Part shown: positions 1-64,000 of the stretch, piece by piece
How the letters are laid out: each line of letters starts with the position of its first letter
Position numbering within the stretch: the first letter of the stretch is position 1
NCBI GenBank assembly: GCA_034431435.1
Contig: DAOUDG010000057.1
Coordinates: 23,955 to 87,954 of the forward strand
Length of the DNA: 64,000 nucleotides
Direction of reading: 5' to 3'
From: Anaerolineae bacterium
GTDB taxonomy: Bacteria; Chloroflexota; Anaerolineae; Epilineales; JAHCIE01
The notes under the pieces: generated by a model
What the model was told of the DNA's origin: nothing
What the model saw: only the letters and a program-made list of their open reading frames with translations
Database searches by the model: none
Translations under genes and position numbers: made by a program

Positions 1-2
1 TC

Positions 3-2468
3 GCCCTCATCGTTGTCGCGCTGGCCAATCCCGTGCTCAATCCGGCCCCGCCCGCAGAGCGCGCCGTCTTCCTCGTCGACCAGTCACTAAGCCTCGGCGT
101 CGAGGGCCGCGCCGCCCTGCGCCGCTGGGTGTCCGACGCCCGCACCCAGAGCTTCGCGGGCGCGCCGGTCGTCACCTTCGGCGCACGCCCTGTGACCGAG
201 GTCGCGTTTGACACGGCCCGCGACCCGGCGGCCGCGCCGGGCGCAGCGGGCACGGCCCAGGCGGCGGGAACCGACCTGGCCGCCGCCCTCGACTTTGGCC
301 GCCAGTTGCTCGGCGGCAGGGGGCGGCTGGTGTTGCTGTCCGACGGCGTGCCCACCCGTGGCGACGCCGTGGCCGCTGCACAGCGTCTGGCCGACGCGGG
401 CATCCGCCTCGATAGTGTCGTGCGCGCCGCTACGGTAGCCCAGGATGTGCGCATGGTTGGCCTGTCTACGCCGCCCACCCTGCGCGAGGGTGAGCAGTTC
501 GAGGTGACGCTGACCGTCGACGCCCCCGACGCCGGCGCAGCGACTCTGAGCCTGTCGCGCGATGGTAGCCAGGTCGCCAACGAAGCCGTCAGCCTGCGCC
601 AGGGCCGCAACACCTTTACCTTCCCCGGCCGCGCCGACACGCCGGGCTTCATCACCTTCCGCGCCGAGGTCAGCCGGGCGAACGACAGCGTCCCCCAGAA
701 TAACGCCCTCGAAGGCCTGTCGCGCGTGTACCCGCGCCCTAAGGCGCTCATCATCGAGGCCCAATCCGGCGCGTCCGATGACTTGCGCGCCGCTCTCGAA
801 GCCTCTGGCGTTACGGCCGAGGTGCGCGGCCCCAAAGAGCTGCCGGGTCGCCTGTCGAGTCTGGCCGCCTACGATGCGGTCATCCTCCTCGATGTACCCG
901 CCAACCCAACGGCCACCGAGCAGGTCGCGGAACGCAGCATCAACGGCGAGCAGATGCTGCTGCTTCAGGAGTACGTGCGCCAGATGGGGCGCGGCCTGGT
1001 CGTCATCGGGGGCCGCCATAGCTACGCCCTCGGTCAGTATAAGGGCACGCCCCTGGAGGCCACGCTGCCGGTCAAGATGGATCCGCTGCCGCGCAAGGAG
1101 CGGCCGCCCGTTGCGCTGCTCCTGATCATCGACCACAGTGGCAGCATGGGGACCGGGCCTGGCTCGCAGTTGAGCATGGCGAAGGAAGCGGCGATTCTGG
1201 CGGCCGAGAAGCTCGACAAAGGTGATCGTATCGGTGTACTCATCTTCGACACTGAGACGACCTGGACGCTGCCCTTCACCACCGTCGACGACGGCCTGGC
1301 TCGCCAGCGTATTCAGGACCGGATCGCCACGATCCCGACGGGCGGCGGGACGGAGATTCTGGGCGCGCTGAAGGTGGGCCTGCCGGAGCTTGCCAACGAG
1401 ACTGTCGCCACCAGGCACGCCATCCTCCTGACTGATGGCCGCTCCTTCACCGGTCAGCCTTCCGACTACCTCGCCACGGTCGAGGATGCTCGCCGCGCCA
1501 ACATCACCCTGTCCACGGTCGCCATTGGTGACGGCGCGGACGTGGACCTGTTGACGCAGCTGGCCCAGTGGGGCCAGGGCCGCTACTACTTTGCCGCCAA
1601 GCCGGCCGATATTCCGCGCATCTCCGTCGAGGAGAGCGCCATTGCCCGTGATGATCCTGTCCAGGAGGGTACGTACCGCGCCGAGCTGGCAGCCCCCCAC
1701 GCCACGCTGCGTGGCCTGTCGCCCCGCGACCTGCCTGCCTTGCAGGGCTTTATCTCCGCCACGCCCAAGCCGGAGGCGGAGGTCGTGTTGCGCGCCCCGG
1801 AGGGTGACCCCCTCCTGAGCGCGTGGCAATACGGTCTGGGCCGCGTGGTGGCCTGGACGTCCGATAGTGGCAGCATTTGGGCCAGGGACTGGCCCGGCTG
1901 GAAGGACTACGGCCGCTTCTGGGCGCAGCTTCTCCGCTATACGCTGGCTGACCCATCGGCCGGCCCGGCCCGCATCGACCTCGTGCCCGGCGACCGCCCT
2001 GGCGAGGGCACGCTGGTCGTTGATGCCCTGGACGAGTCGGGCAACCCCATCGACCTGGCGGCGACAACTGTCACGGTCACGCCACCCCAGGGCGAGACCC
2101 GCACGGTGCGCCTGCGTCAGACCGCGCCTGGTCACTACGAGCAGGCCGTCAGCCTGCCTGTCGATGGCGCGTACCGATTCGAGGCGACCGTAGCGAAGGG
2201 TGACCAGCGCCTGACCAGTTCAGTCGGCTACGTCCAGCCTTACCCCGCCGAGTACGCGGCCCAGGGCGACGGCGCGGCTCTGCTGGCTTCGCTGGCGCAA
2301 CGGACGGGCGGCCGCACCCTCAGCACGCCCGCCGATCTGCGCGGCGCGGACGCGCCCCCGCCCGCCCCCACTCACGCTCTGTGGCCGTGGCTGCTCGTTG
2401 CCGCCCTCGCCCTGTGGCCTATGGAAATCGCCGTGCGCCGCTGGGCGCGTGTCCGCGGCGCGGCCTGA
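3..2468 (+). CDS. VWA domain membrane protein with a glutamine-amidotransferase-like domain (5' truncated by the window edge)
   Basis: The frame is open from position 3 (ALIVVALANPV...). It has two MIDAS-type motifs (DQSLS, DHSGSMG), LLSDG/LLTDG and a C-terminal TM segment (WPWLLVAALALW). It lies next to a MoxR ATPase. Confidence 0.85.
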   Translation, partial: ALIVVALANPVLNPAPPAERAVFLVDQSLSLGVEGRAALRRWVSDARTQSFAGAPVVTFGARPVTEVAFDTARDPAAAPGAAGTAQAAGTDLAAALDFGRQLLGGRGRLVLLSDGVPTRGDAVAAAQRLADAGIRLDSVVRAATVAQDVRMVGLSTPPTLREGEQFEVTLTVDAPDAGAATLSLSRDGSQVANEAVSLRQGRNTFTFPGRADTPGFITFRAEVSRANDSVPQNNALEGLSRVYPRPKALIIEAQSGASDDLRAALEASGVTAEVRGPKELPGRLSSLAAYDAVILLDVPANPTATEQVAERSINGEQMLLLQEYVRQMGRGLVVIGGRHSYALGQYKGTPLEATLPVKMDPLPRKERPPVALLLIIDHSGSMGTGPGSQLSMAKEAAILAAEKLDKGDRIGVLIFDTETTWTLPFTTVDDGLARQRIQDRIATIPTGGGTEILGALKVGLPELANETVATRHAILLTDGRSFTGQPSDYLATVEDARRANITLSTVAIGDGADVDLLTQLAQWGQGRYYFAAKPADIPRISVEESAIARDDPVQEGTYRAELAAPHATLRGLSPRDLPALQGFISATPKPEAEVVLRAPEGDPLLSAWQYGLGRVVAWTSDSGSIWARDWPGWKDYGRFWAQLLRYTLADPSAGPARIDLVPGDRPGEGTLVVDALDESGNPIDLAATTVTVTPPQGETRTVRLRQTAPGHYEQAVSLPVDGAYRFEATVAKGDQRLTSSVGYVQPYPAEYAAQGDGAALLASLAQRTGGRTLSTPADLRGADAPPPAPTHALWPWLLVAALALWPMEIAVRRWARVRGAA

Positions 2469-2481
2469 TTGGAGACTGTGC

Positions 2482-3474
2482 ATGTCAACCCCGCCCATCA
2501 CGGTGGAAGAGTTTCGCGCCACGGCCAGCGCTATCGAGCGTGAGGTCAGCCGTGTCATCGTCGGCCAGCAGCCCCTGATTCGCCAGCTCATGGTGACACT
2601 CCTGGGGGGGGGCCACGCCTTGTTGGAGGGCGCGCCCGGCCTCGGCAAGACCCTGCTGGTGCGCACCCTGGCCCAGGTTATCGACTGCTCGTTCAGCCGC
2701 GTCCAGTTCACCCCCGACCTGATGCCCGCCGACATCGTGGGCGGAACCATCCTGGTCCGCGACGATGCGGGCGAGCGCGCCTTTCGCTTCGAGCCGGGGC
2801 CGGTCTTTGCTAACTTGCTACTGGCCGACGAAATCAATCGCGCCCTGCCGCGCACCCAGTCGGCCCTGCTGGAGGCCATGCAGGAACGGCACGTGACCGT
2901 CGCCAAGACCACCCACGAGCTACCGCAGCCCTTCTTCGTCCTGGCGACCCAGAATCCGCTGGAGATGGAAGGTACGTATCCCCTGCCCGAGGCTCAACTC
3001 GACCGCTTCTTCTTCAAGATTGACGTACCCTATCCGAACCTCGAGGATCTGCTCGAAATCGCCGACCGGACCACGACGGCCCAGTCGATCATGCCGGTCA
3101 TCGTCGCCCACGCCGACACGATCCGCGCCATGCAGCTGCTGGCACGCCAGGTCCCCATCGCGGGCCACGTCACCGAGTTCGCGGCCCGCGTGCTCATGGC
3201 GACCCACCCTGAGGATTCGGGCGCGCCTGACGTTACGCGCCGCTTCGTGCGCTATGGGGCCAGCCCACGCGGCCTGCAGGCCATGATTCTAGGGGCGAAG
3301 GTCGCGGCCCTGCTCGACGGTCGCTACAATGTCAGCTTCGACGACATCGCCGCCGCCGCCCCGCCTGCCCTGCGCCACCGCGTCATCCTCAACTTTGAAG
3401 GCCAGGCTGAGGGTATTGCCACCGACCGTATCGTGGAGGCTGCCCTCAAAGCCCAGACGGCGCGCGCCCGCTAG
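2482..3474 (+). CDS. moxR: MoxR family AAA+ ATPase
   Basis: Walker [49 protein letters not shown]. Start taken at ATG 2482 after ggag. Confidence 0.93.
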
Positions 3475-3484
3475 GAGCGAGGCT

Positions 3485-4567
3485 ATGCGCCCTGTGCTGG
3501 CCGCTCTCCTGGTAGCGGCGGGTCTGTATGCGACGGCCGTTGCCGCCCACGCTCAGGGTGAAGGGTACGTCGTGCGCCCCGGTGACAGCGTGAGTCAGCT
3601 CGCCGCGCGCTGGGGCACGAGCGTCGAGGCCATTGCTCGCGCCAACAACCTTGCCAACCCCAACCTCATTCTGGTCGGCCAGCGTCTCATCGTTCCCAGC
3701 GTCGATGGGGGTGCATCGCCGGCTGCCTCGGCCGAGCCAACACCCTTGCCCACCCGCAACCCAACACTGCCCGCGCCCTTCGCCAGCGTGCGCCTGTCCC
3801 CGCAGCAGCCCATGCAGGGGCAGACGGTCAAGCTCGAAGTTGATCTTATCGAGCCGGCTCGGCTGACGGGACGGTTCCAGACCGAGACGCTGCGCTTTGC
3901 AGGCGACGGCCAGGGTGGACAATGGGCGCTCGTCGCCGTTGGCCCTCTCGCGGCTCTCGGCCAGCAGACCGTCTACGTCACGGCCACTACCGCATCCGGC
4001 ATGGTCACGCCGTTGCGTCTGCCCCTCGTCGTCCGCGACGGCCACTACCCGGTAGAGGATTTCTACCTCGATGCGCAGACGAGCCAGCTCCTCGCTCCCG
4101 AGCTGGTCGAGGGTGAGGCCCAACGCCTCGAAGCCATGTTCAAGACCGGCGAGTCGCTGCCACTGTGGATGGGACCGTTCGTCGCACCGGCTGATGGCCC
4201 CATCACCGCGAACTTCGGCGCGCGGCGCCGCTACAATGGTGGCGCCGCGCGCTACCACGAGGGCATCGACTACGGCCTGGCCACGGGGACGCTCGTGCGG
4301 GCCGCCGCCCACGGCGTTGTCGCTCTGGCCGAGCCGCTCGCTGTGCGCGGTAACACCGTCTTCATCGACCACGGTATGGGCGTCTACAGCGGCTACTTTC
4401 ACATGTCAGAGTTGCTGGTTGCACCGGGCCAGCGGGTCGAGCCGGGGCAGGTTATCGGGCGCGTTGGCAGTACGGGCCTGTCCACCGGCCCGCACCTGCA
4501 CTGGGAGATTCGCCTCCACGGCATCAACGTCTCGCCCTGGGAATGGGCCGAGCGCGAGTTTCCATAG
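3485..4567 (+). CDS. Secreted LysM + M23 family peptidoglycan metallopeptidase
   Basis: Signal peptide, LysM domain (YVVRPGDSVSQLAARWG...NNLANPNLILVGQRL), and M23 motifs HEGID and HLH. Confidence 0.9.
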   Translation: MRPVLAALLVAAGLYATAVAAHAQGEGYVVRPGDSVSQLAARWGTSVEAIARANNLANPNLILVGQRLIVPSVDGGASPAASAEPTPLPTRNPTLPAPFASVRLSPQQPMQGQTVKLEVDLIEPARLTGRFQTETLRFAGDGQGGQWALVAVGPLAALGQQTVYVTATTASGMVTPLRLPLVVRDGHYPVEDFYLDAQTSQLLAPELVEGEAQRLEAMFKTGESLPLWMGPFVAPADGPITANFGARRRYNGGAARYHEGIDYGLATGTLVRAAAHGVVALAEPLAVRGNTVFIDHGMGVYSGYFHMSELLVAPGQRVEPGQVIGRVGSTGLSTGPHLHWEIRLHGINVSPWEWAEREFP

Positions 4568-4580
4568 GTCACGCAATGGC

Positions 4581-4609
4581 TTGCCCGCGAGGCGCGGCGT
4601 TCGTATAAT
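4581..4609 (+). promoter_or_regulatory. sigma70-type promoter TTGCCC-N17-TATAAT
   Basis: Hexamers at 4581-4586 and 4604-4609, 17-bp spacer, upstream of the 4655 start. Confidence 0.6.
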
Positions 4610-4654
4610 ACGCTCTGGCCCGTCTGGGTCGATCCGCCACGGTGGAAGCCGAGT

Positions 4655-5968
4655 ATGACCGCTACCCAACTCACAGCCTTGCCCGTTGGCCGCGCCGCCG
4701 ACGTGGCCGCCGTGCGCCGCGCCCTCCAGCGCGGCGACCACTGTGCCATCGTCGGCATCAACAACATGGGCAAGACCGCCGTCCTGCGCGCGGTGGGCGA
4801 CACGGGGCCGGGCCGCCTGGCCGTCTACGTCGACTGCAACCGGGTGCTGGAATGGACCGAGCTGGGTTTCTATGAAGTAGTTATACGCGCCGCCCTGGAC
4901 GCGTTGCCGCCCGATAGCCCCGTCCGGTCCGAGGTGACCGAGGGCCACCGCACCCTCGTCGCGCCGACCACCATGATCGAGGACGCCTACGCCTTCGTGG
5001 CTGCCCTCGCCGCCATCATCCGCGTGTCGGGCCGCGTGGCTCTGCTCCTGGACGAGTTCGACACGCTGTTGCGGCGGCTGGATGCCCGCGTCTTTCTCAA
5101 TCTGCGTGGCCTGGCGGACCAGTATGGCGTGGCGCTGACCTACGTCACGGCGACAACCCATCGCCCCTCCGCCATCCGCGCCGATGTGGAGCCATTCTAC
5201 GAGCTGTTTGCCTATACCACCCGCTACCTGGCGCTCCTCGGTGTGGACGAGGCGCGGGCGCAGATGGCTGGTTATGCCGACGAGCGCGGTGTGAGCCTGG
5301 ACGACGACGACTACGGCTTTGCCTACGGCCAGGTTGGCGGCCATCCCGGCCTGTTGCGGGCGACGGTGTATCTGTTGGGGGAACTGGCAGACGCGCGCGG
5401 CGTGACTGGCGACGAGCGGCGGCGGCTGGCCTCGGCGGCGCTCAATCATGCTCCGAATGTGCAGGCCGAGTGCGCGGGCATCTGGAATGAATTGCTCGAC
5501 AGTGAGCGCGAGGCCCTGGCCGCCATTGTGGCCGGGCAGCCCGCGACTGAGCCGGCCAGCGGCTACCTTCTCGCCAAGCATGTAGTGCGCGCAGGTGAGC
5601 GGGGCCTGACGGTGTTCGCGCCGGTCTTCGCTGCCTTCGTTGCGCGCGAGCGCCGCATCGAGCCGCGGGGCGAGAGCCTGCGGGTCGACACCGAGCGCGG
5701 TGATGTTTTCGTGAACGGCGAACCTATCCCGCCGCTGACCGACCTGGAGTACCGTCTGCTGGCTCTGTTGAACGATCGCCGGGGCCAGATCGTGGACAAG
5801 TATCAGATTGTCGAGAAGGTGTGGGGGGAGTCGTATATCGACCAGGTAGATGATGACCGCATCGAGCGCCTCGTAGCCCGGGTGCGCGAGAAGGTCGAGC
5901 CAGACCCGCGCCAGCCGCGCTTCCTGACCACCGTCCGCGGGCGCGGCTACCGCCTCAAGGCAGAGTAG
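4655..5968 (+). CDS. P-loop ATPase domain + OmpR-type winged-helix transcriptional regulator
   Basis: Walker A-like GINNMGKT, Walker B LLLDEFD, and a C-terminal Trans_reg_C-like segment (LTDLEYRLL...VARVREKVEPDP..P.FLTTVRGRGY). Confidence 0.8.
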   Translation: MTATQLTALPVGRAADVAAVRRALQRGDHCAIVGINNMGKTAVLRAVGDTGPGRLAVYVDCNRVLEWTELGFYEVVIRAALDALPPDSPVRSEVTEGHRTLVAPTTMIEDAYAFVAALAAIIRVSGRVALLLDEFDTLLRRLDARVFLNLRGLADQYGVALTYVTATTHRPSAIRADVEPFYELFAYTTRYLALLGVDEARAQMAGYADERGVSLDDDDYGFAYGQVGGHPGLLRATVYLLGELADARGVTGDERRRLASAALNHAPNVQAECAGIWNELLDSEREALAAIVAGQPATEPASGYLLAKHVVRAGERGLTVFAPVFAAFVARERRIEPRGESLRVDTERGDVFVNGEPIPPLTDLEYRLLALLNDRRGQIVDKYQIVEKVWGESYIDQVDDDRIERLVARVREKVEPDPRQPRFLTTVRGRGYRLKAE

Positions 5969-5992
5969 GGCAGACGCGCCAGTCTGCCCTAC
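5965..5992. repeat. Perfect 11-bp hairpin starting with GTAG (REP-like or terminator) between convergent genes
   Basis: gtagggcagac (5965-5975), loop gcgcca, gtctgccctac (5982-5992). Confidence 0.6.
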
Positions 5993-6076
5993 CCCATGTA
6001 TCGCGCCCGTTGCTTGCGGCGAAGGGCCACCTCGGCCGCCTTGTCTATGGCCGCGCGAGCGGTGGTGTTGCTCTCC

Positions 6077-6808
6077 CTAGAATAGACGATTTACATAAAT
6101 AGGCATCGCCTTGTGCCACCAGGGCCAGTCGTGGTTGACGTCATGACCCCAGACATCCAGCCAATGCGAGATACCCTTCGCGTTGAGCAGGTCCGACAGT
6201 TGATAGGTGCGGGACGGATCCTCGAACGCTCCCTGGCCGGTGAACAGGATGATGGAGCGGTCGCGGAGCCGCGATAGGTGATAATCGTCGTTGAGGTTCG
6301 GTAGATAGTCCACGGGGTTGTTGAAGTACAGGTTGTCGTCGTAGTAGCTGCCGAAGTAGCTGCGGATGTCGTATGAGCCACTGATGGCGATGAGGCCACG
6401 GAAGACGTCGCTATGCTTGAGGAAGGTGTTGGCCGAGGTGTAGCCACCCATGCTGATGCCGGTGATGACGGGCATGGCCCACGGGTCGCTACTATAGTTC
6501 CGAATCCAGGGCAGGACCTCCTGGATGATGTACTCGTCGTAGGCGGTCAAGAGCGCGGTGCGGATGTTGGGCGACTGGCCGTAGTCAAAGATGGAATACT
6601 TATTGACGCTGTTTACGGAATAGACCCGCATGCGCCCCGCGTCGATGAATGGGGCCAGGGTGTTGATCATGCCAAAGCGTTCGTATTCGAGGAAGTCGGC
6701 TGAGGCGGTGGGCAGCATGAGCAGGGGTGGCCCGGCCCAGCCGTACGCGACGATGGGCATGTCAATGCCGATGCGGGGCGAGTGCCAGTTGTCAATGCGA
6801 CGGTCCAT
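6077..6808 (-). CDS. Putative esterase (alpha/beta hydrolase fold)
   Basis: Nucleophile elbow GISMGG, C-terminal HDW histidine, strong RBS (ggagggg) before ATG 6808. Confidence 0.85.
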   Translation of the reverse strand: MDRRIDNWHSPRIGIDMPIVAYGWAGPPLLMLPTASADFLEYERFGMINTLAPFIDAGRMRVYSVNSVNKYSIFDYGQSPNIRTALLTAYDEYIIQEVLPWIRNYSSDPWAMPVITGISMGGYTSANTFLKHSDVFRGLIAISGSYDIRSYFGSYYDDNLYFNNPVDYLPNLNDDYHLSRLRDRSIILFTGQGAFEDPSRTYQLSDLLNAKGISHWLDVWGHDVNHDWPWWHKAMPIYVNRLF

Positions 6809-6916
6809 GTCCCCTCCTGATGGGGCGAGAGTGTGGGTAAGGATGGCGCTGGCGGCCATGTTGCGCTACGTGACCGTAACCGTAGAGGGCGCTCGACGTT
6901 ATACTAGCCGTAGGCA

Positions 6917-6945
6917 TTGGCATCGCGGGCGCAAGCGGGTACAAT
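6917..6945 (+). promoter_or_regulatory. sigma70-type promoter TTGGCA-N17-TACAAT
   Basis: Hexamers at 6917-6922 and 6940-6945, upstream of the 7083 gene. Confidence 0.55.
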
Positions 6946-7082
6946 TATACCCTATTGTGCGCGGGACGCTAGGCCCGCCCGCTGAGAGTGCGCCCGCCGC
7001 CGCACGCTCGTAGCCACCCGACGGACGTCTTGGTGCTGTTCCCAGGCATCTCGTCCCACACGACGCAAGGCGACGGGAGAGA

Positions 7083-8405
7083 ATGACACGACTATCCCCG
7101 CGACCGATCCGCTGGGCCGCGCTGCTTGGCGTGCTGTTCGCCCTCTGGTCTGCGACACTCGCCCACGCTGACGGCCCTCCCACCAAGCTCGGTATTGGTC
7201 TCTATCGCGAGAGTCACGCTGCTCGCGATGCCATTCTTGCCATGCAGCCGCCAGCCGTGCTGCTAATGGATCCGTCGGGTAAGTTGCCCGGCGAGATCAA
7301 GGCCAAGCTCCCCCGCACCCTCATCATCGGTCGCTACTCGATCGAGGAACCCATCACCGTCGACGGCGCGATGCGCTACGCCGATACCATCAATGCCAAG
7401 TTCAAGGATCTCAGAGGCGTGGTCGATGCCTGGACGTTCTACAATGAGCCGCAGGTCCAGGGGCCGGGGCAGGCCGCTGCTTTCGATGAGGCCCAGGCTA
7501 TCTTCGCCCAGCGTATGCACCAATGGGGCTGGAAGGTAGTTGGCTTCAACTTCGGTGTCGGCGTGCTGGAACCGGGCGACTACCCGCGTCTCTTTGCTAA
7601 GAGCCTGCCCCTGGTCGACTATATCGGGGTCCATGCCTACGGCTCCGAGCGCGACTTCTTCATGAGCGGCCCCGATCGCGACTATTATGCCTTGCGCTAT
7701 CGAAAGATTCGCGCGGCAACCCTGGCGGCGGGCGTTGACAAGCCTTTCCTGCTAACCGAGACGGGGACCTGGAATGGCTGGCAAGGCAAGGCTGGGGTCG
7801 ATGATGTCGTGCGCGACTATCTGTGGCTCGAAGGCGAGATCGCCCGCGACCCTTACGTCCTGGCGCAGATTCCCTTTGCCCTCGACGGCTTCGAGTGGGA
7901 TAGCTTCAAGCTGCTCGATACCTCGGCTATATGGCAGTTCGGCGCGCAGAACGCGGGCAAGTCGCCCGCCAGCTACGCAACACGCACCCCTACCCCGGCC
8001 GCGACGGCTACCCCGGCCGCCACACCCACCCTGCCCGCCCTGGAGGCGGCTCGCCCGTACACGGAGTGGCTACGCGAGGTCGCCAAGCTACCGCCGCCCC
8101 TGCGCGCCCAGGTCATACAAATGGCTGCGCAGGAACTGGGCGTCAGCCCGTTGACCATCTATGAGTGGCTGACGTGGCTCGAAGCGACAGGCGCGCTTGG
8201 CTCCCTGGTCGTGACGCCCACGCCGCAGCCGGCCAATCCCCAAGCGACGAGCGGCCCACCCGGCCAGGTCTACCTCCCCCACGTTCAGGTCGCTGCCGAA
8301 GCGGCGACACCGACGCTCACGCCAGGGGTCATACTGACGCCAGAAACCACTCCCACCCCGAGCGCGGCCAGCCTCTGGGAGAGAGTGCGCGGCGGCCGAC
8401 CATAG
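7083..8405 (+). CDS. Secreted protein with a clan GH-A-like glycoside hydrolase domain and a Pro/Thr-rich C-terminal region
   Basis: Signal peptide, then motifs YNEP (acid/base-like), GVHAY and LLTETG (nucleophile-like), then TPTP-rich linkers. Confidence 0.6.
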   Translation: MTRLSPRPIRWAALLGVLFALWSATLAHADGPPTKLGIGLYRESHAARDAILAMQPPAVLLMDPSGKLPGEIKAKLPRTLIIGRYSIEEPITVDGAMRYADTINAKFKDLRGVVDAWTFYNEPQVQGPGQAAAFDEAQAIFAQRMHQWGWKVVGFNFGVGVLEPGDYPRLFAKSLPLVDYIGVHAYGSERDFFMSGPDRDYYALRYRKIRAATLAAGVDKPFLLTETGTWNGWQGKAGVDDVVRDYLWLEGEIARDPYVLAQIPFALDGFEWDSFKLLDTSAIWQFGAQNAGKSPASYATRTPTPAATATPAATPTLPALEAARPYTEWLREVAKLPPPLRAQVIQMAAQELGVSPLTIYEWLTWLEATGALGSLVVTPTPQPANPQATSGPPGQVYLPHVQVAAEAATPTLTPGVILTPETTPTPSAASLWERVRGGRP

Positions 8406-8438
8406 ACCTGCCACATACAGCAGTCGCTTGAGGGTTCG

Positions 8439-8894
8439 CTAACCCTGGGGCGATTGGGGTGAGTCCTGGCTTTCGCCTGGCATCGGTATCGCCCCCAGCT
8501 GCTGCAGCAGGCCCAGCCCATCCCACAGCGACCACTGCTCGGCGATTCTGTCGCCCTCGATGCGCGACAGGAACATATTCGTCACGTGGATTTCCTTGCC
8601 CGTGGGCGGGATGCCCATGAACTCCCCGCTGTGCCTGGCGCGATGGGTAATGCGGCATGCCGCCATGTCGCCTTCTACGATGAGATGGTCGATTCGCATG
8701 TGGTGATCGGTGAAGGCGTTGTGAAACATGGCGAGAGCCGCCTCGTGCTCGTCGTGCCCAACCAGCTTGCCCAACGTGGCGTCGTGGGAGACGCGGTGTG
8801 CGTGCGAGGTCGTCCGGAACGCCTGGGGATTGCGGGCATGCCACATCTCCTCGTTCTCCCGACGGATGATCGCGCGGACTTTCTCGTGATCCAT
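8439..8894 (-). CDS. Ester cyclase / SnoaL-like protein
   Basis: LIVEGDMAACR, HSGEFMGIPPTGKEI, IAEQWSLWDGLGLLQQLG are typical SnoaL-family motifs. Confidence 0.9.
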   Translation of the reverse strand: MDHEKVRAIIRRENEEMWHARNPQAFRTTSHAHRVSHDATLGKLVGHDEHEAALAMFHNAFTDHHMRIDHLIVEGDMAACRITHRARHSGEFMGIPPTGKEIHVTNMFLSRIEGDRIAEQWSLWDGLGLLQQLGAIPMPGESQDSPQSPQG

Positions 8895-8991
8895 GGGTCC
8901 TCCTTGGGATATAGTGGTGGTGGCAGACGTGCCTTATTGTACGCGGTAGCTAACCTTTATGCAACGTGCCCGCGCGCGTGGCGGTGCGTCG

Positions 8992-9897
8992 TCAGGCGGA
9001 GCCGCGCGCCAGGGCGACGGCCGCCCGGACGCCTGGCGCCACCTCCTCCGCGAATACCCTTATCTGACGCATATGGTCCCTGGCAGGCCAGAAGATAAAG
9101 GTGTCCATCCCCAACTCGACGGCGCAGCGTGTCAGTTCCTCGATCCAGTAGCTAACTGGCCCCACCAGAAACTGCTGGGGCGGCTCAGCCGTAATCTGCC
9201 CCATCACGTTGTACGCGCGCCGGATGTCCGCCGGCTGACGGCCGGCAGCCAGGGCGGCCTGGTTGATGCGCTGCTGCATCTCTGGCAAACGCTCCAGCGG
9301 CGTGTAGCTGGAGCTGGGTACCCATCCGTCTGCCAGCCGTCCCGTCAGCGCCAGCATCTTGGGGCCATACGAACCTAGCCAGATCCCCATGGGATGCGCC
9401 GGGCGCGGCCCAGGGTGCGCGCCGCGTACCTGGTAATACTGGCCGGTGAAGCGCACGGAGGGCGCGCCGCTCCAAAAGGCCCGGATGATCTGGATGGCCT
9501 CCTCCAACGCTCCGACGGCCTCAGCGCGGCTCCGTGATGGCCCACCCATGGCTGCGATACCCTCCCAGAAGGCGCCCGCGCCGAGGCCGAGTTCTACCCG
9601 TCCGCCACTCAACACATCCAGTGAGGCCGCGGCCTTGGCGAGCATGGCGGGTGGTCGCAGCGGCAGGTTGGCGACGTTGGGGAAGAACCGCACACGCTCC
9701 GTCGCCTGGGCGAGGGTCGCCATCAGCGTCCAGGTATCGAGGAACTTGGCGTTGTAAGGGTGATCCTGGATGCCGATGAACTCCAGGCCAGCCTCATCGA
9801 TGGCCTGCGCCAGGCGGATTGGCCAGGTGGGATCGGCCGCGGTGGGATCCACATTCCCGCCGAACTCGATCGGCCGCCGCAGATCGTACATAACCAT
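8992..9897 (-). CDS. LLM class flavin-dependent oxidoreductase
   Basis: IQDHPY, DTWTLMATLAQATERV, RPPAMLAKAAASLDVLSGGRVELGLGAG, GRLADGW. Starts 15 bp after the arsM stop. Confidence 0.9.
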   Translation of the reverse strand: MVMYDLRRPIEFGGNVDPTAADPTWPIRLAQAIDEAGLEFIGIQDHPYNAKFLDTWTLMATLAQATERVRFFPNVANLPLRPPAMLAKAAASLDVLSGGRVELGLGAGAFWEGIAAMGGPSRSRAEAVGALEEAIQIIRAFWSGAPSVRFTGQYYQVRGAHPGPRPAHPMGIWLGSYGPKMLALTGRLADGWVPSSSYTPLERLPEMQQRINQAALAAGRQPADIRRAYNVMGQITAEPPQQFLVGPVSYWIEELTRCAVELGMDTFIFWPARDHMRQIRVFAEEVAPGVRAAVALARGSA

Positions 9898-9912
9898 CTC
9901 CTTGCCGCAAGT

Positions 9913-10698
9913 CTACTGGGGCTTGTATGCCCGCACCTTGAGGCTGTACAGGCCGCCCAACTCACCGTCGTCGCTGTCGCTGGACCGCGCCAATGCCTCG
10001 ACCCTCTCAAACCCCGCTGCCGCCATCTTCGCCAGGTATTCGCTCTCCGGCAGCGCACCGGCGATGCAGCCCGCCCATAGCTCCAGGTCGCGCTTCACAT
10101 CGGCGGGCAGGTTGCCGGTCGTCACCATGTCCGATATCACCAGCCGACCGCCGGGGCGCAGCACACGCAGCGCCTCGCGAAACACGGCGTCCTTATCGGT
10201 CGATAGGTTGATAACGCAGTTCGAGATAATCAGGTCCACGCTGTCGGTGGCGACGGGCAGATCCTCGATGAAGCCCTGGCGAAACTCGACGTTGGCCACG
10301 GCCATGCGCGCGGCGGCGTCGCGCGCCCGCGTCAGCATAGCCGGCGTCATGTCGACACCGATGACGTGGCCGCTGGGGCCGACGTGGCGCGCCGTGATGA
10401 AACAGTCCAGCCCGCCGCCGCTGCCCAGGTCCAGCGCCGTCTCGCCCGGCTGAGGCTGGGCGAAGGCGATGGGGTTGCCGCAGCCGAGGCTGAACGTCGC
10501 CACCTCCTCGGCCAGCCCCGTCAATTCCTCGCTGCTGTAATACACTGTCCCCGACGTGGGGTCAGCGGGCGCGGCCTCACCGCAGCACGACGATGCGGAT
10601 GGTCCACAGCAACTCCCGCTCGTGGTCGCGGCCGTCGCGTACCGCTCGCGTACCGCCGCGCGTACAGTGTCCGTATCCATCAAGTTCAAGTCTGACAC
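9913..10698 (-). CDS. arsM: Arsenite S-adenosylmethionine methyltransferase
   Basis: N-terminal SCCG..SCCG, GCGNP, SAM motif DLGSGGG, SNCVINL, WAGCIAGA. GTG start 10698 after aaggagg. Confidence 0.92.
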   Translation of the reverse strand: MSDLNLMDTDTVRAAVRERYATAATTSGSCCGPSASSCCGEAAPADPTSGTVYYSSEELTGLAEEVATFSLGCGNPIAFAQPQPGETALDLGSGGGLDCFITARHVGPSGHVIGVDMTPAMLTRARDAAARMAVANVEFRQGFIEDLPVATDSVDLIISNCVINLSTDKDAVFREALRVLRPGGRLVISDMVTTGNLPADVKRDLELWAGCIAGALPESEYLAKMAAAGFERVEALARSSDSDDGELGGLYSLKVRAYKPQ

Positions 10699-10715
10699 AC
10701 TATCCTCCTTGCATC

Positions 10716-11153
10716 TCACGCATGACTGGTCTGGGCGACAAACTCGCCCAGCCAGATATCGATCTCGTCCCGTACCCGTCGAAACACGGCCAGTCGCGCC
10801 TCCGTGGCGCCGACAGCCGCGGCGGGGTCCTCGAAGCTGTGATGCAGCCGCTCGCCCGCGCCGGGGAACACAGGGCACGCCTCGTTGGCGTTGTCGCAGA
10901 CGGTGATGACATAGTCGAAGGGCTGATGGACGAACTCATGGATGCCCTTGCTGCGCGCCGTCGAGATGTCGATACCGCGCTCGGCCATGACTGCCACCGC
11001 CAGTGGGTTGAGGCCCTTCGGCTCCGTCCCCGCGCTGTAGACCTCGTACCCATCGCCGCCCCGCGCCCGCAGCAGCGCCTCCGCCATCTGTGACCGCGCC
11101 GAGTTCCCCGTGCACAGAATCAGCGCCCGTATTGGCCCATCAACCCTTGCCAT
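10716..11153 (-). CDS. arsC: Thioredoxin-type arsenate reductase (LMW-PTP fold)
   Basis: P-loop CTGNSARSQMAE, TVCD...CPVFPG, FEDPA. Start at ATG 11153 after ggag. Confidence 0.92.
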   Translation of the reverse strand: MARVDGPIRALILCTGNSARSQMAEALLRARGGDGYEVYSAGTEPKGLNPLAVAVMAERGIDISTARSKGIHEFVHQPFDYVITVCDNANEACPVFPGAGERLHHSFEDPAAAVGATEARLAVFRRVRDEIDIWLGEFVAQTSHA

Positions 11154-11189
11154 GCTGTCTCCATTGTCTACTCCCCAATCTCCGATCTC

Positions 11190-11379
11190 AGTCTCCATCA
11201 CCAGCGCCGACACTGGGCGCACCGACGTGAACTCCACCGACGCCAGCGCGGCGGTCGCTAGGGCCTCGCGCGCAACGGGGCGGAAGCCGAGGCGGGGAAG
11301 CATTCGCCAGCGGGGGCGGTGAGTAGATACACGCTCAGTGATGAGAGCCTTCACCCTGCGCAGGACGACATCCGAGCGA
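11190..11379 (-). pseudogene. Remnant of an ArsN2-like arsenic-resistance N-acetyltransferase (C-terminal half, 1-bp frameshift)
   Basis: One frame reads SVYLLTAPAGECFP and the adjacent frame continues RLGFRPVAREALATAALASVEFTSVRPVSALVM. Adding one base to the G4 run at 11294-11297 joins them into the YLLT...FPRLGF...SVEF...P.SA.VM pattern I recall for ArsN2. No N-terminal half is present. Confidence 0.6.
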
Positions 11380-11381
11380 GG

Positions 11382-11702
11382 TTAGCAGCACTCGCCAGCC
11401 GCCTCAAGCTCTTGGGTCAATGCTGTCACCTGCTCGCGCAGCCAGCGCAGCGTATCCTCATTGAGGCAGTAGCAACGCGCTGGCCCATCGACCGTGCCCG
11501 CCACGATGCCCGCCTCGCGCAGCACCTTGAGATGCTCGCTGACCGTCGATTGCGCCAGATTGCTGAAGACCACCAGATCGCCGGTGATGCACTGGGGATG
11601 CTCGGCCATATAGCGCACCATTTGCATCCGCAGCGGGTTGCCCAGGGCGCGAAAGAGGGCGACCAGACGCTCGCCATCGTCGGGGAGGGGAACCGTCTTC
11701 AT
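11382..11702 (-). CDS. arsR: ArsR/SmtB family repressor
   Basis: FRALGNPLRMQMV, LAQSTVSEHLKVLREAGIV, RCYC, C-terminal CC. First gene of the ars operon. Confidence 0.92.
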   Translation of the reverse strand: MKTVPLPDDGERLVALFRALGNPLRMQMVRYMAEHPQCITGDLVVFSNLAQSTVSEHLKVLREAGIVAGTVDGPARCYCLNEDTLRWLREQVTALTQELEAAGECC

Positions 11703-11713
11703 TGCCTGACTCC

Positions 11714-11765
11714 ATCGTAAAAAACCGATTATCGTCATTTTACGATAGAAGCGTGTGGTTGTCAA
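11714..11765 (-). promoter_or_regulatory. ars promoter TTGACA-N17-TAAAAT overlapped by an inverted-repeat operator
   Basis: Minus-strand -35 at 11765-11760 and -10 at 11742-11737. The inverted repeat atcgtaaaa (11714-11722) / ttttacgat (11738-11746) covers the -10. Confidence 0.75.
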
Positions 11766-11792
11766 GGGGGAGAAGGGGGCAATTGGGGGAAT

Positions 11793-12878
11793 CTACAGAA
11801 TCAGCATGGCGTCGCCGAAGCTGAAGAAGCGGTAGTCGCCCGCGATGGCGGCGTGGTAGGCGTCCCACATCAACTCGCGACCGGTGAAGGCCGCGACGAG
11901 CATCAGCAGCGTCGAGCGGGGCAGGTGAAAGTTAGTGATCATAGTGTCCACGGCGCGGAAGGTGAAGCCCGGCGTGATGAACAGCCGTGTCCAGCCGCTG
12001 TAGGCGGCGATAGGCGTGCGCGCGACGGGCGCGGTCAGCGCCGTGAAGTCGCGCGGCTGACCGGGGTCGATGTTGGCAGCGGCCAGCGCCGCCGACTCCA
12101 GCACTCGTACCGCCGTTGTGCCGACTGCCACCACTCGCCCACCGCCCGACCAGGTGGCGTTGATGCGCGCGGCGGTCGCTGCGCCCAACTCGGCCCACTC
12201 ACTGTGCATCACGTGCTGGCGAGCGTCCTCGACCTCGACGGGGCGGAATGTGTCCAGGCCCACGTGCAGCGTCACGAAGGCGAAGTCGACGCCTTGCTCG
12301 GCTAGGCGCGCAATGAGGGGCGGCGTGAAGTGCAGGCCCGCCGTAGGCGCGGCCGCCGAGCCGACGACGCGGTTGTAGACTGTCTGGTAGCGTTCGGGGT
12401 CAGCCAGCTTCGCGTGGATATAGGGGGGCAGGGGCGTCTCGCCCAGACGGTCGAGGAGTGGCTCGATGGGCGCAGCGAAGCGCACCAGTCGCCCGCCTGC
12501 CTCGGTCTCGCCAACGATCTCGGCCGTCGCCGCGCCGTCGCCCAGGACAAGCTGCGTCCCCGGCCGCAGGCGGTGGCCGCGCGCCAGCGTCTCCCACGTC
12601 ACGCCGTCCAGGGGCTTGAGGAGCAGAAGCTCCACCTGGCCGCCGCTGGCCTTGCGGGCGTGGAGGCGAGCCGGCCGCACGCGGCTGTCGTTGGCGACGA
12701 GCAGGTCGCCGGGCCGCAGGAAGGCGGGCAGGTCACGGAAGGTATGGTGGCTGAGCGCGCGGGTGGCGCGATCCACCACCAGCAGCCGTGACGAGTCGCG
12801 TGGCTCGATCGGCGTCTGGGCGATACGCTCGGTGGGCAGGTGGTAGTCGAAGTCGTGGGTGGCGAGGGGCGTAGTCAT
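11793..12878 (-). CDS. queA: tRNA preQ1(34) S-adenosylmethionine ribosyltransferase-isomerase
   Basis: DFDYHLP..RIAQTP, PLPPYI, YQTVY, GSAAAPTAGLHFT, LHVGLDTF, TNFHLPRSTLLML, YRFFSFGDAMLI. Confidence 0.97.
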   Translation of the reverse strand: MTTPLATHDFDYHLPTERIAQTPIEPRDSSRLLVVDRATRALSHHTFRDLPAFLRPGDLLVANDSRVRPARLHARKASGGQVELLLLKPLDGVTWETLARGHRLRPGTQLVLGDGAATAEIVGETEAGGRLVRFAAPIEPLLDRLGETPLPPYIHAKLADPERYQTVYNRVVGSAAAPTAGLHFTPPLIARLAEQGVDFAFVTLHVGLDTFRPVEVEDARQHVMHSEWAELGAATAARINATWSGGGRVVAVGTTAVRVLESAALAAANIDPGQPRDFTALTAPVARTPIAAYSGWTRLFITPGFTFRAVDTMITNFHLPRSTLLMLVAAFTGRELMWDAYHAAIAGDYRFFSFGDAMLIL

Positions 12879-12959
12879 GGGTCAGCCATATGGATGATAG
12901 GGTGGTCCGCAATCCGAACGAAAAGCATAGTCGCTGCCTCGATTACGGTCAACTTCCTG

Positions 12960-12989
12960 TTGACAGGGTCGCGGCGGGTGTGATACAAT
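12960..12989 (+). promoter_or_regulatory. sigma70-type promoter TTGACA-N18-TACAAT with extended TG
   Basis: -35 at 12960-12965, TG at 12981-12982, -10 at 12984-12989. Confidence 0.7.
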
Positions 12990-13020
12990 CTCGGCAACAC
13001 TCAGCAAGGAGGTGACGGCA

Positions 13021-13107
13021 ATGCGCTACGGCTTCATCATCGGCCTGTTCGTTGTTCCGGCCGGCGGTTCCAAGTCCCATAGCTGTAGTGCGCCTGTTCA
13101 CCATTAG
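13021..13107 (+). CDS. 28-aa leader ORF (MRYGFIIGLFVVPAGGSKSHSCSAPVHH), too short for the ORF track
   Basis: Near-perfect RBS aaggaggtga (13006-13015) directly after the promoter. ATG 13021, TAG 13105-13107. Confidence 0.7.
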   Translation: MRYGFIIGLFVVPAGGSKSHSCSAPVHH

Positions 13108-13122
13108 GTTTTGACCTATCCA

Positions 13123-13212
13123 CCGTGGGCGCGCTACCTGCCCACGGCGCTATCGTGCCTGTTGACCTCTTGGGTCTGCCGTGGGCCACCTGTCTGGCGC
13201 CACGGTATTTTT
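13123..13212 (+). terminator. Attenuator-like structure: alternative 1:2, 2:3 and 3:4 hairpins, the last followed by a T-tract
   Basis: Segment 1 ccgtgggc 13123-13130, segment 2 gcccacgg 13140-13147, segment 3 ccgtgggcca 13179-13188, segment 4 tggcgccacgg 13195-13205, then tattttt 13206-13212. Segment 2 is perfectly complementary to both segment 1 and segment 3. Confidence 0.7.
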
Positions 13213-13310
13213 GTGCCCGCGCTCCGTAACATCGCTAACAACCAGCGCGAGCATATCGACACGCTCATGCTGGTCTCAGCATCGCTGTCCTGACTTAGGA
13301 GGACACACGC

Positions 13311-14198
13311 ATGGTGCAAACACGACCGCTTTCTCTCAGCCAGGCCCTGCTGGCTGTCGAGCCGACCGGCCCCCTGGCCCTGGAGGTGCGGGAGGTCGTC
13401 AAGGGGTTCGACGGTCAGCGGACTGGTAGCTGGTGGCAGCGTGTGCGTGGCAAGGCCCCCGCTGCGGCAAGCCAGGTACGGGCTGTCGACCACGTCAGCT
13501 TCTCCGTCCGACGCGGCGAGATCTTCGGCATTCTTGGCCCCAACGGGTCGGGCAAGTCGACCCTGATTCGTCTCATCTCGACCCTGCTCATTCCCGACGC
13601 GGGTCAGATTACGGTCTTCGGTTACGATGTCGAGCGCGATGAGCTGCAGGTGAAGCGTATCATCAACCGCGTCTCCGTTGAGGCGGCCTTCTTCAAGAAG
13701 CTCAGCCCGATGGAGAACCTGCTGTACGCCGGCCGACTATACGGCCTGGATGGCGATACCATTCGCGAGCAGAGCGTCCAGATCCTGACACGGCTGGGGC
13801 TGGAGGGCAAGGCCCTCTACGCGCCGGTCGAGGAGATGTCGCGTGGTATGCAGCAGAAGGTTGCCATCGCGCGCGCGTTCCTGTCCTCGCCGACGCTACT
13901 GCTGCTGGACGAGCCAACGACTGGGCTGGACCCGCGCTCCAAGCGCGAGGTGCAGGCATTTGTCGAGGAATTGCGCGACAGCCACGACGCGACGGTCCTG
14001 CTGACCACTCACGACATGGATGAGGCCGAGGCGCTGTGCGAGCGCATCGCCATCATCGAGGGCGGCAAGATCGTGGCCCTCGATACCCCGGCCGGCCTGA
14101 AGGCCCTGGTGTCCCGCAACGGCCACGAGCCGACGCTGGAAGACGTCTTCATGGCTCTGACGGGCAAGACGCTGGACGACGACGAGGCGGTCGCCTGA
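13311..14198 (+). CDS. ABC exporter ATP-binding protein (DrrA/NodI-like)
   Basis: GPNGSGKST, MSRGMQQKVAIARA, LLLDEPTTGLDP, LTTHDMDEAE. RBS aggagg. Confidence 0.93.
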   Translation: MVQTRPLSLSQALLAVEPTGPLALEVREVVKGFDGQRTGSWWQRVRGKAPAAASQVRAVDHVSFSVRRGEIFGILGPNGSGKSTLIRLISTLLIPDAGQITVFGYDVERDELQVKRIINRVSVEAAFFKKLSPMENLLYAGRLYGLDGDTIREQSVQILTRLGLEGKALYAPVEEMSRGMQQKVAIARAFLSSPTLLLLDEPTTGLDPRSKREVQAFVEELRDSHDATVLLTTHDMDEAEALCERIAIIEGGKIVALDTPAGLKALVSRNGHEPTLEDVFMALTGKTLDDDEAVA

Positions 14199-14234
14199 GA
14201 GGGCGGCCGAGAAACGACCAACGAGGAGCCACGG

Positions 14235-15215
14235 ATGAGCACCGTACTGACTGGCCTGGAGACCCTCACTCTGCGCGCCCCGACGCCGGATGACTTGCCG
14301 GCCGTCTACGAGTTGATTGTCGCCTGCGACATCGCCGACTCTGACACGGTGGATCTGAGCCTCGACGACCTGCGCGATGAGTGGGACGAGCTGGACCTGG
14401 CGCGCGATGCCTGGGTCTTGGTCGACTCCGACGGCCGGGCCGTCGGCTACGGCGCTCTCTTCCACAGGTATCACGTGCGCCTGCACGCCGACGGCTATGT
14501 CCACCCCGATGCGCGGGGCCAGGGTATCGGCACGCGGCTGCAGGAACTGATGGAGGCACGGGCCAGGGAACATGTCCCTCTCGCGCCGCCAGATGCCCGC
14601 GTCGTCCTGCGCAATTCGACCAACGCTGGCGATGCACAGTCGCGGCGACTGCTAGAAGGTCGCGGCTATCAGCCTGTGCGCTACTTCTGGCGCATGGACA
14701 TCGACCTGACCGCGCCGCCGCCCGCGCCAGTGTGGCCGGCGGGCATCACGCTCCGCAACCTGGTGGTCGGGCAGAACGAGTTGGCCCTCTATACCGCCCT
14801 CACCGAGGCCTTCCGCGATCATTGGGGTCATCTGCCCGAGACGTTCGACAGCTGGCGGAAGCGCATCATCGACAAGCCTGACTTCGACCCCGGCCTGTCG
14901 TTCGTTGCCTTCGATGGCGACGAGGTGGCGGGCGCTGTGCGCGGCGGCTACCGAATGGAAGACGGCTGGGTGCAGACGTTGGGCGTGCGTCGTCCCTGGC
15001 GGCGGCGCGGCCTGGGTGAGGCCTTGCTGTTGCAGTCCTTTGGTGAGTTCTACCGTCGCGGCACACGCCGGGTTGGCCTGGGCGTCGACGCGGCCAGTCC
15101 TACCGGGGCGACGCGCCTCTATGAGCGCGCCGGGATGCGTGTCAGCCGCGAGTTCGCCGTCTACGAGATTGAGTTGCGGCCGGGCCGCGACCTGGAGGCT
15201 ATGAGCGAACTATGA
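14235..15215 (+). CDS. Tandem-domain GNAT acetyltransferase (MshD-like architecture)
   Basis: Two acetyl-CoA motif A segments (VHPDARGQGIG; VRRPWRRRGLG), and GVDAASPTGATRLYERAGM. Confidence 0.85.
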   Translation: MSTVLTGLETLTLRAPTPDDLPAVYELIVACDIADSDTVDLSLDDLRDEWDELDLARDAWVLVDSDGRAVGYGALFHRYHVRLHADGYVHPDARGQGIGTRLQELMEARAREHVPLAPPDARVVLRNSTNAGDAQSRRLLEGRGYQPVRYFWRMDIDLTAPPPAPVWPAGITLRNLVVGQNELALYTALTEAFRDHWGHLPETFDSWRKRIIDKPDFDPGLSFVAFDGDEVAGAVRGGYRMEDGWVQTLGVRRPWRRRGLGEALLLQSFGEFYRRGTRRVGLGVDAASPTGATRLYERAGMRVSREFAVYEIELRPGRDLEAMSEL

Positions 15216-16042
15216 CCCTAAACTCTGTCACGACTGAGGTACGCGCCTCATACGCATTTGTCGAACGCAACTTCAACCTGGTCAGGCGCTATTGGGGCTG
15301 GGAAGCCGTGTGGATCATGTACGGCATTGCCAACGCCCTGGCGGTGACCTACATTGGCGCGGGTATGGGCGCCCTCACCGGCCAGACCGTGGACACCGAT
15401 TTCCTGGTCATGTACCTGCTGATCGGTACGGTGGTGTGGCGCTACCTGTCCATCGTCTTCGACTCGCTGAGCGAGATGATCATGTGGGAGCGTTGGGAGG
15501 GGACCATTGAGTACACGTTCATGGCTCCCGTCAGCCGCCTGACCCACATGGTCGGCCAGACCATCTTTTCGGTGGTGTACGGTCTGATGCAGGCGGGGCT
15601 GATTCTGCTGGCGGTGGCCCTGTTCTTCCACATCGACCTGACGCACGCCAACTTCTATGGCGCAACAGCGGTGCTGATGGCGGGTAGTCTGTCCTTCATC
15701 GGCGTCGGCATCATCGCCGCTGTCTTGCCCATGCTCTACCCGGAGCGCGGCGCGCAGATGACTAACTTTGCCCAGGCCGTATTCCTGCTGGCGTCGGGTA
15801 TCTACTATCCTATCACGGTGCTGCCGGAGTGGATGCAGACGATCGCGCGCCTGTCGCCCGCGACCTATGCGTTGATTGGCATACGGGCTGCCCTGCTGGA
15901 AGGCGCATCGCTGGCGACCTTGACGCCTATCATCCTGTTGCTCATTGTGGTCGGGGTGGTCACCATCCCCGTCGGTGTGTTCATCTTCGGCTGGGGCGAG
16001 CGCTACGCCAAGCGCACCGGCAAGTTGAAGCGTAACGGCTAA
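15212..16042 (+). CDS. ABC-2 type permease
   Basis: About six hydrophobic segments, ERWEGTIEYTFMAP, SGIYYPITVLPEW..PATYA. ATGA overlap with the upstream GNAT. Confidence 0.9.
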   Translation: MTLNSVTTEVRASYAFVERNFNLVRRYWGWEAVWIMYGIANALAVTYIGAGMGALTGQTVDTDFLVMYLLIGTVVWRYLSIVFDSLSEMIMWERWEGTIEYTFMAPVSRLTHMVGQTIFSVVYGLMQAGLILLAVALFFHIDLTHANFYGATAVLMAGSLSFIGVGIIAAVLPMLYPERGAQMTNFAQAVFLLASGIYYPITVLPEWMQTIARLSPATYALIGIRAALLEGASLATLTPIILLLIVVGVVTIPVGVFIFGWGERYAKRTGKLKRNG

Positions 16043-16047
16043 CGTTG

Positions 16048-16069
16048 GGGCAGGCCCCCGTGCCTGCCC
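16048..16069. repeat. REP-like hairpin gggcaggc-ccccgt-gcctgccc
   Basis: Perfect 8-bp stem between the permease and the first GNAT paralog. Confidence 0.5.
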
Positions 16070-16138
16070 TGGTGACCAGGAGAATGGCACGCGGACGAAC
16101 ACGGACGAGACGGATAGCCGAGAAGAGGAGAGAGCCCT

Positions 16139-17200
16139 ATGTTGTCTATCGAGACCTTTGACCCTAACCTGGCCAGCGACGACGACTGGCTGGCCTTGAA
16201 TACCTTCCACAACGCCTTGCGCGCCGAGGAGTGGCCGAACGACTTGCCGCTCCCCGCCGAGAAGACTCGCCTCGATATGACAGTCCGACCGCCACAGGAC
16301 CGTAGCTACGTCTGGATCGCGCGTGAGGGCGACGGGCGCATCATCGGCTGGGCGGGGCTATGGATGGAGGAGGCGGAGACCAATCAGCACCTGGGTTGGA
16401 CCACGGTGGGCATCTTGCCCGCCTGCCGGCGGCGTGGGATTGCCTCGCGTCTGCTGGCCGAGGTGGCGCCCGTCGCGCGCCAGCACGGGCGAACGATGCT
16501 GATGGGCGACACCGACGCCGACATACCGGCCGGCGCCGCGTTTGCCGAGGCGCTGGGCGCAACGCCAGGCCTGGCGACGAAGACGAATCAGTTGAACATC
16601 GCCGAGGTAGACCGGGCGATGCTACGGCAGTGGATTCAGCGCGCCCACGAGCGCGCCGAGGGTTTCAGCCTGGGTGTGTGGGAGGGTGCGGCTCCCGACG
16701 AGGACATCGACAACTTTGCCTATCTGCTGGAGTGGTCGTCCAACGACGAACCGCGCGGCGACCTGGCGATCGAGCACGAGACGTTCACCGTGCAGCAGAT
16801 GCGCGACTGGGAAGCCGCACTCCGCGCGCGGCGCTTCGAGCAGTGGATCGCCTGGGTTCGCGACGAGGCGACCGGCCGCCTGGCGGGCTACAGCACGGTA
16901 CGCTGGAACCCCTTTGAGCCGGACCGCCTGTGGCAGGCGGGCACAGGGGTGCTGCGCGAGTATCGTAACAAGGGCCTGGGCCGCTGGCTCAAGGCGGCTA
17001 TGCTGGAGAAGGTGCTGCGCGAGCGGCCAAGCGTGCGGGTCATCCGCACCGGCAACGCCGACACCAACGCGCCGATGCTAAAGATCAACCACGAGCTGGG
17101 CTTCAAGCCGGCCAAGAGCTGGATGCTGTATCAGATCACCATCGATGACCTGGAGAAGACCCTGAGCGCGCACGTACACGCCACGCTGGTGATGGTGTAG
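16139..17200 (+). CDS. Tandem-domain GNAT acetyltransferase, paralog 1 of 5
   Basis: NQHL, ILPACRRRGIA, EPRGDL, TGVLREYRNKGLGRWLKAAML, RTGNADTNAPMLKINHELGF. Confidence 0.9.
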   Translation: MLSIETFDPNLASDDDWLALNTFHNALRAEEWPNDLPLPAEKTRLDMTVRPPQDRSYVWIAREGDGRIIGWAGLWMEEAETNQHLGWTTVGILPACRRRGIASRLLAEVAPVARQHGRTMLMGDTDADIPAGAAFAEALGATPGLATKTNQLNIAEVDRAMLRQWIQRAHERAEGFSLGVWEGAAPDEDIDNFAYLLEWSSNDEPRGDLAIEHETFTVQQMRDWEAALRARRFEQWIAWVRDEATGRLAGYSTVRWNPFEPDRLWQAGTGVLREYRNKGLGRWLKAAMLEKVLRERPSVRVIRTGNADTNAPMLKINHELGFKPAKSWMLYQITIDDLEKTLSAHVHATLVMV

Positions 17201-17213
17201 GAAGGACACGACC

Positions 17214-18272
17214 ATGCAGATCCGAGACTTCGATCCCAAGGGCGCGGGCGACGACGAGATTCGCGCCATCCATGCCTTGCAGAGTCGCCTGCACGCCGAG
17301 ACCTGGCCCGAGGACAATCCGCTGCCCGTGGAGGACACTCTGAGCTGGCTGCGTCACATGCCGGCGATGATCGACTTCCGCGGCTGGGCCGTGTGGGACG
17401 ACGCTGGCGAGAGCGTCATCGCCCGCGCCGACTTTGAGACGTGGCGCACCGACGAGAACCAGCATCTGGGCGAGTTCTCCATCGGCGTCCTGCCGGCGAG
17501 TCGCCGGCAGGGACTCGCAACGCAGCTACTTGGCCCGATCGTCGACGAGGCGAAGGCCCGCAAGCGCCGCCTGCTCCACACTTGGGCCGATGCGGAGAAC
17601 GAGGGGGCGACCGGCTTTCTCACCTGGCTGGGGGCGCGGCCCGGCCTGACGATGACGAACAACCAGCTCGTCCTGGCCGAGGTTGACCGCGTGTTGATGC
17701 GCCAGTGGATCGAGCGCGGCGAGGCGAAGGCGCAGGGCTTTCGGCTGGAGCTCATCGACGGCCCGTACCCTGAGGCCGATATTCAGGCCATCTCGGACCT
17801 GTTCCGCGTGATGAACGACGCGCCGCGTGGCAGCCTGGACGTCGAGGACGAGGAGTACAAGGTCGAGCACATACGCCAGTGGGAAGGGACCATGATCAAG
17901 CGCGGCCTGGAACGCTGGCGCATGCAGGCGCGTCACATCGAGAGCGGCGAGCTGGCCGGCTTCACCGAGGTCGTGTGGAACCCGTACCGCCCCGACATCC
18001 TCCAGCAGTGGGGTACGGGCGTCAAGCCCACGTTCCGCGGCCTGGGCCTGGGTCGCTGGCTGAAGGCAGCTATGTTGGAGCAGGTGCTGCGCGAGCGTCC
18101 TAGCGTGCGCGTCATCCGCACCGGCAACGCCACCAGCAACGGGCCGATGCTGAAGATTAACTTCGACATGGGCTTCAAGCCCTACAAGGCCTTCCAGGTC
18201 TGGGAGGTCGAGACCGAGCAGGTGGCCCGTGTCCTGACCGAGAAGGAGGCCGTGCCCGCCCTTGCCTGGTAA
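17214..18272 (+). CDS. Tandem-domain GNAT acetyltransferase, paralog 2 of 5
   Basis: NQHL, VLPASRRQGLA, NDAPRGSL, TGVKPTFRGLGLGRWLKAAML, RTGNATSNGPMLKINFDMGF. Confidence 0.9.
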   Translation: MQIRDFDPKGAGDDEIRAIHALQSRLHAETWPEDNPLPVEDTLSWLRHMPAMIDFRGWAVWDDAGESVIARADFETWRTDENQHLGEFSIGVLPASRRQGLATQLLGPIVDEAKARKRRLLHTWADAENEGATGFLTWLGARPGLTMTNNQLVLAEVDRVLMRQWIERGEAKAQGFRLELIDGPYPEADIQAISDLFRVMNDAPRGSLDVEDEEYKVEHIRQWEGTMIKRGLERWRMQARHIESGELAGFTEVVWNPYRPDILQQWGTGVKPTFRGLGLGRWLKAAMLEQVLRERPSVRVIRTGNATSNGPMLKINFDMGFKPYKAFQVWEVETEQVARVLTEKEAVPALAW

Positions 18273-18287
18273 GGCGGGCTTTCCATA

Positions 18288-18319
18288 GGGGAGGGGGAAC
18301 GGTCGCGTTCCCCCTCCCC
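18288..18319. repeat. Perfect 13-bp GC-rich hairpin between GNAT paralogs 2 and 3
   Basis: ggggagggggaac (18288-18300) / gttccccctcccc (18307-18319). Confidence 0.55.
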
Positions 18320-18333
18320 CAGGAGTTTATACC

Positions 18334-19410
18334 ATGTATCTGCGCCCCTTCGACTTGAAGACCGCGACGATGAAGGATTGGGAAGCCCTGCACCGCTTCG
18401 ACGCCACCATTCACGCCGAGTTCTGGGGCGACCGCCCGCATCCGCCTTTCGAGCAGTTCGTGCGTGACACCCGTCACGAAGCGCCTTTGTGGGAGACCCG
18501 CCGCTATGCCATGTGGAACGGTCAGGGCGATATCGTTGGCCTGGCCGCCATGTGGATCAGCCGCACGGGCCGCAACAAGCATCTGATGGAAGCCACCATC
18601 GACGTGCTGCCGGAGTGGCGGCGGCAGGGTATCGCCCGCTGGTTGCTGGCCCCCATCGTTACCGTGGCCTGCCGCCACGGCATCCGCCTGCTGAAGGGCG
18701 TCACGAGCAGCGCGTCGCCGGCCGGCGAGGCGTTCATGCGCCGGCTGGGCGGCAAACCGGCCATGACCACATCGACCAACGTTCTGGCCATCGCCGACGT
18801 CGATCGCGCCCTGCTGCGCCGCTGGATCGAGACGGGCGAGACAAGCGCGGCCGACTTCGCCCTCGAAGAGTTGGTTGGCCCGTACCCCGACGACTGGCTG
18901 GGCAGCATCTCGGCTCTGTACGACGCGGCCAACGACGCCCCGCGCGGTGACCTGGACGCCGAGGACGAGCGACGCTCGCCGGAGTTGCTGCGCGAGATGG
19001 AGGCGGTCTCTCTGGCGCGGGGCGACGAGCGCTGGACGATGATCGCGCGCCATCGGCCGACTGGTGAGATCGCCGGGTTCACGGAGACGCACTGGAACGC
19101 GGTCCAGCCGGAGGGCGTGAGCCAGGCGTGGACCGTTGTCCTACCGCGCTACCGAGGCCACGGCCTGGGCCGCTGGCTGAAGGCGGCCATGCTGGAGAAG
19201 GTGTTGCGCCAGCGCCTAACGGTGCAGTGGATCAGCACCGGCAACGCTGACAGTAACGCGCCCATGCTGCGCATCAACTACGAGTTGGGCTTCAAGCCGT
19301 ATCGGTCCTGGATATTCTGGCAGCTTGAGGTAGGGCAGGCGCAGGCCTACCTGGCCGAGAAGGCGGCCGAGCCGCTGGCCCTCGAAGCGCCCGACTCCGT
19401 CCCCGCCTAG
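18334..19410 (+). CDS. Tandem-domain GNAT acetyltransferase, paralog 3 of 5
   Basis: NKHL, VLPEWRRQGIA, NDAPRGDL, VLPRYRGHGLGRWLKAAML, TGNADSNAPMLRINYELGF. Confidence 0.9.
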   Translation: MYLRPFDLKTATMKDWEALHRFDATIHAEFWGDRPHPPFEQFVRDTRHEAPLWETRRYAMWNGQGDIVGLAAMWISRTGRNKHLMEATIDVLPEWRRQGIARWLLAPIVTVACRHGIRLLKGVTSSASPAGEAFMRRLGGKPAMTTSTNVLAIADVDRALLRRWIETGETSAADFALEELVGPYPDDWLGSISALYDAANDAPRGDLDAEDERRSPELLREMEAVSLARGDERWTMIARHRPTGEIAGFTETHWNAVQPEGVSQAWTVVLPRYRGHGLGRWLKAAMLEKVLRQRLTVQWISTGNADSNAPMLRINYELGFKPYRSWIFWQLEVGQAQAYLAEKAAEPLALEAPDSVPA

Positions 19411-19427
19411 CCCGCACAGGAGTTGCG

Positions 19428-20492
19428 ATGCACATCAAATCTTTTGATCCGCAGACGGCGAGCGACACCGAGTGGAGCGCGCTGAACGTCTTCGACAATC
19501 GGAACGAGGCTGAGTTGTGGCCCGATGACCCGCCGGTGTCTGTGACCCGCACCCGTCGCCGCGCGCTGCGCCCCGAGTTTCTGGTGCAGGAGTATTGGGC
19601 GGCGTGGAACGAGGGTGAGACGGAGGTCATGGGCCTGGCGGATGCTCGCTACTGGCTTGCCGAGCACAACCAGCATCTGGTCATGTTTTCCCTGGCTGTC
19701 TTGCCCGCGTTTCGCTGCCAGGGTATTGGTCGCCAGTTCCTGGCCTGCATCGTGGACTTTGCACGCCGCGCCGGTCGCACCGACTTGCTGGACTGGGCCG
19801 CGACAGGGGCGGCGGGCGCGACGGGCTTCGCCCGCGCCGTGGGCGCGAAGGAAGGTATTCTCTCCAGCACCAACCAGCTCGACCTGCGCGACCTGGACCC
19901 GGCGTTGATGCGGGCGTGGCTGGCCCGCGCGCCAGAGCGGGCGTCGGGCTTCGAACTCCGCTACTGGGATGATGGCTACCCCGAAGAGGCCTACGCCGAG
20001 ATGGTCCACGTGCTGGACGCCATGAACGACGCGCCCCGCGATGAGATCTTCGAGGATGAGAAGTGGAACGAGGCGCAGTTGCGCGCTTACGACACGCTGA
20101 TTAAGAGCCAGGGCACGCTACGCTGGACGGCCTATGTTCGCGAGAAGAGCAGCGGCCGCATTGCCGGCTACTCCGAGGTGTTCTGGAATGCGGATCGCCC
20201 AACCATCCTGCATCAAGGCGATACCGGCGTGCTGCCCGCCTACCGTAATCGCGGCCTGGGCCGCTGGCTGAAGGCGGCCATGATTCTGCGCATCCTGGCT
20301 GAGCGGCCTGACGTGCGGTTTGTCCGCACCGGCAACGCCGATTCCAACGTGCCGATGTTGGGTATCAACTATACGATGGGCTTCCAGCCCTATCGGTCGT
20401 GGACGGGCTGGCAGTTGACCGTTGACCAGGCCGAACAATACCTTCTGTCGCGGGGTGTCAGCGTGGATGCGCTCGCACCCCTGGAGGCGTGA
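19428..20492 (+). CDS. Tandem-domain GNAT acetyltransferase, paralog 4 of 5
   Basis: NQHL, VLPAFRCQGIG, NDAPRD, TGVLPAYRNRGLGRWLKAAMI, RTGNADSNVPMLGINYTMGF. Confidence 0.9.
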   Translation: MHIKSFDPQTASDTEWSALNVFDNRNEAELWPDDPPVSVTRTRRRALRPEFLVQEYWAAWNEGETEVMGLADARYWLAEHNQHLVMFSLAVLPAFRCQGIGRQFLACIVDFARRAGRTDLLDWAATGAAGATGFARAVGAKEGILSSTNQLDLRDLDPALMRAWLARAPERASGFELRYWDDGYPEEAYAEMVHVLDAMNDAPRDEIFEDEKWNEAQLRAYDTLIKSQGTLRWTAYVREKSSGRIAGYSEVFWNADRPTILHQGDTGVLPAYRNRGLGRWLKAAMILRILAERPDVRFVRTGNADSNVPMLGINYTMGFQPYRSWTGWQLTVDQAEQYLLSRGVSVDALAPLEA

Positions 20493-21535
20493 TGCGCATC
20501 CTGCCCTTCGACCCCATCACGGCGAGCGCCCACGAATGGGAAGCTGCCTTCGCGCTGGAGCGGCAGAACGCGGCCGAGTTCAACCCCGATGATACCCCAC
20601 TGACCCTGGAGCAGCTTCGCGACCGCTGGCTCAACGAGCCGTCCTTTACTCGCATCCAGCGCTGGCTGGCCTGGGATGACGGGGGCGAGACGGTCTGGGC
20701 GCGCGCCCTTCTGAGACACCACACCACCGCCGAGAATCAGCACCTCGCCGACATGTGGGTCTACGTCGCGCCGGAGTGGCGGCGGCAAGGCCTCGGCGGT
20801 GCGATGCTGCAACCCATCGTCGACGGCGCGCAGGCCGCCGACCGCGGCCTGCTGCGAACCTGGACCCAGAGCATCGCGCCAGCCGGCGAGGCCTTCATGC
20901 GCGTCCTCGGCGCGCACAAGGCGCTGGAGACCTCGGAGAACGTGTTGGACATGGCCGACCTGGACCTGGACCTGATGCGCAAATGGGTCCAGCGCGCCCA
21001 GGAGCGAGCAGCGGGCTACCGGCTGGAGTTTGTCGAGGGCTGGTTCCCTGAGGCGGACCTGCCCGACATCGCCGCTGTCGTCGGCTCCCTCAACGATGCG
21101 CCACGCGGCGAGTTGCAGGTGGAGGACGATGTTCACACGGCGGACACCGTGCGCGCCTGGGAAGCGTCGATTCTGGGGCGGGGTGACAACATCTGGAGCG
21201 TGTTCGCCCGCGAGCCGCAGGTGGGGCGCGTCGTGGGTTGGACGGAGGTTGTCATCGACCCCCACAACCCCCATCGCCTCTACCAGGGCGGGACCGGTGT
21301 GCTGCGCGCGCATCGTAACCTGGGGTTGGGTCGCTGGCTGAAGGCGGCCATGGCCCTCAAGGTGGCAGAGCAGTTGCCCCAGGTCAGGTCGATTCGCACC
21401 GGCAACGCCGACGCCAACGCGCCCATGCTCAGCATCAACACCCGGATGGGCTTCCGCCCCGCCATCGCCGAGGCCGTCTGGCAGCTCGACCGCGAGCAGG
21501 CGCGAGCTTATCTGGCCTCGGCTCGAATGGCCTAG
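20489..21535 (+). CDS. Tandem-domain GNAT acetyltransferase, paralog 5 of 5
   Basis: NQHL, VAPEWRRQGLG, NDAPRGEL, TGVLRAHRNLGLGRWLKAAMA, RTGNADANAPMLSINTRMGF. GTGA overlap with paralog 4. Confidence 0.9.
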   Translation: MMRILPFDPITASAHEWEAAFALERQNAAEFNPDDTPLTLEQLRDRWLNEPSFTRIQRWLAWDDGGETVWARALLRHHTTAENQHLADMWVYVAPEWRRQGLGGAMLQPIVDGAQAADRGLLRTWTQSIAPAGEAFMRVLGAHKALETSENVLDMADLDLDLMRKWVQRAQERAAGYRLEFVEGWFPEADLPDIAAVVGSLNDAPRGELQVEDDVHTADTVRAWEASILGRGDNIWSVFAREPQVGRVVGWTEVVIDPHNPHRLYQGGTGVLRAHRNLGLGRWLKAAMALKVAEQLPQVRSIRTGNADANAPMLSINTRMGFRPAIAEAVWQLDREQARAYLASARMA

Positions 21536-21579
21536 CGAGTCACTTACCAGACAGACAGTGACGGTGGGCGGGGAACTGT

Positions 21580-21744
21580 CAGGGTTCTTTCAAAGTCGTA
21601 GACGGTGCAGAGAGTTCGCCGTGAAACAGGGGCATTCATAGCCGTAGTGGGACGGCAGGAGCTTCCATACGTACTCGACGGATCTGCGCTTCGGCTACTG
21701 CGGGGTGCTGACGAGCACGCTAGCCCGACTTTGAAAGAACCCTG
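21580..21744. mobile_element. 165-bp MITE with 19-bp perfect terminal inverted repeats and a 9-bp target-site duplication (ISAs1-like CAGGG ends)
   Basis: IRL cagggttctttcaaagtcg 21580-21598, IRR cgactttgaaagaaccctg 21726-21744, direct repeat gggaactgt at 21571-21579 and 21745-21753. No transposase inside. Confidence 0.88.
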
Positions 21745-21860
21745 GGGAACTGTGGCCTTTCTTGTGCTTCTTGGAAATCTGGTGCAATATGAACTTGACT
21801 CGGCGCGTTCGTACCTCAATCGATATTGAGGTGGGGGTTGACGTGCTTTGGAGGTAGGAG

Positions 21861-23375
21861 ATGTTGACGCGACTCAGGGTGAGCGGGTTTAAGAACCTAG
21901 TGGATGTTGACGTGCGCTTCGGCCCCTTCACTTGCATTGCTGGCGCAAATGGTGTCGGCAAATCCAACCTGTTTGACGCTATCATGTTTCTTAGCGCTCT
22001 GGCGGATCGACCATTCCTTGATGCCGCACTCTCAGTGCGAGCCGAGGGTGGGAGATATGGTGATGTCCGGAGCCTCTTCACCCGGATCGGAGATCAGTAC
22101 GTCAACGAGATGTCGTTCGAGGCGGAAATGATCGTGCCTGCAAAGGGATTTGACGATCTTTCCCAGCTAGCCAGGGCAAGCACAACCTTTCTCAAGTATT
22201 CCCTTACCCTCCGCTATAGACAAGACGACGAGTTGAGACCGATCGAAGCACTAGAGTTAGCACGTGAAGACCTCGGCTACATCAGCATGGGGGAAGCAAC
22301 AAAGCACCTTCTGTTCAAACCTAGCACGGCCTGGCGCAAGGGAGCCCTGATTGGGCGACGCACATCCCCCTTCATCTCTACCTCAGACCGCGAGCCGCAC
22401 AATATTGAAGTTCATCAGGAAGGTAGACAAGGGCGAAATCGTCGGCTACTCGCCAAGACGCTCCCGCGAACAGTTCTTTCTACTACGAACGCTGCAGAAA
22501 ACCCTACTGCGCTACTCGCACGGCGGGAGCTTCAGTCATGGCGCTTGTTGCAACTCGAACCATCAGCTCTCCGCACTCCCGATGAGCTACGCAATCCACC
22601 AGGACTAGGCACCGATGGGTCCCACCTTCCTGCTACAGTCTATCATCTTGCTCGTGCCTCTACGGCAGTCACGGAAGCAGATGCCGATGTATCGACTCTT
22701 GACATGTATGGTCAGCTAGCCAATCGTCTCGCCGACCTTATCGACGATGTAAGGGAAGTCTGGGTAGATCGAGATGAACAACGTCGCCTACTTACGCTCT
22801 ATCTACGCGATCGAGATGCCACTGCTCATCCTGCACGAGCCTTATCTGATGGGACACTGCGCTTCTTAGCCTTAGCCGTGTTGGAACTCGACCCAGCAGC
22901 ACGTGGGGTCCTCTGTCTAGAAGAACCTGAGAACGGCATTCACCCAGCACGCATTGCTGCCATGCTTCGCCTGCTACAGGATATAGCTACTGACATCAGC
23001 AGACCGGTAGGTTCCGACAACCCTCTTCGCCAGGTCATTATTAACACGCACTCGCCCGCGGTCGTTAGCCAGATTCCTGACGATAGCCTTCTCCTAGCGG
23101 AACTGAGGGAAGTGATTATGCACGGCCAGCGCTTCAAAGGAGTCCACTTCAGCCATCTCAAGGGAACCTGGCGTGATACCGGAGATGATGCCGACGTGGT
23201 GGCTCGCGGAAGACTACTCGATTACCTGAACCCGGTGGAGGACTCTGGCTCGTTCACGCAAGCAGGTTATGGCCGCACACCGGCACGCGGGTACCATGTG
23301 CCTCGCGGCCGCCGTATTGTGGATCGAGAAGATCTGCAACCCTATCTGCTCAATCTTCCCAGAATCGCGGAATGA
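21861..23375 (+). CDS. ABC-type (AAA_21/AAA_15-like) ATPase
   Basis: Walker A GANGVGKSN, signature LSDGTLRFLAL, Walker B/D-loop LEEPENGIHP, H-loop NTHSP. GC is lower than the flanks. Confidence 0.88.
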   Translation: MLTRLRVSGFKNLVDVDVRFGPFTCIAGANGVGKSNLFDAIMFLSALADRPFLDAALSVRAEGGRYGDVRSLFTRIGDQYVNEMSFEAEMIVPAKGFDDLSQLARASTTFLKYSLTLRYRQDDELRPIEALELAREDLGYISMGEATKHLLFKPSTAWRKGALIGRRTSPFISTSDREPHNIEVHQEGRQGRNRRLLAKTLPRTVLSTTNAAENPTALLARRELQSWRLLQLEPSALRTPDELRNPPGLGTDGSHLPATVYHLARASTAVTEADADVSTLDMYGQLANRLADLIDDVREVWVDRDEQRRLLTLYLRDRDATAHPARALSDGTLRFLALAVLELDPAARGVLCLEEPENGIHPARIAAMLRLLQDIATDISRPVGSDNPLRQVIINTHSPAVVSQIPDDSLLLAELREVIMHGQRFKGVHFSHLKGTWRDTGDDADVVARGRLLDYLNPVEDSGSFTQAGYGRTPARGYHVPRGRRIVDREDLQPYLLNLPRIAE

Positions 23376-24025
23376 GCATGCTTCGCTATTCGCTCGTGTC
23401 AGATGGTCCCTCAGATCGGGTCTTGGTGCCACTTTTGACCTGGCTCCTGAGAGATATAGGTGTGAATATATCCATTCAGGCTCAGCATGCCGACATGAGG
23501 CATCTTCCTCGCCCTCCCCGCTCATTGTCTGATCGTATCGCTACCGCTGTCGATCTATATCCATGCGATCTTCTGTTCGTGCACCGCGATGCGGAACGGG
23601 AGGATCTGGAGCATCGCCGTATTGAGATACGGGCAGCGGTAGCTGAAGCACGTCGCCAAGGTGCAATTTCCTCCGTGGTCTGCGTCATTCCTGTGCGAAT
23701 GCAGGAAGCATGGCTTCTGATCGACGAGGAGGCAATTCGCCATGCTGCCGGCAATCGGTATGGCAGGATGCCCCTCAATATGCCACGGATTAGCGGCCTT
23801 GAGACCATTCCTGACCCGAAGGCGGAGTTGTACTCGTTGCTCCGGCAGGCGAGTGGTCTGCAAGGTAGAAGGCTGGACTCGTTCCGAGTGTCGGCCAGTG
23901 CTTATCGCGTAGCGGACGGGATCACTGACTACGCTCCACTGCGCTCGCTGACGGCCTTTCGAGAGCTTGAAGAGGAACTGAGAACAACCCTGGGAGAATT
24001 GGGACTTGTTGGGCTGGCTCATTAA
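23372..24025 (+). CDS. DUF4276-like / TOPRIM-like partner protein of the ATPase
   Basis: ATGA overlap with the ATPase. It has an N-terminal beta-strand plus acidic motif (LVSDGPSD), FVHRDAE, EAWLL and PDPK, resembling DUF4276 proteins as I recall them. Confidence 0.6.
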   Translation: MSMLRYSLVSDGPSDRVLVPLLTWLLRDIGVNISIQAQHADMRHLPRPPRSLSDRIATAVDLYPCDLLFVHRDAEREDLEHRRIEIRAAVAEARRQGAISSVVCVIPVRMQEAWLLIDEEAIRHAAGNRYGRMPLNMPRISGLETIPDPKAELYSLLRQASGLQGRRLDSFRVSASAYRVADGITDYAPLRSLTAFRELEEELRTTLGELGLVGLAH

Positions 24026-24055
24026 TGGAGGAGATCAAGCGTCCTAATTGGCGTC

Positions 24056-24844
24056 ATGTCAGATCAAGTGGGCGTGATTGACGAGATAGCTCTCATCGAA
24101 GAACTGGCCGCCAACGCCTGGCCCGCCGAGATCAATCAGGCGCTGGACGGCTGGCGGTTGCGCTTCAACGTGGGCGTCACGTCGCGGGCTAACTCGGTGT
24201 GGGCCAACGCCGACGGCGGACGCGTGCCGCTGGCCGAGCGGCTCGACCTGGTGGAGGACTTCTATACGCGCCACGGCATCCCGCCGTGTTATCAAGTCAC
24301 GCCCGCCGCTCAGCCGGCCGACCTGGACGCCGTGCTGGCCGACCGTGGCTACACCACTCACTCGTTCACGCTGGTTGAGGCGGCGGCGTTGGCCCCGGTC
24401 GCGGCTGCGAGCCTGCCCCGCGCGGATGTGCGCGTCGATCTCGCCGACAGGCTCAGCGACGACTGGCTGGCGGTGTATCAGGCCGTGGAGGCTGGCAGCG
24501 ATCACGCGCTCGCCGCCCGGCAAGGCATCTTGCGCCGCATCGGGCCGCGCGCTGGCTACGCCCTGGCGCGGCTGGATGGCATCGCCGTAGGTGTGGCCCT
24601 GGGTGTCGTGGAGCGCGGCTGGCTGGGCGTCTTCTGCATGGGAACTCTCGCGGCCGCCCGGCGGCGAGGTGTGGGCGCGTCGGTCTTGGGCGCACTGGCT
24701 GCCTGGGCGCTTGGGGAGGGCGCGACCCAGGCCTACCTTCAGGTGGTGGCCGCCAACGCGGTGGCCCGCGCGCTGTACGAGTCCGTCGGCTTCGCGCCGC
24801 TGTACGAGTATCACTATCGCCAGCGGCGCGCGCGCTCGCCTTGA
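24056..24844 (+). CDS. GNAT family N-acetyltransferase
   Basis: LDGWRLRF..GVTSRANSV, ARRRGVG, AYLQVVAANAVARALYESVGF. Confidence 0.88.
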   Translation: MSDQVGVIDEIALIEELAANAWPAEINQALDGWRLRFNVGVTSRANSVWANADGGRVPLAERLDLVEDFYTRHGIPPCYQVTPAAQPADLDAVLADRGYTTHSFTLVEAAALAPVAAASLPRADVRVDLADRLSDDWLAVYQAVEAGSDHALAARQGILRRIGPRAGYALARLDGIAVGVALGVVERGWLGVFCMGTLAAARRRGVGASVLGALAAWALGEGATQAYLQVVAANAVARALYESVGFAPLYEYHYRQRRARSP

Positions 24845-24883
24845 CATGCCTGTGCCACTCTGGTACAATCCTGTCTAGACAGG
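24841..24883 (+). promoter_or_regulatory. Promoter TTGACA-N17-TACAAT with an adjacent NagR/DasR-like operator palindrome CCTGTCTAGACAGG
   Basis: -35 at 24841-24846, -10 at 24864-24869, and a perfect 14-bp palindrome at 24870-24883 whose GTCTAGAC core matches dre-type sites. Confidence 0.8.
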
Positions 24884-24901
24884 TGTGCAAGGGGGCAAGC
24901 C

Positions 24902-25627
24902 ATGTTGGACAAGACTGGGGCCGTGCCTATCTACTCGCAGGTCAAGGAATTTGTCCGCGAGAAGATCGAGGCCGGGGTGTGGCCGCCGGGGACTCTTATC
25001 CCCTCCGAGCGCGACTTCTGCGAACAGTTCAGCATCAGCCGCATGACCGTGCGCCAGGCGCTAGGTGAGCTGGTGAGTGAGGGATTGGTGGTGCGGGAGA
25101 AGGGCAAGGGCACATTTGTCGCCTTGCCCCGCCTGCGCCAGCGTCTGACACGCCTCAGCGGCTTCTCCGACGACATGCACGCCCGTGGCAAGCAGCCCGG
25201 CGCCCGTCTCCTCTCCATCCGCCGCGTGCCCGCCAAACCTTCCGCCGCCCGCGCCCTGGGCATATTGCCCCACGAAGATATCGTGGTCATTGAGCGCCTC
25301 CGCCTGGCCGACAGTGAGCCACTGGCTGTCGAGGCCAGTCATCTGCACTTCGTCGGCATGGAAGGCCTGATGGGGCGCGACCATATCGCCTCCCTCTACC
25401 AGGTCCTGAGTGACGAGTTCGGTGTCCAGCCGACCCGCGCCGAGCAGGAGATCGAGGCCTCAGGGGCCACGGCGCGGGAGGAGGATCTGCTACGCCTGGA
25501 ACGTGGCGCACCGGTCCTCCGCACGCGGCGAACCACCTACGATGCCCACGGCCGCTCCTTCGAGTACGCCGAGGCGGTCTACCGGGGCGACCGCTATACC
25601 TTCTTCGCCGAGCTGTCGAATGTCTGA
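24902..25627 (+). CDS. GntR/HutC family regulator (NagR/DasR-like, UTRA domain)
   Basis: PIYSQV, IPSERDFCEQFSISRMTVRQAL, KGKGTFV, YRGDRY. Heads an amino-sugar operon. Confidence 0.9.
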   Translation: MLDKTGAVPIYSQVKEFVREKIEAGVWPPGTLIPSERDFCEQFSISRMTVRQALGELVSEGLVVREKGKGTFVALPRLRQRLTRLSGFSDDMHARGKQPGARLLSIRRVPAKPSAARALGILPHEDIVVIERLRLADSEPLAVEASHLHFVGMEGLMGRDHIASLYQVLSDEFGVQPTRAEQEIEASGATAREEDLLRLERGAPVLRTRRTTYDAHGRSFEYAEAVYRGDRYTFFAELSNV

Positions 25628-27289
25628 GCCGCTGCAACATCCAATCCCTCGGCTGGCCGATCTAAGCCTCGAGCAGAAGGTAGGCCAGGTCATCATGGGC
25701 GGCTTTGCGGACCCCGTCGCCGATAGTGCGACGCTGGCCGCTGTCGCTGATGGTAGCCTGGGCAATGTCATCCTGTTCGCCCGCAATTGCCCCGACGCCG
25801 AGACTGTGGCAAGCCTGACGCGCGCGCTGCAAGGCGCCGCGCCCATCCCCTTACTCATCGCCGCCGACCAGGAAGGCGGCCTCGTCACGCGGCTCAATGT
25901 TGGCGCGACCCTCACGCCGGGCGCGATGGCGCTCGGCGCGACGGGCGACACGGCGCTGGCCGAGCAGGTAGCCGCGATGATGGCCGACGAGTTGCGCGGC
26001 GTCGGCATCAACGCCTGCCTCGCCCCGGTCGCCGATGTGAACGCCAACCCGGCGAACCCGGTCATTGGCGTGCGCTCCTTCGGCGAGGACCCGGACCAGG
26101 TGGCGCGCTTCGTGGCAGCGACGACGCGAGGGCTGCAACACCAGGGTGTCGCCGCCTGCGCCAAGCATTTCCCTGGCCACGGCGACACGGGCGTCGACTC
26201 GCACCTGGCGCTGCCGCGCATCGACCGCAGCCTGGACGACCTGGAGCGCGTGGACCTGGTTCCCTTCCGGGCGGCCATTGCCGCAGGTGTGCGCCTGGTG
26301 ATGACGACGCACATCCAGTTCCCCGCCCTCGACCCTGACCGCCCCTCAACATTGAGTCGCGCCATCCTGACGGGCTTGCTGCGCGAGCGGCTTGGCTTCC
26401 AGGGCGTGGTGATTACCGACTCGATGGAGATGCGGGGCATTACCCAGGATCGCACCCCGGCCGAGGCGTGCCTGGCGGCCTTTGCCGCCGGGGCTGACAT
26501 CGTGTGTCCGTCCCACGAGCGCACGGACCAGGCGGGGGCATACGCGCTCATCCTGGCGGCAGTTCGGGAGGGGCGCGTGCCCCTGGCGCGGCTGGACGAG
26601 GCCGTGGCGCGGGTGCTGGCCCTCAAGCAGTGGCTGCTCAGCCAGGGCAGCCTGCGCGCGGATGCGGCCGCCTTTGCCCGCCTGGACACACCGGGCCATC
26701 ACGAGGTGGCCGCCATCGCAGCCGGGCGAGCCATTACCCTGGTACGACACGAGGGGCCGTGGCCGCCATCGCTAGCGGGTCGGGTCGCCGTTGTCGAGTT
26801 CGGGCAGCCACGCTTCACGGGAGCCGAAGAGGGCCAGGGGCGATTGGGCGCGCTGGCCTGGCGGCTGGCGGCGGCCCTGGGACAGCGCGCCGAGGTTCGT
26901 TCTGTCGTGGCCGGGGTGACGCCTGGCGAGGAGGAAGCTGCACTGTGCCTGGCGGCGGCCCAGGCGGCGGATTCGCTGGTGGTCGGCACGCGCAGCGCGA
27001 CGCTGTATGCGGCCCAGGCTGAAGTGGTGAAGCAGCTTCTGGCTGTTGGAAAGCCTACGGTCGTCATCGCGCTACGGACACCCTATGACCTGGCCGCTTT
27101 CCCCGAGGCGGCTACCTATCTGGCAACCTACGGCGACGCCATGCCGTCGCTGGCGGCGGTCGCCGCGGCCCTGGTGGGTACGGAGATGCCGCCCGGCGCG
27201 TTGCCGGTCACCATCCCCGGCCTGTACCCGCGTGGCTTTTCTATCCATCACCATCAAGTATCATCGAGCGATGAGGAGCTACGTCGATT

Positions 27290-27293
<4 letters not shown>
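25620..27293 (+). CDS. nagZ: GH3 beta-N-acetylglucosaminidase
   Basis: ADQEGG, KHFPGHGDTGVDSH, ITDSMEM. ATG 25620 overlaps the gntR stop. Confidence 0.92.
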
Positions 27294-28465
<1,172 letters not shown>

Positions 28466-28523
28466 CTCATGTGGTCAACGCCGGGCCACTGGTGGCCCAG
28501 GCGCAGGAACTCAAGGAGGAACC

Positions 28524-29966
28524 ATGCTGCGCAAGATCCTGTCTCTACTCGTGATGCTGGGCCTGGTGCTGCCCTCACTGGCGGCGTGCGCCGGCGGCGC
28601 GACCCAGGCGCCGGCCGCCCAGCAAGCAGCCGAGGCCGTGAAGGCGGCCGCGCCCACCGTGGCGGCGGCGGCTCAACAGGCGGCCCCGACGGTGGCGGCG
28701 GCGGCGAAGGCCGCTGCGCCGACTGTAGCGGCGGCGGCGAAGGCCGCTGCGCCGGCCGGGCAGAAGGCCAAGATTGTCTTCTACCAACGTGGCTACTCAG
28801 CCGGCGGCACCGATACGACCACGAGCACGACCGATAAGGCCGTCCAGGAGTTCATGAAGAAGTACCCCCAGTACGAGGTCGAGATTGTCGGCATTCCGTG
28901 GACCGCCGAGGGTGACACCAAGCTGGAAACGGCCCTGGCGGCGGGCGGCGATGGCATCAATATCTTCCGCGTGACCGATGTGAACCTGCCGCGCTACGTC
29001 AAGCAGGGCATCCTGTCATCGGTGGACGACGTGCTGACCGACGCCGACAAGGCTGACTTCGCGCCGAGCGCCTTCGATGTGGCGACCATCAACGGCAAGC
29101 GCTGGGCGTGGCCGCTGTGGGTAACGGCCATCAGCGTCCTCGCCAACCCGGACATCTTCAAGGAACAGGGTGTGGCCCTGCCAACGGGCAACTGGACCTG
29201 GGACGACTTTGTGGCGGCGGCCAAGAAGCTGACCTACACCAAGCCGGACGGTAAGAAGGTTTATGGCGTCAATGCGGCCGCCAAGCCGCCCCTGTTCGAG
29301 TACTCGCCGTTGGTGTACATCGACGGTGGCCGCATCATGACGCCCGACGCCAAGAAGTTCGTCGCCGATAGCCCCGAGTTCCTGTCGGCGCTACAAAAGC
29401 TGCAAGACCTGAACACGGTGCACAAGGTCGTGCCGCCCACCTACGGTACCGACGATCAGGCGGCCCTGCTCTCGCAGTTCAAGGACCAGAAGAACCTTGC
29501 CATGTGGATTGCCACGCCCGGCACCATCCGCGGGCTGCAGAACGACAAGGTTCCCTTTGAGGTGTTGCCCATCCCGACGGGCAAGCTGGGCAAGCCTGTG
29601 ACCACGGGCGGCATCGGCATGTACGCGGTGGTGGAGACAAAGGACGCGGAGAAGGAGAAGGCCGCCCACGAGTTGGGGCGCTGGCTGACGGGCGCAGAGG
29701 TGGCGGCGGCCGTGCCGGGCTACCAGCTGGCGCCCAGCTTCCGCAAGTCCAACACCGCCCTCAAGGGTGATCCCGCCTACAGCAAGGTCCAGGACATGGT
29801 GCAGTACGGCATCTACGAGCCACCAACGACCGTGCCCAACGAGATTCGCAACATCGGCCTGCTGAGCGCGTTCCAGTCGGTGATGCTCGGCCAGAAGTCA
29901 CCCGCCGATGCTATGAAGTCCATCCAGCCGGAGTTCCAGGCTGAGCTGGACAAGATGAACAAGTAG
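28524..29966 (+). CDS. Sugar ABC transporter substrate-binding lipoprotein
   Basis: Lipobox LAAC, an Ala-rich repeat tether and a CUT1-type SBP body, followed by two permeases. RBS aaggagg. Confidence 0.88.
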   Translation: MLRKILSLLVMLGLVLPSLAACAGGATQAPAAQQAAEAVKAAAPTVAAAAQQAAPTVAAAAKAAAPTVAAAAKAAAPAGQKAKIVFYQRGYSAGGTDTTTSTTDKAVQEFMKKYPQYEVEIVGIPWTAEGDTKLETALAAGGDGINIFRVTDVNLPRYVKQGILSSVDDVLTDADKADFAPSAFDVATINGKRWAWPLWVTAISVLANPDIFKEQGVALPTGNWTWDDFVAAAKKLTYTKPDGKKVYGVNAAAKPPLFEYSPLVYIDGGRIMTPDAKKFVADSPEFLSALQKLQDLNTVHKVVPPTYGTDDQAALLSQFKDQKNLAMWIATPGTIRGLQNDKVPFEVLPIPTGKLGKPVTTGGIGMYAVVETKDAEKEKAAHELGRWLTGAEVAAAVPGYQLAPSFRKSNTALKGDPAYSKVQDMVQYGIYEPPTTVPNEIRNIGLLSAFQSVMLGQKSPADAMKSIQPEFQAELDKMNK

Positions 29967-29976
29967 CAAGCCGCCC

Positions 29977-30040
29977 GACGACGAAGGACCAAGAACGAGG
30001 GGCAAGCCCGTTGGTCATTGGTCCTTCGTCCTTCGTCGGC
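29977..30040. repeat. Heptamer-repeat hairpin (STRR-like) after the SBP gene
   Basis: gacgaaggaccaa (29980-29992) pairs perfectly with ttggtccttcgtc (30018-30030). Units are ttggtca/ttggtcc/ttcgtcc/ttcgtcg. Confidence 0.65.
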
Positions 30041-30056
30041 CTTCTCAGGAGGGCAT

Positions 30057-30983
30057 ATGGCAACGACGGCAGATACGACGACCGTCGCCACCCGTCGGCC
30101 AGAAAGCACTATTCACAGGCTGTGGCGCAAGCACCGCTGGGACTACTTTTTTATCGCGCCCAGCCTGATTCTGTTCACCGTCTTCATCGGCTATCCGCTG
30201 CTGCAGTCGGTTCTGCTGGCCTTTCAGCGTTATGGCCTGCGCAGTACCGAGTGGGTGGGCCTGGAGAACTTCCAGGACATCTTCCGCAGTCGTCTGTTCC
30301 CGATGGCCTTGCAGCATACCGTCATCTATGCCGCCGTGGTCGTGGTGGTGTGGATTCTCTACTCGCTGCTCATCGCCGGTGTGCTGCAGTCGTTGTCCTT
30401 CCGCATGCAATCCGTTTTTCGCGGGGCGTTCTATCTCCCCTACGTGACGTCGGTCGTCATTCTGGCCTTTGTCTGGGTGTGGATTTTCAACCCTGAGTAT
30501 GGGGTGCTGAACTACTTCCTCAGCCTCTTTGGCGTGGGGCCGATTGGCTGGCTCATCAACCCCAACATCGCCCTGTGGAGCATCATTCTCAGCACCATTG
30601 CCATCCCACCCGGTACCGGCGTGGTCATCTACTCGGCGGCCATCGGCGCGATTCCCCGCGACCTGTACGAGGCAGCCGACGTAGAGGGGGCGAGCTGGTT
30701 CCAGAAGTGGATGTCGATTACCATCCCGCTGCTGAAGCCCACCACCCTGTACCTGAGCGTCATCTACACCATCGCCGCCTTCCAGGTCTTCGAGCGGGTG
30801 TACATTATGACAGGCGGTGGGCCGGTGAATTCGACGACCACCCTGGTGCAGATGATCTACGCCACGGCGTTCAGCGACTTCAACTTTGGTCGGGCGGCGG
30901 CGCTGGCCCTGATTCTGTTCGCCTTCATCGCGGCTCTTTCGTACTTTCAGTTCCGCTGGCTGAGTACCGATGTGGAGTATTGA
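30057..30983 (+). CDS. Carbohydrate ABC transporter permease (MalF-like)
   Basis: FIAPSLILF, EWVGLENF, EAA loop IPRDLYEAADVEGAS, FNFGRAAA. Confidence 0.92.
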   Translation: MATTADTTTVATRRPESTIHRLWRKHRWDYFFIAPSLILFTVFIGYPLLQSVLLAFQRYGLRSTEWVGLENFQDIFRSRLFPMALQHTVIYAAVVVVVWILYSLLIAGVLQSLSFRMQSVFRGAFYLPYVTSVVILAFVWVWIFNPEYGVLNYFLSLFGVGPIGWLINPNIALWSIILSTIAIPPGTGVVIYSAAIGAIPRDLYEAADVEGASWFQKWMSITIPLLKPTTLYLSVIYTIAAFQVFERVYIMTGGGPVNSTTTLVQMIYATAFSDFNFGRAAALALILFAFIAALSYFQFRWLSTDVEY

Positions 30984-31036
30984 CCACCGACTACCGACGG
31001 CCGACCACGGAGTATGCAACACGGACCACGAGGAGC

Positions 31037-31501
31037 GTGAGAGTGCGAGTAGTCTTGCTTGGAGTAGCCTATGGCGCGCTGTTGGGAGTGGTGTTCGCCG
31101 CCTTGACCGGGGTGGCGATTGCGGCGGCTGCGCCCCAACTGGGGCTGGCGCTGCCCCATCGCCTGGCCGGGTTGTCGCCGCTCCAGATCATCCTCAACAC
31201 GGTGGTCGTCGGCTTGTGGGCGGGCGCGCTGGGCGGCGCGTTGCTGGGGGTGTTGATTCGGCTGTTCGCGCCGGGTAAGGTGTCTGTGGGGCGCTGGATT
31301 GGCGCGCTGGCGGCCAGCCTGCCGTTGGTGTGGCTGCCCTTCTTCGGGCTGCGCGGCTTTGTGCGCAATGAGATGATCGGCACACCGGATGTGGTTCAAC
31401 TCGTGTTGACCGTCGTCGCCCCCGTGGCGGCAGCCATCATGGCCGGCGCCCTTATCGGCGGCCGGCTGGCGCGCGCTGCGCGTCCATTCCAACAGACCTG
31501 A
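31037..31501 (+). CDS. Small multi-pass membrane protein of unknown function
   Basis: GTG after aggag, about four Gly/Ala-rich hydrophobic segments, located between the two permease genes. Confidence 0.65.
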   Translation: MRVRVVLLGVAYGALLGVVFAALTGVAIAAAAPQLGLALPHRLAGLSPLQIILNTVVVGLWAGALGGALLGVLIRLFAPGKVSVGRWIGALAASLPLVWLPFFGLRGFVRNEMIGTPDVVQLVLTVVAPVAAAIMAGALIGGRLARAARPFQQT

Positions 31502-31526
31502 CAGGCTCCAGACATCTGTCAGGTCT
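31494..31526. repeat. Perfect 11-bp inverted repeat (REP-like hairpin)
   Basis: agacctgacag (31494-31504) / ctgtcaggtct (31516-31526). Confidence 0.6.
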
Positions 31527-31548
31527 TGTGAGTACCAGAAGAGGCGAC

Positions 31549-32415
31549 ATGGAAGCGACCACCTCTTACAATCGTACAAGTCGCGGCACGCGCGAGCGGC
31601 TGGGCAAAGGCCTGGCGCTGGTATTCCTGATTGCCGCCGCCGCTGTCAGCCTCTTCCCGCTGTACTGGATGCTCAATACGGCGCTCACGCCGTCCAGCGC
31701 AACCATCAAGATTCCGCCGACACTGATTCCCGTGCCCCTGACGCTGGAGAACTTCGAGCGCATCTTCGAGGTTGCGCCCAAGATGTGGCGCTGGACGCTC
31801 AATAGCATCTTTATCGCGGTGATCAGCACCGCTGTGCATGTGGTCATCGACACCATGGCCGGCTACGCCTTCGCCAAGCGCAATTTCCCCGGCTCGAAGG
31901 TGCTGTTCGCCGTCGTCATCGCTTCGCTGATGATCCCGGCTCAGGTGACGCTGGTGCCTCAGTTCCTGCTCATCACCCGCCTGGGCTTGACCAATAGCTA
32001 CGCTGGCATCATTTTGCCTGGCCTGGCCGACGTTCTCGGCATTTTTCTGATGAAGCAGTTCATTCAAACACTGCCCACCGAGCTAGAGGATGCCGCCCGC
32101 GTGGACGGCGCGAGCGAGTGGCAGATCTTCACCAGGGTCATAGTGCCCCTGAGTGCGCCCGCCATCGGCGTCCTTGCCATCCTGAGCTTTACTCGCTATT
32201 GGAACTCCTTCATCTGGCCGCTGGTCGTTGCCCGCTCGGCCGATCTGTACACGCTGCAAGTCGGCTTGAGCTTCGTCCATACCAGTGAGTTCAAGACGGA
32301 GTACGGATTGATGATGGCGGGCGCTGTCATCGCCTCGCTGCCCGTGTTCATTGTCTTCTTCGCCTTCCAGCGCTACTTCATGCAGGGACTGCGCCTCGGT
32401 GCGGTCAAGGGATGA
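31549..32415 (+). CDS. Carbohydrate ABC transporter permease (MalG-like)
   Basis: FPLYWM, MAGYAFAK, EAA loop LPTELEDAARVDGAS, WNSFIWPL, MAGAVIASLP. Confidence 0.93.
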   Translation: MEATTSYNRTSRGTRERLGKGLALVFLIAAAAVSLFPLYWMLNTALTPSSATIKIPPTLIPVPLTLENFERIFEVAPKMWRWTLNSIFIAVISTAVHVVIDTMAGYAFAKRNFPGSKVLFAVVIASLMIPAQVTLVPQFLLITRLGLTNSYAGIILPGLADVLGIFLMKQFIQTLPTELEDAARVDGASEWQIFTRVIVPLSAPAIGVLAILSFTRYWNSFIWPLVVARSADLYTLQVGLSFVHTSEFKTEYGLMMAGAVIASLPVFIVFFAFQRYFMQGLRLGAVKG

Positions 32416-33386
32416 CGAACGTGGACCTCCGATCCTTGCAGCGCTCTGAGACCGATGTTATTGTCGACCTGTGGAATGCTGCGTTTGGGCCGCCCTTTAC
32501 GATCGACGCCGCTGTGTGGCTGCACTGTACCTGGCGCACGGCGGGTTTTGTCGGCGACGACGCGGCGGTGGCCTGGGACGCGGGACGGCCCGTAGGCCTG
32601 GCCGTCACCAAAGTCTGGCGGCAGCCGCCGACGGCCGGCCTGGACGGCACGACAGGCTTTATTAGCGCGCTGGCCGTCCGCCCCGATGCGCGCCGCCAGG
32701 GTGTCGGCAGCCGCCTGCTGGCGTGGGCCGAGGCGCGCGTGCGGAGCGAGGGTGCGCACCGACTGGTACTCGGCCGCGACGTGAATGCCCTGCTGTGCGG
32801 CGTGCCTGAAACGACGGGCGCGCTACCCTTCTTCCTGGCTCGCGGCTATCGGGCGACGGGGCGCGTGTGGGATGTGCAGCGCGACCTGCAAGACTACACG
32901 CCGCATCCGGCGGCGCTCGCCGCGCGGGTGCGCCTCGGCAAGCGCGTGGACATCCGCCCCGCTACCCATGCCGACACGCCGCACCTGCTGGCCTTCCTGG
33001 GCCGCGAGTTTCCCGGCCGCTGGCACTACGACATCGGCGTATTCCTGTCCAGTGGGGGAGCGCCGGACGACCTGATGCTGATGTTCTTCGACGGCGCAGT
33101 AGAGGGCTTCGCCCATCTCCACTCCCCCTTCACGCGCCACCTGGCCTACGGCGCGAACTGGCGACGCGCTCTGACGCCGCCAGCCGGCGGCCTCGGCCCG
33201 ATCGGTGTGGGCGAGGCCGTGCGGGGCGAGGGCCTGGGGTTGGCGCTTCTCGACGCCGGGCTGCAAGTCCTGGCCGAGCGAGGGACGCGGGGCTGCGTCA
33301 TCGACTGGACGACCCTCGTGGACTTCTATGGCAAGGTCGGCTTCAGACCGTGGATTGCTTACGACCAGGCGGAGCGACGCGCATGA
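32412..33386 (+). CDS. Tandem GNAT acetyltransferase (GlmA-like glucosamine/glucosaminide N-acetyltransferase candidate)
   Basis: Two motif A segments (VRPDARRQGVG; VGEAVRGEGLG), IDWTTLVDFYGKVGF, and a location inside an amino-sugar recycling operon next to a kinase. Confidence 0.75.
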   Translation: MTNVDLRSLQRSETDVIVDLWNAAFGPPFTIDAAVWLHCTWRTAGFVGDDAAVAWDAGRPVGLAVTKVWRQPPTAGLDGTTGFISALAVRPDARRQGVGSRLLAWAEARVRSEGAHRLVLGRDVNALLCGVPETTGALPFFLARGYRATGRVWDVQRDLQDYTPHPAALAARVRLGKRVDIRPATHADTPHLLAFLGREFPGRWHYDIGVFLSSGGAPDDLMLMFFDGAVEGFAHLHSPFTRHLAYGANWRRALTPPAGGLGPIGVGEAVRGEGLGLALLDAGLQVLAERGTRGCVIDWTTLVDFYGKVGFRPWIAYDQAERRA

Positions 33387-34309
33387 CCACAGTGATGGGC
33401 TTCGACGCGGGCGGAACCCGCGTGACGGGTGTGCTGGCCGACGCGGCGGGTCAGGCGCTTGGCGAGGGGGCGGGCGGCCCCGCCAACCCGCGTGCCGTTC
33501 CGTGGGCCGACGTTCAGGCCGCGCTGCTGACGGCGGCCCGCGCCGCCCATGCTCAAGCGGGCCGACCGTGGACGCCACCATCGGTGGCCATCGTGGGTAT
33601 GGCGGGGGCGACGACGCCGACGTTGCAGGCCGAGTACGCAGCGCGCCTCGAAGCGGCGGGCCTGGGGCGGCGTGTGCGCGTGGTGGAGGACGCACGCATC
33701 GCCCTGGCGGGGGCGACGGAGAGCGGCGAGGGCGTCATCCTCATCGCCGGCACGGGCGTCAACGCCTTCGGCGCGGCCGGAGGGCGGACGGCCCGCGCCA
33801 GTGGCTGGGGCTACCTGGTGGGCGACGAGGGTAGTGGCTTCGACATAGGCTGCCGCGCCTTGCAGGCTGTATTGTGGGCCTACGACGGGCGCGGCCCTGA
33901 CACCGCGCTTACTCCGGCCCTCCTCGCCGCGTGGGACTGCGACAGTCCAGAACTGCTTCTCGACCAGGTGTACCTGACGCCCATTCCCCGCGACAAAATC
34001 GCCGCACTGTCCCGCGTCGTTGCCGAGGTGGCCCAGCGCGGCGACCCGGTGGCGCGCGCCGTCTACGCCGAGGCGGGCCACCAGCTGGCCCTGGCAGCGG
34101 TGGCGGTGGTGCAGCGTCTGGCCCTCGACCCCGCCCAGGTCACCATTGCCCTGGTGGGCGGTGTGTTCAAGGCAGGCGATCTGGTGCTGACGTCGCTACG
34201 CGCCACCCTGCACGACCGCCTGGGAGCGACGCCCGCCCTGGTGACGCCGTTGTACTCGCCTGCCTACGGCGCAGTACGGCTCGCGCTGGCCGACCTGGAG
34301 GCGCCGTGA
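33383..34309 (+). CDS. BadF/BadG/BcrA/BcrD family sugar kinase (GlcNAc/MurNAc kinase, MurK-like)
   Basis: GFDAGGT, IAGTG, GWGYLVGDEGSG, GGVF. Confidence 0.88.
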   Translation: MTTVMGFDAGGTRVTGVLADAAGQALGEGAGGPANPRAVPWADVQAALLTAARAAHAQAGRPWTPPSVAIVGMAGATTPTLQAEYAARLEAAGLGRRVRVVEDARIALAGATESGEGVILIAGTGVNAFGAAGGRTARASGWGYLVGDEGSGFDIGCRALQAVLWAYDGRGPDTALTPALLAAWDCDSPELLLDQVYLTPIPRDKIAALSRVVAEVAQRGDPVARAVYAEAGHQLALAAVAVVQRLALDPAQVTIALVGGVFKAGDLVLTSLRATLHDRLGATPALVTPLYSPAYGAVRLALADLEAP

Positions 34310-35472
34310 CCGCCCCGGCCCTGCGTTGGCCTGCCGAGGCTGAGCCTGTCGCCCTGTCGCCCAGGCTGGCGGCTCTGGATACGGCGGTGGCGGCGGGTGC
34401 GGGCAAGATCTACACAGCGGCGGTCACGCTGGCGGCGCGGGGCAGCGAGGTGATCTTCCACCGCGCCTACGGCTGGCTAGACCCGGAGGCGTGTCAGCGA
34501 CCCACGCGGCCCGACAGCCTGTTCGACCTGGCGTCCGTCACCAAGCTGTACACCGTCACGCTGTTCATGACCCTGGTGGATGCGGGCGTGGTGGGGCTGG
34601 ACCAGCCAGTGGCGACGGTCGTGCCGGAGTTTCGCGGGATGCGCGCCATCGGCCGCTTCGAGCACCCTCTGACCGGCGTGATGGAGGGCTACGATTACCC
34701 CAATGTGACGGTCGATGCCGGCGCGGTGACCTTCCGCCACCTGCTGAGCCACACCAGCGGGTTGCCCGCCTGGACGCCTCTGTACCGCTTGCAGACGCGG
34801 GAGGCGGCGTTGGCGGCTGCGCTGGCGTCGGATTTCGCCTATCCGACGGGCGCGCGCCTGGTGTACAGTGACCTGGGCCTGATTCTGCTGACCGAGGCTA
34901 TCGAGCGGCTGACGCGCGAGCCGCTGGCCGTGGCCCTGCGGCGCGGCGTCCTCGACCCGTTGGGGATGCGCGAGACCATGTTCAACCCACCGCCCGATCG
35001 CTGGGAGCGTATCGCGCCCACCGAGGTCTGTCGCTGGCGAGCGCGTCGGCTGGTGGGCGAGGTCCATGACGAGAATGCCGGTCGCCTGGGGGGCGTCAGC
35101 GGCCACGCGGGGCTGTTCGCTCCCGCCGCCGAGGTCGCTGTGCTGGGGCAGATGTATCTCAACGGCGGGGCCTACGGCGAAGTGCGCCTGCTGCGGGCCG
35201 AGATGGTAGCCGAGATGACCCGCCGCCAGGTGGAGCAGGATGGCGACCGGCGCGGCCTGGGCTGGATGCTGCAAGGCACGGGCGATTGGCGGCGGCGCGG
35301 CCTGTCAGAGGCGGCCTTTGGGCATACTGGCTTCACGGGCACGTCGCTGTGGGTCGATCCATCCCACGAGCTTGTGCTGGTCTTGCTGACCAACCGCGTC
35401 TACTTTGGTCGTGATGCGGCAGGCATCACCGAACTGCGTCAGCGCGTCTACGACGCCGGGAGCGCCCTGTGA
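34306..35472 (+). CDS. Beta-lactamase-fold serine hydrolase (AmiE-like MurNAc-L-Ala amidase candidate)
   Basis: SxxK in FDLASVTK, LLSHTSG, YSD, GEVHDENA, GHAGLF, GHTGFTG. Context is nagZ/namZ/murQ. Confidence 0.85.
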   Translation: MTAPALRWPAEAEPVALSPRLAALDTAVAAGAGKIYTAAVTLAARGSEVIFHRAYGWLDPEACQRPTRPDSLFDLASVTKLYTVTLFMTLVDAGVVGLDQPVATVVPEFRGMRAIGRFEHPLTGVMEGYDYPNVTVDAGAVTFRHLLSHTSGLPAWTPLYRLQTREAALAAALASDFAYPTGARLVYSDLGLILLTEAIERLTREPLAVALRRGVLDPLGMRETMFNPPPDRWERIAPTEVCRWRARRLVGEVHDENAGRLGGVSGHAGLFAPAAEVAVLGQMYLNGGAYGEVRLLRAEMVAEMTRRQVEQDGDRRGLGWMLQGTGDWRRRGLSEAAFGHTGFTGTSLWVDPSHELVLVLLTNRVYFGRDAAGITELRQRVYDAGSAL

Positions 35473-36644
35473 TTATTGTCGGTCTCATGTCCGGTACCTC
35501 GGCCGATGGCATCGACGCGGCGGTGGTCGATGTACAGGGTGCGCCGCCCGACGTCCGGGCGCGATTGCTACGCTTCGTGACTGTGCCCTGGCCGGGCGAC
35601 CTGCGCGCCGCCATCTTCGCCGCCTTTCGGCCGGAGAGTAGCGCGGTAGACCGTCTGACGGCCCTCGATTTCGCGCTCGGCGAGCGCTTCGCGCTGGCGG
35701 CGCGAGCGGCGGCCGACGCCGCGAGCATGCCCATGACGAGTATCGACCTCATCGCCTCCCACGGCCAGACCATGTGGCACGCCGTCGGCGCGGACGACCC
35801 CGTGAAGTCGACGCTCCAGCTGGGGCAGCCCGCCGTCATTGCCGAGCGGACCGGTGCGACCGTCGTGGCCGATTTCCGCGTGCGGGACGTGGCGGCGAGC
35901 GGGCAGGGCGCGCCCCTGGTCGGCTATACCGATTACTTGCTGCTGCGCCACGCAACCCTGACCCGTGCCGTGCAGAACATAGGCGGCATCGCCAATGTCA
36001 CGGCGCTACGGGGCGGCTGCGCGCCCGAAGACGTGTTTGCCTTCGACACCGGCCCTGGCAACATGCTCATCGATGACGCGACCCTACGCGCGACCAACGG
36101 CGCGCAGCCTTTCGACCGCGACGGCCGGCTGGGCGCGGCGGGGCGGCCCGACGACACGCTCATTGCCGCGCTCATGAGTCATCCTTACTTCGCACTGCCG
36201 CCGCCCAAGACAACCGGCCGCGAGCAGTTTGGCCGCCAGTTCGGAGCCGACGTCTGGGCGCGCGGGCGAGAGCGCGGCCTGTCGCCGGAGGACATCGTCG
36301 CCACCGTCACGAAGTTGACGGCCGTCTCCATCGCCGACGCCTACACCCGCTACGTCGGCGCGGTGGACGAGGTCGTGCTGTGCGGGGGCGGCGCGGACAA
36401 CCCAACCCTGGTGCAGATGATTGGCGCGGCCCTGCCGAAGGCGCGGGTTCTTCGCTCTGACGACCTGGGCGTCCCTGCCGACGCGAAGGAGGCGATCGCC
36501 TTCGCTGTCCTGGCCTACGAAACGGTCCACGCTCGCCCCGGCAACCTGCCGTCGGTGACGGGCGCACGTGGGCCGCGTGTCCTGGGCGCGATCACGCCTG
36601 GCGACAACTTCGCCGGGCTGATGTCGCGCATCTATGGGGGATAG
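35469..36644 (+). CDS. anmK: Anhydro-N-acetylmuramic acid kinase
   Basis: GLMSGTSADGID, SHGQT, DFR.RDVAA.GQGAPL, NIGGIAN, FDTGPGN, KEAIAFA. Confidence 0.96.
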   Translation: MIIVGLMSGTSADGIDAAVVDVQGAPPDVRARLLRFVTVPWPGDLRAAIFAAFRPESSAVDRLTALDFALGERFALAARAAADAASMPMTSIDLIASHGQTMWHAVGADDPVKSTLQLGQPAVIAERTGATVVADFRVRDVAASGQGAPLVGYTDYLLLRHATLTRAVQNIGGIANVTALRGGCAPEDVFAFDTGPGNMLIDDATLRATNGAQPFDRDGRLGAAGRPDDTLIAALMSHPYFALPPPKTTGREQFGRQFGADVWARGRERGLSPEDIVATVTKLTAVSIADAYTRYVGAVDEVVLCGGGADNPTLVQMIGAALPKARVLRSDDLGVPADAKEAIAFAVLAYETVHARPGNLPSVTGARGPRVLGAITPGDNFAGLMSRIYGG

Positions 36645-36650
36645 TGACCC

Positions 36651-37553
36651 ATGCATGACCTGGCTCAACTGACTACCGAAGGCGTGAACCCGGCCACCAC
36701 CGACATCGATACGCGCTCGACGCTGGAAATCGCCGCAGGCATCAACGCCGAGGATCGCAGCGTGGCTGAGGCGGTTCGACGTGAGCTGCCTGCCATTGCC
36801 GCCGCCATCGACCTCATTGTGGCCCACCTAGCGCGGGGGGGACGCCTCATCTATGTCGGCGCGGGAACCAGCGGCCGCCTCGCCGCCATCGATGCCGCCG
36901 AGTGCAGACCTACGTACAGCGCGGGGCCGGATCAGGTGACGGCGGTGCTGGCGGGGGGCGAGCGCGCCATGCTCCACGCCACTGAGGGGGCGGAAGATGA
37001 CGCGGTGGCGGGCGCGGGGGAGATGGTGGCTCTCAACGTTGGTCCCGACGATGTGGTGGTCGGCGTGGCCGCCAGCGGTCGGACGCCCTTTGTGCTGGGC
37101 GCGCTGGAGGAGGCGCGTCGGCGAGGCGCGGCGACCGTGGGCGTCGTCAACAATGCTGCGACCCCCATTGAGGCCGCCGCCGATGTGGGGATTGCCGTCG
37201 TCACGGGACCGGAGGTTATCAGCGGTTCGACGCGCATGAAGGCAGGGACGGCGCAGAAGATGGTGCTCAATATGCTGAGCACCGCCACGTTCATCAAGCT
37301 CGGTAAGGTCTATGGCAACCTCATGGTGGATGTGGTGGCGGGCAACGCCAAGTTACGCGACCGGGCGCGACGCATCCTCATCCGCGCTACCGGCGTCGAT
37401 GACGCCACGGCTGCCGACGCCCTCGCCGCGGCCAACGGCAGCGTGAAGGTGGCCCTGGTGAGCTTGCTGGCGGGCGTCGATGCCACCGAGGCCGCGCGCC
37501 GCCTGAGGGCGGCCAACGGCTATGTGCGCCGTGCCGTACAGTCGCCCCCATGA
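36651..37553 (+). CDS. murQ: N-acetylmuramic acid 6-phosphate etherase
   Basis: TEGVNP, GAGTSGRLA, GPEVISGSTRMKAGTAQK, GNLMVDV. Confidence 0.96.
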   Translation: MHDLAQLTTEGVNPATTDIDTRSTLEIAAGINAEDRSVAEAVRRELPAIAAAIDLIVAHLARGGRLIYVGAGTSGRLAAIDAAECRPTYSAGPDQVTAVLAGGERAMLHATEGAEDDAVAGAGEMVALNVGPDDVVVGVAASGRTPFVLGALEEARRRGAATVGVVNNAATPIEAAADVGIAVVTGPEVISGSTRMKAGTAQKMVLNMLSTATFIKLGKVYGNLMVDVVAGNAKLRDRARRILIRATGVDDATAADALAAANGSVKVALVSLLAGVDATEAARRLRAANGYVRRAVQSPP

Positions 37554-38431
37554 AGGCGCCCATCCTGCGTATCCTGACCTATAATATCAAGGCTGGGCGC
37601 TACCACCCCGATGGCCTGGAAGCCGTGGCGCGCCGCATCGAGGCCATCGCCCCCGATATCGTGGCGTTGCAGGAGGTGGACCGGGGGGCGACGCGGAGCG
37701 AGGGCGTAGACCAACCCGCCTGGCTCGGCGGACGGCTCGGCCTCGTCGCGGCCTTCGGCTGCTCCTTCACTTTGCCCGACGGGGGCGAGTATGGCAACGC
37801 TCTGCTGTCGCGCTGGCCCATCGTCGCCGTCGAAACGGTGGCGCTGCCTCACCTTGCCGATGATGCGCGGCCCTGGCTGCGCTGGCTGCGCCCCGGTCTG
37901 CGACCGATCCGCGAATCGGATCGAGCCTGGCGCCTGGCCGGTCAGCTGCGTATCGCATCCACCCTGCGGCGCTTCTACCCCTGGCGCGAGCCGAGGACCA
38001 TCCTGCACGCGAAGGTCGAGAGTCCCTGGGGACCGTTGACTGTGCTCGTGACTCACTGGGGCTTGCAGGCCGCCGAACGCGCGGCTCAGGCTGCGGCGAC
38101 GTTGGCGCTGGCTGACGGGGTGCGGGATCCACTGGTCCTGGCGGGCGATTTCAACGCGGGGCCAGAGAGCGCGGAGATTCAGTATCTGCGGACGCGGCTG
38201 GTGGACGTGGCCCAGGCCGTGAGGCTGACAGGGGAGGCCCGACTCACCTTTCCATCGGGACCCAGGGGCGCACGCACTGCCGACGGCTGGACAGGGGCTA
38301 TCGACTACGTGTTCACACGCGGCCTGACACCCGTCGCGGCCGAGGTGATCGCCGATGCCACGCGCGCGTCGGATCACCAACCCTTGCTCGCCGAACTGAG
38401 GCTGACGCATGACGAGGATTCTGATCATTGA
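37550..38431 (+). CDS. Endonuclease/exonuclease/phosphatase family protein
   Basis: LTYNI, LQEVD, GNALLSR, GDFN, IDYVF, SDH. Confidence 0.9.
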   Translation: MKAPILRILTYNIKAGRYHPDGLEAVARRIEAIAPDIVALQEVDRGATRSEGVDQPAWLGGRLGLVAAFGCSFTLPDGGEYGNALLSRWPIVAVETVALPHLADDARPWLRWLRPGLRPIRESDRAWRLAGQLRIASTLRRFYPWREPRTILHAKVESPWGPLTVLVTHWGLQAAERAAQAAATLALADGVRDPLVLAGDFNAGPESAEIQYLRTRLVDVAQAVRLTGEARLTFPSGPRGARTADGWTGAIDYVFTRGLTPVAAEVIADATRASDHQPLLAELRLTHDEDSDH

Positions 38432-39083
38432 GGATGATGTTATCATTCAGCAGGCGCTGGGCATCAACCTGCGCCGAGAAGGATACGATGTGACGGCGGC
38501 CTACGATGGCGCGGCCGGTCTGCACCTGGCGCGGGAGCAACGCCCGGATCTTGTGATTCTAGACCTGATGCTGCCCAAGCTGGATGGCCTGTCGGTGGCG
38601 CGGGCGATCCGGCAGGAGGGGGACACGCCCATCATCATGCTGACCGCCCGCGGGGGTGAGGTGGACCGCATTGTAGGCCTGGAGAGTGGGGCCGACGATT
38701 ACGTGACCAAGCCGTTTAGCTCAGGCGAGTTGCTGGCCCGCGTGCGAGCGGTCCTGCGCCGCGCGCCCAGGCGGGCGGTGGTGAAGCTGGAGTCGGGTGA
38801 CCTGAGTCTGGACCTGATTCGACGGCGCGCCACGCTACGCGGTGCGGAGTTGACTCTCCGCCACAAGGAGTTCAACCTGCTTGCCGAGCTGATGCGTAAC
38901 CAGGGTGTAGTGCTGTCGCGCGACCTGCTCATGGAACGGGTGTGGGGCTACGACTACGATGGCGACACGAGCCGCACGGTCGACGTCCATATTCGCTGGC
39001 TGCGTGAGAAGATCGAGGCGGACCCCTCCGACCCGCAGCGTATTCAGACCGTGCGTGGCATTGGTTATCGGTTCGAAGGCTGA
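38409..39083 (+). CDS. OmpR-family response regulator (PhoB/PhoP-like)
   Basis: Receiver domain with LDLMLP and ADDYVTKPF, a winged helix, and adjacency to pstSCAB-phoU. Confidence 0.9.
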   Translation: MTRILIIEDDVIIQQALGINLRREGYDVTAAYDGAAGLHLAREQRPDLVILDLMLPKLDGLSVARAIRQEGDTPIIMLTARGGEVDRIVGLESGADDYVTKPFSSGELLARVRAVLRRAPRRAVVKLESGDLSLDLIRRRATLRGAELTLRHKEFNLLAELMRNQGVVLSRDLLMERVWGYDYDGDTSRTVDVHIRWLREKIEADPSDPQRIQTVRGIGYRFEG

Positions 39084-39088
39084 CGCGG

Positions 39089-40246
39089 ATGCAGTGGGCA
39101 TGGCTCGCCGTGGCAGTCGCCATCGTTGCCGCCGTCGTCGCGGCCCAGATGGTGCGCCAGGGTCGGCGGCGCGCCGAGGCCGCCGAGCGCGAGGTGGTAC
39201 GCCTTCAGCGCGAGCGGGATGCCCTCACGCGCCGCGTGGGGGAGCTGGGGCAGCAAGTGTCGGGATTCGGCGGCGCGACGTACGACGCCCTGCTGGCCGT
39301 TGACGCGCGCCGTCGCATTATCGCAATGAACGCCCTGGCCGCGGCGACCTTTGGCGGCGCCCACGGCCAGGCATTGATTGAGGTCGTGCGGGATGCCGAC
39401 CTGAATGCGGCCGTCGCCGAGACGCTGGCCGATGGTCACGACCGCGACTTGAGCGTGGCGTCGAACGGGCGGCTGTTCAGCGTTCATATTGTTGCCAGCT
39501 CTCCTGGGGCGGCCATTGCCTTTCAGGACGCGACGGAGCTGAGCCGCTTGCAGCGGGCGCGGCGCGACTTTGTCGCTAATATCTCCCACGAGCTGCGCAC
39601 TCCCCTAACCTCGATTGGCCTGCTGTGCGACGCCCTGAGCGCGACGATTAGCGATCGGGATATCGCGCCACTGGTCGCGACGATTTCCGGCGAGGTTGAT
39701 GCAATGACGCGGCTGGTGAATGATATGCTCGATCTCACCCAGATCGAGGACGGCCGCCTGCCGCTACGCCTGGCGGAGTGCGACGCCCTCGACCTGATTG
39801 AGACGGCCGTGGCGCGCCTGCGGCCCCAGGCCGAGCAGAAGAACATCGAATTCGTGATGGCCGTCGCACCGGACGTGCGGGTTCTGGCAGACGAAGACAA
39901 GATTGGGCGGGTATTGACCAACCTGCTGGACAATGCCGTGAAGTTTTCGCCCACTAGCGGCGCGATAATCGTTCGATGCCAGCCGGCCGGCTCACCCCCG
40001 CCCGATGGCGGCGATGTGCTGTTTTCGGTCACGGATGAAGGGCCGGGAATCGCAGCGAGCGACCTGCCGCGCGTGTTCGAGCGCTTCTTCAAGAGTGACC
40101 GTGCCCGCGAGCGTTCCCATCGCGTGGGAGCCGGGCTAGGCCTGGCGATTGCTCGCCACCTGGTCGAGGCGCACGAGGGTCGCATGTGGGCAACCAGCCA
40201 CGAAGGCCAGGGCGCGACGTTCTATTTCACCTTGCCTGCCGCATGA
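39089..40246 (+). CDS. Sensor histidine kinase (PhoR-like)
   Basis: N-terminal TM, H-box SHELRTPL, N-box NLLDNAVKF, FERFFK, GAGLGLAI. Confidence 0.92.
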   Translation: MQWAWLAVAVAIVAAVVAAQMVRQGRRRAEAAEREVVRLQRERDALTRRVGELGQQVSGFGGATYDALLAVDARRRIIAMNALAAATFGGAHGQALIEVVRDADLNAAVAETLADGHDRDLSVASNGRLFSVHIVASSPGAAIAFQDATELSRLQRARRDFVANISHELRTPLTSIGLLCDALSATISDRDIAPLVATISGEVDAMTRLVNDMLDLTQIEDGRLPLRLAECDALDLIETAVARLRPQAEQKNIEFVMAVAPDVRVLADEDKIGRVLTNLLDNAVKFSPTSGAIIVRCQPAGSPPPDGGDVLFSVTDEGPGIAASDLPRVFERFFKSDRARERSHRVGAGLGLAIARHLVEAHEGRMWATSHEGQGATFYFTLPAA

Positions 40247-40264
40247 GGCGACGAGATGACCAAC

Positions 40265-40324
40265 GTTAACCGGGCTTAATAGATATTTAGCATGGACCTA
40301 ACACAGCCTTAAACACAGCTTAAC
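40265..40324 (+). promoter_or_regulatory. Pho-box-like array of six direct repeats with about 11-bp period
   Basis: gttaac 40265, cttaat 40275, tttagc 40286, cctaac 40297, cttaaa 40308, cttaac 40319. It resembles the YTTAAYY Pho box of cyanobacterial SphR and lies upstream of the pst operon. Confidence 0.72.
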
Positions 40325-40444
40325 TGGATAGTCCCATATTGGAGGTGAGGCAAGTCGTGCAAGCGCGGTCTCACCTCCTCTGCTGCCCAGGGTGGGTCCG
40401 CCGCCGCTTTCCCTGGGCGCTTTCGCGAGTCTGTGAGGCGACGC

Positions 40445-40681
40445 ATGGCGACAATGTTGGCTGATCTCGATAATGGTACCGCAATCAAGACGGCGCTGGC
40501 AGAAGGGTGGGCTGTGGAACCGCCCGTGTACGCCATGACCGATGCACTGCGCCGGGACCGCCGGGTTCTGCAATTCATCCTGTGGCGTGATGGCCGCCCG
40601 CGGGTCGTGACGGTTGATGATACGCCAGGGGTACGGGACTGGATAGCTGACCAGCGCTGGGCTGTCGTCGTCTTGCGCTAA
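40445..40681 (+). CDS. Small hypothetical protein (about 78 aa) upstream of pstS
   Basis: The ORF fills the gap between the Pho boxes and pstS and has a globular-looking sequence. The start may be 40433, 40445 or 40454. Confidence 0.6.
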   Translation: MATMLADLDNGTAIKTALAEGWAVEPPVYAMTDALRRDRRVLQFILWRDGRPRVVTVDDTPGVRDWIADQRWAVVVLR

Positions 40682-40765
40682 CATGGGGCGACGCCAGACT
40701 GCAAGGGAGCGGTTGGCGCCGTCGACTGAAAGATTCTGCTCGCCGATGGAGAGGAGACAGGCTCC

Positions 40766-41983
40766 GTGCCCAAGAATCTGAATCGTGCGCTGGCTATGCT
40801 GGCGGCCATTCTGGTGACGCTCGTGGTAGCCGCCTGCGGTCAGCCCAGCGCCGCCACACAGCAAGCCGCGCCCACGGCCGCCGCGAGCGGTAAGGCCGCG
40901 GCGCCCACGGCCGCGCCGGCGGCGACATCGGCGCCGGCCACGGGTGGCGCAGCGCCGAGTGGCGACTGCGACTATAACGCCAGGGTCGCCGGGCCTCTCG
41001 CCGGCGAAGCCAACGCCCTCACTGGCGCGGGCGCCACCTTTCCTCAGCCCCTCTACACCCGCTGGTTCAGCGACTACAATAAGCTTACCAGTGTCAAGGT
41101 CAACTATCAGGGCGTCGGCTCCGGCGCGGGCATCAAGCAGATCACCGAGAAGACCGTGGACTTCGGGGCGAGTGACGCGCCTATGACCGACGCTCAGCTC
41201 AAGGCAGCGCCGGGTATCCTGCATATCCCAACGGCCATGGGCGCGGTGGTCGTGACCTACAACCTGCCGAGTCTCACCCAGCCCCTGAACCTGTCGGGCG
41301 AGACCGTAGGCGGCATCTACCTGGGCGACATCAGAAAGTGGAACGACCCCAAGATTGTGGCCGAGAACCCTGGCGCCACGCTGCCTGACCAGAATATCGT
41401 AACCATCCGTCGCTCGGACGGATCGGGCACTAGCAAAGCCTTCACCTCATGGCTGGCCGCCACCAACCCAGCCTGGAAGGAGAAAGTCGGCGCGGGCACG
41501 ACGGTCAACTGGCCGACCGGTCTCGGCGCGCAGGGGAATGCGGGTGTGGCTGGTGAAGTCAAGAACAATCCCGGCTTCATCGGCTATGTCGAGCAGATCT
41601 ACGCCGAGCAGAACAAGATGGCGATGGCGAGCATCAAGAACCAGGCAGGCAAGTTTGTCAAGCCTTCCCTGGAAGGCGTCACCGCGGCAGCGGCGAATTC
41701 CATCAAGACCATCCCGTCCGATCTGCGCTTCTCCATGATTGATGCCCCCGGTGATGCGTCGTACCCTATCTCCACACCGACCTGGCTACTGGCCTATCAG
41801 AATCAGACTGATGCGCCAGAGGCCCAGGCCATGGCGCGCGCCATGTGGTGGGGGCTGACCGACGGCCAGAAGGTAGCAACCGAGTTGGGCTACGCAGCCC
41901 TACCGCCCGAGCTGGCGAAGCTGGCCCTGGATAAGGTGTGCAGTATTCAGGTGAACGGCGGCCGGGCTTTCCCTGGCAAGTGA
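40766..41983 (+). CDS. pstS: Phosphate ABC transporter substrate-binding lipoprotein
   Basis: Lipobox VAAC, GAGATFPQPLY, YQGVGSGAGI, DFGASDAP, RRSDGSGT, IGYVE, YPIS. Confidence 0.96.
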   Translation: MPKNLNRALAMLAAILVTLVVAACGQPSAATQQAAPTAAASGKAAAPTAAPAATSAPATGGAAPSGDCDYNARVAGPLAGEANALTGAGATFPQPLYTRWFSDYNKLTSVKVNYQGVGSGAGIKQITEKTVDFGASDAPMTDAQLKAAPGILHIPTAMGAVVVTYNLPSLTQPLNLSGETVGGIYLGDIRKWNDPKIVAENPGATLPDQNIVTIRRSDGSGTSKAFTSWLAATNPAWKEKVGAGTTVNWPTGLGAQGNAGVAGEVKNNPGFIGYVEQIYAEQNKMAMASIKNQAGKFVKPSLEGVTAAAANSIKTIPSDLRFSMIDAPGDASYPISTPTWLLAYQNQTDAPEAQAMARAMWWGLTDGQKVATELGYAALPPELAKLALDKVCSIQVNGGRAFPGK

Positions 41984-41991
41984 GAGACGCT

Positions 41992-42987
41992 ATGGCTATG
42001 CTCGAGCAAACCAAGCCGCCCGCGCGGGTGTCGCTGTCCACCGGTCGCCGAGGTATGAACCTCGGCGACCGGGTGTTCCTGGGTGGGACAACCGCGCTCG
42101 GTATCCTGGCCGTCTTGATTCTGGTGTTCCTCGCTCTGTATCTGATGAAGGACTCGTGGCCCGCCTGGCAGGAATTCGGCCTGGCCTTCATTTGGCATAC
42201 CAGGTGGGACCCTGTCAATGAGGTGTTTGGGGCAGGGCTATTCCTGTGGGGTACGCTGGTGACGTCCACAATCGCTGTCCTGTTAGCGACGCCCTTTGGC
42301 ATCGGCGCAGCTATCTTCCTGGTGGAGTACGCTGGCCCGCGCATCGCCTCGCCGGTCGCCTTCATTGTCGAGTTGCTGGCCGCGATTCCCAGCGTCATCT
42401 TCGGCCTGTGGGGCCTGTACGTGATGGCGCCTGTGATGCGCAACACCGTCGAACCCTTTCTGCAGAATACCCTGGGGCGGCTGCCCATCATCGGGGCCTT
42501 GTTCACAGGGCCGACCATTGGCCGCGACTATCTGACTGCTGGCACGATCCTGGCGATCATGATCTTGCCGACGGTCATGGCGGTCTCGCGGGAGATCATT
42601 CGCTCAGTGCCTGATACGCAGCGCGAGGGGATGTTAGGGCTGGGCGCGACGCGCTTCGAGGTCATCAGGCACGCCGTGTTGCCCTACGCGCGGTCGGGCC
42701 TTGTTGGCGCGATTATCCTCGGCCTGGCGCGCGCGCTCGGCGAGACGATGGCTGTTACCATGACCATCGGCAATAGCGCGCAGCAGATCAGCCCGTCGCT
42801 GTTCACGCCGGGCTACACTCTGGCGTCGGGCATCGCTAACCAGTTCAACGAGGCGGCCACGCCGCTGTACTTTGGCTCACTCATGGCGCTGGCTCTGGTG
42901 CTCATCGGTATCTCGCTGATCACCAATGCCATCGCTCGCATCTTTGTCCGCCGCGTGGCGTCTGGCCCAGCGGGCGCGGTGGTGTAG
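41992..42987 (+). CDS. pstC: Phosphate ABC transporter permease
   Basis: GTLVTS, ELLAAIPSVIFGLWGL, GLARALGETMAV, TLASGIANQF. Confidence 0.95.
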   Translation: MAMLEQTKPPARVSLSTGRRGMNLGDRVFLGGTTALGILAVLILVFLALYLMKDSWPAWQEFGLAFIWHTRWDPVNEVFGAGLFLWGTLVTSTIAVLLATPFGIGAAIFLVEYAGPRIASPVAFIVELLAAIPSVIFGLWGLYVMAPVMRNTVEPFLQNTLGRLPIIGALFTGPTIGRDYLTAGTILAIMILPTVMAVSREIIRSVPDTQREGMLGLGATRFEVIRHAVLPYARSGLVGAIILGLARALGETMAVTMTIGNSAQQISPSLFTPGYTLASGIANQFNEAATPLYFGSLMALALVLIGISLITNAIARIFVRRVASGPAGAVV

Positions 42988-43023
42988 GCGTGGCCAGCCG
43001 GCCGACAGGGAGAGGACACTAGC

Positions 43024-43926
43024 ATGCAAGCTACCGCTTCGCCGCCCCGCTCGCTCCTCAAGTCCGACGAGCGCGGGACGCTGATCCAGCGGCGCGAGGT
43101 CTACGACAAGCTGTTCGGGGCGGCCGTAACCGTCGCCGCGTTCATGGGCGTCGCGATTCTGTTCATCATCATGGGCTACATCATCGTGCGCGGCTTACCG
43201 GCCATCAACCTGGAGTTCTTCATCGGCCATACGGAGCCGGTGGGCGCGGAGGCGCAGGGGGGCGTGGGGAACGCCATTGTCGGCACGCTGATGATGCTGG
43301 GTGTGGCCGTGCTGTTGGGCATTCCCATCGGCATCGGCACGGCCATCTTCCTGGCGGAGTACGGTCGCGGCCGCGTCGCCGACGTCGTGCGCTTCGCCAT
43401 CGAGACGCTGGCGGGCGTGCCGTCCATTGTCATGGGCGCTTTCATCTGGGCCTGGTTGGTCGAGACCGTCATGGGCAACTACTCGGGACTGGCGGGCGGC
43501 GTCGCACTGGGCATTCTCATGATCCCCATCGTGGCGCGCACGGCCGAGGAGGTGTTGCGCCTGGTGCCTGACAGCCTGCGCGAGGCATCGCTGGCGCTGG
43601 GGTTGCCGTACTGGAAGACGGTGACTCACATCGTCGTGCCGACGGCCCGCGCGGGCCTGGTGACGGCTACCGTGCTGGCGGTGGCGCGAGCGGGCGGCGA
43701 GACAGCGCCGTTGCTCATGACCGCCCTGGGCAACGACTTCTACAACTTCGACCTGAGGGAGCCGATGGCGGCGCTGCCTCTCACCATCTACAAGTACGCC
43801 CTCAGCCCCTACGAAGAGTGGCATCAGCAGGCATGGGGCGCGGCGCTGGTGCTCGTCGTCGTTATCGGCGGGCTTAGCCTGCTCACGCGCTTCGTTGTGG
43901 CGCGCTCCAGCCGCCACCTGACCTAG
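43024..43926 (+). CDS. pstA: Phosphate ABC transporter permease
   Basis: GGVGNAIVGT, LAGVPSIVMG, REASLALG, ARAGGETAPLL. Confidence 0.95.
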   Translation: MQATASPPRSLLKSDERGTLIQRREVYDKLFGAAVTVAAFMGVAILFIIMGYIIVRGLPAINLEFFIGHTEPVGAEAQGGVGNAIVGTLMMLGVAVLLGIPIGIGTAIFLAEYGRGRVADVVRFAIETLAGVPSIVMGAFIWAWLVETVMGNYSGLAGGVALGILMIPIVARTAEEVLRLVPDSLREASLALGLPYWKTVTHIVVPTARAGLVTATVLAVARAGGETAPLLMTALGNDFYNFDLREPMAALPLTIYKYALSPYEEWHQQAWGAALVLVVVIGGLSLLTRFVVARSSRHLT

Positions 43927-44004
43927 AGGCTGAGGCTGACGCCGACCGCCGCGTGACCTGGCCAGGCATCGGCCACCTCGGCTAGTGCAAGGAAAGTATC
44001 AATC

Positions 44005-44829
44005 ATGGAACTCAGCCGTCCCGAGGTCATCGACCGAATGCATCCGGTAGTCACCGAGGGACACACCATGGAAGCCAGAAATGTGTCCGCGCTGTACGGC
44101 TCGAAGATGGCCATCGAGAACGTCAGCATGCCGTTCCTGGCGAACCGCGTGACTGCTCTCATCGGCCCGTCGGGCTGTGGCAAATCGACCCTCATCCGCA
44201 CTCTCAACCGCATGCACGAAGTGGTGCGGGGCGCATCGGTCAAGGGCGAGATTCTACTCGACGGTCAGAACATCTACGATCCCGCCGTCGATCCCGTCCA
44301 GGTGCGGCGGCTGGTGGGCATGGTCTTCCAGAAGCCGAACCCCTTTCCCATGATGTCGGTCTATGACAACGTTGTGTCTGGTCTCAAGCTGGCGGGCGTG
44401 CGCGACAGGCAGGCGCTGGACGAGACGGCCGAGCGCTGCCTGCGCCAGGCGGCCCTGTGGGACGACGTCAAGGACAAGCTAAACGCCTCAGGCGCGGCCC
44501 TGTCCGGCGGCCAGCAGCAGCGGCTATGCATCGCCCGCACCCTGGCCGTCGAGCCGGAGGTGATTCTGATGGACGAGCCGGCGTCGGCGCTCGACCCGAT
44601 CTCGACTCTCAAGATCGAAGACCTGATGCAAGACCTGCGCGAGAAGTACACCATTGTCATCGTCACCCACAACATGCAGCAGGCGGCGCGGGTCTCTGAC
44701 TTCACGGCTTTTCTGCTGGCGGGTGACGATCGAATTGGGCGGCTGGTTGAGTATGGTCCGACTAAGCAGTTGTTCACTAATCCAGGCGACAGGAAGACGG
44801 AGGACTACATCACAGGGCGGTTCGGTTGA
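44005..44829 (+). CDS. pstB: Phosphate ABC transporter ATP-binding protein
   Basis: [52 protein letters not shown]. Confidence 0.97.
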
Positions 44830-44863
44830 TGGTCTATGCCGCCGCCCAGCAAGGAAGTCCGTC

Positions 44864-45541
44864 ATGACCCAACGGACTGTTCTCACCCGTGAGTTGCGCG
44901 AGATTCGCGCCCAATTGCTGGAGCTGGCCAGCCTGGCCGAGCGCGCTGTGCAGCGGGCGTTGGATGCGCTGGTCACGCGCGATTTCGATCTGGCCCAACA
45001 AGTGATCGATGACGACGGCAGCATCGATAGGTTGCGCCTGGACATCGAGCAGCGCTGCTATGAGCTGATGGCGACCCAGCAGCCCGCCGCCAGTGACCTG
45101 CGTGAGGTGATAACAACGCTGAGCCTGGCGACGGAATTGGAGCGCATCGCCGACTACGCCAAGGGCATCGCCCGCCTCACCCAGCGCCTCATCCATGCGC
45201 CTGTGCCGTCCGACCTCGTCGGTCTGCCGGAAATGGGCCGCCAGGTGCGCCGTATCTTGCGTGGTAGCCTCGACGCCTACGTCGAACGCGACCCGGACAT
45301 GGCGCACGCCGTTGTCGTCCAGGATCAGCCCATCGACCGCCGCTATCAGTCTATCTTTCACCAGTTACTCGACTTCATGGGCGACGACGCGGCCACGCGC
45401 ACGTCCGGTACCTACTTGCTATGGATCGCCCACAACCTGGAGCGCATCGCCGACCGCGCCACGAATATCGCTGAGCGGGTCGTCTTCCTGACCACGGGAA
45501 CCTTTGTCGAGCTAGACACCCACGCCGAGGCGCTGGACTGA
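44864..45541 (+). CDS. phoU: Phosphate signalling protein PhoU
   Basis: QQPAASDLR, ELERIADYA, NLERIADRATNIAE. Confidence 0.95.
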   Translation: MTQRTVLTRELREIRAQLLELASLAERAVQRALDALVTRDFDLAQQVIDDDGSIDRLRLDIEQRCYELMATQQPAASDLREVITTLSLATELERIADYAKGIARLTQRLIHAPVPSDLVGLPEMGRQVRRILRGSLDAYVERDPDMAHAVVVQDQPIDRRYQSIFHQLLDFMGDDAATRTSGTYLLWIAHNLERIADRATNIAERVVFLTTGTFVELDTHAEALD

Positions 45542-45611
45542 GCGGCGCGTTGGCTGCCTCCAGACCCTGGAAGCCTCCGAGACCGCCAGGGTGTGCTGAT
45601 CTTGCCGGGTT

Positions 45612-45640
45612 TTGACCTGCCCCGTACTCTGTGGTAATAT
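45612..45640 (+). promoter_or_regulatory. sigma70-type promoter TTGACC-N17-TAATAT (extended TG)
   Basis: Hexamers at 45612-45617 and 45635-45640, upstream of the nucleobase catabolic operon. Confidence 0.55.
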
Positions 45641-45735
45641 CCGGCAGTCGCAACGCCGTGCGCAGTCCCAAGCGCCGCCTCTGGGCAATGACGCCCGTCC
45701 CTTCGGCCCGGCGAACCCCTCGCGGCGGAGACAGC

Positions 45736-47100
45736 ATGTCCAGTCTTCTCGTACGCAACGCAACCCTGCTGGTCACCCTGGATGATGGCCGCCGCCGCAT
45801 TCCCGACGGCGGGCTTTTTGTGCAGGATAATGTCATCCAGACCGTTGGCCCCACGGCCGACCTGCCCACCACCGCCGACCACGTCATTGACGCGCGGGGC
45901 CAGCTTGTCCTCCCCGGCCTCGTCAACACCCATCACCACCTCTACCAGACACTTACTCGCGCTGTGCCCGCTGCCCAGGACGCCAACCTGTTTGGCTGGC
46001 TCAAAACGCTGTATCCGGTGTGGGCTGAGATGGATGCCGAGGCTGTCTATGTCAGCGCGGCCGTGGGCCTGTCCGAACTGCTCCTGTCGGGCTGTACGAC
46101 GGCCGCTGATCACCTGTACCTGTTTCCCAACGGGGCGCGCCTCGACGACGAGATTGCCGCGGCCCGCGAGCTGGGTATCCGTTTCCATCCCACGCGGGGC
46201 AGCATGTCGCTGGGCGAATCCCAGGGGGGCTTGCCGCCAGATCGGGTGACAGAGCGCGAGGATGCCATTCTGCGGGATTGCGTGCGTGTCATCGAGGCCT
46301 ACCACGATCCCCGGCCTTACTCCATGCTGCGCGTCTCCGTTGCGCCCTGTTCACCTTTTTCGGTGACGCCCGACCTGATGCGGGAGAGTCGCGCCCTGGC
46401 TGACGAGTACGGCGTGCATATGCACACCCACATGGCCGAGACCCGCGACGAGGAAGACTTCTGCCTGGCCCACTTCGGCATGCGGCCGGTAGATTACGCC
46501 GAGAGCCTGGGTTGGGTTGGCGACGATGTGTGGTGGGCGCACGCCGTCCACGTCAGCGAGGCCGAGATTGCGCGCATGGCCCGTACTCGTACCGGTGTCG
46601 CTCACTGCCCTTCGTCCAACATGCGTCTGGCGTCGGGCATCGCGCCCGTCGTGCAATACATGCGCGCGGGTGTGCCTGTGGGCCTGGGGGTCGATGGCTC
46701 GGCAAGCAACGACTCATCCCACATGCTGACCGAGGCGCGAATGGCGCTCTTGCTGCAGCGTGTGGGCGGCGACCCGGGCGCCCTTACCGCCGAGCAGGCC
46801 CTCTGGCTGGCAACGCGGGGTGGGGCTGAGGTGCTGGGACGCGACGACATCGGCTACCTGGCGCCCGGTATGGCGGCCGACTTCATCGGTATCAACCTGG
46901 ATACGCTGGACTTCGCGGGCGCGTGGGTCCACGATCCGCTGGCCGCCGTCGTGTTCTGCCGCCCGCCGAACGTGGACTGGTCGGTAGTCAATGGGCGCAT
47001 CGTTGTCGAAGATGGACGAGTCACGACCCTCGACTTGCTGCGCCTTATGAGGCGACATAACGAGATCGCGCGGCGTATGGTAGAGCGGGCGGGCGTATGA
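45736..47100 (+). CDS. Amidohydrolase, 8-oxoguanine deaminase-like
   Basis: GLVNTHHHLYQTLTR, RFHPTRGSMSLGES.GGLPPD, HTHMAET, HCPSSNMRLASG, GVDGSASND. Confidence 0.88.
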   Translation: MSSLLVRNATLLVTLDDGRRRIPDGGLFVQDNVIQTVGPTADLPTTADHVIDARGQLVLPGLVNTHHHLYQTLTRAVPAAQDANLFGWLKTLYPVWAEMDAEAVYVSAAVGLSELLLSGCTTAADHLYLFPNGARLDDEIAAARELGIRFHPTRGSMSLGESQGGLPPDRVTEREDAILRDCVRVIEAYHDPRPYSMLRVSVAPCSPFSVTPDLMRESRALADEYGVHMHTHMAETRDEEDFCLAHFGMRPVDYAESLGWVGDDVWWAHAVHVSEAEIARMARTRTGVAHCPSSNMRLASGIAPVVQYMRAGVPVGLGVDGSASNDSSHMLTEARMALLLQRVGGDPGALTAEQALWLATRGGAEVLGRDDIGYLAPGMAADFIGINLDTLDFAGAWVHDPLAAVVFCRPPNVDWSVVNGRIVVEDGRVTTLDLLRLMRRHNEIARRMVERAGV

Positions 47101-48491
47101 GTGATCGGCTGCTGGTACGCGGCGGTACTGTCGTCACGGCCGAGGGGCGCGCGCGGGCCGATGTGCTGATCGAGGCGGGGCGCGTGGCAGCGGTGGGGGG
47201 CGACCTCCAGCCGCTGGCAGGGGATCATGTCGTCGCGGCGCAGGGCTGCTACGTCATGCCTGGGCTGGTCGACGCCCACGTGCATTTCGCGCTGGATACG
47301 GGCATCTACCGCACCGACGATGACTTTGGCATTGGGACGCGCTCGGCGGCGTGCGGTGGGGTGACGACGGTGGTGGACTTTGCGACCCAACTGGCGGGCC
47401 AGACGCCGGCCGAGGCGGTTGCCCTGCGCCGCGCTGAGGCCGACCCGCTCGTCCACATCGACTACGCGCTGCATTGCATGGTGACCGACTTCCCCCTGGG
47501 CGCGGAGCCGAGCCTCGCCGACCTGGTAGCGGCGGGCGCGCCAAGCGTCAAGGTATACACCACGTATCGCCCCAATTACTTCTGTGATGACGCCAGGCTA
47601 TTGCGCATCATGCGCGCGTCGGCCGAGGCGGGTGCGCTGGTGATGGTGCATGCCGAGAACGACCCGATCGTCAGCGAAGCGGGCCAGGCGCTCATCGATG
47701 CCGGGCGTACAGGCCTGGCCTATCACGGCGCGGCGCGGCCGCCGCTGGCCGAGGCGGAGGCGGTCCATCGCTGCCTCTTCCTGGCCGAGCAGGCGGGCGC
47801 GGCGTTGTTCGTCGTCCACTGCTCGACGCCCAACGCGGTGCGCCTCATCCACGCGGCGCGGGCCGTCGGTCAGCCCGCCATTGCCGAGACGTGCCCGCAG
47901 TATCTGGTGTTCGCGGACGATGTGTACGCGGGGCCGCGAGCCGAGTGGTACATCATGCAACCGCCGATTCGCCCCGATGCGTTGCGCCGCGAGCTGGTCG
48001 AGCTGGTCGGGATGGGCTGGGTGGACAGCATTGGAACCGACCATTGCGACTATGCGTTGAGCCAGAAGCGGGCCACGGGCCAGTTCCCGACGACGCCCGG
48101 CGGCATTCCGGGCATTGAGACCATGCTGCCGATCCTGTACACGTACATGGTTCTGCCGGGCCGCCTGAGTCTCGAGAGGCTGGTACAGCTGACCTCGACG
48201 AACCCGGCGCGCATCTACGGCCTGCATCCGCGCAAAGGCTCGCTGGAGGTGGGGGCGGATGGTGACGTCGTGGTGTACAGCCCGCACGGGCGGCAGACGA
48301 TCGACGCCAAAGCGATGCACACCGTGGGCGGCTATACGCCCTACGCAGGGTTCGAGGTCGAGGGTAGCGTCAAGGCCACCGTCAGCCGGGGTCATGTTGT
48401 CTACCTTGACGGGGAGTTCCTGGGCGTGCCTGGCCGTGGACGATTCGTGCCTGGGCAGCCTTTCGATCCGGCAGTGATCGAGCGTCTCTAG
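47097..48491 (+). CDS. hydA: Dihydropyrimidinase / D-hydantoinase family cyclic amidohydrolase
   Basis: PGLVDAHVH, GGVTTVVDF, VKVY (carbamylated Lys position), VHAEN, ETCPQYL, PPIR, TDHC. Confidence 0.88.
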   Translation: MSDRLLVRGGTVVTAEGRARADVLIEAGRVAAVGGDLQPLAGDHVVAAQGCYVMPGLVDAHVHFALDTGIYRTDDDFGIGTRSAACGGVTTVVDFATQLAGQTPAEAVALRRAEADPLVHIDYALHCMVTDFPLGAEPSLADLVAAGAPSVKVYTTYRPNYFCDDARLLRIMRASAEAGALVMVHAENDPIVSEAGQALIDAGRTGLAYHGAARPPLAEAEAVHRCLFLAEQAGAALFVVHCSTPNAVRLIHAARAVGQPAIAETCPQYLVFADDVYAGPRAEWYIMQPPIRPDALRRELVELVGMGWVDSIGTDHCDYALSQKRATGQFPTTPGGIPGIETMLPILYTYMVLPGRLSLERLVQLTSTNPARIYGLHPRKGSLEVGADGDVVVYSPHGRQTIDAKAMHTVGGYTPYAGFEVEGSVKATVSRGHVVYLDGEFLGVPGRGRFVPGQPFDPAVIERL

Positions 48492-48561
48492 TGGATAACC
48501 CGGCGCCTCTGCCCGGTGATGGCGCGTCAGGGTTGATGAAGGACCATAGGAGGAGACTATC

Positions 48562-49965
48562 ATGATGAAACGAGGTTGGATCATCGTAGCGCTGCTGGCG
48601 CTGGTGGCCCTGGTGGCAGCGTGTACACCCGCTCAGCAGGCAGCGGTTGAAAAGGCCGCGCCGACTGTGGCCGCGGCGGCTAAGGCGGTTGCGCCGACGG
48701 TCGTCGCCGAGGTCAAGGCAGCGGCGCCGACGGTGGCCGCCGCTGTGCAGCAGGCCGCGCCGACGGTGGCCGCCGCCGCTGCACCCAAGGCAACCGAGGC
48801 TCCCAAGGCGGTCGCCGCTGCACCCAAGGCGACCGAGGCTCCCAAGGCGGCCGCCGCGGGCGCTAAGAACACGCTCATCGACATTGCCGTCGGTGACGAG
48901 AACGATAATGGCTGGAACAAAGCGCACCTTGAAGCCACCACGAAGGCCACGAAGGAACGCGGCTGGGCGAATCTGGCCTACAAGAACCTGAACCCTGGCA
49001 ACCCGGCCAAGCCCGTGTGCGAGAGCATCGTGGCCGAGCTGGTCAACCAGGCGAAGAAGGATAATCCGGGCGGGAAAGTGCTCGTTCGCTTCAACAGCGA
49101 CGATTTCATCCCGTGCGCCGAGACGGCTGCCAAGCAGTTCCCGGACGTCTTCGTCGACCACATCTCCGGCGACCATGTGCTCAAGGGTGGCGCTCCGACT
49201 AATCTGACCAACAACATGGGGGCGATGGAGTACACCAAGACCCTCGCTGGCTGCATGGCTGCCAACCTGACGAAGAGCAATGTCATTGGCTACCTGAACG
49301 GCCCCGACAACGCCGAGACACGTCGCTTCTTCAATGCCTTTGCCTGGGGGGCGCAGTATTGCGGCAAGAAGCTCAACAAGGATATCAAGGCCATCAACCT
49401 GATTCTGGGCTTCTGGTTCCCCATCCCCGGCCAGACCAACGACCCGCAGCAGTTGCTGGGCCAGGCCCGCGCCCTCAACGCGGATATCTTCGCCAGTGGC
49501 ATCGACACTCAGGACGCCCTCCAGTTCGCCAAGTCCCTGGCCGACAAGGGTGAGAATGCCTTCAGTTTCCCCTACGACTTCCTGCCCGCCTGCTCGGTAG
49601 CGCCCAACTCCTGCGGCGGTATTCCCTACTTCAACTGGACGCCTGAGGTCAACTATGTCATGGACATGGTTGAGAAGAACCAGTGGAAGAGCGAGTTCAA
49701 GGTGTGGGATCCAGTGTGGCCGAACGTGCTGACCGACAACGGGACGCTCGTTGGTTTCCTGCCGGGGCCGGCCGCGAATGACGCCGGCAAGGCGGCCGTC
49801 AAGCAAATGGCCGACGACTACGCCAGCGGCAAGCTCAAGCTGATGCAAGGCCCGATCAACTGGGCCGACGGATCGGTCTGGGTCGCCGAGGGCCAGGCGC
49901 CGAGCTACAAGGACATCTGGTACACCGAGAAGCTCATCGCCGGCACACAGTCGTACGGCAAGTAG
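48562..49965 (+). CDS. BMP family (nucleoside/purine) ABC transporter substrate-binding lipoprotein
   Basis: Lipobox VAAC, Ala-rich repeats, DNGWNKAHLEA, and a GFW..P motif. Followed by an RbsA-type ATPase and two permeases. Confidence 0.82.
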   Translation: MMKRGWIIVALLALVALVAACTPAQQAAVEKAAPTVAAAAKAVAPTVVAEVKAAAPTVAAAVQQAAPTVAAAAAPKATEAPKAVAAAPKATEAPKAAAAGAKNTLIDIAVGDENDNGWNKAHLEATTKATKERGWANLAYKNLNPGNPAKPVCESIVAELVNQAKKDNPGGKVLVRFNSDDFIPCAETAAKQFPDVFVDHISGDHVLKGGAPTNLTNNMGAMEYTKTLAGCMAANLTKSNVIGYLNGPDNAETRRFFNAFAWGAQYCGKKLNKDIKAINLILGFWFPIPGQTNDPQQLLGQARALNADIFASGIDTQDALQFAKSLADKGENAFSFPYDFLPACSVAPNSCGGIPYFNWTPEVNYVMDMVEKNQWKSEFKVWDPVWPNVLTDNGTLVGFLPGPAANDAGKAAVKQMADDYASGKLKLMQGPINWADGSVWVAEGQAPSYKDIWYTEKLIAGTQSYGK

Positions 49966-49974
49966 CCCTTACCA

Positions 49975-50010
49975 GCAGACCCTAGAGGCCTCAGGGCCTT
50001 TAGGGTCTGC
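49975..50010 (+). terminator. 16-bp stem-loop after the SBP gene (mRNA-stabilising or partial terminator)
   Basis: gcagaccctagaggcc / ggcctttagggtctgc with one G-T pair and loop tcag. Confidence 0.55.
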
Positions 50011-50033
50011 CCCCGTTCCCTGGAAGGCAGCCC

Positions 50034-51467
50034 ATGAAAGTTGAGCTGGTCAACATCACCAAGCGCTTCGGGGCGCTCGTGGCCAACAATGAGGTCTCGG
50101 CCCTGTTCGAGCCGGGCGAAGTCCATGGCCTGCTTGGTGAGAATGGCGCCGGCAAGTCCACCCTGATGAAGGTTCTGGCGGGGTGGTATCTTCCGGAGGG
50201 CGGTACGATTCGCCTCGACGACCGCGACGTGCGCATCACCTCGCCGCGCGATGCCATGGCGCTCGGCGTTGGCTACGTCCCCCAGGACCCCCAGGACTTC
50301 GCCGACCTGACTGTGCTAGAGCATCTGGTGATCGGCACGCCTGGCTGGGGGTTCCGCCGGGCGAGACTGGCCGACGAGATTCGCCGCGTCAATGACCAGA
50401 TGGGCTTCACCCTCGATCCGTTCATGCGCGTCCGCGATGTGACCGTCGGCCAGCGGCTGCAATTGGCGATGGCCCAGGTCATTGTCCAGGGCGCCAGCGT
50501 TATCATCCTCGATGAGCCGCCGATGGGGTCGGGCCTGCGTGACAGCCTCCAGCGGCTCGCGAAAGAGGGCAAGACCGTCGTCTTCATCACCCATAACATT
50601 GCCGATGCCGTCGGCCAGTGCGACCGCATCACGGTTTTGCGGCGCGGCCACAAGGTCGGTACGGCCGCCAGGCCCATCGACCAGGGGCAGCTGGTCCACA
50701 TGATGTTCGAGAAGCAACCGCACCAGGCGGGCCGCCCCCATCACGAGACAGGCCCGGCGCTGGCGGACTTGCAGAACGCCTCGGCCCATACCGATCCGGC
50801 CCTGTACGAGATTACGATGCAGGCGCACGGCGGGGAGATCGTCGGCCTGGCGGGCATCGAAGGCTCTGGGCAGTCATCGCTGCTGGCGACCCTGGGCGGC
50901 CGCGGCAAGGTGGCAGGCGGCACGCGCACCATCCAGGCGAAGGTCCCCCATGTCGTTCCGGCCGGCCGCATGGGCGAGGGCCTGGTGGACGGCTTTAGCG
51001 TCGAGGAGCAACTCGCGCTGGCCCACGAGAAGTCCCTCACGCGCGGCATGTTGCTCGACCAGAAGGCCACGCACGACCTGGCGGAGAAATCCATCCACCA
51101 GTTCCACCTCAAGGGGCAGCCGGCTTCTCTCGCCAGTGGCCTCTCCGGAGGCAACCAGCAGCGGCTGATGTTGGCATCCACACCCAAGAACGTTGACCTG
51201 CTGCTGCTGGATAACCCTACCCGTGGCCTCGATGTGCCGACGGCCGCCTTCATCTGGGAGTGGATACTCCATCAGTGCGAGCGGGGCGCGGGCGTCGTGG
51301 TCGCTTCGACCGAGGTTGAAGAGCTTTGGCAGCACTGTAATCGCATCCTCGTCATGGCGCGGGGCCGCATCATTGGTGAGGTATTTCCGTCGCAAGACGA
51401 CATACATCGCTTGAAGCATCTGATCAGCGGCGCCGATCCTATTGCGCGCGTAGAGGGGGACGTATGA
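50034..51467 (+). CDS. Nucleoside/sugar ABC transporter ATP-binding protein (two NBDs)
   Basis: GENGAGKST, ILDEP, FITH, second-domain LSGGNQQR, LDNPTRGLDV. Confidence 0.88.
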   Translation: MKVELVNITKRFGALVANNEVSALFEPGEVHGLLGENGAGKSTLMKVLAGWYLPEGGTIRLDDRDVRITSPRDAMALGVGYVPQDPQDFADLTVLEHLVIGTPGWGFRRARLADEIRRVNDQMGFTLDPFMRVRDVTVGQRLQLAMAQVIVQGASVIILDEPPMGSGLRDSLQRLAKEGKTVVFITHNIADAVGQCDRITVLRRGHKVGTAARPIDQGQLVHMMFEKQPHQAGRPHHETGPALADLQNASAHTDPALYEITMQAHGGEIVGLAGIEGSGQSSLLATLGGRGKVAGGTRTIQAKVPHVVPAGRMGEGLVDGFSVEEQLALAHEKSLTRGMLLDQKATHDLAEKSIHQFHLKGQPASLASGLSGGNQQRLMLASTPKNVDLLLLDNPTRGLDVPTAAFIWEWILHQCERGAGVVVASTEVEELWQHCNRILVMARGRIIGEVFPSQDDIHRLKHLISGADPIARVEGDV

Positions 51468-52516
51468 GCGGGGTCGGTCAGAGTATTCAGCCCGATGCCT
51501 CGCCCCGCTTCTCCTGGGAGGAGTTCCGTCGGCAGGGCTGGCCCGTGCGCATCCTCTCGGCCGTGGCCGCGCTGGCCGTGCCCACGATCCTGATTATCCT
51601 GGCCGGGCAGAACCCCCTGACGGTGTATCGGGAAATGTTCACCGGCCTCACCATTGGTCGCCTCGCCGATGCGCTGTTCTTCGCGGCCATCCTGATCGTC
51701 GCTACGGCCAGCGCGATGCTGACCTTCAATGCGTCGCTATGGAATATCGGCATCGAGGGGCAGATGGCGATAGCGACCATTGGCTCGACGGCGGTGCTGC
51801 TGATGATGCGCGGCGCGCCCACGCTGGTCCTCATGCCGAGCATGATTCTGGGTGGCGCGGCCCTGGCCGGCTTCTGGGCCTTCCTGGTGGCCCTGTTCAA
51901 GCTGCGCGGTGTCCACGAAATCTTCAGCGGCTTTGCCCTCAACCAGGTCGCGGGCGCTCTTGTCAAGTTCATGCTGCTCAATATCTGGTGGGAGGCGAGC
52001 CAGCGGCGCATGTCGGGCATTCCTTACCCACCCAATGCATCCTTCGGCACCGTCGGCGGCTTCAACGTCATTGTGATCACCCTGGCGCTCCTGATCCTGG
52101 TCGGCGTCTACTTTGCCCTGACGCGCACGCCGATAGGCCTCAAGGTGCGCGCCGTCGGCCTGTCGCGGACGGCGGCCAGCTACTACGGCGTGTCCGCCAA
52201 CCGGATCTTCTTCCTGACCCTCATTGTAGGTGGCGCTGTCGCGGGCATCGCGGGCGTTATTACGGCGTCGGACTACTTCCGACGCTTTGCCCCCGACATC
52301 ACGTCCAACTTCGGCTTCACGGCCATCCTGATCTATCTCATCGCCCGCATGAATCTCCTCGCCACGATTGTGCTATGTGTCCTGTTCGGTATCATCAACG
52401 CGGGGACGGTGGGTTTGCAGATTCGGCTGAGTATTGACCCAAGCCTCGCGCTGGTCATTCAGAGTAGCATCATCTTTGCCCTCTTTGTGCTACAGGGCAG
52501 TGAGCAGAAGGCCTAG
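51464..52516 (+). CDS. Nucleoside ABC transporter permease
   Basis: WNIGIEGQ, G..GLKVRAVGLS..AA.YYGV, GFTAI; hydrophobic. Confidence 0.88.
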   Translation: MSGVGQSIQPDASPRFSWEEFRRQGWPVRILSAVAALAVPTILIILAGQNPLTVYREMFTGLTIGRLADALFFAAILIVATASAMLTFNASLWNIGIEGQMAIATIGSTAVLLMMRGAPTLVLMPSMILGGAALAGFWAFLVALFKLRGVHEIFSGFALNQVAGALVKFMLLNIWWEASQRRMSGIPYPPNASFGTVGGFNVIVITLALLILVGVYFALTRTPIGLKVRAVGLSRTAASYYGVSANRIFFLTLIVGGAVAGIAGVITASDYFRRFAPDITSNFGFTAILIYLIARMNLLATIVLCVLFGIINAGTVGLQIRLSIDPSLALVIQSSIIFALFVLQGSEQKA

Positions 52517-52536
52517 ATTGCCAGGAGGAAAGCCGC

Positions 52537-53430
52537 GTGGGTGACATCAACTTTGTCCTGGTCTTCTCCCTGGTCGTCAAGCTGGCAACGCCGCTCCTGC
52601 TGGCCGCGCTGGGTGAGACCATGGCTGAGGCGTCGGGTGTCATCATCCTTGCCCTCGATGGCCTGATCATGTTGTCGGCGCTGGCCGCGTTCGTGGTCGC
52701 GTTTTCGTCGGGCAATCTTATTCTGGGTGCGGTGGTTGGCCCACTGGTGGGGATGCTCCTGGCAGCCATCTTCGGCTACTTCGTAGTGGTTCAGCGTCGC
52801 GACCAGTTCGCCACCGGCCTCATCGTGGGTACCGTGGCTATCGCCATCAGCGCGTACGCGGGCAATCCTATGGTGGGTAAGCCCGCCTCGGCCATGCCTG
52901 ACCTGACGCTTCCTTTGCTCGGTAACATCCCCTTCTTGCAGCCGTTCTTCAAGCAAGATATCTTCGTCTATCTCTCATATCTGGCGGCGATCGGGCTGAC
53001 GTACTACCTGTACCGCACTCGCCCTGGCGTCACGGCTCGCGCCATCGGCGTTAACCCCGAGTCGGCCAAACGGCGCGGCATCCCCGTCGGCCGCACGCAG
53101 TACCTGTACATCTTGTTCGCGGGCCTGATGGCGGGGCTGGCGGGCGCGGCCTTTACCCTCAGCACCAAGCCAGGCTGGACGCAGAACCATACCCTGGGCT
53201 GGGGGTGGCTGGCGCTGACCCTGGTGATCTTCGGCCGCCGCAACCCGGTCTGGGTGACCCTGGGCACGTACCTGTTTACCCTGTTCTCGGCGGCGGGCAT
53301 TATCCAGCTCTTCGTCTCCGCGCTGCCCGCGCAGCTGACAGGCGTTGTGCCCTTCGTGTTGATGCTCATCGTGCTGCTGATTGCGGGTGATCCGTCGCGC
53401 TCGCGCAGCAAAGCGAAAGCTGGGGCGTAG
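52537..53430 (+). CDS. Nucleoside ABC transporter permease
   Basis: TPLLLAALGE...SGVI.LALDG, RAIGVNPESA, GWGWLAL..VIFGR. Confidence 0.88.
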   Translation: MGDINFVLVFSLVVKLATPLLLAALGETMAEASGVIILALDGLIMLSALAAFVVAFSSGNLILGAVVGPLVGMLLAAIFGYFVVVQRRDQFATGLIVGTVAIAISAYAGNPMVGKPASAMPDLTLPLLGNIPFLQPFFKQDIFVYLSYLAAIGLTYYLYRTRPGVTARAIGVNPESAKRRGIPVGRTQYLYILFAGLMAGLAGAAFTLSTKPGWTQNHTLGWGWLALTLVIFGRRNPVWVTLGTYLFTLFSAAGIIQLFVSALPAQLTGVVPFVLMLIVLLIAGDPSRSRSKAKAGA

Positions 53431-53438
53431 GGGCGGCT

Positions 53439-53540
53439 ATGAATCGGCCAGGCTGGGGGGCGGCCATCGCTGCGCTGTTGATGGCCGCGGCGGTCGTTGC
53501 GACCCTGGTGGCGCTGTATCGCCTGGCAGTCGTTCCTTAG
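53439..53540 (+). CDS. 33-aa single-TM small protein (MNRPGWGAAIAALLMAAAVVATLVALYRLAVVP)
   Basis: ATG 8 bp after the permease stop and one long hydrophobic helix. The RBS is weak. Confidence 0.45.
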   Translation: MNRPGWGAAIAALLMAAAVVATLVALYRLAVVP

Positions 53541-53595
53541 GAGTCAACATCCTGAAGGTCCCGGATAATTCTAGAGTCTGCCCGGCGCATGCGCC

Positions 53596-53624
53596 TTGCG
53601 GTGTGCGCCAGCCTGTGGTACAAT
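53596..53624 (+). promoter_or_regulatory. sigma70-type promoter TTGCGG-N17-TACAAT (extended TG)
   Basis: Hexamers at 53596-53601 and 53619-53624. Confidence 0.6.
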
Positions 53625-53660
53625 GAAAGCATCCCATCGCCCTTGAGGTGATTCGTTGCC

Positions 53661-53777
53661 GTGATTCACCCCAACCGAACGCGCCACCACGGCGTTTACC
53701 AGAACAACCTCGGCCTTGTGACCAACGGTCGCTTTGCCGTTGTTGGCAAGATGGGCGACCGCGCTCCCGGCCGCTGA
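53661..53777 (+). CDS. 38-aa upstream ORF in the ygeY leader (MIHPNRTRHHGVYQNNLGLVTNGRFAVVGKMGDRAPGR)
   Basis: RBS gaggtga 53645-53651, GTG 53661, TGA 53775-53777, directly downstream of the predicted promoter. Confidence 0.4.
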   Translation: MIHPNRTRHHGVYQNNLGLVTNGRFAVVGKMGDRAPGR

Positions 53778-53873
53778 CCCCCATGCGCCCCTGCGGTTCC
53801 ACGTGCCCGGCGGGCGCCCTCTTAACCCCTGTCACGCGCCAATCCAAATCACCATCTCACTACGGGAGTTGCC

Positions 53874-55076
53874 ATGTCTCCTTCGCCTGAAGTTGTCGCG
53901 ACGATTCGTGAGCGTGTCGCGGCGCAGCAAGACCGCATTGTCCAGTTCATGCGCGACATTGTCGCTATCCCCTCCTACGAGAGCCAGATCGGGCCGGTGG
54001 GCGAGCGCGTCGCTGAGGAGATGCGCGGCCTCGGCTTCGACGACGTGTGGTTCGACCGCATGGGGAACATCGTGGGTCGCATTGGTAGTGGCCCGCGTGT
54101 TCTGGTCTACGACAGCCACATCGACACGGTCGGGGTCGGCGACCCCGAAGCCTGGGATTGGGACCCCTTCGTTGGCAAGGTCGAGGATGGCGTTCTCTTC
54201 GCGCGCGGCGCGTGCGATGAGAAAGGCTCCACGCCCGGCATGGTATACGGGCTGGCTCTGGCTCGCGACCTGGGTCTGCTCGACGGCTGGACGGCCTACT
54301 ACTTCGGCAACATGGAGGAATGGTGCGACGGTATCGCGCCCCACGCCTTTGTCGAGGTCGAGGGGATTCGCCCGGACTTTGTGGTCATCGGCGAGCCGAC
54401 GAAGATGCAGGTGTATCGCGGCCACAAGGGTAGGGTCGAGATGAAGGTTGTGGCCAAGGGGCGCTCGGCCCACGCCGCCAGCAACTTCCTGGGCGACAAT
54501 GCCGTGTACAAGATGCTGCCCGTCATCGCGGGGGTGCGCGACCTGGACCCGCAGCTGGGGACGCACGAGTTTCTGGGCAAGGGGACCATCACGGTGACCG
54601 ATGTCCACGTCAAGACGCCGTCCATCAATGCTGTGCCGGATGAGTGCACCGTGTACATCGACCGCCGCGTGACCTTCGGTGAGAGCAAGGACCACGCGAT
54701 TCAGCAGGTGAAGGACCTGGTGCCGGCCGGCGCGGACGACATCACGGTCGAGATGCTATGGTACGACGACCCCAGCTACACTGGCTTTGTCTTCGAGGTG
54801 GACAAGTATTTCCCCGCCTGGGCGCTGGCCGAGGAGGCTCCTATCGTGCAGGCGGGCGTGAAGGCGGGCGAGTTGTTGTGGGGCGAGCCGCTGCCGACGG
54901 GGAAGTGGAACTTTAGCACCAACGGCATCTACTGGATGGGCAAGGCGGGCATCCCGTCGATTGGCTTCGGCCCTGGCGACGAGCTGCATGCCCACACCGT
55001 CATCGATCAGGTTTCGCTGGCTGATGTCGTGCGCGCCACGGAGTGGTATGCGTTGCTCCCGGCGCTGATTGAGTGA
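53874..55076 (+). CDS. ygeY: YgeY family M20 metallohydrolase
   Basis: YDSHIDTVG, RGACDEKG, EEWCDG, GEPT, RGHKGR, DRRVTFGE, FSTNG, GFGPGDE..AH. Confidence 0.88.
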   Translation: MSPSPEVVATIRERVAAQQDRIVQFMRDIVAIPSYESQIGPVGERVAEEMRGLGFDDVWFDRMGNIVGRIGSGPRVLVYDSHIDTVGVGDPEAWDWDPFVGKVEDGVLFARGACDEKGSTPGMVYGLALARDLGLLDGWTAYYFGNMEEWCDGIAPHAFVEVEGIRPDFVVIGEPTKMQVYRGHKGRVEMKVVAKGRSAHAASNFLGDNAVYKMLPVIAGVRDLDPQLGTHEFLGKGTITVTDVHVKTPSINAVPDECTVYIDRRVTFGESKDHAIQQVKDLVPAGADDITVEMLWYDDPSYTGFVFEVDKYFPAWALAEEAPIVQAGVKAGELLWGEPLPTGKWNFSTNGIYWMGKAGIPSIGFGPGDELHAHTVIDQVSLADVVRATEWYALLPALIE

Positions 55077-55250
55077 GGTGCGGGTTGTGGGGCATGGGTG
55101 ATGGTTGCCGCCTGGCCTGCCAGGTGAGTCGTGGTACGTGAGCCGTGGGGCGTGAGATACCTGGTAGATTGTCAGGCTTCACAGAACACGCGTCACGTCG
55201 CTTTCAAACAACGTATTTGTGGGACACAACTTCCCATGGAGGAGACTCTC

Positions 55251-56240
55251 ATGCAAACCGGACTGCGTGGCCGAGACTTCATTGGCGATACCGACTGGAC
55301 CCGCGAGGAGATTGAGACCGCTCTCGACGTGGCCTTCGACCTGAAGCGTAAGCGCGCTCTGGGCGAATCTCACGCTCTGCTGCGTGACAAGGTGCTGGCC
55401 ATGCTGTTCTTCTTCAGCAGCACCCGCACCCGTGGCTCGTTCGAGGCAGGCATTGCCCAACTCGGCGGCCACGGCGCGTTTATCGACTCCGAGACGACGC
55501 AGATCAGCCACGGCGACACGGCGAAGGAAATCGGCGAGATCTTCGGCCGCTACTTCGACGGTATCGCCATCCGCCAGTGCGACTGGGATTTCGGCAACAA
55601 GTACATCCGCGAGGTGGCCCAGTACTCGCGCGTGCCCGTGCTCAACATGCAGTGCGACGTGTACCACCCGTTCCAGATTCTGGCCGACCTGATGACCATC
55701 ATCGAGAAGAAGGGGCCGAACCTCAAGGGCAAGAGGATTGCCGTGTCGTGGGCCTACGCCGCCAGCTACCAGAAGCCCATCTCGGTCCCCCAGTCGCTCA
55801 TCATCCAGCTGACACGCTGGGGAGCCGATGTGGTTCTGGCGCACCCGCCCGAGTACAAGCTAATGCCGAGCATCATGGACGAGGCGGCCGCCAATGCCAG
55901 GCGCTACGGCGGCAAGTTCTCGATGACTCACGACATGGACGAGGCGATTCGCGACGCCGAGGTGGTGTACCCGAAGTCGTGGGGCGCGCTGCTGACGACG
56001 AGCGACAACGCCGAGAGTGCGCGCATCGGTGCGCAGTACAAGGACTGGATCTTCGACGAGCGGCGCATGAGCCTGACAGCGGGTGAAGGCGCTGACTGTG
56101 GCTACATGCATTGCCTGCCTGCCGACCGTGGCCTGGAGGTGGCCGACGCCGTCATTGACGGGCCGTCGTCGTGGGTATATGACGAGGCGGAGAACCGCCT
56201 GCACGTGCAGAAGGCCATCATGGCCCTGACGATGGGATAG
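55251..56240 (+). CDS. YgeW-like carbamoyltransferase (not canonical OTC)
   Basis: SSTRT, HPFQ and HCLP motifs of the ATC/OTC family. The segment SWAYAASYQKPISVPQS resembles YgeW, not the ornithine-binding loop. Confidence 0.82.
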   Translation: MQTGLRGRDFIGDTDWTREEIETALDVAFDLKRKRALGESHALLRDKVLAMLFFFSSTRTRGSFEAGIAQLGGHGAFIDSETTQISHGDTAKEIGEIFGRYFDGIAIRQCDWDFGNKYIREVAQYSRVPVLNMQCDVYHPFQILADLMTIIEKKGPNLKGKRIAVSWAYAASYQKPISVPQSLIIQLTRWGADVVLAHPPEYKLMPSIMDEAAANARRYGGKFSMTHDMDEAIRDAEVVYPKSWGALLTTSDNAESARIGAQYKDWIFDERRMSLTAGEGADCGYMHCLPADRGLEVADAVIDGPSSWVYDEAENRLHVQKAIMALTMG

Positions 56241-56249
56241 AGCCTGAAC

Positions 56250-56349
56250 CGTGGAACGTGGCGCGTGAAACGTGACCCGTGATGGGTGAACCTCGCGAGG
56301 AAGTTCGCGCTTCACGCCTCACGTTTCGCGGGCTACGTTTCACGCTCAC
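56250..56349. repeat. Inverted pair of degenerate heptamer arrays
   Basis: cgtggaa/cgtggcg/cgtgaaa/cgtgacc/cgtgatg (56250-56284), then ttcgcgc/ttcacgc/ctcacgt/ttcgcgg/gctacgt/ttcacgc (56304-56345). Confidence 0.65.
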
Positions 56350-56367
56350 CCTCAAAGAGGAGGATGA

Positions 56368-57369
56368 ATGACCCCCGACCGTCGTCGTAAGCTCGCCGTG
56401 GTTGCCATCGGCGGCAATAGTCTGATCACGGATAAGACGCACCAGACAGTTCCCGACCAGTACGCGGCGGCGGCCGAGACGTGCGTTCACGTCGCCGAGA
56501 TGATTCAAGCGGGGTGGCAGGTCGTGGTGACCCACGGCAACGGCCCCCAGGTGGGCTTTATTCTGCGTCGTTCGGAGCTGTCCCGCCACGAACTGCACGA
56601 GGTTCCGCTCGACGTGTGCGGCGCAGATACCCAGGGCGCGATTGGCTATATGTTGCAGCAATGCCTGTACAACGAGTTCCTGCAGCGCGGCCTGCCGGAT
56701 AAGCCGGTGACGGTCGTGACGCAGGTCGAGGTGGACCGCGCCGACCCGGCCTTCCAACACCCTAGCAAGCCCATTGGCTCGTTCATGACGGAGGCTGAGG
56801 CAGCGACACGACGCGCCGAGGGCTGGGACATGGTGGAGGACGCAGGGCGCGGTTTCCGCCGTGTTGTCGCCTCGCCCATGCCCAGGCGCATCGTCGAGAT
56901 CGAGGCCATCCGGGCCTTGCTGGCGGACGGATTCACTCTGATTGCGGCGGGCGGTGGCGGTATCCCCGTCATTGCCGAGGCGGATGGGCGACTGTGGGGC
57001 GTGGCGGCCGTCATCGACAAGGACCGTGCCTCGGCGCAACTGGCGAACCAGATTCAGGCCGACTTGCTCCTCATCTCGACCGCCGTCGAGCGGGTGGCTA
57101 TCAACTACCGCAAGCCGAGCCAGCAGGAACTGGCAACCATGACGGTGAGCGAGGCCGAGCGCTACATGGCCGACGGCCAGTTCCCCGAGGGCAGCATGGG
57201 GCCGAAGATACAGGCCGCGTTGGATTTTCTAGCGCGGGGCGGCGACGCCGCGCTGATTACGTCGCCGGAGGCCATCAGCCGCGCGCTGCGCGGCGAGACG
57301 GGGACGTGGATCGTGCCGGACGGGGCGGACCCGTCGCGGTTCTTTGCGGCAGTGGAGGGCACGGCGTGA
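56368..57369 (+). CDS. arcC: Carbamate kinase (YqeA/ArcC)
   Basis: VVAIGGNSL, THGNGPQVG, KPIGSF, RRVVASP, GGGGIPV, AVIDKD, GSMGPKI. Confidence 0.95.
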   Translation: MTPDRRRKLAVVAIGGNSLITDKTHQTVPDQYAAAAETCVHVAEMIQAGWQVVVTHGNGPQVGFILRRSELSRHELHEVPLDVCGADTQGAIGYMLQQCLYNEFLQRGLPDKPVTVVTQVEVDRADPAFQHPSKPIGSFMTEAEAATRRAEGWDMVEDAGRGFRRVVASPMPRRIVEIEAIRALLADGFTLIAAGGGGIPVIAEADGRLWGVAAVIDKDRASAQLANQIQADLLLISTAVERVAINYRKPSQQELATMTVSEAERYMADGQFPEGSMGPKIQAALDFLARGGDAALITSPEAISRALRGETGTWIVPDGADPSRFFAAVEGTA

Positions 57370-60300
57370 CCCAGGACGTGGCCGGTCAGCGGCAGCAATC
57401 GGTTGCCGCCGACCGGGTGGCGGTGAATGGCGACCTGTGGGGCGTGCTCGCCGTGATAGCGACTGCCCTCGCGCTGTTCGCCCCGCTGTGGGCCACTGGC
57501 CGCGTGTGGATCGACGGTGACCTGGGCGATTTTTACTGGCCGACCATGCAGGCTGTGTTTGGCGCGCTGCGTGACGGCCAGTCGCCGCTGTGGAATCCCA
57601 ACCTGATTGGCGGCTTCCCGCTGTTCGCCGACGGTAGCGTGGGGACACTGTTTCCGCTGAATTGGGTTCTGCTCGTCGCACCCCACAGCCTGATGCTCAT
57701 TCCCTTCCTGCGGACGCTGGTGGCCGCGCTGGGGATGTATGCCTTTGTGCGGGTGGTGGGCATCGGGCCAGTGGGCGCGACGGTGGCGGGGCTGGTATTT
57801 GCTCTCAACAGCTTTTCGGTCAGCCACTTCAGCCATATCGACCTTAACAACGGAACCGCACTGCTGCCCTGGCTGCTGTTGGCAATTGAGAGGAGCCTGC
57901 ACGCTTCGTCGTGGCGGCGGCAGGCGCTATGGCTGCTAGCGGCTGGCGTGAGCTACGGGCTGGTGTGGCTGAGCCTGCACCCGATGGCCCCGCTGATGAT
58001 TCTGCCTGTCTATGCGGGGTGGGCGCTCTACCGTGCCCTCACCTACTCTGGCCCTCGCCCGACGACCGACGACGAAGGACCGCAGACCCGTGGGACGTCC
58101 GCGTCCCCAGCGGCCCGTTCACGCTGGCTGTGGGCGCTGGCGGCGCTGACGGTGCCGGTCGTCGTCGCGCTGGGGCTGGCGGCGGCGCAGCTTGTGCCTA
58201 TGGCCGAGTTGGGCAGCCTCTCGCCGCGCCAGGCGGCCGGCGCGCGCTTCAACGCCAGCTTTAGCCTGCCTCCCTATGACCTCATCGGCCTGGTGTGGCC
58301 GACCTTCTTCCACTCAGCGCCGGGCGGGCCGCGCTGGGGGCTATGGAACCTGGAGACCCTGACCTACGTCGGCACGCTGCCTTTCGTGCTGGCCATGGCA
58401 GCGGTGGCGGCCTGGCCCCGTCAGCGACACGTGGGCTTCTTCGTCGTGCTGGCGCTGCTGGCGTTGTGGGTGGCGGTGGCTGTCTACGCGCCCTTTAGCC
58501 CGCAGCCCTGGCTGTACTCTCTGCCCGGCTACAACGTCCTGCGCGCGCCTGCCCGCTTCTTCTTCGTCGTGGGCTTCGCGGGCGCGTACCTGGCCGCCGT
58601 CGGGATGGACTGGCTCGTGGCGAGGCAGTGGGACACGGCCCCCGTGCGTCGCGTGCGCTGGCTGTTAGTGGGGCTGGCGGCGCTGGCGATGTCGATTCCC
58701 CTCGTTGGCGCGGCGATCGTGCTGTTTGTCAACGGTGCGCCGGGCCAGGCGGAGCGCGCCATCTGGGCCTTGTACCTGAATCTGCCCCACGGCACGCCCC
58801 TGCGTTACGAGGATGTGGTCTACGCCATCAACCAGAAGCTGCGGATCGGCAATCTGGAGATGTGGAAAGCCGTCGGGTTGCTACTGCTGAGCGTCGGCCT
58901 GGTGGGGGCGTGGCTGCGCGGCGGGCTATCGCGGCGCGCCTTCGCCGCCGCCGCCGCTGTGCTGACGGCCGTCGACCTGCTGTTGCTGGCGGGCTACTAC
59001 GTCACGCCCGTTCCTCTGGCGCGGGTGGTCGAGCCGCGGCCGGCGGCCGAGTTTGTTCAGTCCCAGCGGGCGGCGAACGTGGCGGCGAGTCTCAACGGCG
59101 ACCGCATCCTGCACGCCCGGTCTGTCGACCCGCCGATGATCGATCTGCCCTTCGGCGTGCCCGACTTCAACGGCCAGAGCAGTCTCAACATGGCGCGTCC
59201 AGCCGCCTACACGTCGGCGCTGTTTAGCCGAGAGGGCGCCCTGGCCGACCGCGCGGCGGTGCGCTGGCTGATGGTCCCCAACAATCTGGCCGATGTCCGT
59301 CAGCGGCTGAACGGCGTCGCCTTCGACCGCGAGCGACCCCTGGCTATCGTCGACGCGGCGACACCCGCTAACCAGCGCACCTTCCAGGTCGCGCCGCAGC
59401 CGGCTCGCGAGTTGCGCCTGTTGCTGGCTCTGTCCCAGGCGGTCAACGTGCCCCAGGGCGCGACAGTGGCGGAGGTGGTGGTGCGTGGGGCGGATGGCGC
59501 GAGCCGCGCCTTTCCCATTCGGGCGGGCATTGAGGCCAGCGAGTGGGCCTACGAGCGGCCAGACGTGCGCGCGGCGGTTCAGCACGCGAAGGTCACGCCA
59601 GCGCTGACCTGGAATCAAGTGGACGAGACGGGACAGCGTTTCGACCGTTTCCTGTCCTATGTCGAGCTGCCGCTGGACAGCGACGGCGGTGGGCTGCTGA
59701 TACCGAGCCGGGTAGACGTGCGGGCGGTGGCCCCCCGCACTGAGACGCTGCTGTTCGGCGCGACGCTGGTGGGCGATGCCTCGCCCGCTGCCCACAGCCT
59801 GGCCCGCTCCGATCTGGCTGTCTATGCGCCGGTCTACTGGGATGACGATGTGCGGCTGTTCGAGCGCGCAACCGCGTTGCCCCGCGCCCGACTCGTCGGT
59901 CAGGGTGTGACCTACGCGGCCCGCTGGCAGGCGTTGGAGCGGCTGACCCAGGCTGAAGATATGGCGGACCGGGTGACATTGGAAGGGACGCCGCCGGCCG
60001 AGGCTGCGCCGCTGCTCGTAGCAGGGCCGGCCGATGCGCGCGCCCCCCTGCCACTCGCGCCAGATCCGGCGACGCTCGGCACGGTGCAGCTGCTGGAGGA
60101 CACGCCGACGCGCGTCACTCTGGCCGCCGAGACGACCGCGCCGGCCTTCCTCGTCCTTGCCGATACCGCCTACCCTGGCTGGCGGGCGACGGTCGATGGC
60201 CGTCCAACCGACATCCTGATTGCTGACTACACCTTCCGCGCCGTGTACCTGCCGCCGGGCGCGCACCGGGTGACCTTCGAGTATGCGCCGCGTAGCGTCC

Positions 60301-60389
60301 AACTGGGCGTCGCTATCAGCCTGATGACGCTGGTGGCCCTGGCGGTCGCGGCGTGGTGGCTGTGGCGCGGGGCGCGGCGGGAGGCGTAG
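57366..60389 (+). CDS. YfhO family large membrane protein (GT-C-like glycosyltransferase candidate)
   Basis: LWNPNLIGGFPLFAD, many TM segments, RAPARF, and C-terminal LVLADTAYPGWRATVDG...FRAVYLPPGAHRVTFEYAP. GTG overlaps the arcC stop. Confidence 0.82.
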   Translation: MTQDVAGQRQQSVAADRVAVNGDLWGVLAVIATALALFAPLWATGRVWIDGDLGDFYWPTMQAVFGALRDGQSPLWNPNLIGGFPLFADGSVGTLFPLNWVLLVAPHSLMLIPFLRTLVAALGMYAFVRVVGIGPVGATVAGLVFALNSFSVSHFSHIDLNNGTALLPWLLLAIERSLHASSWRRQALWLLAAGVSYGLVWLSLHPMAPLMILPVYAGWALYRALTYSGPRPTTDDEGPQTRGTSASPAARSRWLWALAALTVPVVVALGLAAAQLVPMAELGSLSPRQAAGARFNASFSLPPYDLIGLVWPTFFHSAPGGPRWGLWNLETLTYVGTLPFVLAMAAVAAWPRQRHVGFFVVLALLALWVAVAVYAPFSPQPWLYSLPGYNVLRAPARFFFVVGFAGAYLAAVGMDWLVARQWDTAPVRRVRWLLVGLAALAMSIPLVGAAIVLFVNGAPGQAERAIWALYLNLPHGTPLRYEDVVYAINQKLRIGNLEMWKAVGLLLLSVGLVGAWLRGGLSRRAFAAAAAVLTAVDLLLLAGYYVTPVPLARVVEPRPAAEFVQSQRAANVAASLNGDRILHARSVDPPMIDLPFGVPDFNGQSSLNMARPAAYTSALFSREGALADRAAVRWLMVPNNLADVRQRLNGVAFDRERPLAIVDAATPANQRTFQVAPQPARELRLLLALSQAVNVPQGATVAEVVVRGADGASRAFPIRAGIEASEWAYERPDVRAAVQHAKVTPALTWNQVDETGQRFDRFLSYVELPLDSDGGGLLIPSRVDVRAVAPRTETLLFGATLVGDASPAAHSLARSDLAVYAPVYWDDDVRLFERATALPRARLVGQGVTYAARWQALERLTQAEDMADRVTLEGTPPAEAAPLLVAGPADARAPLPLAPDPATLGTVQLLEDTPTRVTLAAETTAPAFLVLADTAYPGWRATVDGRPTDILIADYTFRAVYLPPGAHRVTFEYAPRSVQLGVAISLMTLVALAVAAWWLWRGARREA

Positions 60390-60390
60390 G

Positions 60391-61527
60391 GTGTTCCTCT
60401 TCGGCCCCGTCATGTTGCTCATCGCGGGCGTACTGGCCGTATACACCGTCGTCGACCTGCGACGCCACTGGGCCACGTTTTGGGACGACAACATTACAGG
60501 CGAGGACAAGTCGCGCGCCTACCGGGTGGTGTTCTTCCTGCTCATTCCCGTGGGGGTGCTGCTGCATGAGTTCGGTCACGCGGTGGCCGTATGGGGCATG
60601 GGCGGGCGCGTCGTCGAGTTCAACTGGTCGCTGCTGTCGGGCTACGTCGTGCCGGATCGCACGTTTGGGCCGCTCGGAACGTGGTGGCTGTATTTTTCTG
60701 GCAACCTGGTGTCCATCCTGCTGGCCCTCGTGGGGCTGGTGGTCGCCATGGTGGCGCGGCGGCCAATGGTGAAGTTTCTCGGCTTCGCCTTCTTTACGAT
60801 GGAGTGGTTCTTTAGCCTGGTCGGCTATCCGCTGCTGAGCTTGGGTAGCCAGGATGGCGATTGGGTGGGCATCTATGGGCTGCCGCCCTTGCCAATGAAA
60901 GCGGCGCTGGCTGCCGCGCACATCGCTCTCATCGTCCTGGGCTATGTCTTCCTGCGCTCCATGCGCGTGCGCCGCTGGGAACTGATGCTGAGCAGGGACA
61001 ACCGCGCCATGATCGAGGCCAGGGAGGCGGAGATTCTGGCCCACCCCGCCGACGCCGCGCCGCGTCTGAGGCTGGCGCAGTTCTACGCGCAACGTGGTGA
61101 GGCGGCGCTCGCGAGGGCGACACTCAACGAGGCGCTGGCGGTAGCGCCGGACAACCCGGATGCGCACCTCCTGGCGGGGGCAATGGCGGCCGACGGGGAA
61201 CGCTATGCCGAAGCCGTAGACCAGTACGCGGCGGCGATAGCGGCCCTGCCGCCCGGACCACCCCGCGGTCGGGTGGAGTATTTGCAGGGCTGGGCGTACG
61301 TGCGCATGGATCGCGCCGCCGATGCGGTGGGCGCGCTGACACGGGCCATCGAGGATGGTTTTGTGACGGGCGAGGCATACTACTGGCGCGGCCGTGCTCA
61401 TCAGCGCCTGCGCAATGATCTGGCCGCCCGTGCCGACTTTGCCCGCGCGGCCGAGATCGACGCCGGTGGTGCGGCGGGCGTAGAGGCGGCCAAGGAACTA
61501 GAGGCAATGCGCCTGGAGGCGCGATGA
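60391..61527 (+). CDS. Membrane zinc metallopeptidase-like protein (HExxH, M50-like) with C-terminal TPR repeats
   Basis: LLHEFGHAVA inside a TM region, followed by about four TPR-like helical repeats. Confidence 0.72.
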   Translation: MFLFGPVMLLIAGVLAVYTVVDLRRHWATFWDDNITGEDKSRAYRVVFFLLIPVGVLLHEFGHAVAVWGMGGRVVEFNWSLLSGYVVPDRTFGPLGTWWLYFSGNLVSILLALVGLVVAMVARRPMVKFLGFAFFTMEWFFSLVGYPLLSLGSQDGDWVGIYGLPPLPMKAALAAAHIALIVLGYVFLRSMRVRRWELMLSRDNRAMIEAREAEILAHPADAAPRLRLAQFYAQRGEAALARATLNEALAVAPDNPDAHLLAGAMAADGERYAEAVDQYAAAIAALPPGPPRGRVEYLQGWAYVRMDRAADAVGALTRAIEDGFVTGEAYYWRGRAHQRLRNDLAARADFARAAEIDAGGAAGVEAAKELEAMRLEAR

Positions 61528-62822
61528 TGACGGGACTTGACTATCTTACCGGGTTGCGCTGTCTGCAGTGTGGGAGAGACTACCCACCCGCCCCGACACG
61601 CTATGTGTGCGAGGTGTGCGGCGACGACGGCACCCTGGATGCCCAATACGACTACCGGCGTATCGCCGCTGATTGGGACCGCGACGCTCTGGCCGCCGAC
61701 GCCGACCCCGCCATGTGGCGGTATGCGCCCCTGCTCCCTGTGGCCGCGCCGCCTGCCTACCTGAGCCACTCGCCCCTCGGCTCCAAGCCCTCGACTCTGG
61801 CGACGGTCGGCGGTACACCTCTCATCGCCGCGCCCCGTATCGCGGCCGAGGTAGGCGTGCGCGAGGTGTGGATCAAGGACGATGGGCGTAACCCGACCGG
61901 CTCCCTCAAGGACCGCGCCAGTGCGGTCGCCGTACTCAAGGCGCAGGAGGCAGGGGCGCGGGTGATCACGACGGCCAGCTCTGGCAACGCGGCGGCCGCA
62001 CTGGCGGGCATGTCGGCGGCGGTAGGGATGAGGGCTGTCATCTTCGTGCCTGCCACGGCTCCGGCGGCGAAGGTGGCTCAGTTGCTGGTCTTTGGCGCGG
62101 ACGTGTACCTTGTCGAAGGGACCTACGACCAGGCCTTCGACCTATGCCTGGCCGCCTCGCGCGAATACGGCTGGTACTGTCGCAACACGGGCTACAACCC
62201 CTACACCGTCGAGGGTAAGAAGACCGTCAGCCTGGAGATCGGCGAGCAATTGGGCTGGCAGGCCCCGGACCGGGTCCTGGTGTCGGTCGGTGACGGCAAC
62301 ATCATCGCCGGCGTGTGGAAGGGCTTCTATAGCCTGCATCAGCTCGGCTGGATTGAGCGCATGCCCCGTGTCTATGGCATCCAGGCCGCCGGGTCCGACG
62401 TGCTGTGCACAGCGTGGGAGGCGGGGACGGAGACCATCACGCCCATCATCGCGCACACCGTGGCCGATAGTATCTCGGTCGGCCAGCCGCGCGACGCGGT
62501 GCGCGCCTTGCGGGCGGTGCGCGGCACGGCTGGCGAGTACGTGCGGGTCAGCGACGATGAGATTCTGGCCGCTATCCCGGCGCTGGCGCGCGGCGCGGCG
62601 GTGTTCGCCGAGCCGTCCGGCGCGACGGCTTACGCGGGCCTGCGCGCCCTGGCCGCTCTCGGCAAGCTGGACTCTGACGCCCGCATCGTGGTCGTCGCCA
62701 CGGGCAGCGGCTTGAAGGATATCGGATCGGCCATGAAGGCGGTGGGTCAGGCGGCGCGCATCGAACCATCCCTCGGCAGCCTCGACCGCGCCCTGCGGTC
62801 GGCGGCGCAGGCAATGGAGTGA
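61524..62822 (+). CDS. Threonine synthase-like PLP enzyme (fold type II)
   Basis: N-terminal CxxC..CxxC zinc ribbon, NPTGSLKDR (PLP lysine), ASSGNAA, EGKKT, TGSGLK. Confidence 0.85.
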   Translation: MMTGLDYLTGLRCLQCGRDYPPAPTRYVCEVCGDDGTLDAQYDYRRIAADWDRDALAADADPAMWRYAPLLPVAAPPAYLSHSPLGSKPSTLATVGGTPLIAAPRIAAEVGVREVWIKDDGRNPTGSLKDRASAVAVLKAQEAGARVITTASSGNAAAALAGMSAAVGMRAVIFVPATAPAAKVAQLLVFGADVYLVEGTYDQAFDLCLAASREYGWYCRNTGYNPYTVEGKKTVSLEIGEQLGWQAPDRVLVSVGDGNIIAGVWKGFYSLHQLGWIERMPRVYGIQAAGSDVLCTAWEAGTETITPIIAHTVADSISVGQPRDAVRALRAVRGTAGEYVRVSDDEILAAIPALARGAAVFAEPSGATAYAGLRALAALGKLDSDARIVVVATGSGLKDIGSAMKAVGQAARIEPSLGSLDRALRSAAQAME

Positions 62823-62837
62823 AAACTAAGAGGTGGC

Positions 62838-64000
62838 ATGATGACACGAGCGATTCTTGGTCCGACGTTCGAGGAAATGTTGCATCCGCAGAGCATCGAC
62901 CCGGCGATTCGCGCCCACGCCGTCGCGGCGATGGCCGATGCGCCCCTCGACCCTATCAACCTATACAACATCACCTGGCGGGGGGCCGACAATCAGATCA
63001 AGTACGAGATTCTACCCGAGGGGCTGACCGGCGTCGATGCGCCTATTGTTGTCCTGTATGGGCGCGACTTCCCAACGGGCGCTCACAAGGTGGGTGCGGC
63101 GTATGCCGTGCTGACGGAGATGATCCTGTTCGGCCACGTCGACATTGATGAGAATACCGTGGTTTGGCCCAGTACTGGTAACTACGGCATCGGCGGGGCG
63201 TGGGTCGGTGGCCGCGTCGGGGCGAAGTCCATCGTGGTGTTGCCTGAGGGCATGAGCCGCGAGCGGTTCGAGCGCATCGAAAGCTATGGCGCACAGGTCA
63301 TCAAGACGCCGGGCGTCGAGTCCAACGTCAAGGAAATCTATGATAAGACGTGGGAGTTGCGCCGCGACCCCAATATTCGTATCCTCAATCAGTTCGAGCA
63401 GATGGGCAACTATCGCTTCCACTACCACGTGACCGGTAACACCATTGTCGAGCTGGCCGCCGAGCTTCAAGCGCGAGGGGTGGGCAATGGTCGCATTGCC
63501 GCCTTCTGCTCGGCGATGGGCAGCTCAGGCACGATTGCAGCGGGGGATCGCATCAAGCAGGTCTTCCCGGAGGCGCGTACCGTGGGCTTGGAGCCGATCC
63601 AGTGCCCGACGCTCTATAACAATGGCTATGGTGGTCACGACATCCAGGGCATTGGCGACAAGCACGTGACCTGGATTCACAACGTTCTGAGCATGGATGC
63701 CATCATGTGCCTCGACGACATCGAGAGCAAGAAGGGCTTGCAGGTGTTGTCCTCGCCGGCCGGCCAGGAGTTGCTCAGCCGTCGCTATGGCGTGGACGAG
63801 GCCCAGGCGCAGCAACTGGGCAGCATCTTCGGCATCTCCGGCGTGTGCAACGTGCTGGGGGCCATCAAGACCGCCAGGCACTACCAGTTGGGCAAGCAGG
63901 ACGTCATCGTCACCATCTGCACCGATGCGATCGACCGCTACTACTCGGTCATGGATGCGATGGCGGAGCGCTACGGCGCTATCGACGAGGCGCGCGGCAC
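62838..64000 (+). CDS. PLP-dependent fold type II enzyme (cysteine synthase / beta-subunit-like), 3' truncated and absent from the ORF track
   Basis: Translated by hand: MMTRAILGPTFEEMLHP...FPTGAHKVG (PLP lysine)...WPSTGNYGIGG...MGSSGT...IQGIGDKH. The frame stays open where I read it and runs off the window end. Confidence 0.85.
   Translation, partial: MMTRAILGPTFEEMLHPQSIDPAIRAHAVAAMADAPLDPINLYNITWRGADNQIKYEILPEGLTGVDAPIVVLYGRDFPTGAHKVGAAYAVLTEMILFGHVDIDENTVVWPSTGNYGIGGAWVGGRVGAKSIVVLPEGMSRERFERIESYGAQVIKTPGVESNVKEIYDKTWELRRDPNIRILNQFEQMGNYRFHYHVTGNTIVELAAELQARGVGNGRIAAFCSAMGSSGTIAAGDRIKQVFPEARTVGLEPIQCPTLYNNGYGGHDIQGIGDKHVTWIHNVLSMDAIMCLDDIESKKGLQVLSSPAGQELLSRRYGVDEAQAQQLGSIFGISGVCNVLGAIKTARHYQLGKQDVIVTICTDAIDRYYSVMDAMAERYGAIDEARG

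Follow-up and report, generated by a model that had tools for sequence, protein, structure and literature searches.

A conserved leader in Anaerolineae, probably a ribosome-mediated attenuator, precedes an ABC-2 exporter and tandem-GNAT operon

Introduction

The 64,000-nucleotide stretch of an Anaerolineae contig analysed here (hereafter the window) carries an operon that combines the genes of an ABC-2-type transporter with a series of acetyltransferase genes, and it raises the question of how the leader in front of the first gene might control them. The first regulated gene (13311..14198), preceded by the Shine-Dalgarno site AGGAGG at 13297..13302, encodes a DrrA-like ATP-binding protein of the ABC-2 type (Pfam ABC_tran, 1.6e-31). 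Its best NCBIfam match is the drrA subfamily, below the cutoff, and its orthologues are found at 58-74% identity across Chloroflexota. Between this gene and that of a DrrB-like ABC-2 permease (15212..16042, assigned by family matches) lies a gene for a tandem-GNAT acetyltransferase (14235..15215; PDB 3tt2 at 5.5e-78), and the permease gene is followed by an array of five paralogous tandem-GNAT genes (16139..21535, also from family matches) encoding proteins of 353, 352, 358, 354 and 348 aa. GNAT2 resembles ORF14 (PDB 2wpw); the matches to PDB 3tt2, 7q3a and 2wpw ORF14, together with the literature, revealed no substrate for these enzymes. A first-pass annotation made from the sequence alone had proposed that the operon is controlled by a ribosome-dependent attenuator, made of a short translated leader and four RNA segments able to form alternative hairpins. 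Here, we ask which parts of this proposal are borne out by the window and by related loci, and what else could account for the leader.

Results

Promoter, leader ORF and RNA segments in the window

The promoter, the leader and the operon all lie on the forward strand. A sigma-70-type promoter (12960..12989) consists of TTGACA, an 18-nt spacer and TACAAT, with 11 of 12 consensus matches and an extended -10 TG, and deserves the name of strong promoter that it had been given. Promoter-like sites numbered five in the whole 10-kb scan, against 1.0±1.1 in shuffled sequences. Close relatives keep both the -35 and the -10 box, and at three further loci (L021, L025 and L037) a TTGACA and a TAnAnT -10 align with the window promoter. 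The Shine-Dalgarno site AAGGAGG (13006..13012), previously described as ideal, stands 8 nt upstream of the ATG at 13021, which opens an upstream ORF (uORF) of 28 codons and a TAG stop (13021..13107; MRYGFIIGLFVVPAGGSKSHSCSAPVHH) with counterparts in 49 leaders. This uORF had been presented as lacking annotation, and it is indeed not called as a gene in the public gene calls for the window contig and its close relatives. As had also been observed, the peptide shows no run of any single residue, in the window or in the relatives, and its composition is unremarkable. Since there is no codon run and the regulated genes are not biosynthetic, the leader falls outside the class of amino-acid biosynthetic attenuators (trp, his, leu, thr and pheA type). 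The leader RNA (12995-13315) folds at -133.9 kcal/mol, compared with -113.3±5.0 for shuffled sequences (z = -4.1).

The sequence CCGTGGGC is present at 13123-13130 and 13179-13186, and its complement GCCCACGG at 13140-13147, so that segment 2 can pair with either segment 1 or segment 3 as the annotation had it, with coordinates refined by about 1 nt. These three copies fall inside 64 nt, whereas 16 are found across the 64-kb window on both strands; with 16 copies in 128 kb (both strands), we rejected the idea of a dispersed repeat. Another CCGTGGGC pair, at 40870/40903, appears to lie in an Ala/Gly-rich coding repeat, with neither a hairpin nor a terminator.

Hairpin 1:2 (13123..13147; 9 bp, 7-nt loop, -16.7 kcal/mol) is the homologue of a predicted terminator, T1, in the relatives. 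The second hairpin, 3:4 (13177-13207; 12 bp, one bulge, -20.2 kcal/mol), is formed by segments 3 (13177-13188) and 4 (13195-13207) and runs directly into TTTTT (13208-13212), confirming the T-tract noted earlier; hairpin and U-tract together make up the predicted terminator T2 (13177..13212). A simple terminator scan did not list T2, which we attribute to the bulge in its stem. In the alternative 2:3 helix (10 bp, -21.7 kcal/mol), segment 2 (GCCCACGGCG, 13140..13149), the 3' arm of hairpin 1, pairs with 13177-13186.

Two additional segments overlap the uORF itself. The first, segment 0 (seg0; GTAGTGCGCCT, 13085..13095), is a conserved block situated within the last seven codons, and is the candidate 5' strand of an antiterminator. 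It can form an 11-bp helix of -21.1 kcal/mol, 0:1', with segment 1' (GGGCGCGCTAC, 13127..13137), which comprises the upper 5' arm and the loop of hairpin 1. The 0:1' helix encloses a small hairpin, P0 (13105..13118; TAGGT-TTTG-ACCTA), that contains the uORF stop codon. By eye, many relatives also have P0-like small hairpins at or just downstream of the stop codon. The second, segment -1 (GCGCTACGGCT, 13023..13033), overlaps the start region of the uORF and pairs with 13081-13091, which makes it a putative anti-antiterminator; the -1:0 helix has about 12 bp and -19.3 kcal/mol.

The minimum free energy structure of the full window leader combines -1:0, 1:2 and 3:4. When segment -1 is left out, the 0:1' helix appears, and in a transcript ending at 13187 the 2:3 helix appears as well; with 13080-13119 blocked, 1:2 and 3:4 appear. 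Once the transcript extends through segment 4, 3:4 is preferred over 2:3 at equilibrium even with 0:1' formed, so that any read-through at T2 would have to depend on kinetics.

A leader family associated with orthologous ABC-2 loci

We compared the window with 80 orthologous ABC-2 loci from Chloroflexota and with five close relatives, which were added individually, the nearest ATPase in the genome collection having 74% identity. A nhmmer search with the leader as query gave matches immediately upstream of orthologous ATPase genes. The covariance model R1 matched over its full length (E <= 3e-8), on the strand of the gene and upstream of the ATPase gene, at 56 of the 80 loci and in the five close relatives; 13 of the matched loci lie outside the seed, and the 64-kb window contains a single site. 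About 60 loci share the uORF, the two hairpins and the complementarity between segments 2 and 3. The first-pass annotation had suggested, as a check, that homologous ABC genes be examined for conserved and covarying upstream sequences, and the outcome strongly supports its case for a leader of this kind.

In the 49 leaders analysed further, the uORF is preceded by a Shine-Dalgarno site, scored as SD-like in most of them, and has a median length of 31 codons (26-35 codons in 44/49). Its stop codon tracks seg0 whatever the reading frame, falling 1-32 nt past the start of seg0 in 49/49 loci. The GCGCC core of seg0 is invariant across the 49 aligned loci, and outside the paired segments the leader sequence is variable. 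Hairpin 1:2 is followed by a run of at least four T in 38/49 loci, and most relatives have the U-tracts of both T1 and T2. The longest T run after this hairpin is only 1-2 in the window, L083 and L085, and the U-tract thus appears to have been lost in the clade of the window. Without a U-tract, hairpin 1:2 of the window would therefore have an anti-antiterminator role only.

In the window (12000-14500), we obtained no relevant match to Rfam 15 at E <= 10, and 15 related loci gave no such match at gathering score. Our literature search found no described leader or attenuator of this kind from Chloroflexi or Anaerolineae, and we know of no described attenuator from the phylum Chloroflexota. We regard the element as a genuine member of a familiar class of genetic switch, one that Rfam 15 lacks, and, judging from the loci compared, as a family conserved in the class Anaerolineae.

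Covariation of the alternative pairings

The alternative pairings were examined in two ways. Alignment-free duplex energies were calculated for segments of the same locus and compared with those obtained after permuting partners among loci, a procedure that ignores phylogenetic relatedness. Pair counts for 0:1' could not be taken directly from the MAFFT alignment (A2) because loop lengths vary between clades; they come from A3, a concatenation without gaps that takes the invariant CC in the T1 arm as its anchor and in which register shifts in some clades lower the figures.

A contiguous 0:1' duplex of 10-11 bp, with its second strand 30-46 nt downstream of seg0, can be drawn in nearly all loci. 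Its strands show compensatory changes (CGT-AGT/..CTAC, CGG-AGT/..CTCC, CGC-AGT/..CTGCG, ATT/AAT and AGC/GCT), and the own-locus energy of -16.3 kcal/mol compares with -13.0±0.33 for permuted partners (0/10000; kinship ignored). On A3, 74% of the cells are paired, against 68% in shuffled controls and 35-54% in slid registers, and the covariation score is 0.217 versus 0.121 (0/500; kinship ignored). The -1:0 pairing gives -13.3 versus -12.0±0.24 (0/10000; kinship ignored), and the best upstream partner of seg0 falls within -22 to +18 of the uORF start codon in 35/49 loci. For 2:3, a complement of 7-10 bp (mostly 9-10 bp) to the 3' arm of T1 forms the 5' arm of the second U-tract hairpin in 49/49 loci, with -19.1 versus -15.5±0.45 kcal/mol (0/10000; kinship ignored). 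The arm variants CCGTGGG, CCACGGG and CCGCGGG switch jointly in both hairpins, and two pairs of the T1 stem covary (GC in 29 and AU in 19 loci; CG in 27 and UA in 21). Both 0:1' and 2:3 are thus pairings of the antiterminator kind, which share a strand with a terminator hairpin, exclude it and have been kept in evolution.

These data also bear on whether any ribosome is needed. The leader could be a riboswitch or a protein-binding leader, for which conserved alternative pairings would be equally typical, or no switch at all, the strong promoter and the tandem terminators simply defining a small RNA from a short transcript. We give such explanations little chance. The Rfam searches of the window and 15 relatives returned no relevant family, be it riboswitch, T-box or known leader, the leaders have no conserved aptamer-like structured core, with variable sequence wherever they are unpaired, and the covariation of 0:1' and 2:3 would be unexpected for plain terminators. 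Moreover, every locus has a Shine-Dalgarno-preceded ORF that ends near seg0, and the position of segment -1 at the start region of that ORF is conserved; both features point to the ribosome as the effector.

The proposed coupling between ribosome and hairpins

How the ribosome would act is a separate matter. The four-segment model has segment 1 masked by a ribosome that sits on or close to the stop codon of the uORF. Helix 2:3 then forms instead of 3:4, and the operon is switched on by translation to the end of the uORF or by stalling there. Segments 1-4 do exist and, like the alternatives 1:2, 2:3 and 3:4, are conserved, and in the window the stop codon does end 15 nt before segment 1. Among the relatives, however, the distance between the stop codon and hairpin 1 ranges by eye from about 14 to 28 nt, mostly too far for a terminating ribosome, and the spacer is often occupied by a small hairpin. 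Given this variable spacing, a terminating ribosome cannot generally mask segment 1. The model also leaves without explanation the most conserved block of the leader, seg0, as well as its covarying pairing with 1' and segment -1, and we therefore consider it unlikely as it stands.

The translated leader with alternative hairpins proposed in the first-pass annotation is thus strongly supported, whereas it falls short in the number of segments and probably errs in the coupling step. From the covariation, the link between uORF and hairpins appears to be a fifth segment, seg0, which lies in the uORF and pairs and covaries with the upper part and the loop of hairpin 1; a sixth, -1, also pairs with seg0. 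Coupling through seg0 reverses the logic implied by four segments, in that a ribosome at the end of the uORF would lead to termination and an earlier stall to read-through.

The conserved end of the leader peptide

In 32/49 leaders, the uORF ends in P-C/S-R-S/I-A-P-x-x-x-stop, with the stop codon exactly three codons past Ala-Pro. The Arg-x-Ala-Pro core resembles the known arrest cores R-A-P-P and R-A-G-P. We first took seriously the possibility that this tail stalls the ribosome, as do SecM, TnaC and RAPP, possibly with a small-molecule cofactor, and that the stall sets the RNA fold. We abandoned this reading, and now find it very improbable, on account of frame differences, internal stops and the covarying RNA partner. 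About 12 loci with a good Shine-Dalgarno site read the conserved block in another frame (ending ..SECAC or ..SYCACCP before the stop), and in three of them (L016, L029 and L035) the uORF stops at a TAG inside the block, while at five loci the 'RSAP' frame lacks a start codon. The Ala codon of the tail is always GCG and, where positions do vary, they change in step with the RNA strand that pairs with them. L071 encodes V-S in place of A-P, yet retains the pairing through G-U pairs, and the window uORF has Cys where the motif has Arg. An amino-acid motif in a fixed frame, as in arrest peptides of the SecM, TnaC, ErmCL and RAPP type, is thus not what these leaders share. As some 12 loci use another frame and three of these stop inside the block, the R-S-A-P-x-x-x-stop tail is best seen as a by-product of constraint on the RNA. 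The case carries a general warning, in that a strikingly conserved 'peptide motif' closing a uORF can merely reflect an RNA helix and not an arrest peptide.

The same evidence bears on a functional role of the peptide, for instance as a RiPP or bacteriocin precursor or as a transporter micropeptide, with leaky terminators setting the stoichiometry of peptide and enzymes, the GNATs modifying the product and the ABC-2 pump exporting it. The order of small ORF, ABC transporter and acyltransferases recalls some RiPP clusters, a terminator after the precursor gene is common, and the window peptide contains Gly-Gly. Nevertheless, the peptides turn over rapidly, with indels even between loci of 89-94% ATPase identity, the frame over the conserved block varies, the conservation is compensatory and at the RNA level, and the uORF is also found at loci without a GNAT match in the flank examined. 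An NCBIfam scan of four leader peptides gave no family match, and the combination expected of RiPP precursors, a conserved leader or core peptide with maturation enzymes, was not found. We regard a function of this kind as scarcely credible.

One other feature of the peptides could be relevant to stalling. R/K-x-R/K occurs at codons 3-15 (mostly 8-14) in 22/48 distinct uORFs, compared with 8.8±2.4 in shuffled peptides, a comparison in which relatedness is uncontrolled; the window uORF has no such motif.

Discussion

Taken together, our observations make it probable that the leader is a ribosome-mediated (leader-peptide) transcription attenuator of the his/trp type, controlling a DrrAB-like ABC-2 exporter and tandem-GNAT operon. 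At the level of sequence, it has the traits of such attenuators: a leader ORF with its own ribosome-binding site lies downstream of a promoter, an intrinsic terminator is predicted before the first structural gene, and the pairing segments overlap the leader ORF, seg0 at its end and segment -1 at its start region. Most likely, the element turns the operon on when ribosomes stall. We infer this polarity, and the part played by the ribosome, from pairings that are conserved across loci; that transcription terminates at T1 and T2, and that ribosomes affect this, are likewise predictions.

The mechanism that we propose involves six RNA segments and two exclusive sets of pairings, -1:0, 1:2 and 3:4 in the OFF state, 0:1' and 2:3 in the ON state. 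In most relatives hairpin 1:2 would be the terminator T1, in the window it would be a plain hairpin, and 3:4 would be the terminator T2 in both. With no ribosome on the uORF, segment -1 would sequester seg0, hairpins 1:2 and 3:4 would form and transcription would stop at 13212. A ribosome at the end of the uORF would cover seg0 while RNA polymerase makes segments 1 and 2, again resulting in termination. If, instead, the ribosome stalled at the start codon or within the uORF body, it would keep segment -1 off seg0 and leave seg0 free. Free seg0 could then capture 1', the liberated segment 2 could capture segment 3, no terminator would form and the operon would be transcribed. One consideration against this scheme is that, in the commonest layout, a ribosome whose A site holds the stop codon should shield just the 3' (GCGCC) half of seg0. 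The equilibrium preference for 3:4 over 2:3 and the loss of the U-tract after hairpin 1:2 in the clade of the window also count against it.

Neither a regulatory codon run nor a conserved peptide points to the inducing signal, in the window or in the relatives. Our working guess is that the signal is general translation stress, such as that caused by ribosome-targeting antibiotics. It is tempting to go further and to imagine a broad sensor of ribosome antibiotics, ancestral to the class Anaerolineae, in which a stall at the start or in the body of the uORF unmasks seg0 and two antiterminators, acting in domino, defeat two tandem terminators. The response would be the induction of an intrinsic resistance island in which a DrrAB-like pump is joined by an expanding series of tandem-GNAT enzymes that modify drugs, and the stall site could be the R/K-x-R/K macrolide-type motif in about half of the lineages. 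We consider this wider scenario possible but doubtful.

The leader adds a clearly covarying, class-wide candidate regulatory RNA family to the Chloroflexota (Anaerolineae), a phylum abundant in sediments, digesters and wastewater. It comes with a ready covariance model and a testable mechanism, and with a cultured carrier, Anaerolinea thermolimosa IMO-1, in which the element occupies 3698-3900 of locus L063. It also marks a conserved module of ABC-2 pump and tandem GNATs as one that would be switched on when translation falters, which may help to trace its substrate and any intrinsic responses of environmental bacteria to antibiotics.

Several known systems invite comparison. The trpL attenuator of E. 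coli has four segments, one terminator and Trp codons as the sensor. As commonly understood, it shares with the leader described here a leader peptide, the logic of 1:2, 2:3 and 3:4, superattenuation without translation and a terminator favoured by a ribosome at the end of the leader; here, in contrast, two extra segments tie the uORF to the hairpins. The his operon leader of Salmonella and E. coli, reportedly described by Johnston and colleagues in 1980, is closer, with six segments, A-F. It pairs A:B, C:D and E:F or alternatively B:C and D:E, and uses seven consecutive His codons as its sensor. This cascade corresponds exactly to -1:0, 1:2 and 3:4 versus 0:1' and 2:3, and termination both with full translation and with none is common to the his leader and to the model proposed for the window. 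Unlike the his leader, the present one has no codon run, most relatives have a middle hairpin (1:2) that is predicted from its U-tract to terminate transcription, and the regulated genes encode an exporter and acetyltransferases instead of a biosynthetic pathway.

Among leaders of transport and resistance genes, bmrB-bmrCD of Bacillus subtilis is regulated by ribosome-mediated transcription attenuation, and its induction needs translation of the leader, according to Reilman et al. (2014; PMC4191407). As in the window, ABC exporter genes are immediately preceded by a small translated ORF that carries stem-loops of alternative folding and an intrinsic terminator (PMC4191407). The two leaders have no sequence relationship. 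BmrCD is a heterodimeric type-I ABC exporter, whereas the window encodes an ABC-2 (DrrAB-like) pump and GNATs; bmrB has three stem-loops and a terminator inside the ORF, in contrast to the six segments and, mostly, two predicted terminators downstream of the ORF in the relatives of the window. Antibiotic induction, demonstrated for bmrCD, is a hypothesis for the window leader. The uORF attenuators of vmlR (PMC9226507) and msrD (bioRxiv 10.1101/2021.11.29.470318), at which drug-stalled ribosomes have been proposed or shown to block formation of the terminator, similarly place a short uORF upstream of a resistance-type gene. These leaders, however, serve ABC-F ribosome-protection factors and depend on specific nascent-peptide and drug contexts, whereas the leader of the Anaerolineae encodes a poorly conserved peptide, with R/K-x-R/K in only 22/48 uORFs and not in that of the window.

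Layout of the leader and the genes behind it

On one side the leader is bounded by queA, which is transcribed divergently (11793-12878, minus strand), and on the other by the ABC ATPase gene (13311-14198). All the parts that the first-pass annotation had described are found there: a promoter close to consensus (12960-12989; TTGACA-18-TACAAT, the -10 box being extended by TG), AAGGAGG at 13006-13012, a leader uORF of 28 codons (13021-13107), two copies of the segment CCGTGGGC (13123-13130, 13179-13186) flanking its complement (13140-13147), and a bulged 12-bp hairpin followed by T5 (hairpin 3:4, 13177-13207). The predicted fold of the leader is 4 sd more stable than those of dinucleotide-shuffled sequences. 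In the full-leader MFE structure, CCTCTT (13166-13171), located in the spacer 13152-13176 between hairpins 1:2 and 3:4, pairs with the SD/start-codon region of the ATPase gene (13290-13315). This pairing could provide an extra layer of translational control; its conservation is doubtful, since the close relative L083 has CCATCT at this place.

Downstream, the gene order is a DrrA-like ATPase, a tandem-GNAT protein (14235-15215), a DrrB-like ABC-2 permease and five further consecutive tandem-GNAT paralogues (16139-21535; 348-358 aa, 39-42% identical to GNAT2). The best structural relatives of these tandem GNATs are PDB 3tt2, which GNAT1 resembles (5.5e-78), and the tandem GNAT ORF14 (2wpw) of the clavulanic acid cluster, which GNAT2 resembles. 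In other loci, the gap between ATPase and permease genes ranges from ~30 nt to ~2.5 kb, and the permease is often followed by tandem GNATs. The DrrAB-like pump and the tandem GNATs belong to the resistance or detoxification type. On the far side of queA, genes for an ArsR-type HTH protein, a low-molecular-weight phosphatase (ArsC-like) and a SAM methyltransferase (9913-11765, minus strand), with a near-consensus promoter (TTGACA-17-TAAAAT, 11765-11737, minus strand), look like an arsenic-resistance operon.

Conservation across Chloroflexota

An ATPase search of the genome collection retrieved 80 orthologous loci (58-74% identity) from Chloroflexota, and five closer relatives (79-94% identity) were added individually. 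In other loci, nhmmer with the window leader as query gave weak yet recurrent matches that directly precede the ATPase gene. The leaders that we read share one layout, namely a promoter, an SD, a uORF of ~31 codons with an invariant ..TGCGCC.. block near its end, two hairpins that each have a U-tract, the GC-rich T1 (homologous to hairpin 1:2 of the window, 13123-13147) and T2 (formed by 3:4), and the ATPase gene, in that order. A covariance model, R1, built from 49 sequences (alignment A2), has full-length matches (E <= 3e-8) in 56/80 genome loci, 13 of these 56 being outside the seed. Every R1 match precedes the ATPase gene on its strand; in the 64-kb window there is a single site. The leader is conserved upstream of homologous ABC genes, which is what the first-pass annotation had proposed to check.

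Carriers are labelled Anaerolineae, Anaerolineales, Thermoflexales and Aggregatilineaceae, and one of them, Anaerolinea thermolimosa IMO-1 (L063), is in culture. The window itself comes from an Anaerolineae bacterium, to judge by how homologous proteins and loci are named. Among the 80 loci, full-length R1 matches are absent from those labelled Ktedonobacterales, Limnocylindria, Phototrophicaceae, Acetothermia and Fraserbacteria, and the two Chloroflexaceae loci match partially, by the hairpin only.

Some loci depart from the common arrangement. The distance from the attenuator down to the ATPase match, usually 40-280 nt, is 600-700 nt in L005 (attenuator at 1242-1364) and L008 (attenuator at 3189-3295); an intervening feature, perhaps a further small gene or an insertion, separates the two. 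Two MAG loci, L088 (1290-1500) and L089 (1340-1500), carry an extra 100-150 nt between T2 and the ATPase start codon, without counterpart in the window (alignment A1); this stretch holds an inverted repeat (..AAGCAATCTCGC.. / ..GATTGCTTCGCT..) and may represent either a small element that has inserted or a further structure. The 6.5-kb contig of L037 (JAXGOK010000066.1) contains leader, ATPase and permease twice as a perfect inverted duplication (915-3137 versus 3358-5580), which is most likely not biological but a palindromic artefact of assembly.

Covarying alternative pairings

Within the uORF, the conserved block, which we call seg0 (13085-13095, GTAGTGCGCCT), is complementary to segment 1' (13127-13137, GGGCGCGCTAC), the upper 5' arm and loop of hairpin 1. 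The duplex spans 11 bp in the window (-21.1 kcal/mol), and nearly all loci have, 30-46 nt downstream of seg0, a contiguous 10-11 bp match as its best partner. Its variable positions change together (CGT-AGT/CTAC, CGG-AGT/CTCC, CGC-AGT/CTGCG, ATT/AAT, AGC/GCT), and the mean duplex energy is -16.3 kcal/mol within loci versus -13.0+-0.33 with partners permuted across loci (0/10000). On the gapless alignment A3, anchored independently of the 0:1' hypothesis, 74% of cells pair, versus 68% in column shuffles and 35-54% in slid registers, with a covariation score of 0.217 versus 0.121 (0/500).

An upstream partner of seg0 covaries as well (own -13.3, permuted -12.0+-0.24; 0/10000). In 35/49 loci its position relative to the uORF start codon is between -22 and +18, and its usual form is GGCGCA, between SD and AUG; the window counterpart is segment -1, GCGCTACGGCT at 13023-13033. 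Finally, the T1 3' arm is complementary to the T2 5' arm in 49/49 loci over 7-10 bp, mostly 9-10 bp (own -19.1, permuted -15.5+-0.45; 0/10000). The arm variants CCGTGGG, CCACGGG and CCGCGGG switch jointly in both hairpins, and the T1 stem itself covaries (GC 29 / AU 19 and CG 27 / UA 21 at two pairs).

The uORF is constrained as RNA

Most uORFs terminate in P-C/S-R-S/I-A-P-x-x-x-stop, a tail that we considered as an arrest peptide and rejected, because its frame differs among loci and the conservation is at the RNA level. In about 12 loci, the sole uORF with an SD in front of it passes through the block in a different frame (..SECAC*, ..SYCACCP*); those of L016, L029 and L035 stop at a TAG within it, and in five loci the "RSAP" frame has no start codon. 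Moreover, the Ala codon is invariably GCG, and L071 codes V-S while keeping the pairing through G-U pairs. The codon just before seg0 (13084-13086) is a nearly invariant CGT (Arg), also in L085 and L087-L089, but TGT (Cys) in the window and its 94% relative L083, a change that is neutral under the RNA model. The N-terminal two-thirds of the peptide evolve fast, with indels even between close relatives.

What is maintained is where translation ends. The uORF (median 31 codons) closes 1-32 nt after the seg0 start in 49/49 loci, an interval of which only the upper bound is informative because reaching seg0 was a condition for choosing the frame; alternative frames stop within it in 22/98 cases and close before seg0 in 62/98.

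A model for ribosome-dependent control

We infer a mechanism in which the OFF state would combine -1:0, 1:2 and 3:4, and the ON state 0:1' and 2:3. Absence of translation would lead to termination, as would a ribosome at the uORF end that covers seg0 during synthesis of segments 1-2. A ribosome held at the start codon would mask -1, leaving seg0 to capture 1' and segment 2 to capture 3; one held in the uORF body would separate -1 from a naked seg0, again allowing 0:1' and 2:3. Both terminators would then be bypassed.

Folding of the window leader supports this model and gives the alternative 1:2 + 3:4 and 2:3 states that the first-pass annotation had envisaged, depending on the regions blocked or omitted. 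The full-leader MFE is the OFF set; a transcript without -1 and ending at 13187 adopts 0:1' + 2:3; blocking 13080-13119, to mimic a ribosome at the stop codon, yields 1:2 + 3:4. The model has two weak points: once segment 4 is included, the equilibrium fold favours 3:4 over 2:3, so that anti-termination would have to be kinetic, and a ribosome at the stop codon would shield chiefly the GCGCC half of seg0.

In the clade of the window, L083 and L085, the U-tract after hairpin 1:2 is lost; this hairpin would therefore act as anti-antiterminator only, with T2 as sole predicted terminator. The uORFs of all three lack the R-x-R motif. On these grounds, the window copy may be a simplified derivative of an ancestral two-terminator design.

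Inducing signal and relation to known attenuators

Neither the window uORF nor those of its relatives contain a codon run, so the element is not an amino-acid attenuator, in agreement with the first-pass view that the peptide is no obvious amino-acid sensor. R/K-x-R/K occurs at codons 3-15 (mostly 8-14) in 22/48 distinct uORFs versus 8.8+-2.4 expected, a statistic inflated by relatedness, and is absent from the window uORF. The motif recalls those of macrolide-dependent stalling. As a tentative working hypothesis, the inducer might be translation stress or antibiotics, given the resistance or detoxification type of the effector genes and the precedent of bmrB. In the published work (PMC4191407), the bmrB leader mediates induction of the BmrCD exporter by protein-synthesis inhibitors.

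Rfam has no family for the window leader or for the related loci searched, and we found no description of the element in the literature searched. It does not qualify as an amino-acid attenuator, an arrest-peptide leader, a member of an Rfam family or a RiPP precursor, and shows every sequence-testable defining feature of leader-peptide attenuators, of which, on sequence grounds, it appears to be a further case in a class already known. It is a real and widespread element with a tidy proposed mechanism, but its kind is no surprise. Two modest twists are predicted: a single domino of antiterminators would disable two tandem predicted terminators, and the putative anti-antiterminator is located in the uORF's own initiation region. 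The six segments of the window element correspond one-to-one to the his-leader scheme, the bmrB leader is the closest functional precedent, and the working principle proposed here is the same as that of the his/trp and bmrB attenuators.

Follow-up and report, generated by a model that had tools for sequence, protein, structure and literature searches.

An uncultured Chloroflexota (Anaerolineae) bacterium carries an operon in which the two subunits of an ABC-2 exporter and six tandem-domain GNAT acetyltransferases are placed behind a conserved transcription attenuator. The operon genes, eight ORFs in all, occupy positions 13311-21535 of the plus strand of the window, i.e., the whole 64,000-nucleotide stretch of DNA analysed. 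The association of pump and acetyltransferases recurs among relatives and is not due to chance. We give about even chances to the reading that this is a detoxification operon which combines efflux with acetylation and is switched on by stalled ribosomes.

Organisation of the operon

The genes are co-directional and follow the order ABC ATPase, GNAT_A, ABC-2 permease and then the paralogous tandem GNATs G1-G5:

12960..12989, plus strand, sigma-70-type promoter (TTGACA, 18-nt spacer, TACAAT, extended -10 TG)
13311..14198, plus strand, ABC transporter ATP-binding subunit, 295 aa (PF00005, 1.6e-31)
14235..15215, plus strand, GNAT_A, tandem GNAT of MshD-like architecture, 326 aa, between the exporter subunits
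15212..16042, plus strand, ABC-2 type permease, 276 aa (PF01061)
16046..16067, plus strand, hairpin GGGCAGGC-CCCCGT-GCCTGCCC without a U-run, in the permease-G1 gap
16139..17200, plus strand, G1, Orf14-like tandem GNAT, 353 aa
17214..18272, plus strand, G2, Orf14-like tandem GNAT, 352 aa
18334..19410, plus strand, G3, Orf14-like tandem GNAT, 358 aa
19428..20492, plus strand, G4, Orf14-like tandem GNAT, 354 aa
20489..21535, plus strand, G5, Orf14-like tandem GNAT, 348 aa, its start overlapping the G4 stop codon

The intergenic distances along the operon are 36, -4, 96, 13, 61, 17 and -4 nt. The order, strand and tight spacing of the eight ORFs given in the original prediction were confirmed, as was the 4-nt ATGA overlap of the permease with the preceding GNAT gene (15212-15215). 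The promoter matches the consensus at 11 of 12 positions and is the sole strong promoter-like site upstream of the operon; its -35 and TGTGnTAnAAT elements are kept in orthologous leaders. The promoter, the short gaps or overlaps and the Shine-Dalgarno-like sequence preceding each of the eight genes make 13311-21535 one operon. The gap between the permease and G1 amounts to 96 nt here versus 12 nt, none or an overlap with the first array GNAT in relatives, and the hairpin within it may serve as a processing or stabilising element or as a partial terminator.

The count of six tandem GNATs stands, with the small correction that a seventh GNAT of a different type (Rv0428c_C) is located at 24056-24844, separated from the G1-G5 array by an inserted two-gene island.

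Leader ORF and transcription attenuator

The leader upstream of the ATPase gene comprises the following elements:

13007..13107, plus strand, Shine-Dalgarno sequence (AAGGAGGTGA; AAGGAGG) and 28-codon leader ORF (13021-13107), encoding MRYGFIIGLFVVPAGGSKSHSCSAPVHH followed by a stop
13021..13034, plus strand, segment S (ATGCGCTACGGCTT), the start-codon region, complementary to segment 0
13085..13094, plus strand, segment 0 (GTAGTGCGCC), located within the leader ORF at its 3' end
13123..13147, plus strand, hairpin 1:2 (CCGTGGGC-loop-GCCCACGG)
13178..13212, plus strand, hairpin 3:4 with U-run (GCCGTGGGCCACC..GGCGCCACGG TATTTTT), intrinsic terminator

The partner of segment 0 is S or, alternatively, segment 1 together with the hairpin 1 loop (13128-13137, GGCGCGCTAC), and the second of these helices, P0, is the antiterminator. 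Segment 3 (13179-13186) has an alternative partner in segment 2 (13140-13147). The helices available to the leader RNA make up a chain whose members exclude one another: S:0, P0 (0:1), 1:2, 2:3 and 3:4 with its U-run. In most relatives hairpin 1:2 is also followed by a U-run and constitutes a first terminator there.

This architecture is shared by 52 distinct leaders located ahead of orthologous exporters. Helices 1:2 and 3:4 are 98% paired across the leaders, and P0 and 2:3 taken together are 84% paired, versus 37-50% in slid controls; P0 together with 2:3 was also the consensus structure picked by RNAalifold. Double changes were found at five of the ten P0 pairs, and the pairing of segment 0 displays compensatory changes between clades (GTAG/CTAC versus GCAG/CTGC). 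The duplex of segment 0 with hairpin 1 has a family median of -21 kcal/mol (z = -3.4), and the S:0 duplex, which also covaries, has a family median of -18 kcal/mol (z = -2.6) and a value of -19.6 kcal/mol (z = -3.2) in the window. The majority of the stems show no variation, and the covariation evidence is moderate, coming mainly from P0 and S:0. The leader, which had been described as attenuator-like, is a genuine conserved transcription attenuator of alternative helices ending in a terminator hairpin with a U-run.

The leader ORF stops 11-24 nt past the start of the segment 0 core in all 46 leaders with a callable ORF, whatever the frame. At least seven leaders (L115, L116, L124, L136, L144, L146 and L151) read the conserved block in another frame and end in SQCAFR, SQCACV or ALCPSPG before the stop, which places the conservation at the RNA level. 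The N-terminal part of the peptide is unconserved, and the C-terminal motif (L)PCRSAP or SRSAPVH is common to many leaders. The peptide is regulatory and is not the product.

Exporter subunits

The best NCBIfam matches of the exporter subunits are drrA and drrB. The system resembles the DrrAB/NodIJ type in keeping the ATPase separate from the permease, an ABC-2 protein of the six-helix type, and in having no binding protein, but neither subunit reaches its subfamily cut-off (255 bits against 312 for the ATPase with TIGR01188 drrA; 50 bits against 223 for the permease with drrB). ATPase orthologues adjoin the permease in relatives. Identity of the permease to the three orthologues aligned from elsewhere is 68-82%, and it spans 59-96% over the 80 loci retained from a metagenome scan. 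The protein search yielded a permease family of at least 7403 members, the named ones all belonging to Chloroflexota, and no solved structure was matched by the permease sequence at E ≤ 0.01.

Acetyltransferases

Each of the six GNAT proteins of the operon contains two Acetyltransf_1 stretches. GNAT_A shares the two-GNAT fold of MshD, the Sphaerobacter protein 3TT2 (5.5e-78), glucosamine N-acetyltransferase and Eis, and aligns to the MshD model nearly end to end. It is not MshD, however, because its score of 58.9 bits falls short of the cut-off of 163.1, and this assignment was rejected. Eis proteins match only weakly and, unlike the operon GNATs, possess a third domain. By sequence comparison, the closest characterised relative of GNAT_A is MAB_4324c (MAB_4324/7Q3A, 7.3e-37), a direct WhiB7 target that is induced by ribosome-targeting antibiotics and acetylates amikacin weakly (PMC10727445). 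All matches to the named resistance acetyltransferases AAC, STAT and ArsN lie far under the family cut-offs.

The closest solved relative of G1-G5 (the TG family) is Orf14 of the Streptomyces clavuligerus clavulanic-acid cluster (PDB 2WPW/2WPX), with the same two-GNAT architecture and a full-length match (5e-40, about 27% identity, TM-score 0.77-0.85). The N-terminal domain of Orf14 binds acetyl-CoA, and a catalytic role has been proposed for its C-terminal domain (PMC8788787). The TG N-terminal domain is nearest to PAT, YncA and the tabtoxin resistance protein, which act on amino-acid analogues, and structural comparison places another tandem GNAT, VipF, near G1. G1-G5 are positional orthologue groups retaining the same order across relatives, and these groups are ancient.

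Exporter-GNAT association in relatives

In 13 independent loci the genes of the two exporter subunits have a GNAT gene wedged between them. Within 2 kb of members of the permease family, GNAT-like genes occur at about 6.5 times the expected density (42 observed versus 6.5 expected). Among the 22 fully flanked exporter loci, a GNAT is adjacent in nine and lies within 3 kb in 16, with about a quarter of the loci having none within that distance. TG arrays or a single TG gene stand 3' of the exporter in a clade of Anaerolineae loci (L001/L005, L004, L006-L011, L036 and L051, the permease match of L051 being weak). The wedge, the enrichment and the collinear arrays bear out the earlier suggestion that exporter and GNATs share a function.

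In other lineages, single-copy TG genes often adjoin MFS_3 efflux pumps (13 loci) and RHH_8 regulators (10 loci). The exporter also has neighbours that encode HAD hydrolases, hydrolases of the PF00144 and metallo-beta-lactamase-fold types, a SAM methyltransferase and an MFS transporter, a set of functions that typically goes with detoxification.

Proposed mechanism

Untranslated leader RNA would fold into S:0, 1:2 and 3:4, leading to termination. A ribosome reaching the stop codon would mask segment 0, so that 1:2 and 3:4 would form and transcription would likewise terminate. A ribosome stalled in the middle of the ORF after opening S would leave segment 0 free to form P0 with segment 1, followed by 2:3; in this state the terminator would be absent and RNA polymerase would continue into the operon. 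The leader thus probably turns the operon on upon ribosome stalling. Ile, Val, Met, Asn, Ser and Gly are modestly overrepresented in the stall window, and the specific signal cannot be named because no single amino acid stands out across the leaders.

The ABC-2 pump would export a small molecule that bears an amine and is harmful, or else the N-acetylated form of this molecule, with natural translation inhibitors and antimetabolites of the amino-acid or aminoacyl type as the likeliest candidates. GNAT_A and the five diverged TG proteins would use acetyl-CoA to N-acetylate different compounds or different amino groups. If Orf14 and MshD are a guide, catalysis would fall to the conserved C-terminal GNAT domain, and the more variable N-terminal domain would have a specificity or structural role. 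Outward transport and acetylation, like the inducer and the substrates, are predictions.

Alternative explanations

The inducible acetylate-and-export resistance system put forward in the original prediction is the reading best backed by the genomic context and the kinship with MAB_4324c, and is putative. A permease conservation of 59-96% suits a single conserved physiological substrate at least as well as it does variable xenobiotics, and the five ancient collinear paralogues could equally make up a complex or catalyse successive steps of a pathway. The pump could then export one conserved endogenous metabolite made by the GNATs, such as an N-acetylated amino acid, peptide, polyamine or cell-envelope precursor, with the attenuator tying its production to translational status (growth rate, amino-acid supply). 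The size of the permease family, its confinement to Chloroflexota among named members and the biosynthetic role of Orf14 (PMC8788787) agree with this housekeeping function. Nevertheless, it is rather unlikely: the exporter-adjacent accessory genes differ among lineages, which is not expected of a fixed pathway, TG genes elsewhere partner another efflux family, MFS_3, the linked genes include no ligase, synthetase or other biosynthetic gene, and switching induced by stalling follows the logic of stress and resistance or of amino-acid biosynthesis, not that of overflow export. As for the signal, the helix logic of a mid-ORF stall causing read-through is that of the trp, his and leu attenuators, and the leader may sense a shortage of charged tRNA, responding to starvation or aminoacyl-tRNA synthetase inhibition instead of ribosome-binding drugs. 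The modest stall-window enrichment and the kinship of the TG N-terminal domain with enzymes acetylating amino-acid analogues point in the same direction; such a classical amino-acid attenuator is nonetheless improbable, given that the stall-window sequences diverge widely without a conserved single-codon run and that the downstream genes are not biosynthetic.

It is still harder to credit that the GNATs modify ribosomal proteins, translation factors or aminoacyl-tRNA under stress, adapting or arresting translation, with the pump as a merely co-controlled neighbour. The operon would be stall-induced by the proposed logic, there is weak similarity to RimI (1e-10 to 3e-7, under the RimI cut-off), and VipF, the structural neighbour of G1, is a Legionella acetyltransferase effector that reportedly targets eIF3 (PMC10936415). 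The 13-locus wedge and the recurrent TG-MFS pairing, however, indicate coupling to small molecules, and the nearest relatives, Orf14 (with a substrate that is only proposed), MshD, glucosamine N-acetyltransferase, MAB_4324c and Eis2, are all tied to small molecules. The other proposal of the original prediction, a RiPP-like cluster whose 28-aa precursor is acetylated by the GNATs and exported by the ABC-2 transporter, had to be given up as very improbable. A well-translated small ORF does stand immediately upstream of the operon, and its C-terminal motif recurs, but the conservation is that of RNA: the frame of the block shifts in relatives, the block base-pairs with the start region and hairpin 1 with covariation, and the N-terminal part of the peptide varies. 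Terminator hairpins separate the ORF from the operon, and no protease, cyclase, peptidase-domain transporter or other maturation enzyme was found. To our knowledge, ABC-2 pumps are not the usual exporters of RiPPs.

Comparison with known systems

The original prediction held the architecture to be undescribed. The leader has no Rfam match and no description of the operon architecture was found in full-text literature on related topics; within these sources the claim holds.

The detoxification operon proposed here has its closest regulatory parallel in bmrB-bmrCD of Bacillus subtilis, a member of the class of antibiotic-responsive leader-peptide attenuators (ermK, vmlR, lmo0919; Term-seq class). 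There too a short leader ORF, alternative stem-loops and an intrinsic terminator precede ABC transporter genes. The BmrCD transporter is induced by protein-synthesis inhibitors via the leader peptide BmrB and alternative stem-loops, and drug induction requires translation of the leader (PMC4191407; review PMC5418344). The two systems have no sequence relationship, and induction of the present one is predicted. The pumps also differ, since BmrCD is a fused heterodimer of half-transporters and the present pump is of the ABC-2 type with separate ATPase and permease. Compared with bmrB, the present leader is longer, has six pairing segments (S, 0, 1, 2, 3 and 4) and two tandem hairpins, and is conserved across a whole class of Chloroflexota; unlike bmrCD, the operon co-transcribes modifying enzymes with the pump.

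Orf14 is a lone gene in a biosynthetic cluster with a substrate that is only proposed, whereas G1-G5 form an exporter-linked five-member array with no beta-lactam biosynthesis genes nearby. The combination of GNAT acetyltransferases with efflux transporters is also found in the WhiB7 regulon of mycobacteria (members compared: eis2, MAB_4324c, ABC and MFS transporters), where it is switched on by ribosome-targeting-antibiotic stress and includes, in MAB_4324c, a tandem-repeat GNAT homologous to GNAT_A, although the contribution of this enzyme to mycobacterial resistance is small. The WhiB7 genes are scattered and trans-activated by a transcription factor, whereas here a single operon is placed behind a cis-acting RNA attenuator.

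Organisation of the Exporter–GNAT Operon

The run of eight exporter and acetyltransferase (GNAT) genes proposed in the original prediction was confirmed as long open reading frames (ORFs) at the predicted coordinates on the + strand, with Pfam domains assigned as follows.

Genes of the exporter–GNAT operon
13311-14198, +, ABC ATPase (Pfam ABC_tran)
14235-15215, +, GNAT_A, the tandem GNAT wedged between the exporter subunits (two Acetyltransf_1 stretches)
15212-16042, +, ABC-2 permease (Pfam ABC2_membrane)
16139-17200, +, tandem GNAT G1 (two Acetyltransf_1 stretches)
17214-18272, +, tandem GNAT G2 (two Acetyltransf_1 stretches)
18334-19410, +, tandem GNAT G3 (two Acetyltransf_1 stretches)
19428-20492, +, tandem GNAT G4 (two Acetyltransf_1 stretches)
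20489-21535, +, tandem GNAT G5 (two Acetyltransf_1 stretches)

In gene order, the intergenic gaps are 36, −4 (ATGA), 96, 13, 61, 17 and −4 nt, and a GGAGG-like Shine-Dalgarno sequence is located 5′ of every start codon of the operon. The sole strong promoter-like site on the + strand in 12000-23000 is TTGACA-18-TACAAT with an extended TG (12960-12989, 11/12 matches). The 96-nt gap between the permease gene and G1 contains an 8-bp GC-rich hairpin without a U-run (GGGCAGGC/GCCTGCCC, 16046-16067), which might tune how much pump is made relative to the GNATs; it is absent in relatives, in which the two genes overlap or lie 12 nt apart. A cluster of ORFs antisense beside the permease was set aside as spurious-looking, being Arg/Pro-rich and overlapping real genes.

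The nearest genomes belong to uncultured Anaerolineae (Chloroflexota), and one locus of a metagenome-assembled genome is 94% identical in G1. In this relative (L004, 5271-6117), the ATPase gene is broken up over several reading frames and the leader ORF carries a frameshift, which reflects either poor assembly or a decaying copy.

Structure and Conservation of the Leader

A 28-codon leader ORF (13021-13107) lies behind AAGGAGGTGA, 3′ of the promoter. Between this ORF and the first gene is the terminator of the window, a hairpin at 13178-13206 followed by TTTTT at 13208-13212; relatives possess one or two GC-rich hairpins with U-runs. The alignment of 52 distinct leaders, taken upstream of the first pump-module gene of relatives and metagenome loci, revealed a common layout comprising, from 5′ to 3′, a TTGACA/TAnAAT promoter, a Shine-Dalgarno sequence, an ORF of about 26-36 codons (callable in 46 of the 52) and two hairpins. 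Hairpin 1 has the form GGCCGTGGGC-loop-GCCCACGGCC, usually with Ts next to it, and hairpin 2 repeats the stem. A search of Rfam 15 gave no match in the whole window at gathering thresholds and none in 12900-13330 at E ≤ 1.

The 3′ end of the leader ORF carries a near-invariant nucleotide block (GTAGTGCGCC at 13085-13094 in the window, GTCGCAGTGCGCC elsewhere), which encodes ...CRSAP... or ...SRSAP... in most leaders. Another frame of the block is used in L115, L116, L124, L136, L144, L146 and L151, where it is read as ...SQCAFR-stop, ...SQCACV-stop or ...ALCPSPG-stop. Since identical nucleotides are read in different frames, the sequences indicate that the constraint on this block acts mainly on the RNA. 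An arrest peptide with the C-terminus ...SRSAPVHR-stop was dropped as the main reading, because the frames differ and the block is explained by RNA pairing; a contribution of the peptide beside RNA pairing is possible. The macrolide-type motif R/K-x-R/K was found by eye in about half of the leaders and not in the window leader, and its count is confounded by a conserved hairpin inside the leader ORF. A small conserved hairpin of this location, additional to hairpins 1 and 2, CUCCGC...GCGGAG, encoding ...RLRE/D.GG..., was noted in L093, L095, L116, L124, L136, L138 and L146. It may be a transcription pause hairpin synchronising the ribosome and RNA polymerase.

The second reading originally offered, a RiPP-like cluster with the 28-aa peptide as the precursor, was rejected: the block is kept as RNA, its frame shifts, and the N-terminal parts of the peptides are unrelated. 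Besides, terminators part the ORF from the operon, and no maturation enzymes or peptidase are linked to it. The operon contains only ABC-2 subunits and GNATs, and the genes adjoining it in relatives code for hydrolases, HAD enzymes, MFS transporters and a methyltransferase.

A Predicted Stalling-Induced Switch

The helices formed by the pairing segments of the leader (S, 0, 1, 2, 3 and 4), as well as their mutual exclusivity, were computed. Segment 0 is the near-invariant block in the leader ORF. Its pairing with hairpin 1 (5′ arm plus loop) gives helix P0 (0:1; median −21 kcal/mol, z = −3.4, with z < −2 in 87% of leaders), and its pairing with the first ORF codons gives helix S:0 (median −18 kcal/mol, z = −2.6). 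Both helices covary, with GTAG/CTAC in some clades and GCAG/CTGC in others. Pairing in the 52-sequence alignment is 98% for helices 1:2 and 3:4, and 84% for the combination of P0 and 2:3 versus 37-50% for slid partners; changes on both sides occur in 5 of 10 P0 pairs, and the RNAalifold consensus corresponds to P0 with 2:3. The four competing helices have similar per-sequence energies, from −17 to −33 kcal/mol. The stop codon of the leader ORF always lies 11-24 nt past the start of the segment 0 core, i.e., within P0. The attenuator-like leader predicted upstream of the operon is supported computationally by the ORF with its ribosome-binding site, the intrinsic terminator and the competing helices, including a computed antiterminator (P0 and 2:3) exclusive with 1:2 and 3:4.

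A simple four-segment attenuator, with segment 1 masked by a ribosome stalled at the stop codon, was rejected, since the footprint of this ribosome ends just before segment 1 and covers segment 0. In the six-segment scheme, when no ribosome is present, S:0 would form first and leave segment 1 free, so that 1:2 and 3:4 would form and transcription would terminate. Most relatives have a terminator in hairpin 1:2, and that of the window is 3:4. A ribosome reaching the stop codon would cover segment 0 and likewise lead to termination. A ribosome that has opened up S and stalled in the approximately 15 codons before segment 0 would leave this segment free to capture segment 1 as P0; segment 2 would then pair with segment 3, no terminator would form and the operon would be transcribed. 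Such stall-dependent read-through is the logic of classical amino-acid attenuators. The leader is probably an attenuator induced by ribosome stalling.

As to the signal, the shortage of one amino acid is kept as a rival to a general slowing of elongation, but the sequences of the stall window vary widely among leaders and no amino acid is dominant. For this reason, the reading of the leader as a sensor of slowed elongation in general is favoured.

Acetyltransferases of the Operon

GNAT_A aligns nearly end-to-end with the MshD model at 58.9 bits, against the TIGR03448 equivalog cut-off of 163.1, and G1-G5 score at most 27 bits with the same model. Mycothiol synthase identity is thus ruled out for all six. 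Many Orf14-like homologues (P0005, P0013, P0017 and others) bear the JGI label 'mycothiol synthase', and since their scores are far below the MshD cut-off, these names are probably a systematic over-annotation. The resistance acetyltransferases AAC(6′), AAC(3), STAT and ArsN were ruled out as well (18-27 bits versus NCBIfam cut-offs of 125-420). The closest solved relatives of GNAT_A are 3TT2 from Sphaerobacter (5.5e-78) and 7Q3A (7.3e-37), the latter being MAB_4324 of Mycobacterium abscessus. MAB_4324c is a direct target of WhiB7, inducible by ribosome-targeting antibiotics, and shows weak acetylation of amikacin and modest protection against it (PMC10727445).

G2-G5 are 39-42% identical to G1, and the five proteins share 50% identity (core 61%) in the C-terminal domain versus 36% in the N-terminal domain. 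The acetyl-CoA motif R/Q-x-x-G-x-G/A is kept in both domains. All of G1-G5 carry R97 and G100 (RRQGIA) in the N-terminal motif and R276, G279 and G281 (R-N-x-G-L-G) in the C-terminal one without variation, and the motif glycines and R97 are likewise invariant across 43 homologues. The N-terminal domain of the family profile has weak matches to enzymes acetylating amino-acid analogues, namely phosphinothricin acetyltransferases, YncA and the tabtoxin resistance protein. The profile of G1-G5 matches Orf14 (PDB 2WPW), a protein of the clavulanic-acid cluster, over its full length (5.2e-40, residues 8-333 to 12-334), and the top structural neighbour of the AlphaFold2 model of G1 (pLDDT 95) is also Orf14/2WPW, with a TM-score of 0.77-0.85, followed by VipF, MAB_4324, 3TT2, glucosamine N-acetyltransferase, MshD and Eis2. 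G1-G5 share with Orf14 the architecture of two GNAT domains in a chain of about 330-360 aa, with full-length homology. In Orf14, a structural role is proposed for the N-terminal acetyl-CoA and a catalytic one for the C-terminal domain, and the substrate of Orf14 itself is unproven (PMC8788787).

Pump Proteins

The ATPase is best matched by drrA (255 bits, TIGR01188 cut-off 312) and the permease by drrB (49.8 bits, TIGR01247 cut-off 223). A DrrAB daunorubicin-type exporter was ruled out, as both subunits are under the subfamily cut-offs; the membership in the broader ABC_tran and ABC2_membrane families holds. The permease family comprises at least 7403 proteins at E ≤ 1e-20, and the named members among the matches listed are all from Chloroflexota. 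The window permease is 68-82% identical to three aligned orthologues, and a sequence-profile comparison with solved structures gave no match for it at E ≤ 0.01.

Linkage of GNATs and Exporters in Other Genomes

Two neighbourhood surveys were conducted, one around the array GNATs and the other around the permease. The former, using the profile of G1-G5 (the Orf14-like tandem GNAT family, hereafter TG) against one genome per species, yielded 405 TG relatives in Chloroflexota, Armatimonadota, Deinococcota, Bipolaricaulota and others, the majority of which stand singly, away from any ABC-2 pump. Between one and five TG genes directly 3′ of an ATPase–permease pair were found in an Anaerolineae clade comprising the loci L001/L005, L004, L006-L011, L036 and L051, where the permease match of L051 is weak and the contig of L006 is cut, with TG genes 3′ of the permease. 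Locus L012 possesses six TG genes, and its contig ends before any exporter. The TG tree placed each of G1-G5 together with the gene of the same position in L004, L005, L006, L011 and L012. These positional orthologues share just ~50-55% identity, which indicates that the array is an ancient ordered set rather than the product of a recent amplification. The age and order of the five paralogues suggest fixed, distinct roles, whether on different substrates or positions or as subunits of a complex.

The permease-centred survey, in which an alignment of permease orthologues was compared with metagenome contigs, yielded 459 relatives, with 80 loci retained (59-96% identity). The order ATPase–GNAT–permease is present in L083, L089, L110, L115, L121, L129, L134, L138, L140 and L160, and the order permease–GNAT–ATPase in L150, L159 and L161. 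Both subunits, flanked by at least 1 kb to either side, are present in 22 loci; of these, a GNAT is adjacent in 9 and within 3 kb in 16. The density of GNAT-like genes is 2.06 per 10 kb up to 2 kb away from the pump genes versus 0.32 per 10 kb beyond 4 kb, or 42 genes observed near the pump versus 6.5 expected; these counts are approximate because the iterated GNAT profile may hold a few false members (e.g., very long ORFs), and the Poisson P for the enrichment is too strong because the loci are not phylogenetically independent. The association of GNATs with the exporter therefore recurs, as seen from this density and from the 13 loci with a GNAT between the subunits.

Other recurrent neighbours of the pump are single or double HAD hydrolases, a PF00144 beta-lactamase-like hydrolase, a metallo-beta-lactamase-fold hydrolase, a SAM methyltransferase and an MFS transporter. 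In other lineages, single-copy TG genes often have genes for MFS_3 efflux proteins (13 loci) and RHH_8 regulators (10 loci) as neighbours. RHH_8 (PF17723) is a small regulator, located directly beside TG in L026, L033, L037, L049, L050, L055, L058, L067 and others. The set of TG, RHH_8 and MFS_3 in other Chloroflexota may be a second, differently regulated acetylate-and-export module. With TG beside MFS_3 and GNATs beside ABC-2, the pairing of N-acetyltransferase and efflux recurs with two unrelated pump families.

Flanking Genes

The following genes were detected on both sides of the operon.

Genes flanking the operon
11382-11765, −, ArsR-type regulator, beyond queA
11793-12878, −, queA, divergent from the leader promoter (Queuosine_synth in the orthologous L001 gene)
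21861-23375, AAA_21/AAA_15 ATPase (PADLOC HEC-01A, 6e-98)
23372-24025, DUF4276 protein (HEC-01B, 1e-28)
24056-24844, seventh GNAT, of a different type (Rv0428c_C and Acetyltransf_1)
24902-25627, GntR/UTRA regulator, 3′ of the seventh GNAT

The order queA–leader–pump is kept in the called genes of L001 and apparently in L004 and L007-L011, as judged by shared upstream sequence. About 100 nt past G5, at 21637-21649, there is an exact second copy of the 13-nt leader block in the version of the relatives (CATAGCCGTAGTG), with ~0.08 chance matches expected and no hairpins alongside; it may be a relic of a leader or a recombination junction. The genes at 21861-24025 constitute a two-gene candidate anti-phage system. 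Their local G+C is 0.56 versus ~0.66 in the surroundings, and the HEC-01-like pair has the appearance of an inserted island that separates G5 from the following GNAT. In L001, a close relative, the counterpart of the seventh GNAT is located directly 3′ of the TG array with a 4-nt overlap, so the seventh GNAT may originally have been a member of the operon.

Proposed Function of the Operon and Comparison with Known Systems

The operon would N-acetylate harmful amine-bearing compounds that impair translation and then export them. Such detoxification is where the regulatory logic, the recurrent pairing of GNATs and pumps and the detoxification-like accessory genes agree, and MAB_4324c, as a member of the WhiB7 regulon, behaves in line with it as well. 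The inducible acetylate-and-export resistance originally proposed is in this respect supported by genomic context, from which the function is predicted. A housekeeping role, with a single acetylated metabolite of the cell as the exported cargo, is retained as a rival, mainly because the pump is very highly conserved. Weighing these points, we consider the full model of acetylation and export of toxic amines evenly balanced between holding and failing.

The claim that the architecture is undescribed holds within the searches made. As a kind, the leader-peptide-attenuated efflux/resistance operon is already known. No description was found of the six-segment attenuator family of Anaerolineae-type Chloroflexota (Rfam and full-text literature searches), nor, in the full-text literature searches, of an ABC-2 pump with a tandem GNAT between its subunits or of a collinear five-member array of Orf14-like tandem GNATs. 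To our knowledge, few regulatory RNAs and resistance mechanisms have been experimentally worked out in Chloroflexota. If the predictions are true, abundant environmental bacteria of a whole class carry a conserved six-segment leader-peptide attenuator that could join the RNA family databases and that serves as a self-contained sensor of translation stress. In the pump family with its variable GNATs, hydrolases, HAD enzymes and methyltransferase there would be a store of antibiotic-inactivating activities yet to be characterised, and the five ancient GNAT paralogues would present a natural experiment on the evolution of specificity in the poorly understood Orf14/MshD-like fold. Many homologues now labelled "mycothiol synthase" would also need correction in databases.

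Among known systems, bmrB-bmrCD of B. subtilis encodes an ABC transporter that is inducible by protein-synthesis inhibitors and needs translation of its leader (PMC4191407; PMC5418344). The logic predicted here matches that of antibiotic-responsive leaders of the bmrB-bmrCD type. A joint reading, which we put forward as speculative and rather unlikely as a whole, is that an undescribed attenuator family across a Chloroflexota class senses ribosome stalling on behalf of a conserved intrinsic-resistance pump, and that five anciently diverged, collinear tandem GNATs were recruited in this lineage as a fixed multi-enzyme set, each acetylating its own amine position or its own class of natural products that inhibit translation. 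The operon would then be a cis-encoded resistome in one transcription unit, the functional equivalent of the mycobacterial WhiB7 regulon.

Follow-up and report, generated by a model that had tools for sequence, protein, structure and literature searches.

[quoted passage not shown] The latter, HEC-01B, has been described as a TOPRIM-like protein whose metal site is conserved, and published structural alignments claim such a likeness for both HEC-01B and DUF4276. The HEC-01 representative of the original study gave no protection against any phage tested, while with another representative E. coli B was protected from one or more of the phages T7, T5 and T4, and HEC-01 is in the top 12 candidate defence types in cold seeps. 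In the PARIS paper, MADS3-4 and AbiL are given as separate ABC-ATPase/TOPRIM systems. Mad4 has been described as a DUF4276 homolog, and both DUF4276 and Mad4 have been assigned in the literature to the Toprim superfamily. In PARIS itself, AriA releases AriB, an effector described as 35 kDa, which cleaves tRNA. Some NsnC proteins of Menshen bear DUF4276 or RloB effector domains, and in the OLD family (P2 Old, Ts and Bp OLD, GajA, and retron Eco8) the ATPase and TOPRIM are fused in a single protein.

This study focused on a pair of genes, A and B, in a 64-kb stretch of Anaerolineae DNA, referred to as the window. By sequence, the pair is a member of HEC-01, a stand-alone pairing of a Mad3/Mad4-type ABC ATPase with a DUF4276-type protein, and because both proteins belong to HEC-01, the locus is a new example of a catalogued family rather than a new system. 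It shares the gene order and orientation of HEC-01, with the ABC ATPase gene first and the gene for the small TOPRIM-like protein adjacent and co-oriented, but differs in that the pair stands alone, flanked by GNAT genes, and is not embedded in Hma, RM or BREX. Its B subfamily also has a D...DxE instead of an E...DxD motif pattern. The favoured reading, to which a probability of about 0.6 was given, is that of a horizontally acquired, stand-alone HEC-01 module, in which a sensor ATPase (A) would control a nuclease (B) in defence.

Family membership of the two genes

Gene A (positions 21861-23375, forward strand) is an intact open reading frame of 504 aa. It matched the Pfam families AAA_21 (3.7e-27) and AAA_15 (1.3e-14) and, over residues 1-409 of 504, the PADLOC profile of HEC-01A, PDLC04184 (6.3e-98, 326.8 bits). 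Further PADLOC matches were to mad3 (1.1e-22), AbiLi (3.8e-16) and NsnB (3.2e-13). The best NCBIfam match was MAD3 (NF047739, 1.2e-38), but its score of 133.4 bits is far below the equivalog cutoff of 420, so that A is not a MAD3 equivalog, and no methyltransferase or other gene of the methylation-associated defence system MADS (Mad1-8) lies within 10 kb on each side of the locus. Judged by its motifs, A carries the full set expected of an ABC-type ATPase: a Walker A (GANGVGKS, residues 28-35), a signature (LSDGT, 328-332), a Walker B with the catalytic Glu (LCLEEPE, 351-357), and an H-loop (NTHSP, 395-399). Residues K34, S329, E354, E355 and H397 were the same at all 54 loci compared. Throughout the A family, Glu takes the place of the Walker B Asp, giving EEPE in gene A where Old has DEPE. 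The C-terminal ~95 aa are conserved and without annotation. The closest PDB sequence matches were Ts OLD (6p74, 7.3e-7) and the retron Eco8 OLD nuclease, and an hhalign comparison of the A family with P2 Old gave a probability of 87%, confined to the P-loop segment; the likeness between A and OLD proteins spans ~45 residues. The AlphaFold model of A (pLDDT 54.9) was too poor for a fold search.

Gene B (23372-24025, forward strand), also an intact reading frame, specifies a putative TOPRIM-like nuclease of 217 aa. It matched the HEC-01B profile of PADLOC (PDLC04210, 9.9e-29) over nearly its full length (residues 1-212 of 217, profile positions 1-214 of 217), with no match to any other PADLOC profile or to NCBIfam. 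The match to DUF4276 (PF14103; E = 9.8e-6, 26.4 bits) fell below the Pfam gathering threshold of 30.2 and was confined to residues 30-125, leaving the N-terminal motif uncovered. As 50 of 52 relatives of B also matched DUF4276 at E <= 10 (best E-value 1.1e-6), and given the sub-threshold score, B is best described as a DUF4276 homolog of a fringe subfamily. The initial annotation, in which the locus was described as an ABC ATPase paired with a DUF4276-related protein, was therefore sound in this respect. Among the families it had named, AAA_21, AAA_15 and, below cutoff, DUF4276 were recovered, while DUF4435 and RloB were not. With regard to AbiL (AbiLi/AbiLii) and Menshen (NsnB/NsnC), A matched AbiLi and NsnB much more weakly than HEC-01A, B had no RloB or AbiLii match, and the third Menshen gene is absent at the locus. 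The locus differs from the OLD family in that the ATPase and the putative TOPRIM protein have separate reading frames, and B showed no significant profile match to the TOPRIM of Old.

The same annotation had proposed a PARIS-like module. The two systems do share an architecture, an ABC ATPase with a small nuclease effector (putative in the present case), and the 'AriA' models of PADLOC matched gene A at 3e-27 and 3.4e-16. However, these matches were partial, falling mainly within residues 274-402 and 324-402, and the models (304 and 373 positions) have the length of, and look like, the generic AAA_21/AAA_15 Pfam models; the HEC-01A match was far above either of them. The AriA chain of 8UX9 was absent from the PDB matches of A at E <= 0.01. 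AriB is a DUF4435 protein of ~35 kDa, whereas B is a 217-aa protein at the fringe of DUF4276, with no sequence signal between the two: neither the PADLOC search with B (E <= 1) nor the Pfam search of 52 family members (E <= 10) gave an AriB or DUF4435 match. Phages or satellites frequently carry PARIS, whereas for the B family IMG/VR, PHROGs and phage records yielded no relatives beyond a single marginal match (6e-4). Membership in PARIS was dropped, and that the locus represents a true AriA/AriB system is so improbable as to be nearly negligible.

The stop codon of A and the start codon of B overlap by 4 nt (ATGA), and the earlier observation that the pair sits between GNAT genes was borne out. 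Overlaps of 4 or 8 nt were present in 51 of 79 A/B pairs, and in 26 more the gap was 22 nt or less. At all 73 loci with enough upstream sequence, A immediately preceded B in the same orientation. Pairwise distances between A proteins and between B proteins were correlated (r = 0.851), a value reached by none of 2000 Mantel permutations. The nearest homologs were just 59-65% identical, and were spread across Cyanobacteria, Chloroflexota, Acidobacteriota, Desulfobacterota-type organisms and Armatimonadota.

Insertion between two GNAT genes

Both genes lie within an inserted, low-GC segment of ~2.57 kb (21524-24092), the limits of which were drawn from junction alignments with an empty site in a related Anaerolineales MAG (L007), and from the contrast in GC and GC3. 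The GC fraction drops from ~0.67 to 0.54-0.58 between ~21500 and ~24050, and among 247 sliding 2.5-kb segments of the window, the lowest value (0.557) was that of 21501-24000 (mean 0.659, sd 0.027, z = -3.76). After correction for base composition, the tetranucleotide distance of the same segment ranked fifth (z = +2.29). The GC3 values of genes A (0.533) and B (0.555) compare with 0.81-0.89 in eight neighbouring genes, and this un-ameliorated composition suggests a recent arrival of the insert. The tetranucleotide CTAG occurs 9 times in 2520 nt of the low-GC segment (3.57/kb, observed/expected 0.94) but only 36 times in the remaining 61480 nt of the window (0.59/kb, observed/expected 0.19); the host avoids CTAG, and the insert is without such avoidance. 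The low GC content and the frequent CTAG noted at the outset were thus both real features of the sequence. A second compositional outlier, at ~57-60 kb, corresponds to a single large gene for a multi-pass membrane protein, is free of repeats, and appears ordinary.

The left flank is host DNA and ends with GNAT4 (20489-21535, forward strand), the last in a tandem row of four double-GNAT paralogues of ~350 aa, which has orthologs of 84-89% identity in L007 and a second relative, L008. On the right is GNAT5 (24056-24844, forward strand), a 262-aa Rv0428c_C/GNAT protein gene, and the sequence is that of the host from ~24093 on. According to the junction alignments, the final codons of GNAT4 come from the insert, as do the ATG of GNAT5 and the rest of its first ~12 codons. 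In L007 the two genes abut with nothing between them, their stop and start codons overlapping as ATGA, while in L008 the same junction holds a different cargo. Because the site is empty in one relative and otherwise occupied in the other, the A/B segment is an insertion. Composition, the empty site and the wide spread of the nearest homologs, at no more than 59-65% identity, support the view, already taken in the initial annotation, that the pair was acquired horizontally as foreign DNA. No direct repeats were found bordering the 2.57-kb insert, and no integrase or transposase was found within it. Across three relatives, the contents of the GNAT4/GNAT5 junction were nothing, a glycosyltransferase, or HEC-01, again without recombinase or repeats, so that the junction could be a recombinase-independent cargo hotspot in Anaerolineae, comparable to enterobacterial core-gene hotspots. 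Genes for GNATs, GntR, GH3, NamZ and sugar ABC transporters make up the surroundings within 10 kb on each side, which places the locus outside any defence island.

These observations also bear on a possible housekeeping role for the pair in DNA repair or maintenance, after the manner of RecF/RecR or SbcCD, where a TOPRIM protein or nuclease works alongside an SMC-like ABC ATPase. At its N-terminus, A resembles the P-loop segments of RecF, SMC, Rad50 and UvrA, and RecR is a TOPRIM protein. The resemblance to repair ATPases is, however, limited to ~45 residues around the P-loop, and a maintenance function sits poorly with genes of foreign composition that are missing at the site in the nearest relative, and replaced there by other cargo in L008. 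Such a role is very improbable.

A 165-bp MITE (21580-21744) lies in the leader of gene A. Its perfect, 19-bp terminal inverted repeats, CAGGGTTCTTTCAAAGTCG, occupy 21580-21598 and 21726-21744 (chance expectation, 0 matches), and reading of the sequence on either side revealed a 9-bp target-site duplication, GGGAACTGT, at 21571-21579 and 21745-21753. The termini of the MITE (23 of 23 nt) also bound a 1.32-kb IS in L007 (10797-12117), the transposase of which carries the domains DDE_Tnp_1_assoc and DDE_Tnp_1. The inverted-repeat leader folds at -87 kcal/mol (z = -3.2), and a regulatory RNA or operator was considered for the 19-nt repeat; this was dropped for the MITE reading, which was preferred because of the 9-bp duplication and the presence in L007 of a full-length IS with identical termini. 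An Rfam search of the leader gave no match, and the leader did not resemble the regions that precede A homologs at other loci. The element is separated by 116 nt from the start codon of gene A, which is preceded at a distance of 6 nt by a ribosome-binding site, GGAGG (21850-21854, forward strand). A promoter and terminator scan of the forward strand returned nothing usable, the simple sigma-70 scan being uncalibrated for Chloroflexota.

The MITE may have severed the operon from its promoter, and this raises the question of whether the pair is an inactive passenger, an intact but transcriptionally silent operon (silenced, for example, by the disrupted promoter or as foreign DNA) that awaits decay. 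The position of the MITE and its target-site duplication, the outcome of the forward-strand promoter scan (with the sigma-70 model uncalibrated for this phylum) and the un-ameliorated GC3, with the recent arrival it suggests, would all fit such a history. On the other hand, both genes are of full length with all of the conserved residues present, MITEs are able to supply promoters, and 2.8 kb of sequence was 100% identical across four independent metagenome assemblies. Samples with the contig are filed under ENA ERZ27299002, ERZ27298980 and ERZ27299001, and under SRR34831157. A silent passenger was judged distinctly improbable.

Putative active site and fold of the small protein

The acidic residues of B are D11, D15, D73, E75 and E112, the first two within the SDGPSD motif at residues 10-15. 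The D11/D73/E75/E112 pattern was present in 76 of 79 A/B pairs; G12, D15, H71, R72, D73 and E112 were kept in all 79, and E75 in 78. A Burkholderia homolog of B, 36% identical, has GEGTSD at the first motif and D-A-D at the second, that is, the canonical E...DxD in the same register. By this alignment, the B subfamily is marked by a reciprocal Asp/Glu swap, with D...DxE in place of the E...DxD of the distant homolog. The first position is thus Asp (D11), rather than the conserved Glu of TOPRIM, in 76 of the 79 pairs, and since an acidic residue is kept, it represents a variant and not a loss. The initial annotation had pointed to Asp for Glu in SDGPSD, and relative to the Burkholderia protein this was right. 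The form of the first motif is also shared with OLD proteins (EGKTE in Old, EGTSD in the Burkholderia B, DGPSD at the locus).

The predicted model of B (pLDDT 90.4) has an alpha/beta core in residues 1-105 and a helical C-terminal half, with secondary structure elements assigned by DSSP as b1 3-9, a1 13-29, b2 34-39, a2 52-62, b3 67-71, a3 79-95 and b4 101-105. In this model, the acidic motifs fall where TOPRIM has its Glu and DxD, and D73-A-E75, directly after b3, forms a charge-conserving variant of DxD. Wider searches did not recover the fold. The initial annotation had pictured a TOPRIM-like effector, but a Foldseek search of the model against PDB and BFVD returned nothing at E <= 1e-3, and the top 50 hits were without TOPRIM, OLD or AriB. 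The B profile matched no PDB sequence up to E = 10; for 52 family members, relaxed Pfam searches (E <= 10) gave DUF4276 alone and no family of the TOPRIM clan; and hhalign of the B family with P2 Old gave a probability of 0.3%, in the wrong register. The TOPRIM fold of B was not confirmed and is putative, resting on the positions of motifs and predicted secondary structure, and on the published claims.

The presence of the reciprocal swap in 76 of 79 members of a large cross-phylum clade, taken together with the lack of a TOPRIM among the Foldseek hits, could mark a remodelled active site. B might then differ from OLD-type DNases in metal preference or substrate, acting, for example, on RNA or tRNA as AriB does. 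This suggestion, and separately that of the recombinase-independent hotspot at the GNAT4/GNAT5 junction, was considered improbable, and is offered as an exploratory reading.

Proposed function and significance

Under the favoured reading of a stand-alone HEC-01 module, A and B would be co-translated and form a complex, with A as an ATP-binding sensor and regulator, and B as a divalent-metal-dependent nuclease. The active site of B would comprise D11 and D15 in the beta1-alpha1 loop, together with D73-x-E75 following beta3 and E112 following beta4. Upon infection, or some other trigger, A may license or release B to cut nucleic acid, either DNA or tRNA/RNA, and the outcome, on the model of OLD, Gabija and PARIS, would be defence through target destruction or abortive infection. 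In line with a defence role, some homologs have defence or mobile genes as neighbours: a methylase, GmrSD, HEPN and a transposase at one locus (L096), integrases and SNF2 at another (L098), and HigB/HTH with HepT/MNT at a third (L099). Two homolog loci, on the other hand, sit amid housekeeping genes, as does the locus described here. The initial annotation had envisaged a horizontally acquired defence or toxin-antitoxin unit; its acquisition stands, as does its belonging to a family catalogued as an anti-phage candidate, while a defence or toxin activity is inferred.

The distribution of the pair can also be read in favour of a selfish, toxin-antitoxin-like addiction module, in which a nuclease toxin, B, is restrained by A, and which is maintained through post-segregational killing or simply as mobile cargo, conferring no advantage against phages. 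The spread of the homologs across phyla is patchy and the pair moves as a unit. Some loci adjoin TA pairs and transposases. One heterologous test found no phage protection, and Pfam AAA_21 is named after a 'putative AbiEii toxin'. Against this, one HEC-01 representative is protective against phage, and at 504 aa, with a further conserved domain, the ATPase A is far larger than a simple antitoxin. Addiction modules thrive on plasmids, yet the pair was found in only 2 of 72,556 plasmid records, both non-mobilizable. The addiction module was regarded as unlikely, and a role in defence is preferred.

The assignment also limits what can be carried over from better-studied systems. As the pair is of the Mad3/Mad4 type and not PARIS, the Ocr trigger, the cleavage of tRNA-Lys, and carriage by satellites are not transferable to it without testing. 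HEC-01 is among the most abundant environmental candidate defence types, yet no mechanism is known for it, and tests of its members have given contradictory results. The locus described here provides a natural comparison, since the same junction is seen with the insertion, empty, and with another cargo, and it belongs to a well-populated subfamily in which the strictly conserved ATPase and acidic residues allow precise point mutants to be designed.

Insertion of a foreign gene pair at an acetyltransferase junction

The ATPase gene A (21861..23375, + strand, 504 aa) and the putative nuclease gene B (23372..24025, + strand, 217 aa) overlap by an ATGA common to the stop codon of A and the start codon of B. 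They are flanked by GNAT acetyltransferase genes: four tandem paralogues of ~350 aa precede the pair, and a gene of Rv0428c_C/GNAT type (262 aa) follows it. Between ~21500 and 24050, GC falls from ~0.67 to 0.54-0.58; among 247 sliding 2.5-kb windows, 21501-24000 had the lowest GC (0.557; z = -3.76) and ranked fifth in tetranucleotide distance corrected for base composition (z = +2.29). The contrast lies in synonymous positions, with GC3 at 0.533 (A) and 0.555 (B) versus 0.81-0.89 in eight neighbouring genes, and GC1 and GC2 similar to theirs. CTAG, strongly avoided by the host (0.59/kb, O/E 0.19), occurs in the insert at 3.57/kb with no avoidance (O/E 0.94). The initial annotation had described just this, a low-GC insert with frequent CTAG and a coupled gene pair amid GNAT genes, and its observation was borne out in all respects. 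The strongest tetranucleotide outlier of the window lies at 56994-60389, a single ORF for a multi-pass membrane protein of 1131 aa; it contains no tandem repeats, and its bias is explained by hydrophobic coding.

Horizontal acquisition, also proposed at the outset, is upheld by the foreign composition and by an empty site in a related genome. Scanning GTDB genomes with the downstream GNAT recovered two close relatives, both Anaerolineae/Anaerolineales MAGs. In one (L007, CAZJJF010000018.1), the orthologs of the left and right flanking genes, GNAT4 (84% identity) and GNAT5 (85%), abut by an ATGA stop/start overlap with nothing between them, and this junction is the empty site. In the other (L008, JAHCIE010000033.1; Anaerolineae MAG TGS_CHL1), the junction cargo (8525-9835) is a 436-aa PMT_2-like multi-pass membrane glycosyltransferase gene of slightly lower GC (0.59-0.65), where the window carries the A/B pair. 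Junction alignments placed the breakpoints at ~21523/21524 and ~24092/24093, so that GNAT4 takes its last codons (21524-21535), and GNAT5 its opening ~12 codons with the ATG (24056-24092), from the 2.57-kb insert. As these termini lie within inserted low-GC DNA, both GNAT ends are chimeric, unlike those of the two relatives. No integrase or transposase was found in the insert, and no direct repeats flanking it. Four independent metagenome assemblies contain the exact locus, with 100% identity across 2.8 kb.

The upstream GNATs belong to a tandem array (17214-21535, and farther upstream in L001, 858-8158) with at least five or six double-GNAT paralogues of ~350 aa, which share 40-46% identity and have ABC-transporter genes interspersed between them. 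The array is kept in both relatives and, since it is present at the empty site too, appears unrelated to A/B. Downstream of the GNATs (24902-28465) are a GntR/UTRA regulator, a GH3 glycosidase and a NamZ-type exo-MurNAc-ase gene, then sugar ABC transporter genes, likely a cell-wall sugar recycling cluster, which makes the setting of the insert metabolic rather than that of a defence island.

Within the 325-nt spacer that precedes A lie the two arms of a perfect 19-bp inverted repeat (21580-21598 and 21726-21744; 0 chance matches expected), and on either side of it the copies of a perfect 9-bp direct repeat, GGGAACTGT (21571-21579 and 21745-21753). A full-length 1.32-kb IS in L007 (10797-12117), just downstream of the GNAT5 ortholog, has the same termini (23/23 nt) and encodes a 395-aa DDE_Tnp_1_assoc + DDE_Tnp_1 transposase, an ISAs1-like architecture. 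The shared termini and 9-bp repeats identify the leader element (21571-21753) as a 165-bp MITE with its target-site duplication, and its source is an IS family active in this lineage. A regulatory RNA in the leader was rejected, as the MITE inverted repeat accounts for the strong predicted fold; an Rfam search of the leader gave no match. Situated 116 nt ahead of the ATG of A, the MITE may influence transcription of the pair. No promoter was recognised upstream of A by a scan not calibrated for Chloroflexota.

The pair as a unit and its family

A and B are inherited as one unit. Among 82 loci fetched through B, 73 had more than ~220 nt of upstream sequence, and in all 73 B was immediately preceded by a co-oriented A homolog. 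Of 79 pairs, 35 had a 4-nt and 16 an 8-nt overlap between the stop of A and the start of B, and 26 had a gap of 0-22 nt; the remaining two look like frameshifted A genes. Pairwise distances of A and B were correlated (r = 0.851), with 0/2000 Mantel permutations as high. Reading such a coupled pair as a TA-like addiction module is possible but unlikely.

Relatives of B number at least 2845 (clusters at 90% identity) and those of A thousands, the nearest outside the organism's own cluster being 59% (B) and 65% (A) identical; named relatives came from Cyanobacteria, Chloroflexota, Acidobacteriota, deltaproteobacterial lineages and Armatimonadota. The pair adjoins a methylase, GmrSD_N, HEPN and a DDE transposase in L096, integrase fragments and an SNF2/DUF3670 helicase in L098, HigB/HTH_3 and HepT/MNT in L099, and an IS3 transposase on a Burkholderia megaplasmid (L100); in L006, L097 and the window it sits amid housekeeping genes. 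At L005 (6485-8000), the A homolog adjoining P0006 is readable only with two frameshifts, and is either a decaying copy or reflects indel errors in a long-read assembly. The family was absent from 2.9 million IMG/VR contigs and from PHROGs, phage records gave one marginal match, and 2 of 72,556 plasmid records carry it, both large and non-mobilizable.

The annotated combination of an ABC ATPase with a DUF4276 protein held: A matched Pfam AAA_21 (3.7e-27) and AAA_15 (1.3e-14), and B matched DUF4276 (9.8e-6) over residues 30-125 only, at 26.4 bits, under the 30.2-bit gathering score. In PADLOC-DB both proteins fell into a single candidate system, A matching HEC-01A (PDLC04184; 6.3e-98, residues 1-409) and B, over essentially its whole length, HEC-01B (PDLC04210; 9.9e-29); all PADLOC-DB models that B matched were HEC-01B models. 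The top NCBIfam match of A was the MADS ATPase MAD3 (1.2e-38), but at 133 bits versus a cutoff of 420, and B had no NCBIfam match. By its published definition, HEC-01 pairs an ABC ATPase with a TOPRIM-like protein and was found embedded in Hma systems (Payne et al., bioRxiv 10.1101/2024.01.29.577857). DUF4276 and RloB have been placed in the Toprim superfamily, with Mad4 a DUF4276 homolog (Menshen study, PMC12065111). From these matches and published definitions, the locus is a stand-alone HEC-01 or Mad3/Mad4-like pair; this assignment and the insertion, taken alone, are highly probable.

The label 'PARIS-like', read as family membership, was not supported. PARIS has a similar two-gene architecture and is an architectural analogue, but AriB is by definition DUF4435 (PMC11464382), whereas B is HEC-01B/DUF4276-related; the same paper lists 'AbiL and MADS3-4' apart from PARIS, among other systems of the ABC-ATPase/TOPRIM type. 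A did match PADLOC 'AriA' models (3e-27 and 3.4e-16, versus 6.3e-98 for HEC-01A), with the best stretches limited to its C-terminal ATPase half, and these models (304 and 373 positions) look like the generic ones for AAA_21 and AAA_15. A search of PDB sequences with the A-family profile found Ts OLD (7.3e-7), UvrA, the retron Eco8 OLD nuclease, SMC, Rad50 and PtuA, in each case over ~45 residues at the P-loop or signature region, and AriA was not among the matches. That the locus is a true PARIS system is exceedingly improbable.

Conserved residues and the fold of the putative nuclease

A has the full ABC ATPase motif set: Walker A GANGVGKS (residues 28-35), signature LSDGT (328-332), Walker B LCLEEPE (351-357) and H-loop NTHSP (395-399), with K34, S329, E354, E355 and H397 invariant in 54/54 loci. 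The Walker B reads EEPE (window 22908-22931, residues 350-357) instead of the usual DEPE, as found in P2 Old, and is invariant in the same 54 loci and in a distant Burkholderia homolog. Conservation extends to the ~95 residues at the C-terminus (W437, R438, Y455, P458, R489), which matched no known domain. A silent passenger is an improbable reading of the pair.

The AlphaFold2 model of B was confident (pLDDT 90.4, pTM 0.87), with a predicted alternating core (b1 3-9, a1 13-29, b2 34-39, a2 52-62, b3 67-71, a3 79-95, b4 101-105) followed by an all-helical half. Invariant residues sit on post-strand loops: S-D11-G12-x-S-D15 after b1, H71-R72-D73-A-E75 after b3, and P107-x-x-M-x-E112-x-W114 after b4. 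In TOPRIM domains a Glu follows the first strand and a DxD the third (PMC12065111), and the acidic motifs of B occupy these positions. A Burkholderia homolog, 36% identical and from a pair matching the same PADLOC models (HEC-01A 1.8e-92, HEC-01B 2.2e-13), shows the canonical motifs, GEGTSD and HRDAD, at the aligned positions, which indicates that the subfamily of the window pair carries a reciprocal swap from E...DxD to D...DxE, fixed in 76/79 loci. The initial remark that Asp replaces Glu was therefore right, and the second half of the swap, DxD to DxE, is new information.

The TOPRIM fold, whose absence had been set beforehand as a refutation, was probed in four ways. Foldseek of the model against PDB and BFVD gave nothing at E <= 1e-3, the top 50 being without TOPRIM, OLD or AriB and the top matches being generic Rossmann- or flavodoxin-like folds (TM-scores ~0.2-0.3). 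The B-family profile had no match to PDB sequences at E <= 10, no TOPRIM-clan Pfam family was found in any of 52 B members even at E <= 10, and hhalign against P2 Old gave 0.3% probability. The proposed TOPRIM effector thus fits by motif position and secondary structure, but these searches did not independently confirm the fold, which is predicted from that match and from two papers' structural comparisons of other members; HEC-01B and Bp OLD, for instance, are reported to have a conserved metal-binding site in common (Payne et al., bioRxiv 10.1101/2024.01.29.577857).

Proposed function and significance

The reading that we favour, at a probability of about 0.6, is a sensor-effector pair of putative nuclease and ATPase, triggered by infection. 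The translationally coupled proteins would assemble into a complex in which A binds and hydrolyses ATP and controls B; B would act as a divalent-metal-dependent nuclease through D11/D15, D73/E75 and E112, and an infection-linked trigger would license cleavage of DNA or RNA. Of this reading, the analysis showed the operon structure, the joint inheritance of A and B, the conserved catalytic residues and the foreign origin; the complex, the nuclease activity with its substrate and trigger, and the defence phenotype are inferred. Published experiments differ: the HEC-01 representative of Payne et al. gave no protection against any phage tested (bioRxiv 10.1101/2024.01.29.577857), and in a cold-seep study, which puts HEC-01 in the top 12 system types there by abundance, one randomly chosen HEC-01 cluster reportedly protected E. 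coli B from one or more of the phages T7, T5 and T4 (Nat Commun 2026, PMC12881386). A role of the pair in repair is very unlikely.

The finding is real, well delimited and in the end ordinary: it adds one clean new member to a candidate defence family already known, and is not a PARIS variant. What gives it value is that insertion and empty site form a natural comparison, that it offers precisely defined mutants for work on the mechanism of the family, and that it shows a curious, fixed Asp/Glu swap.
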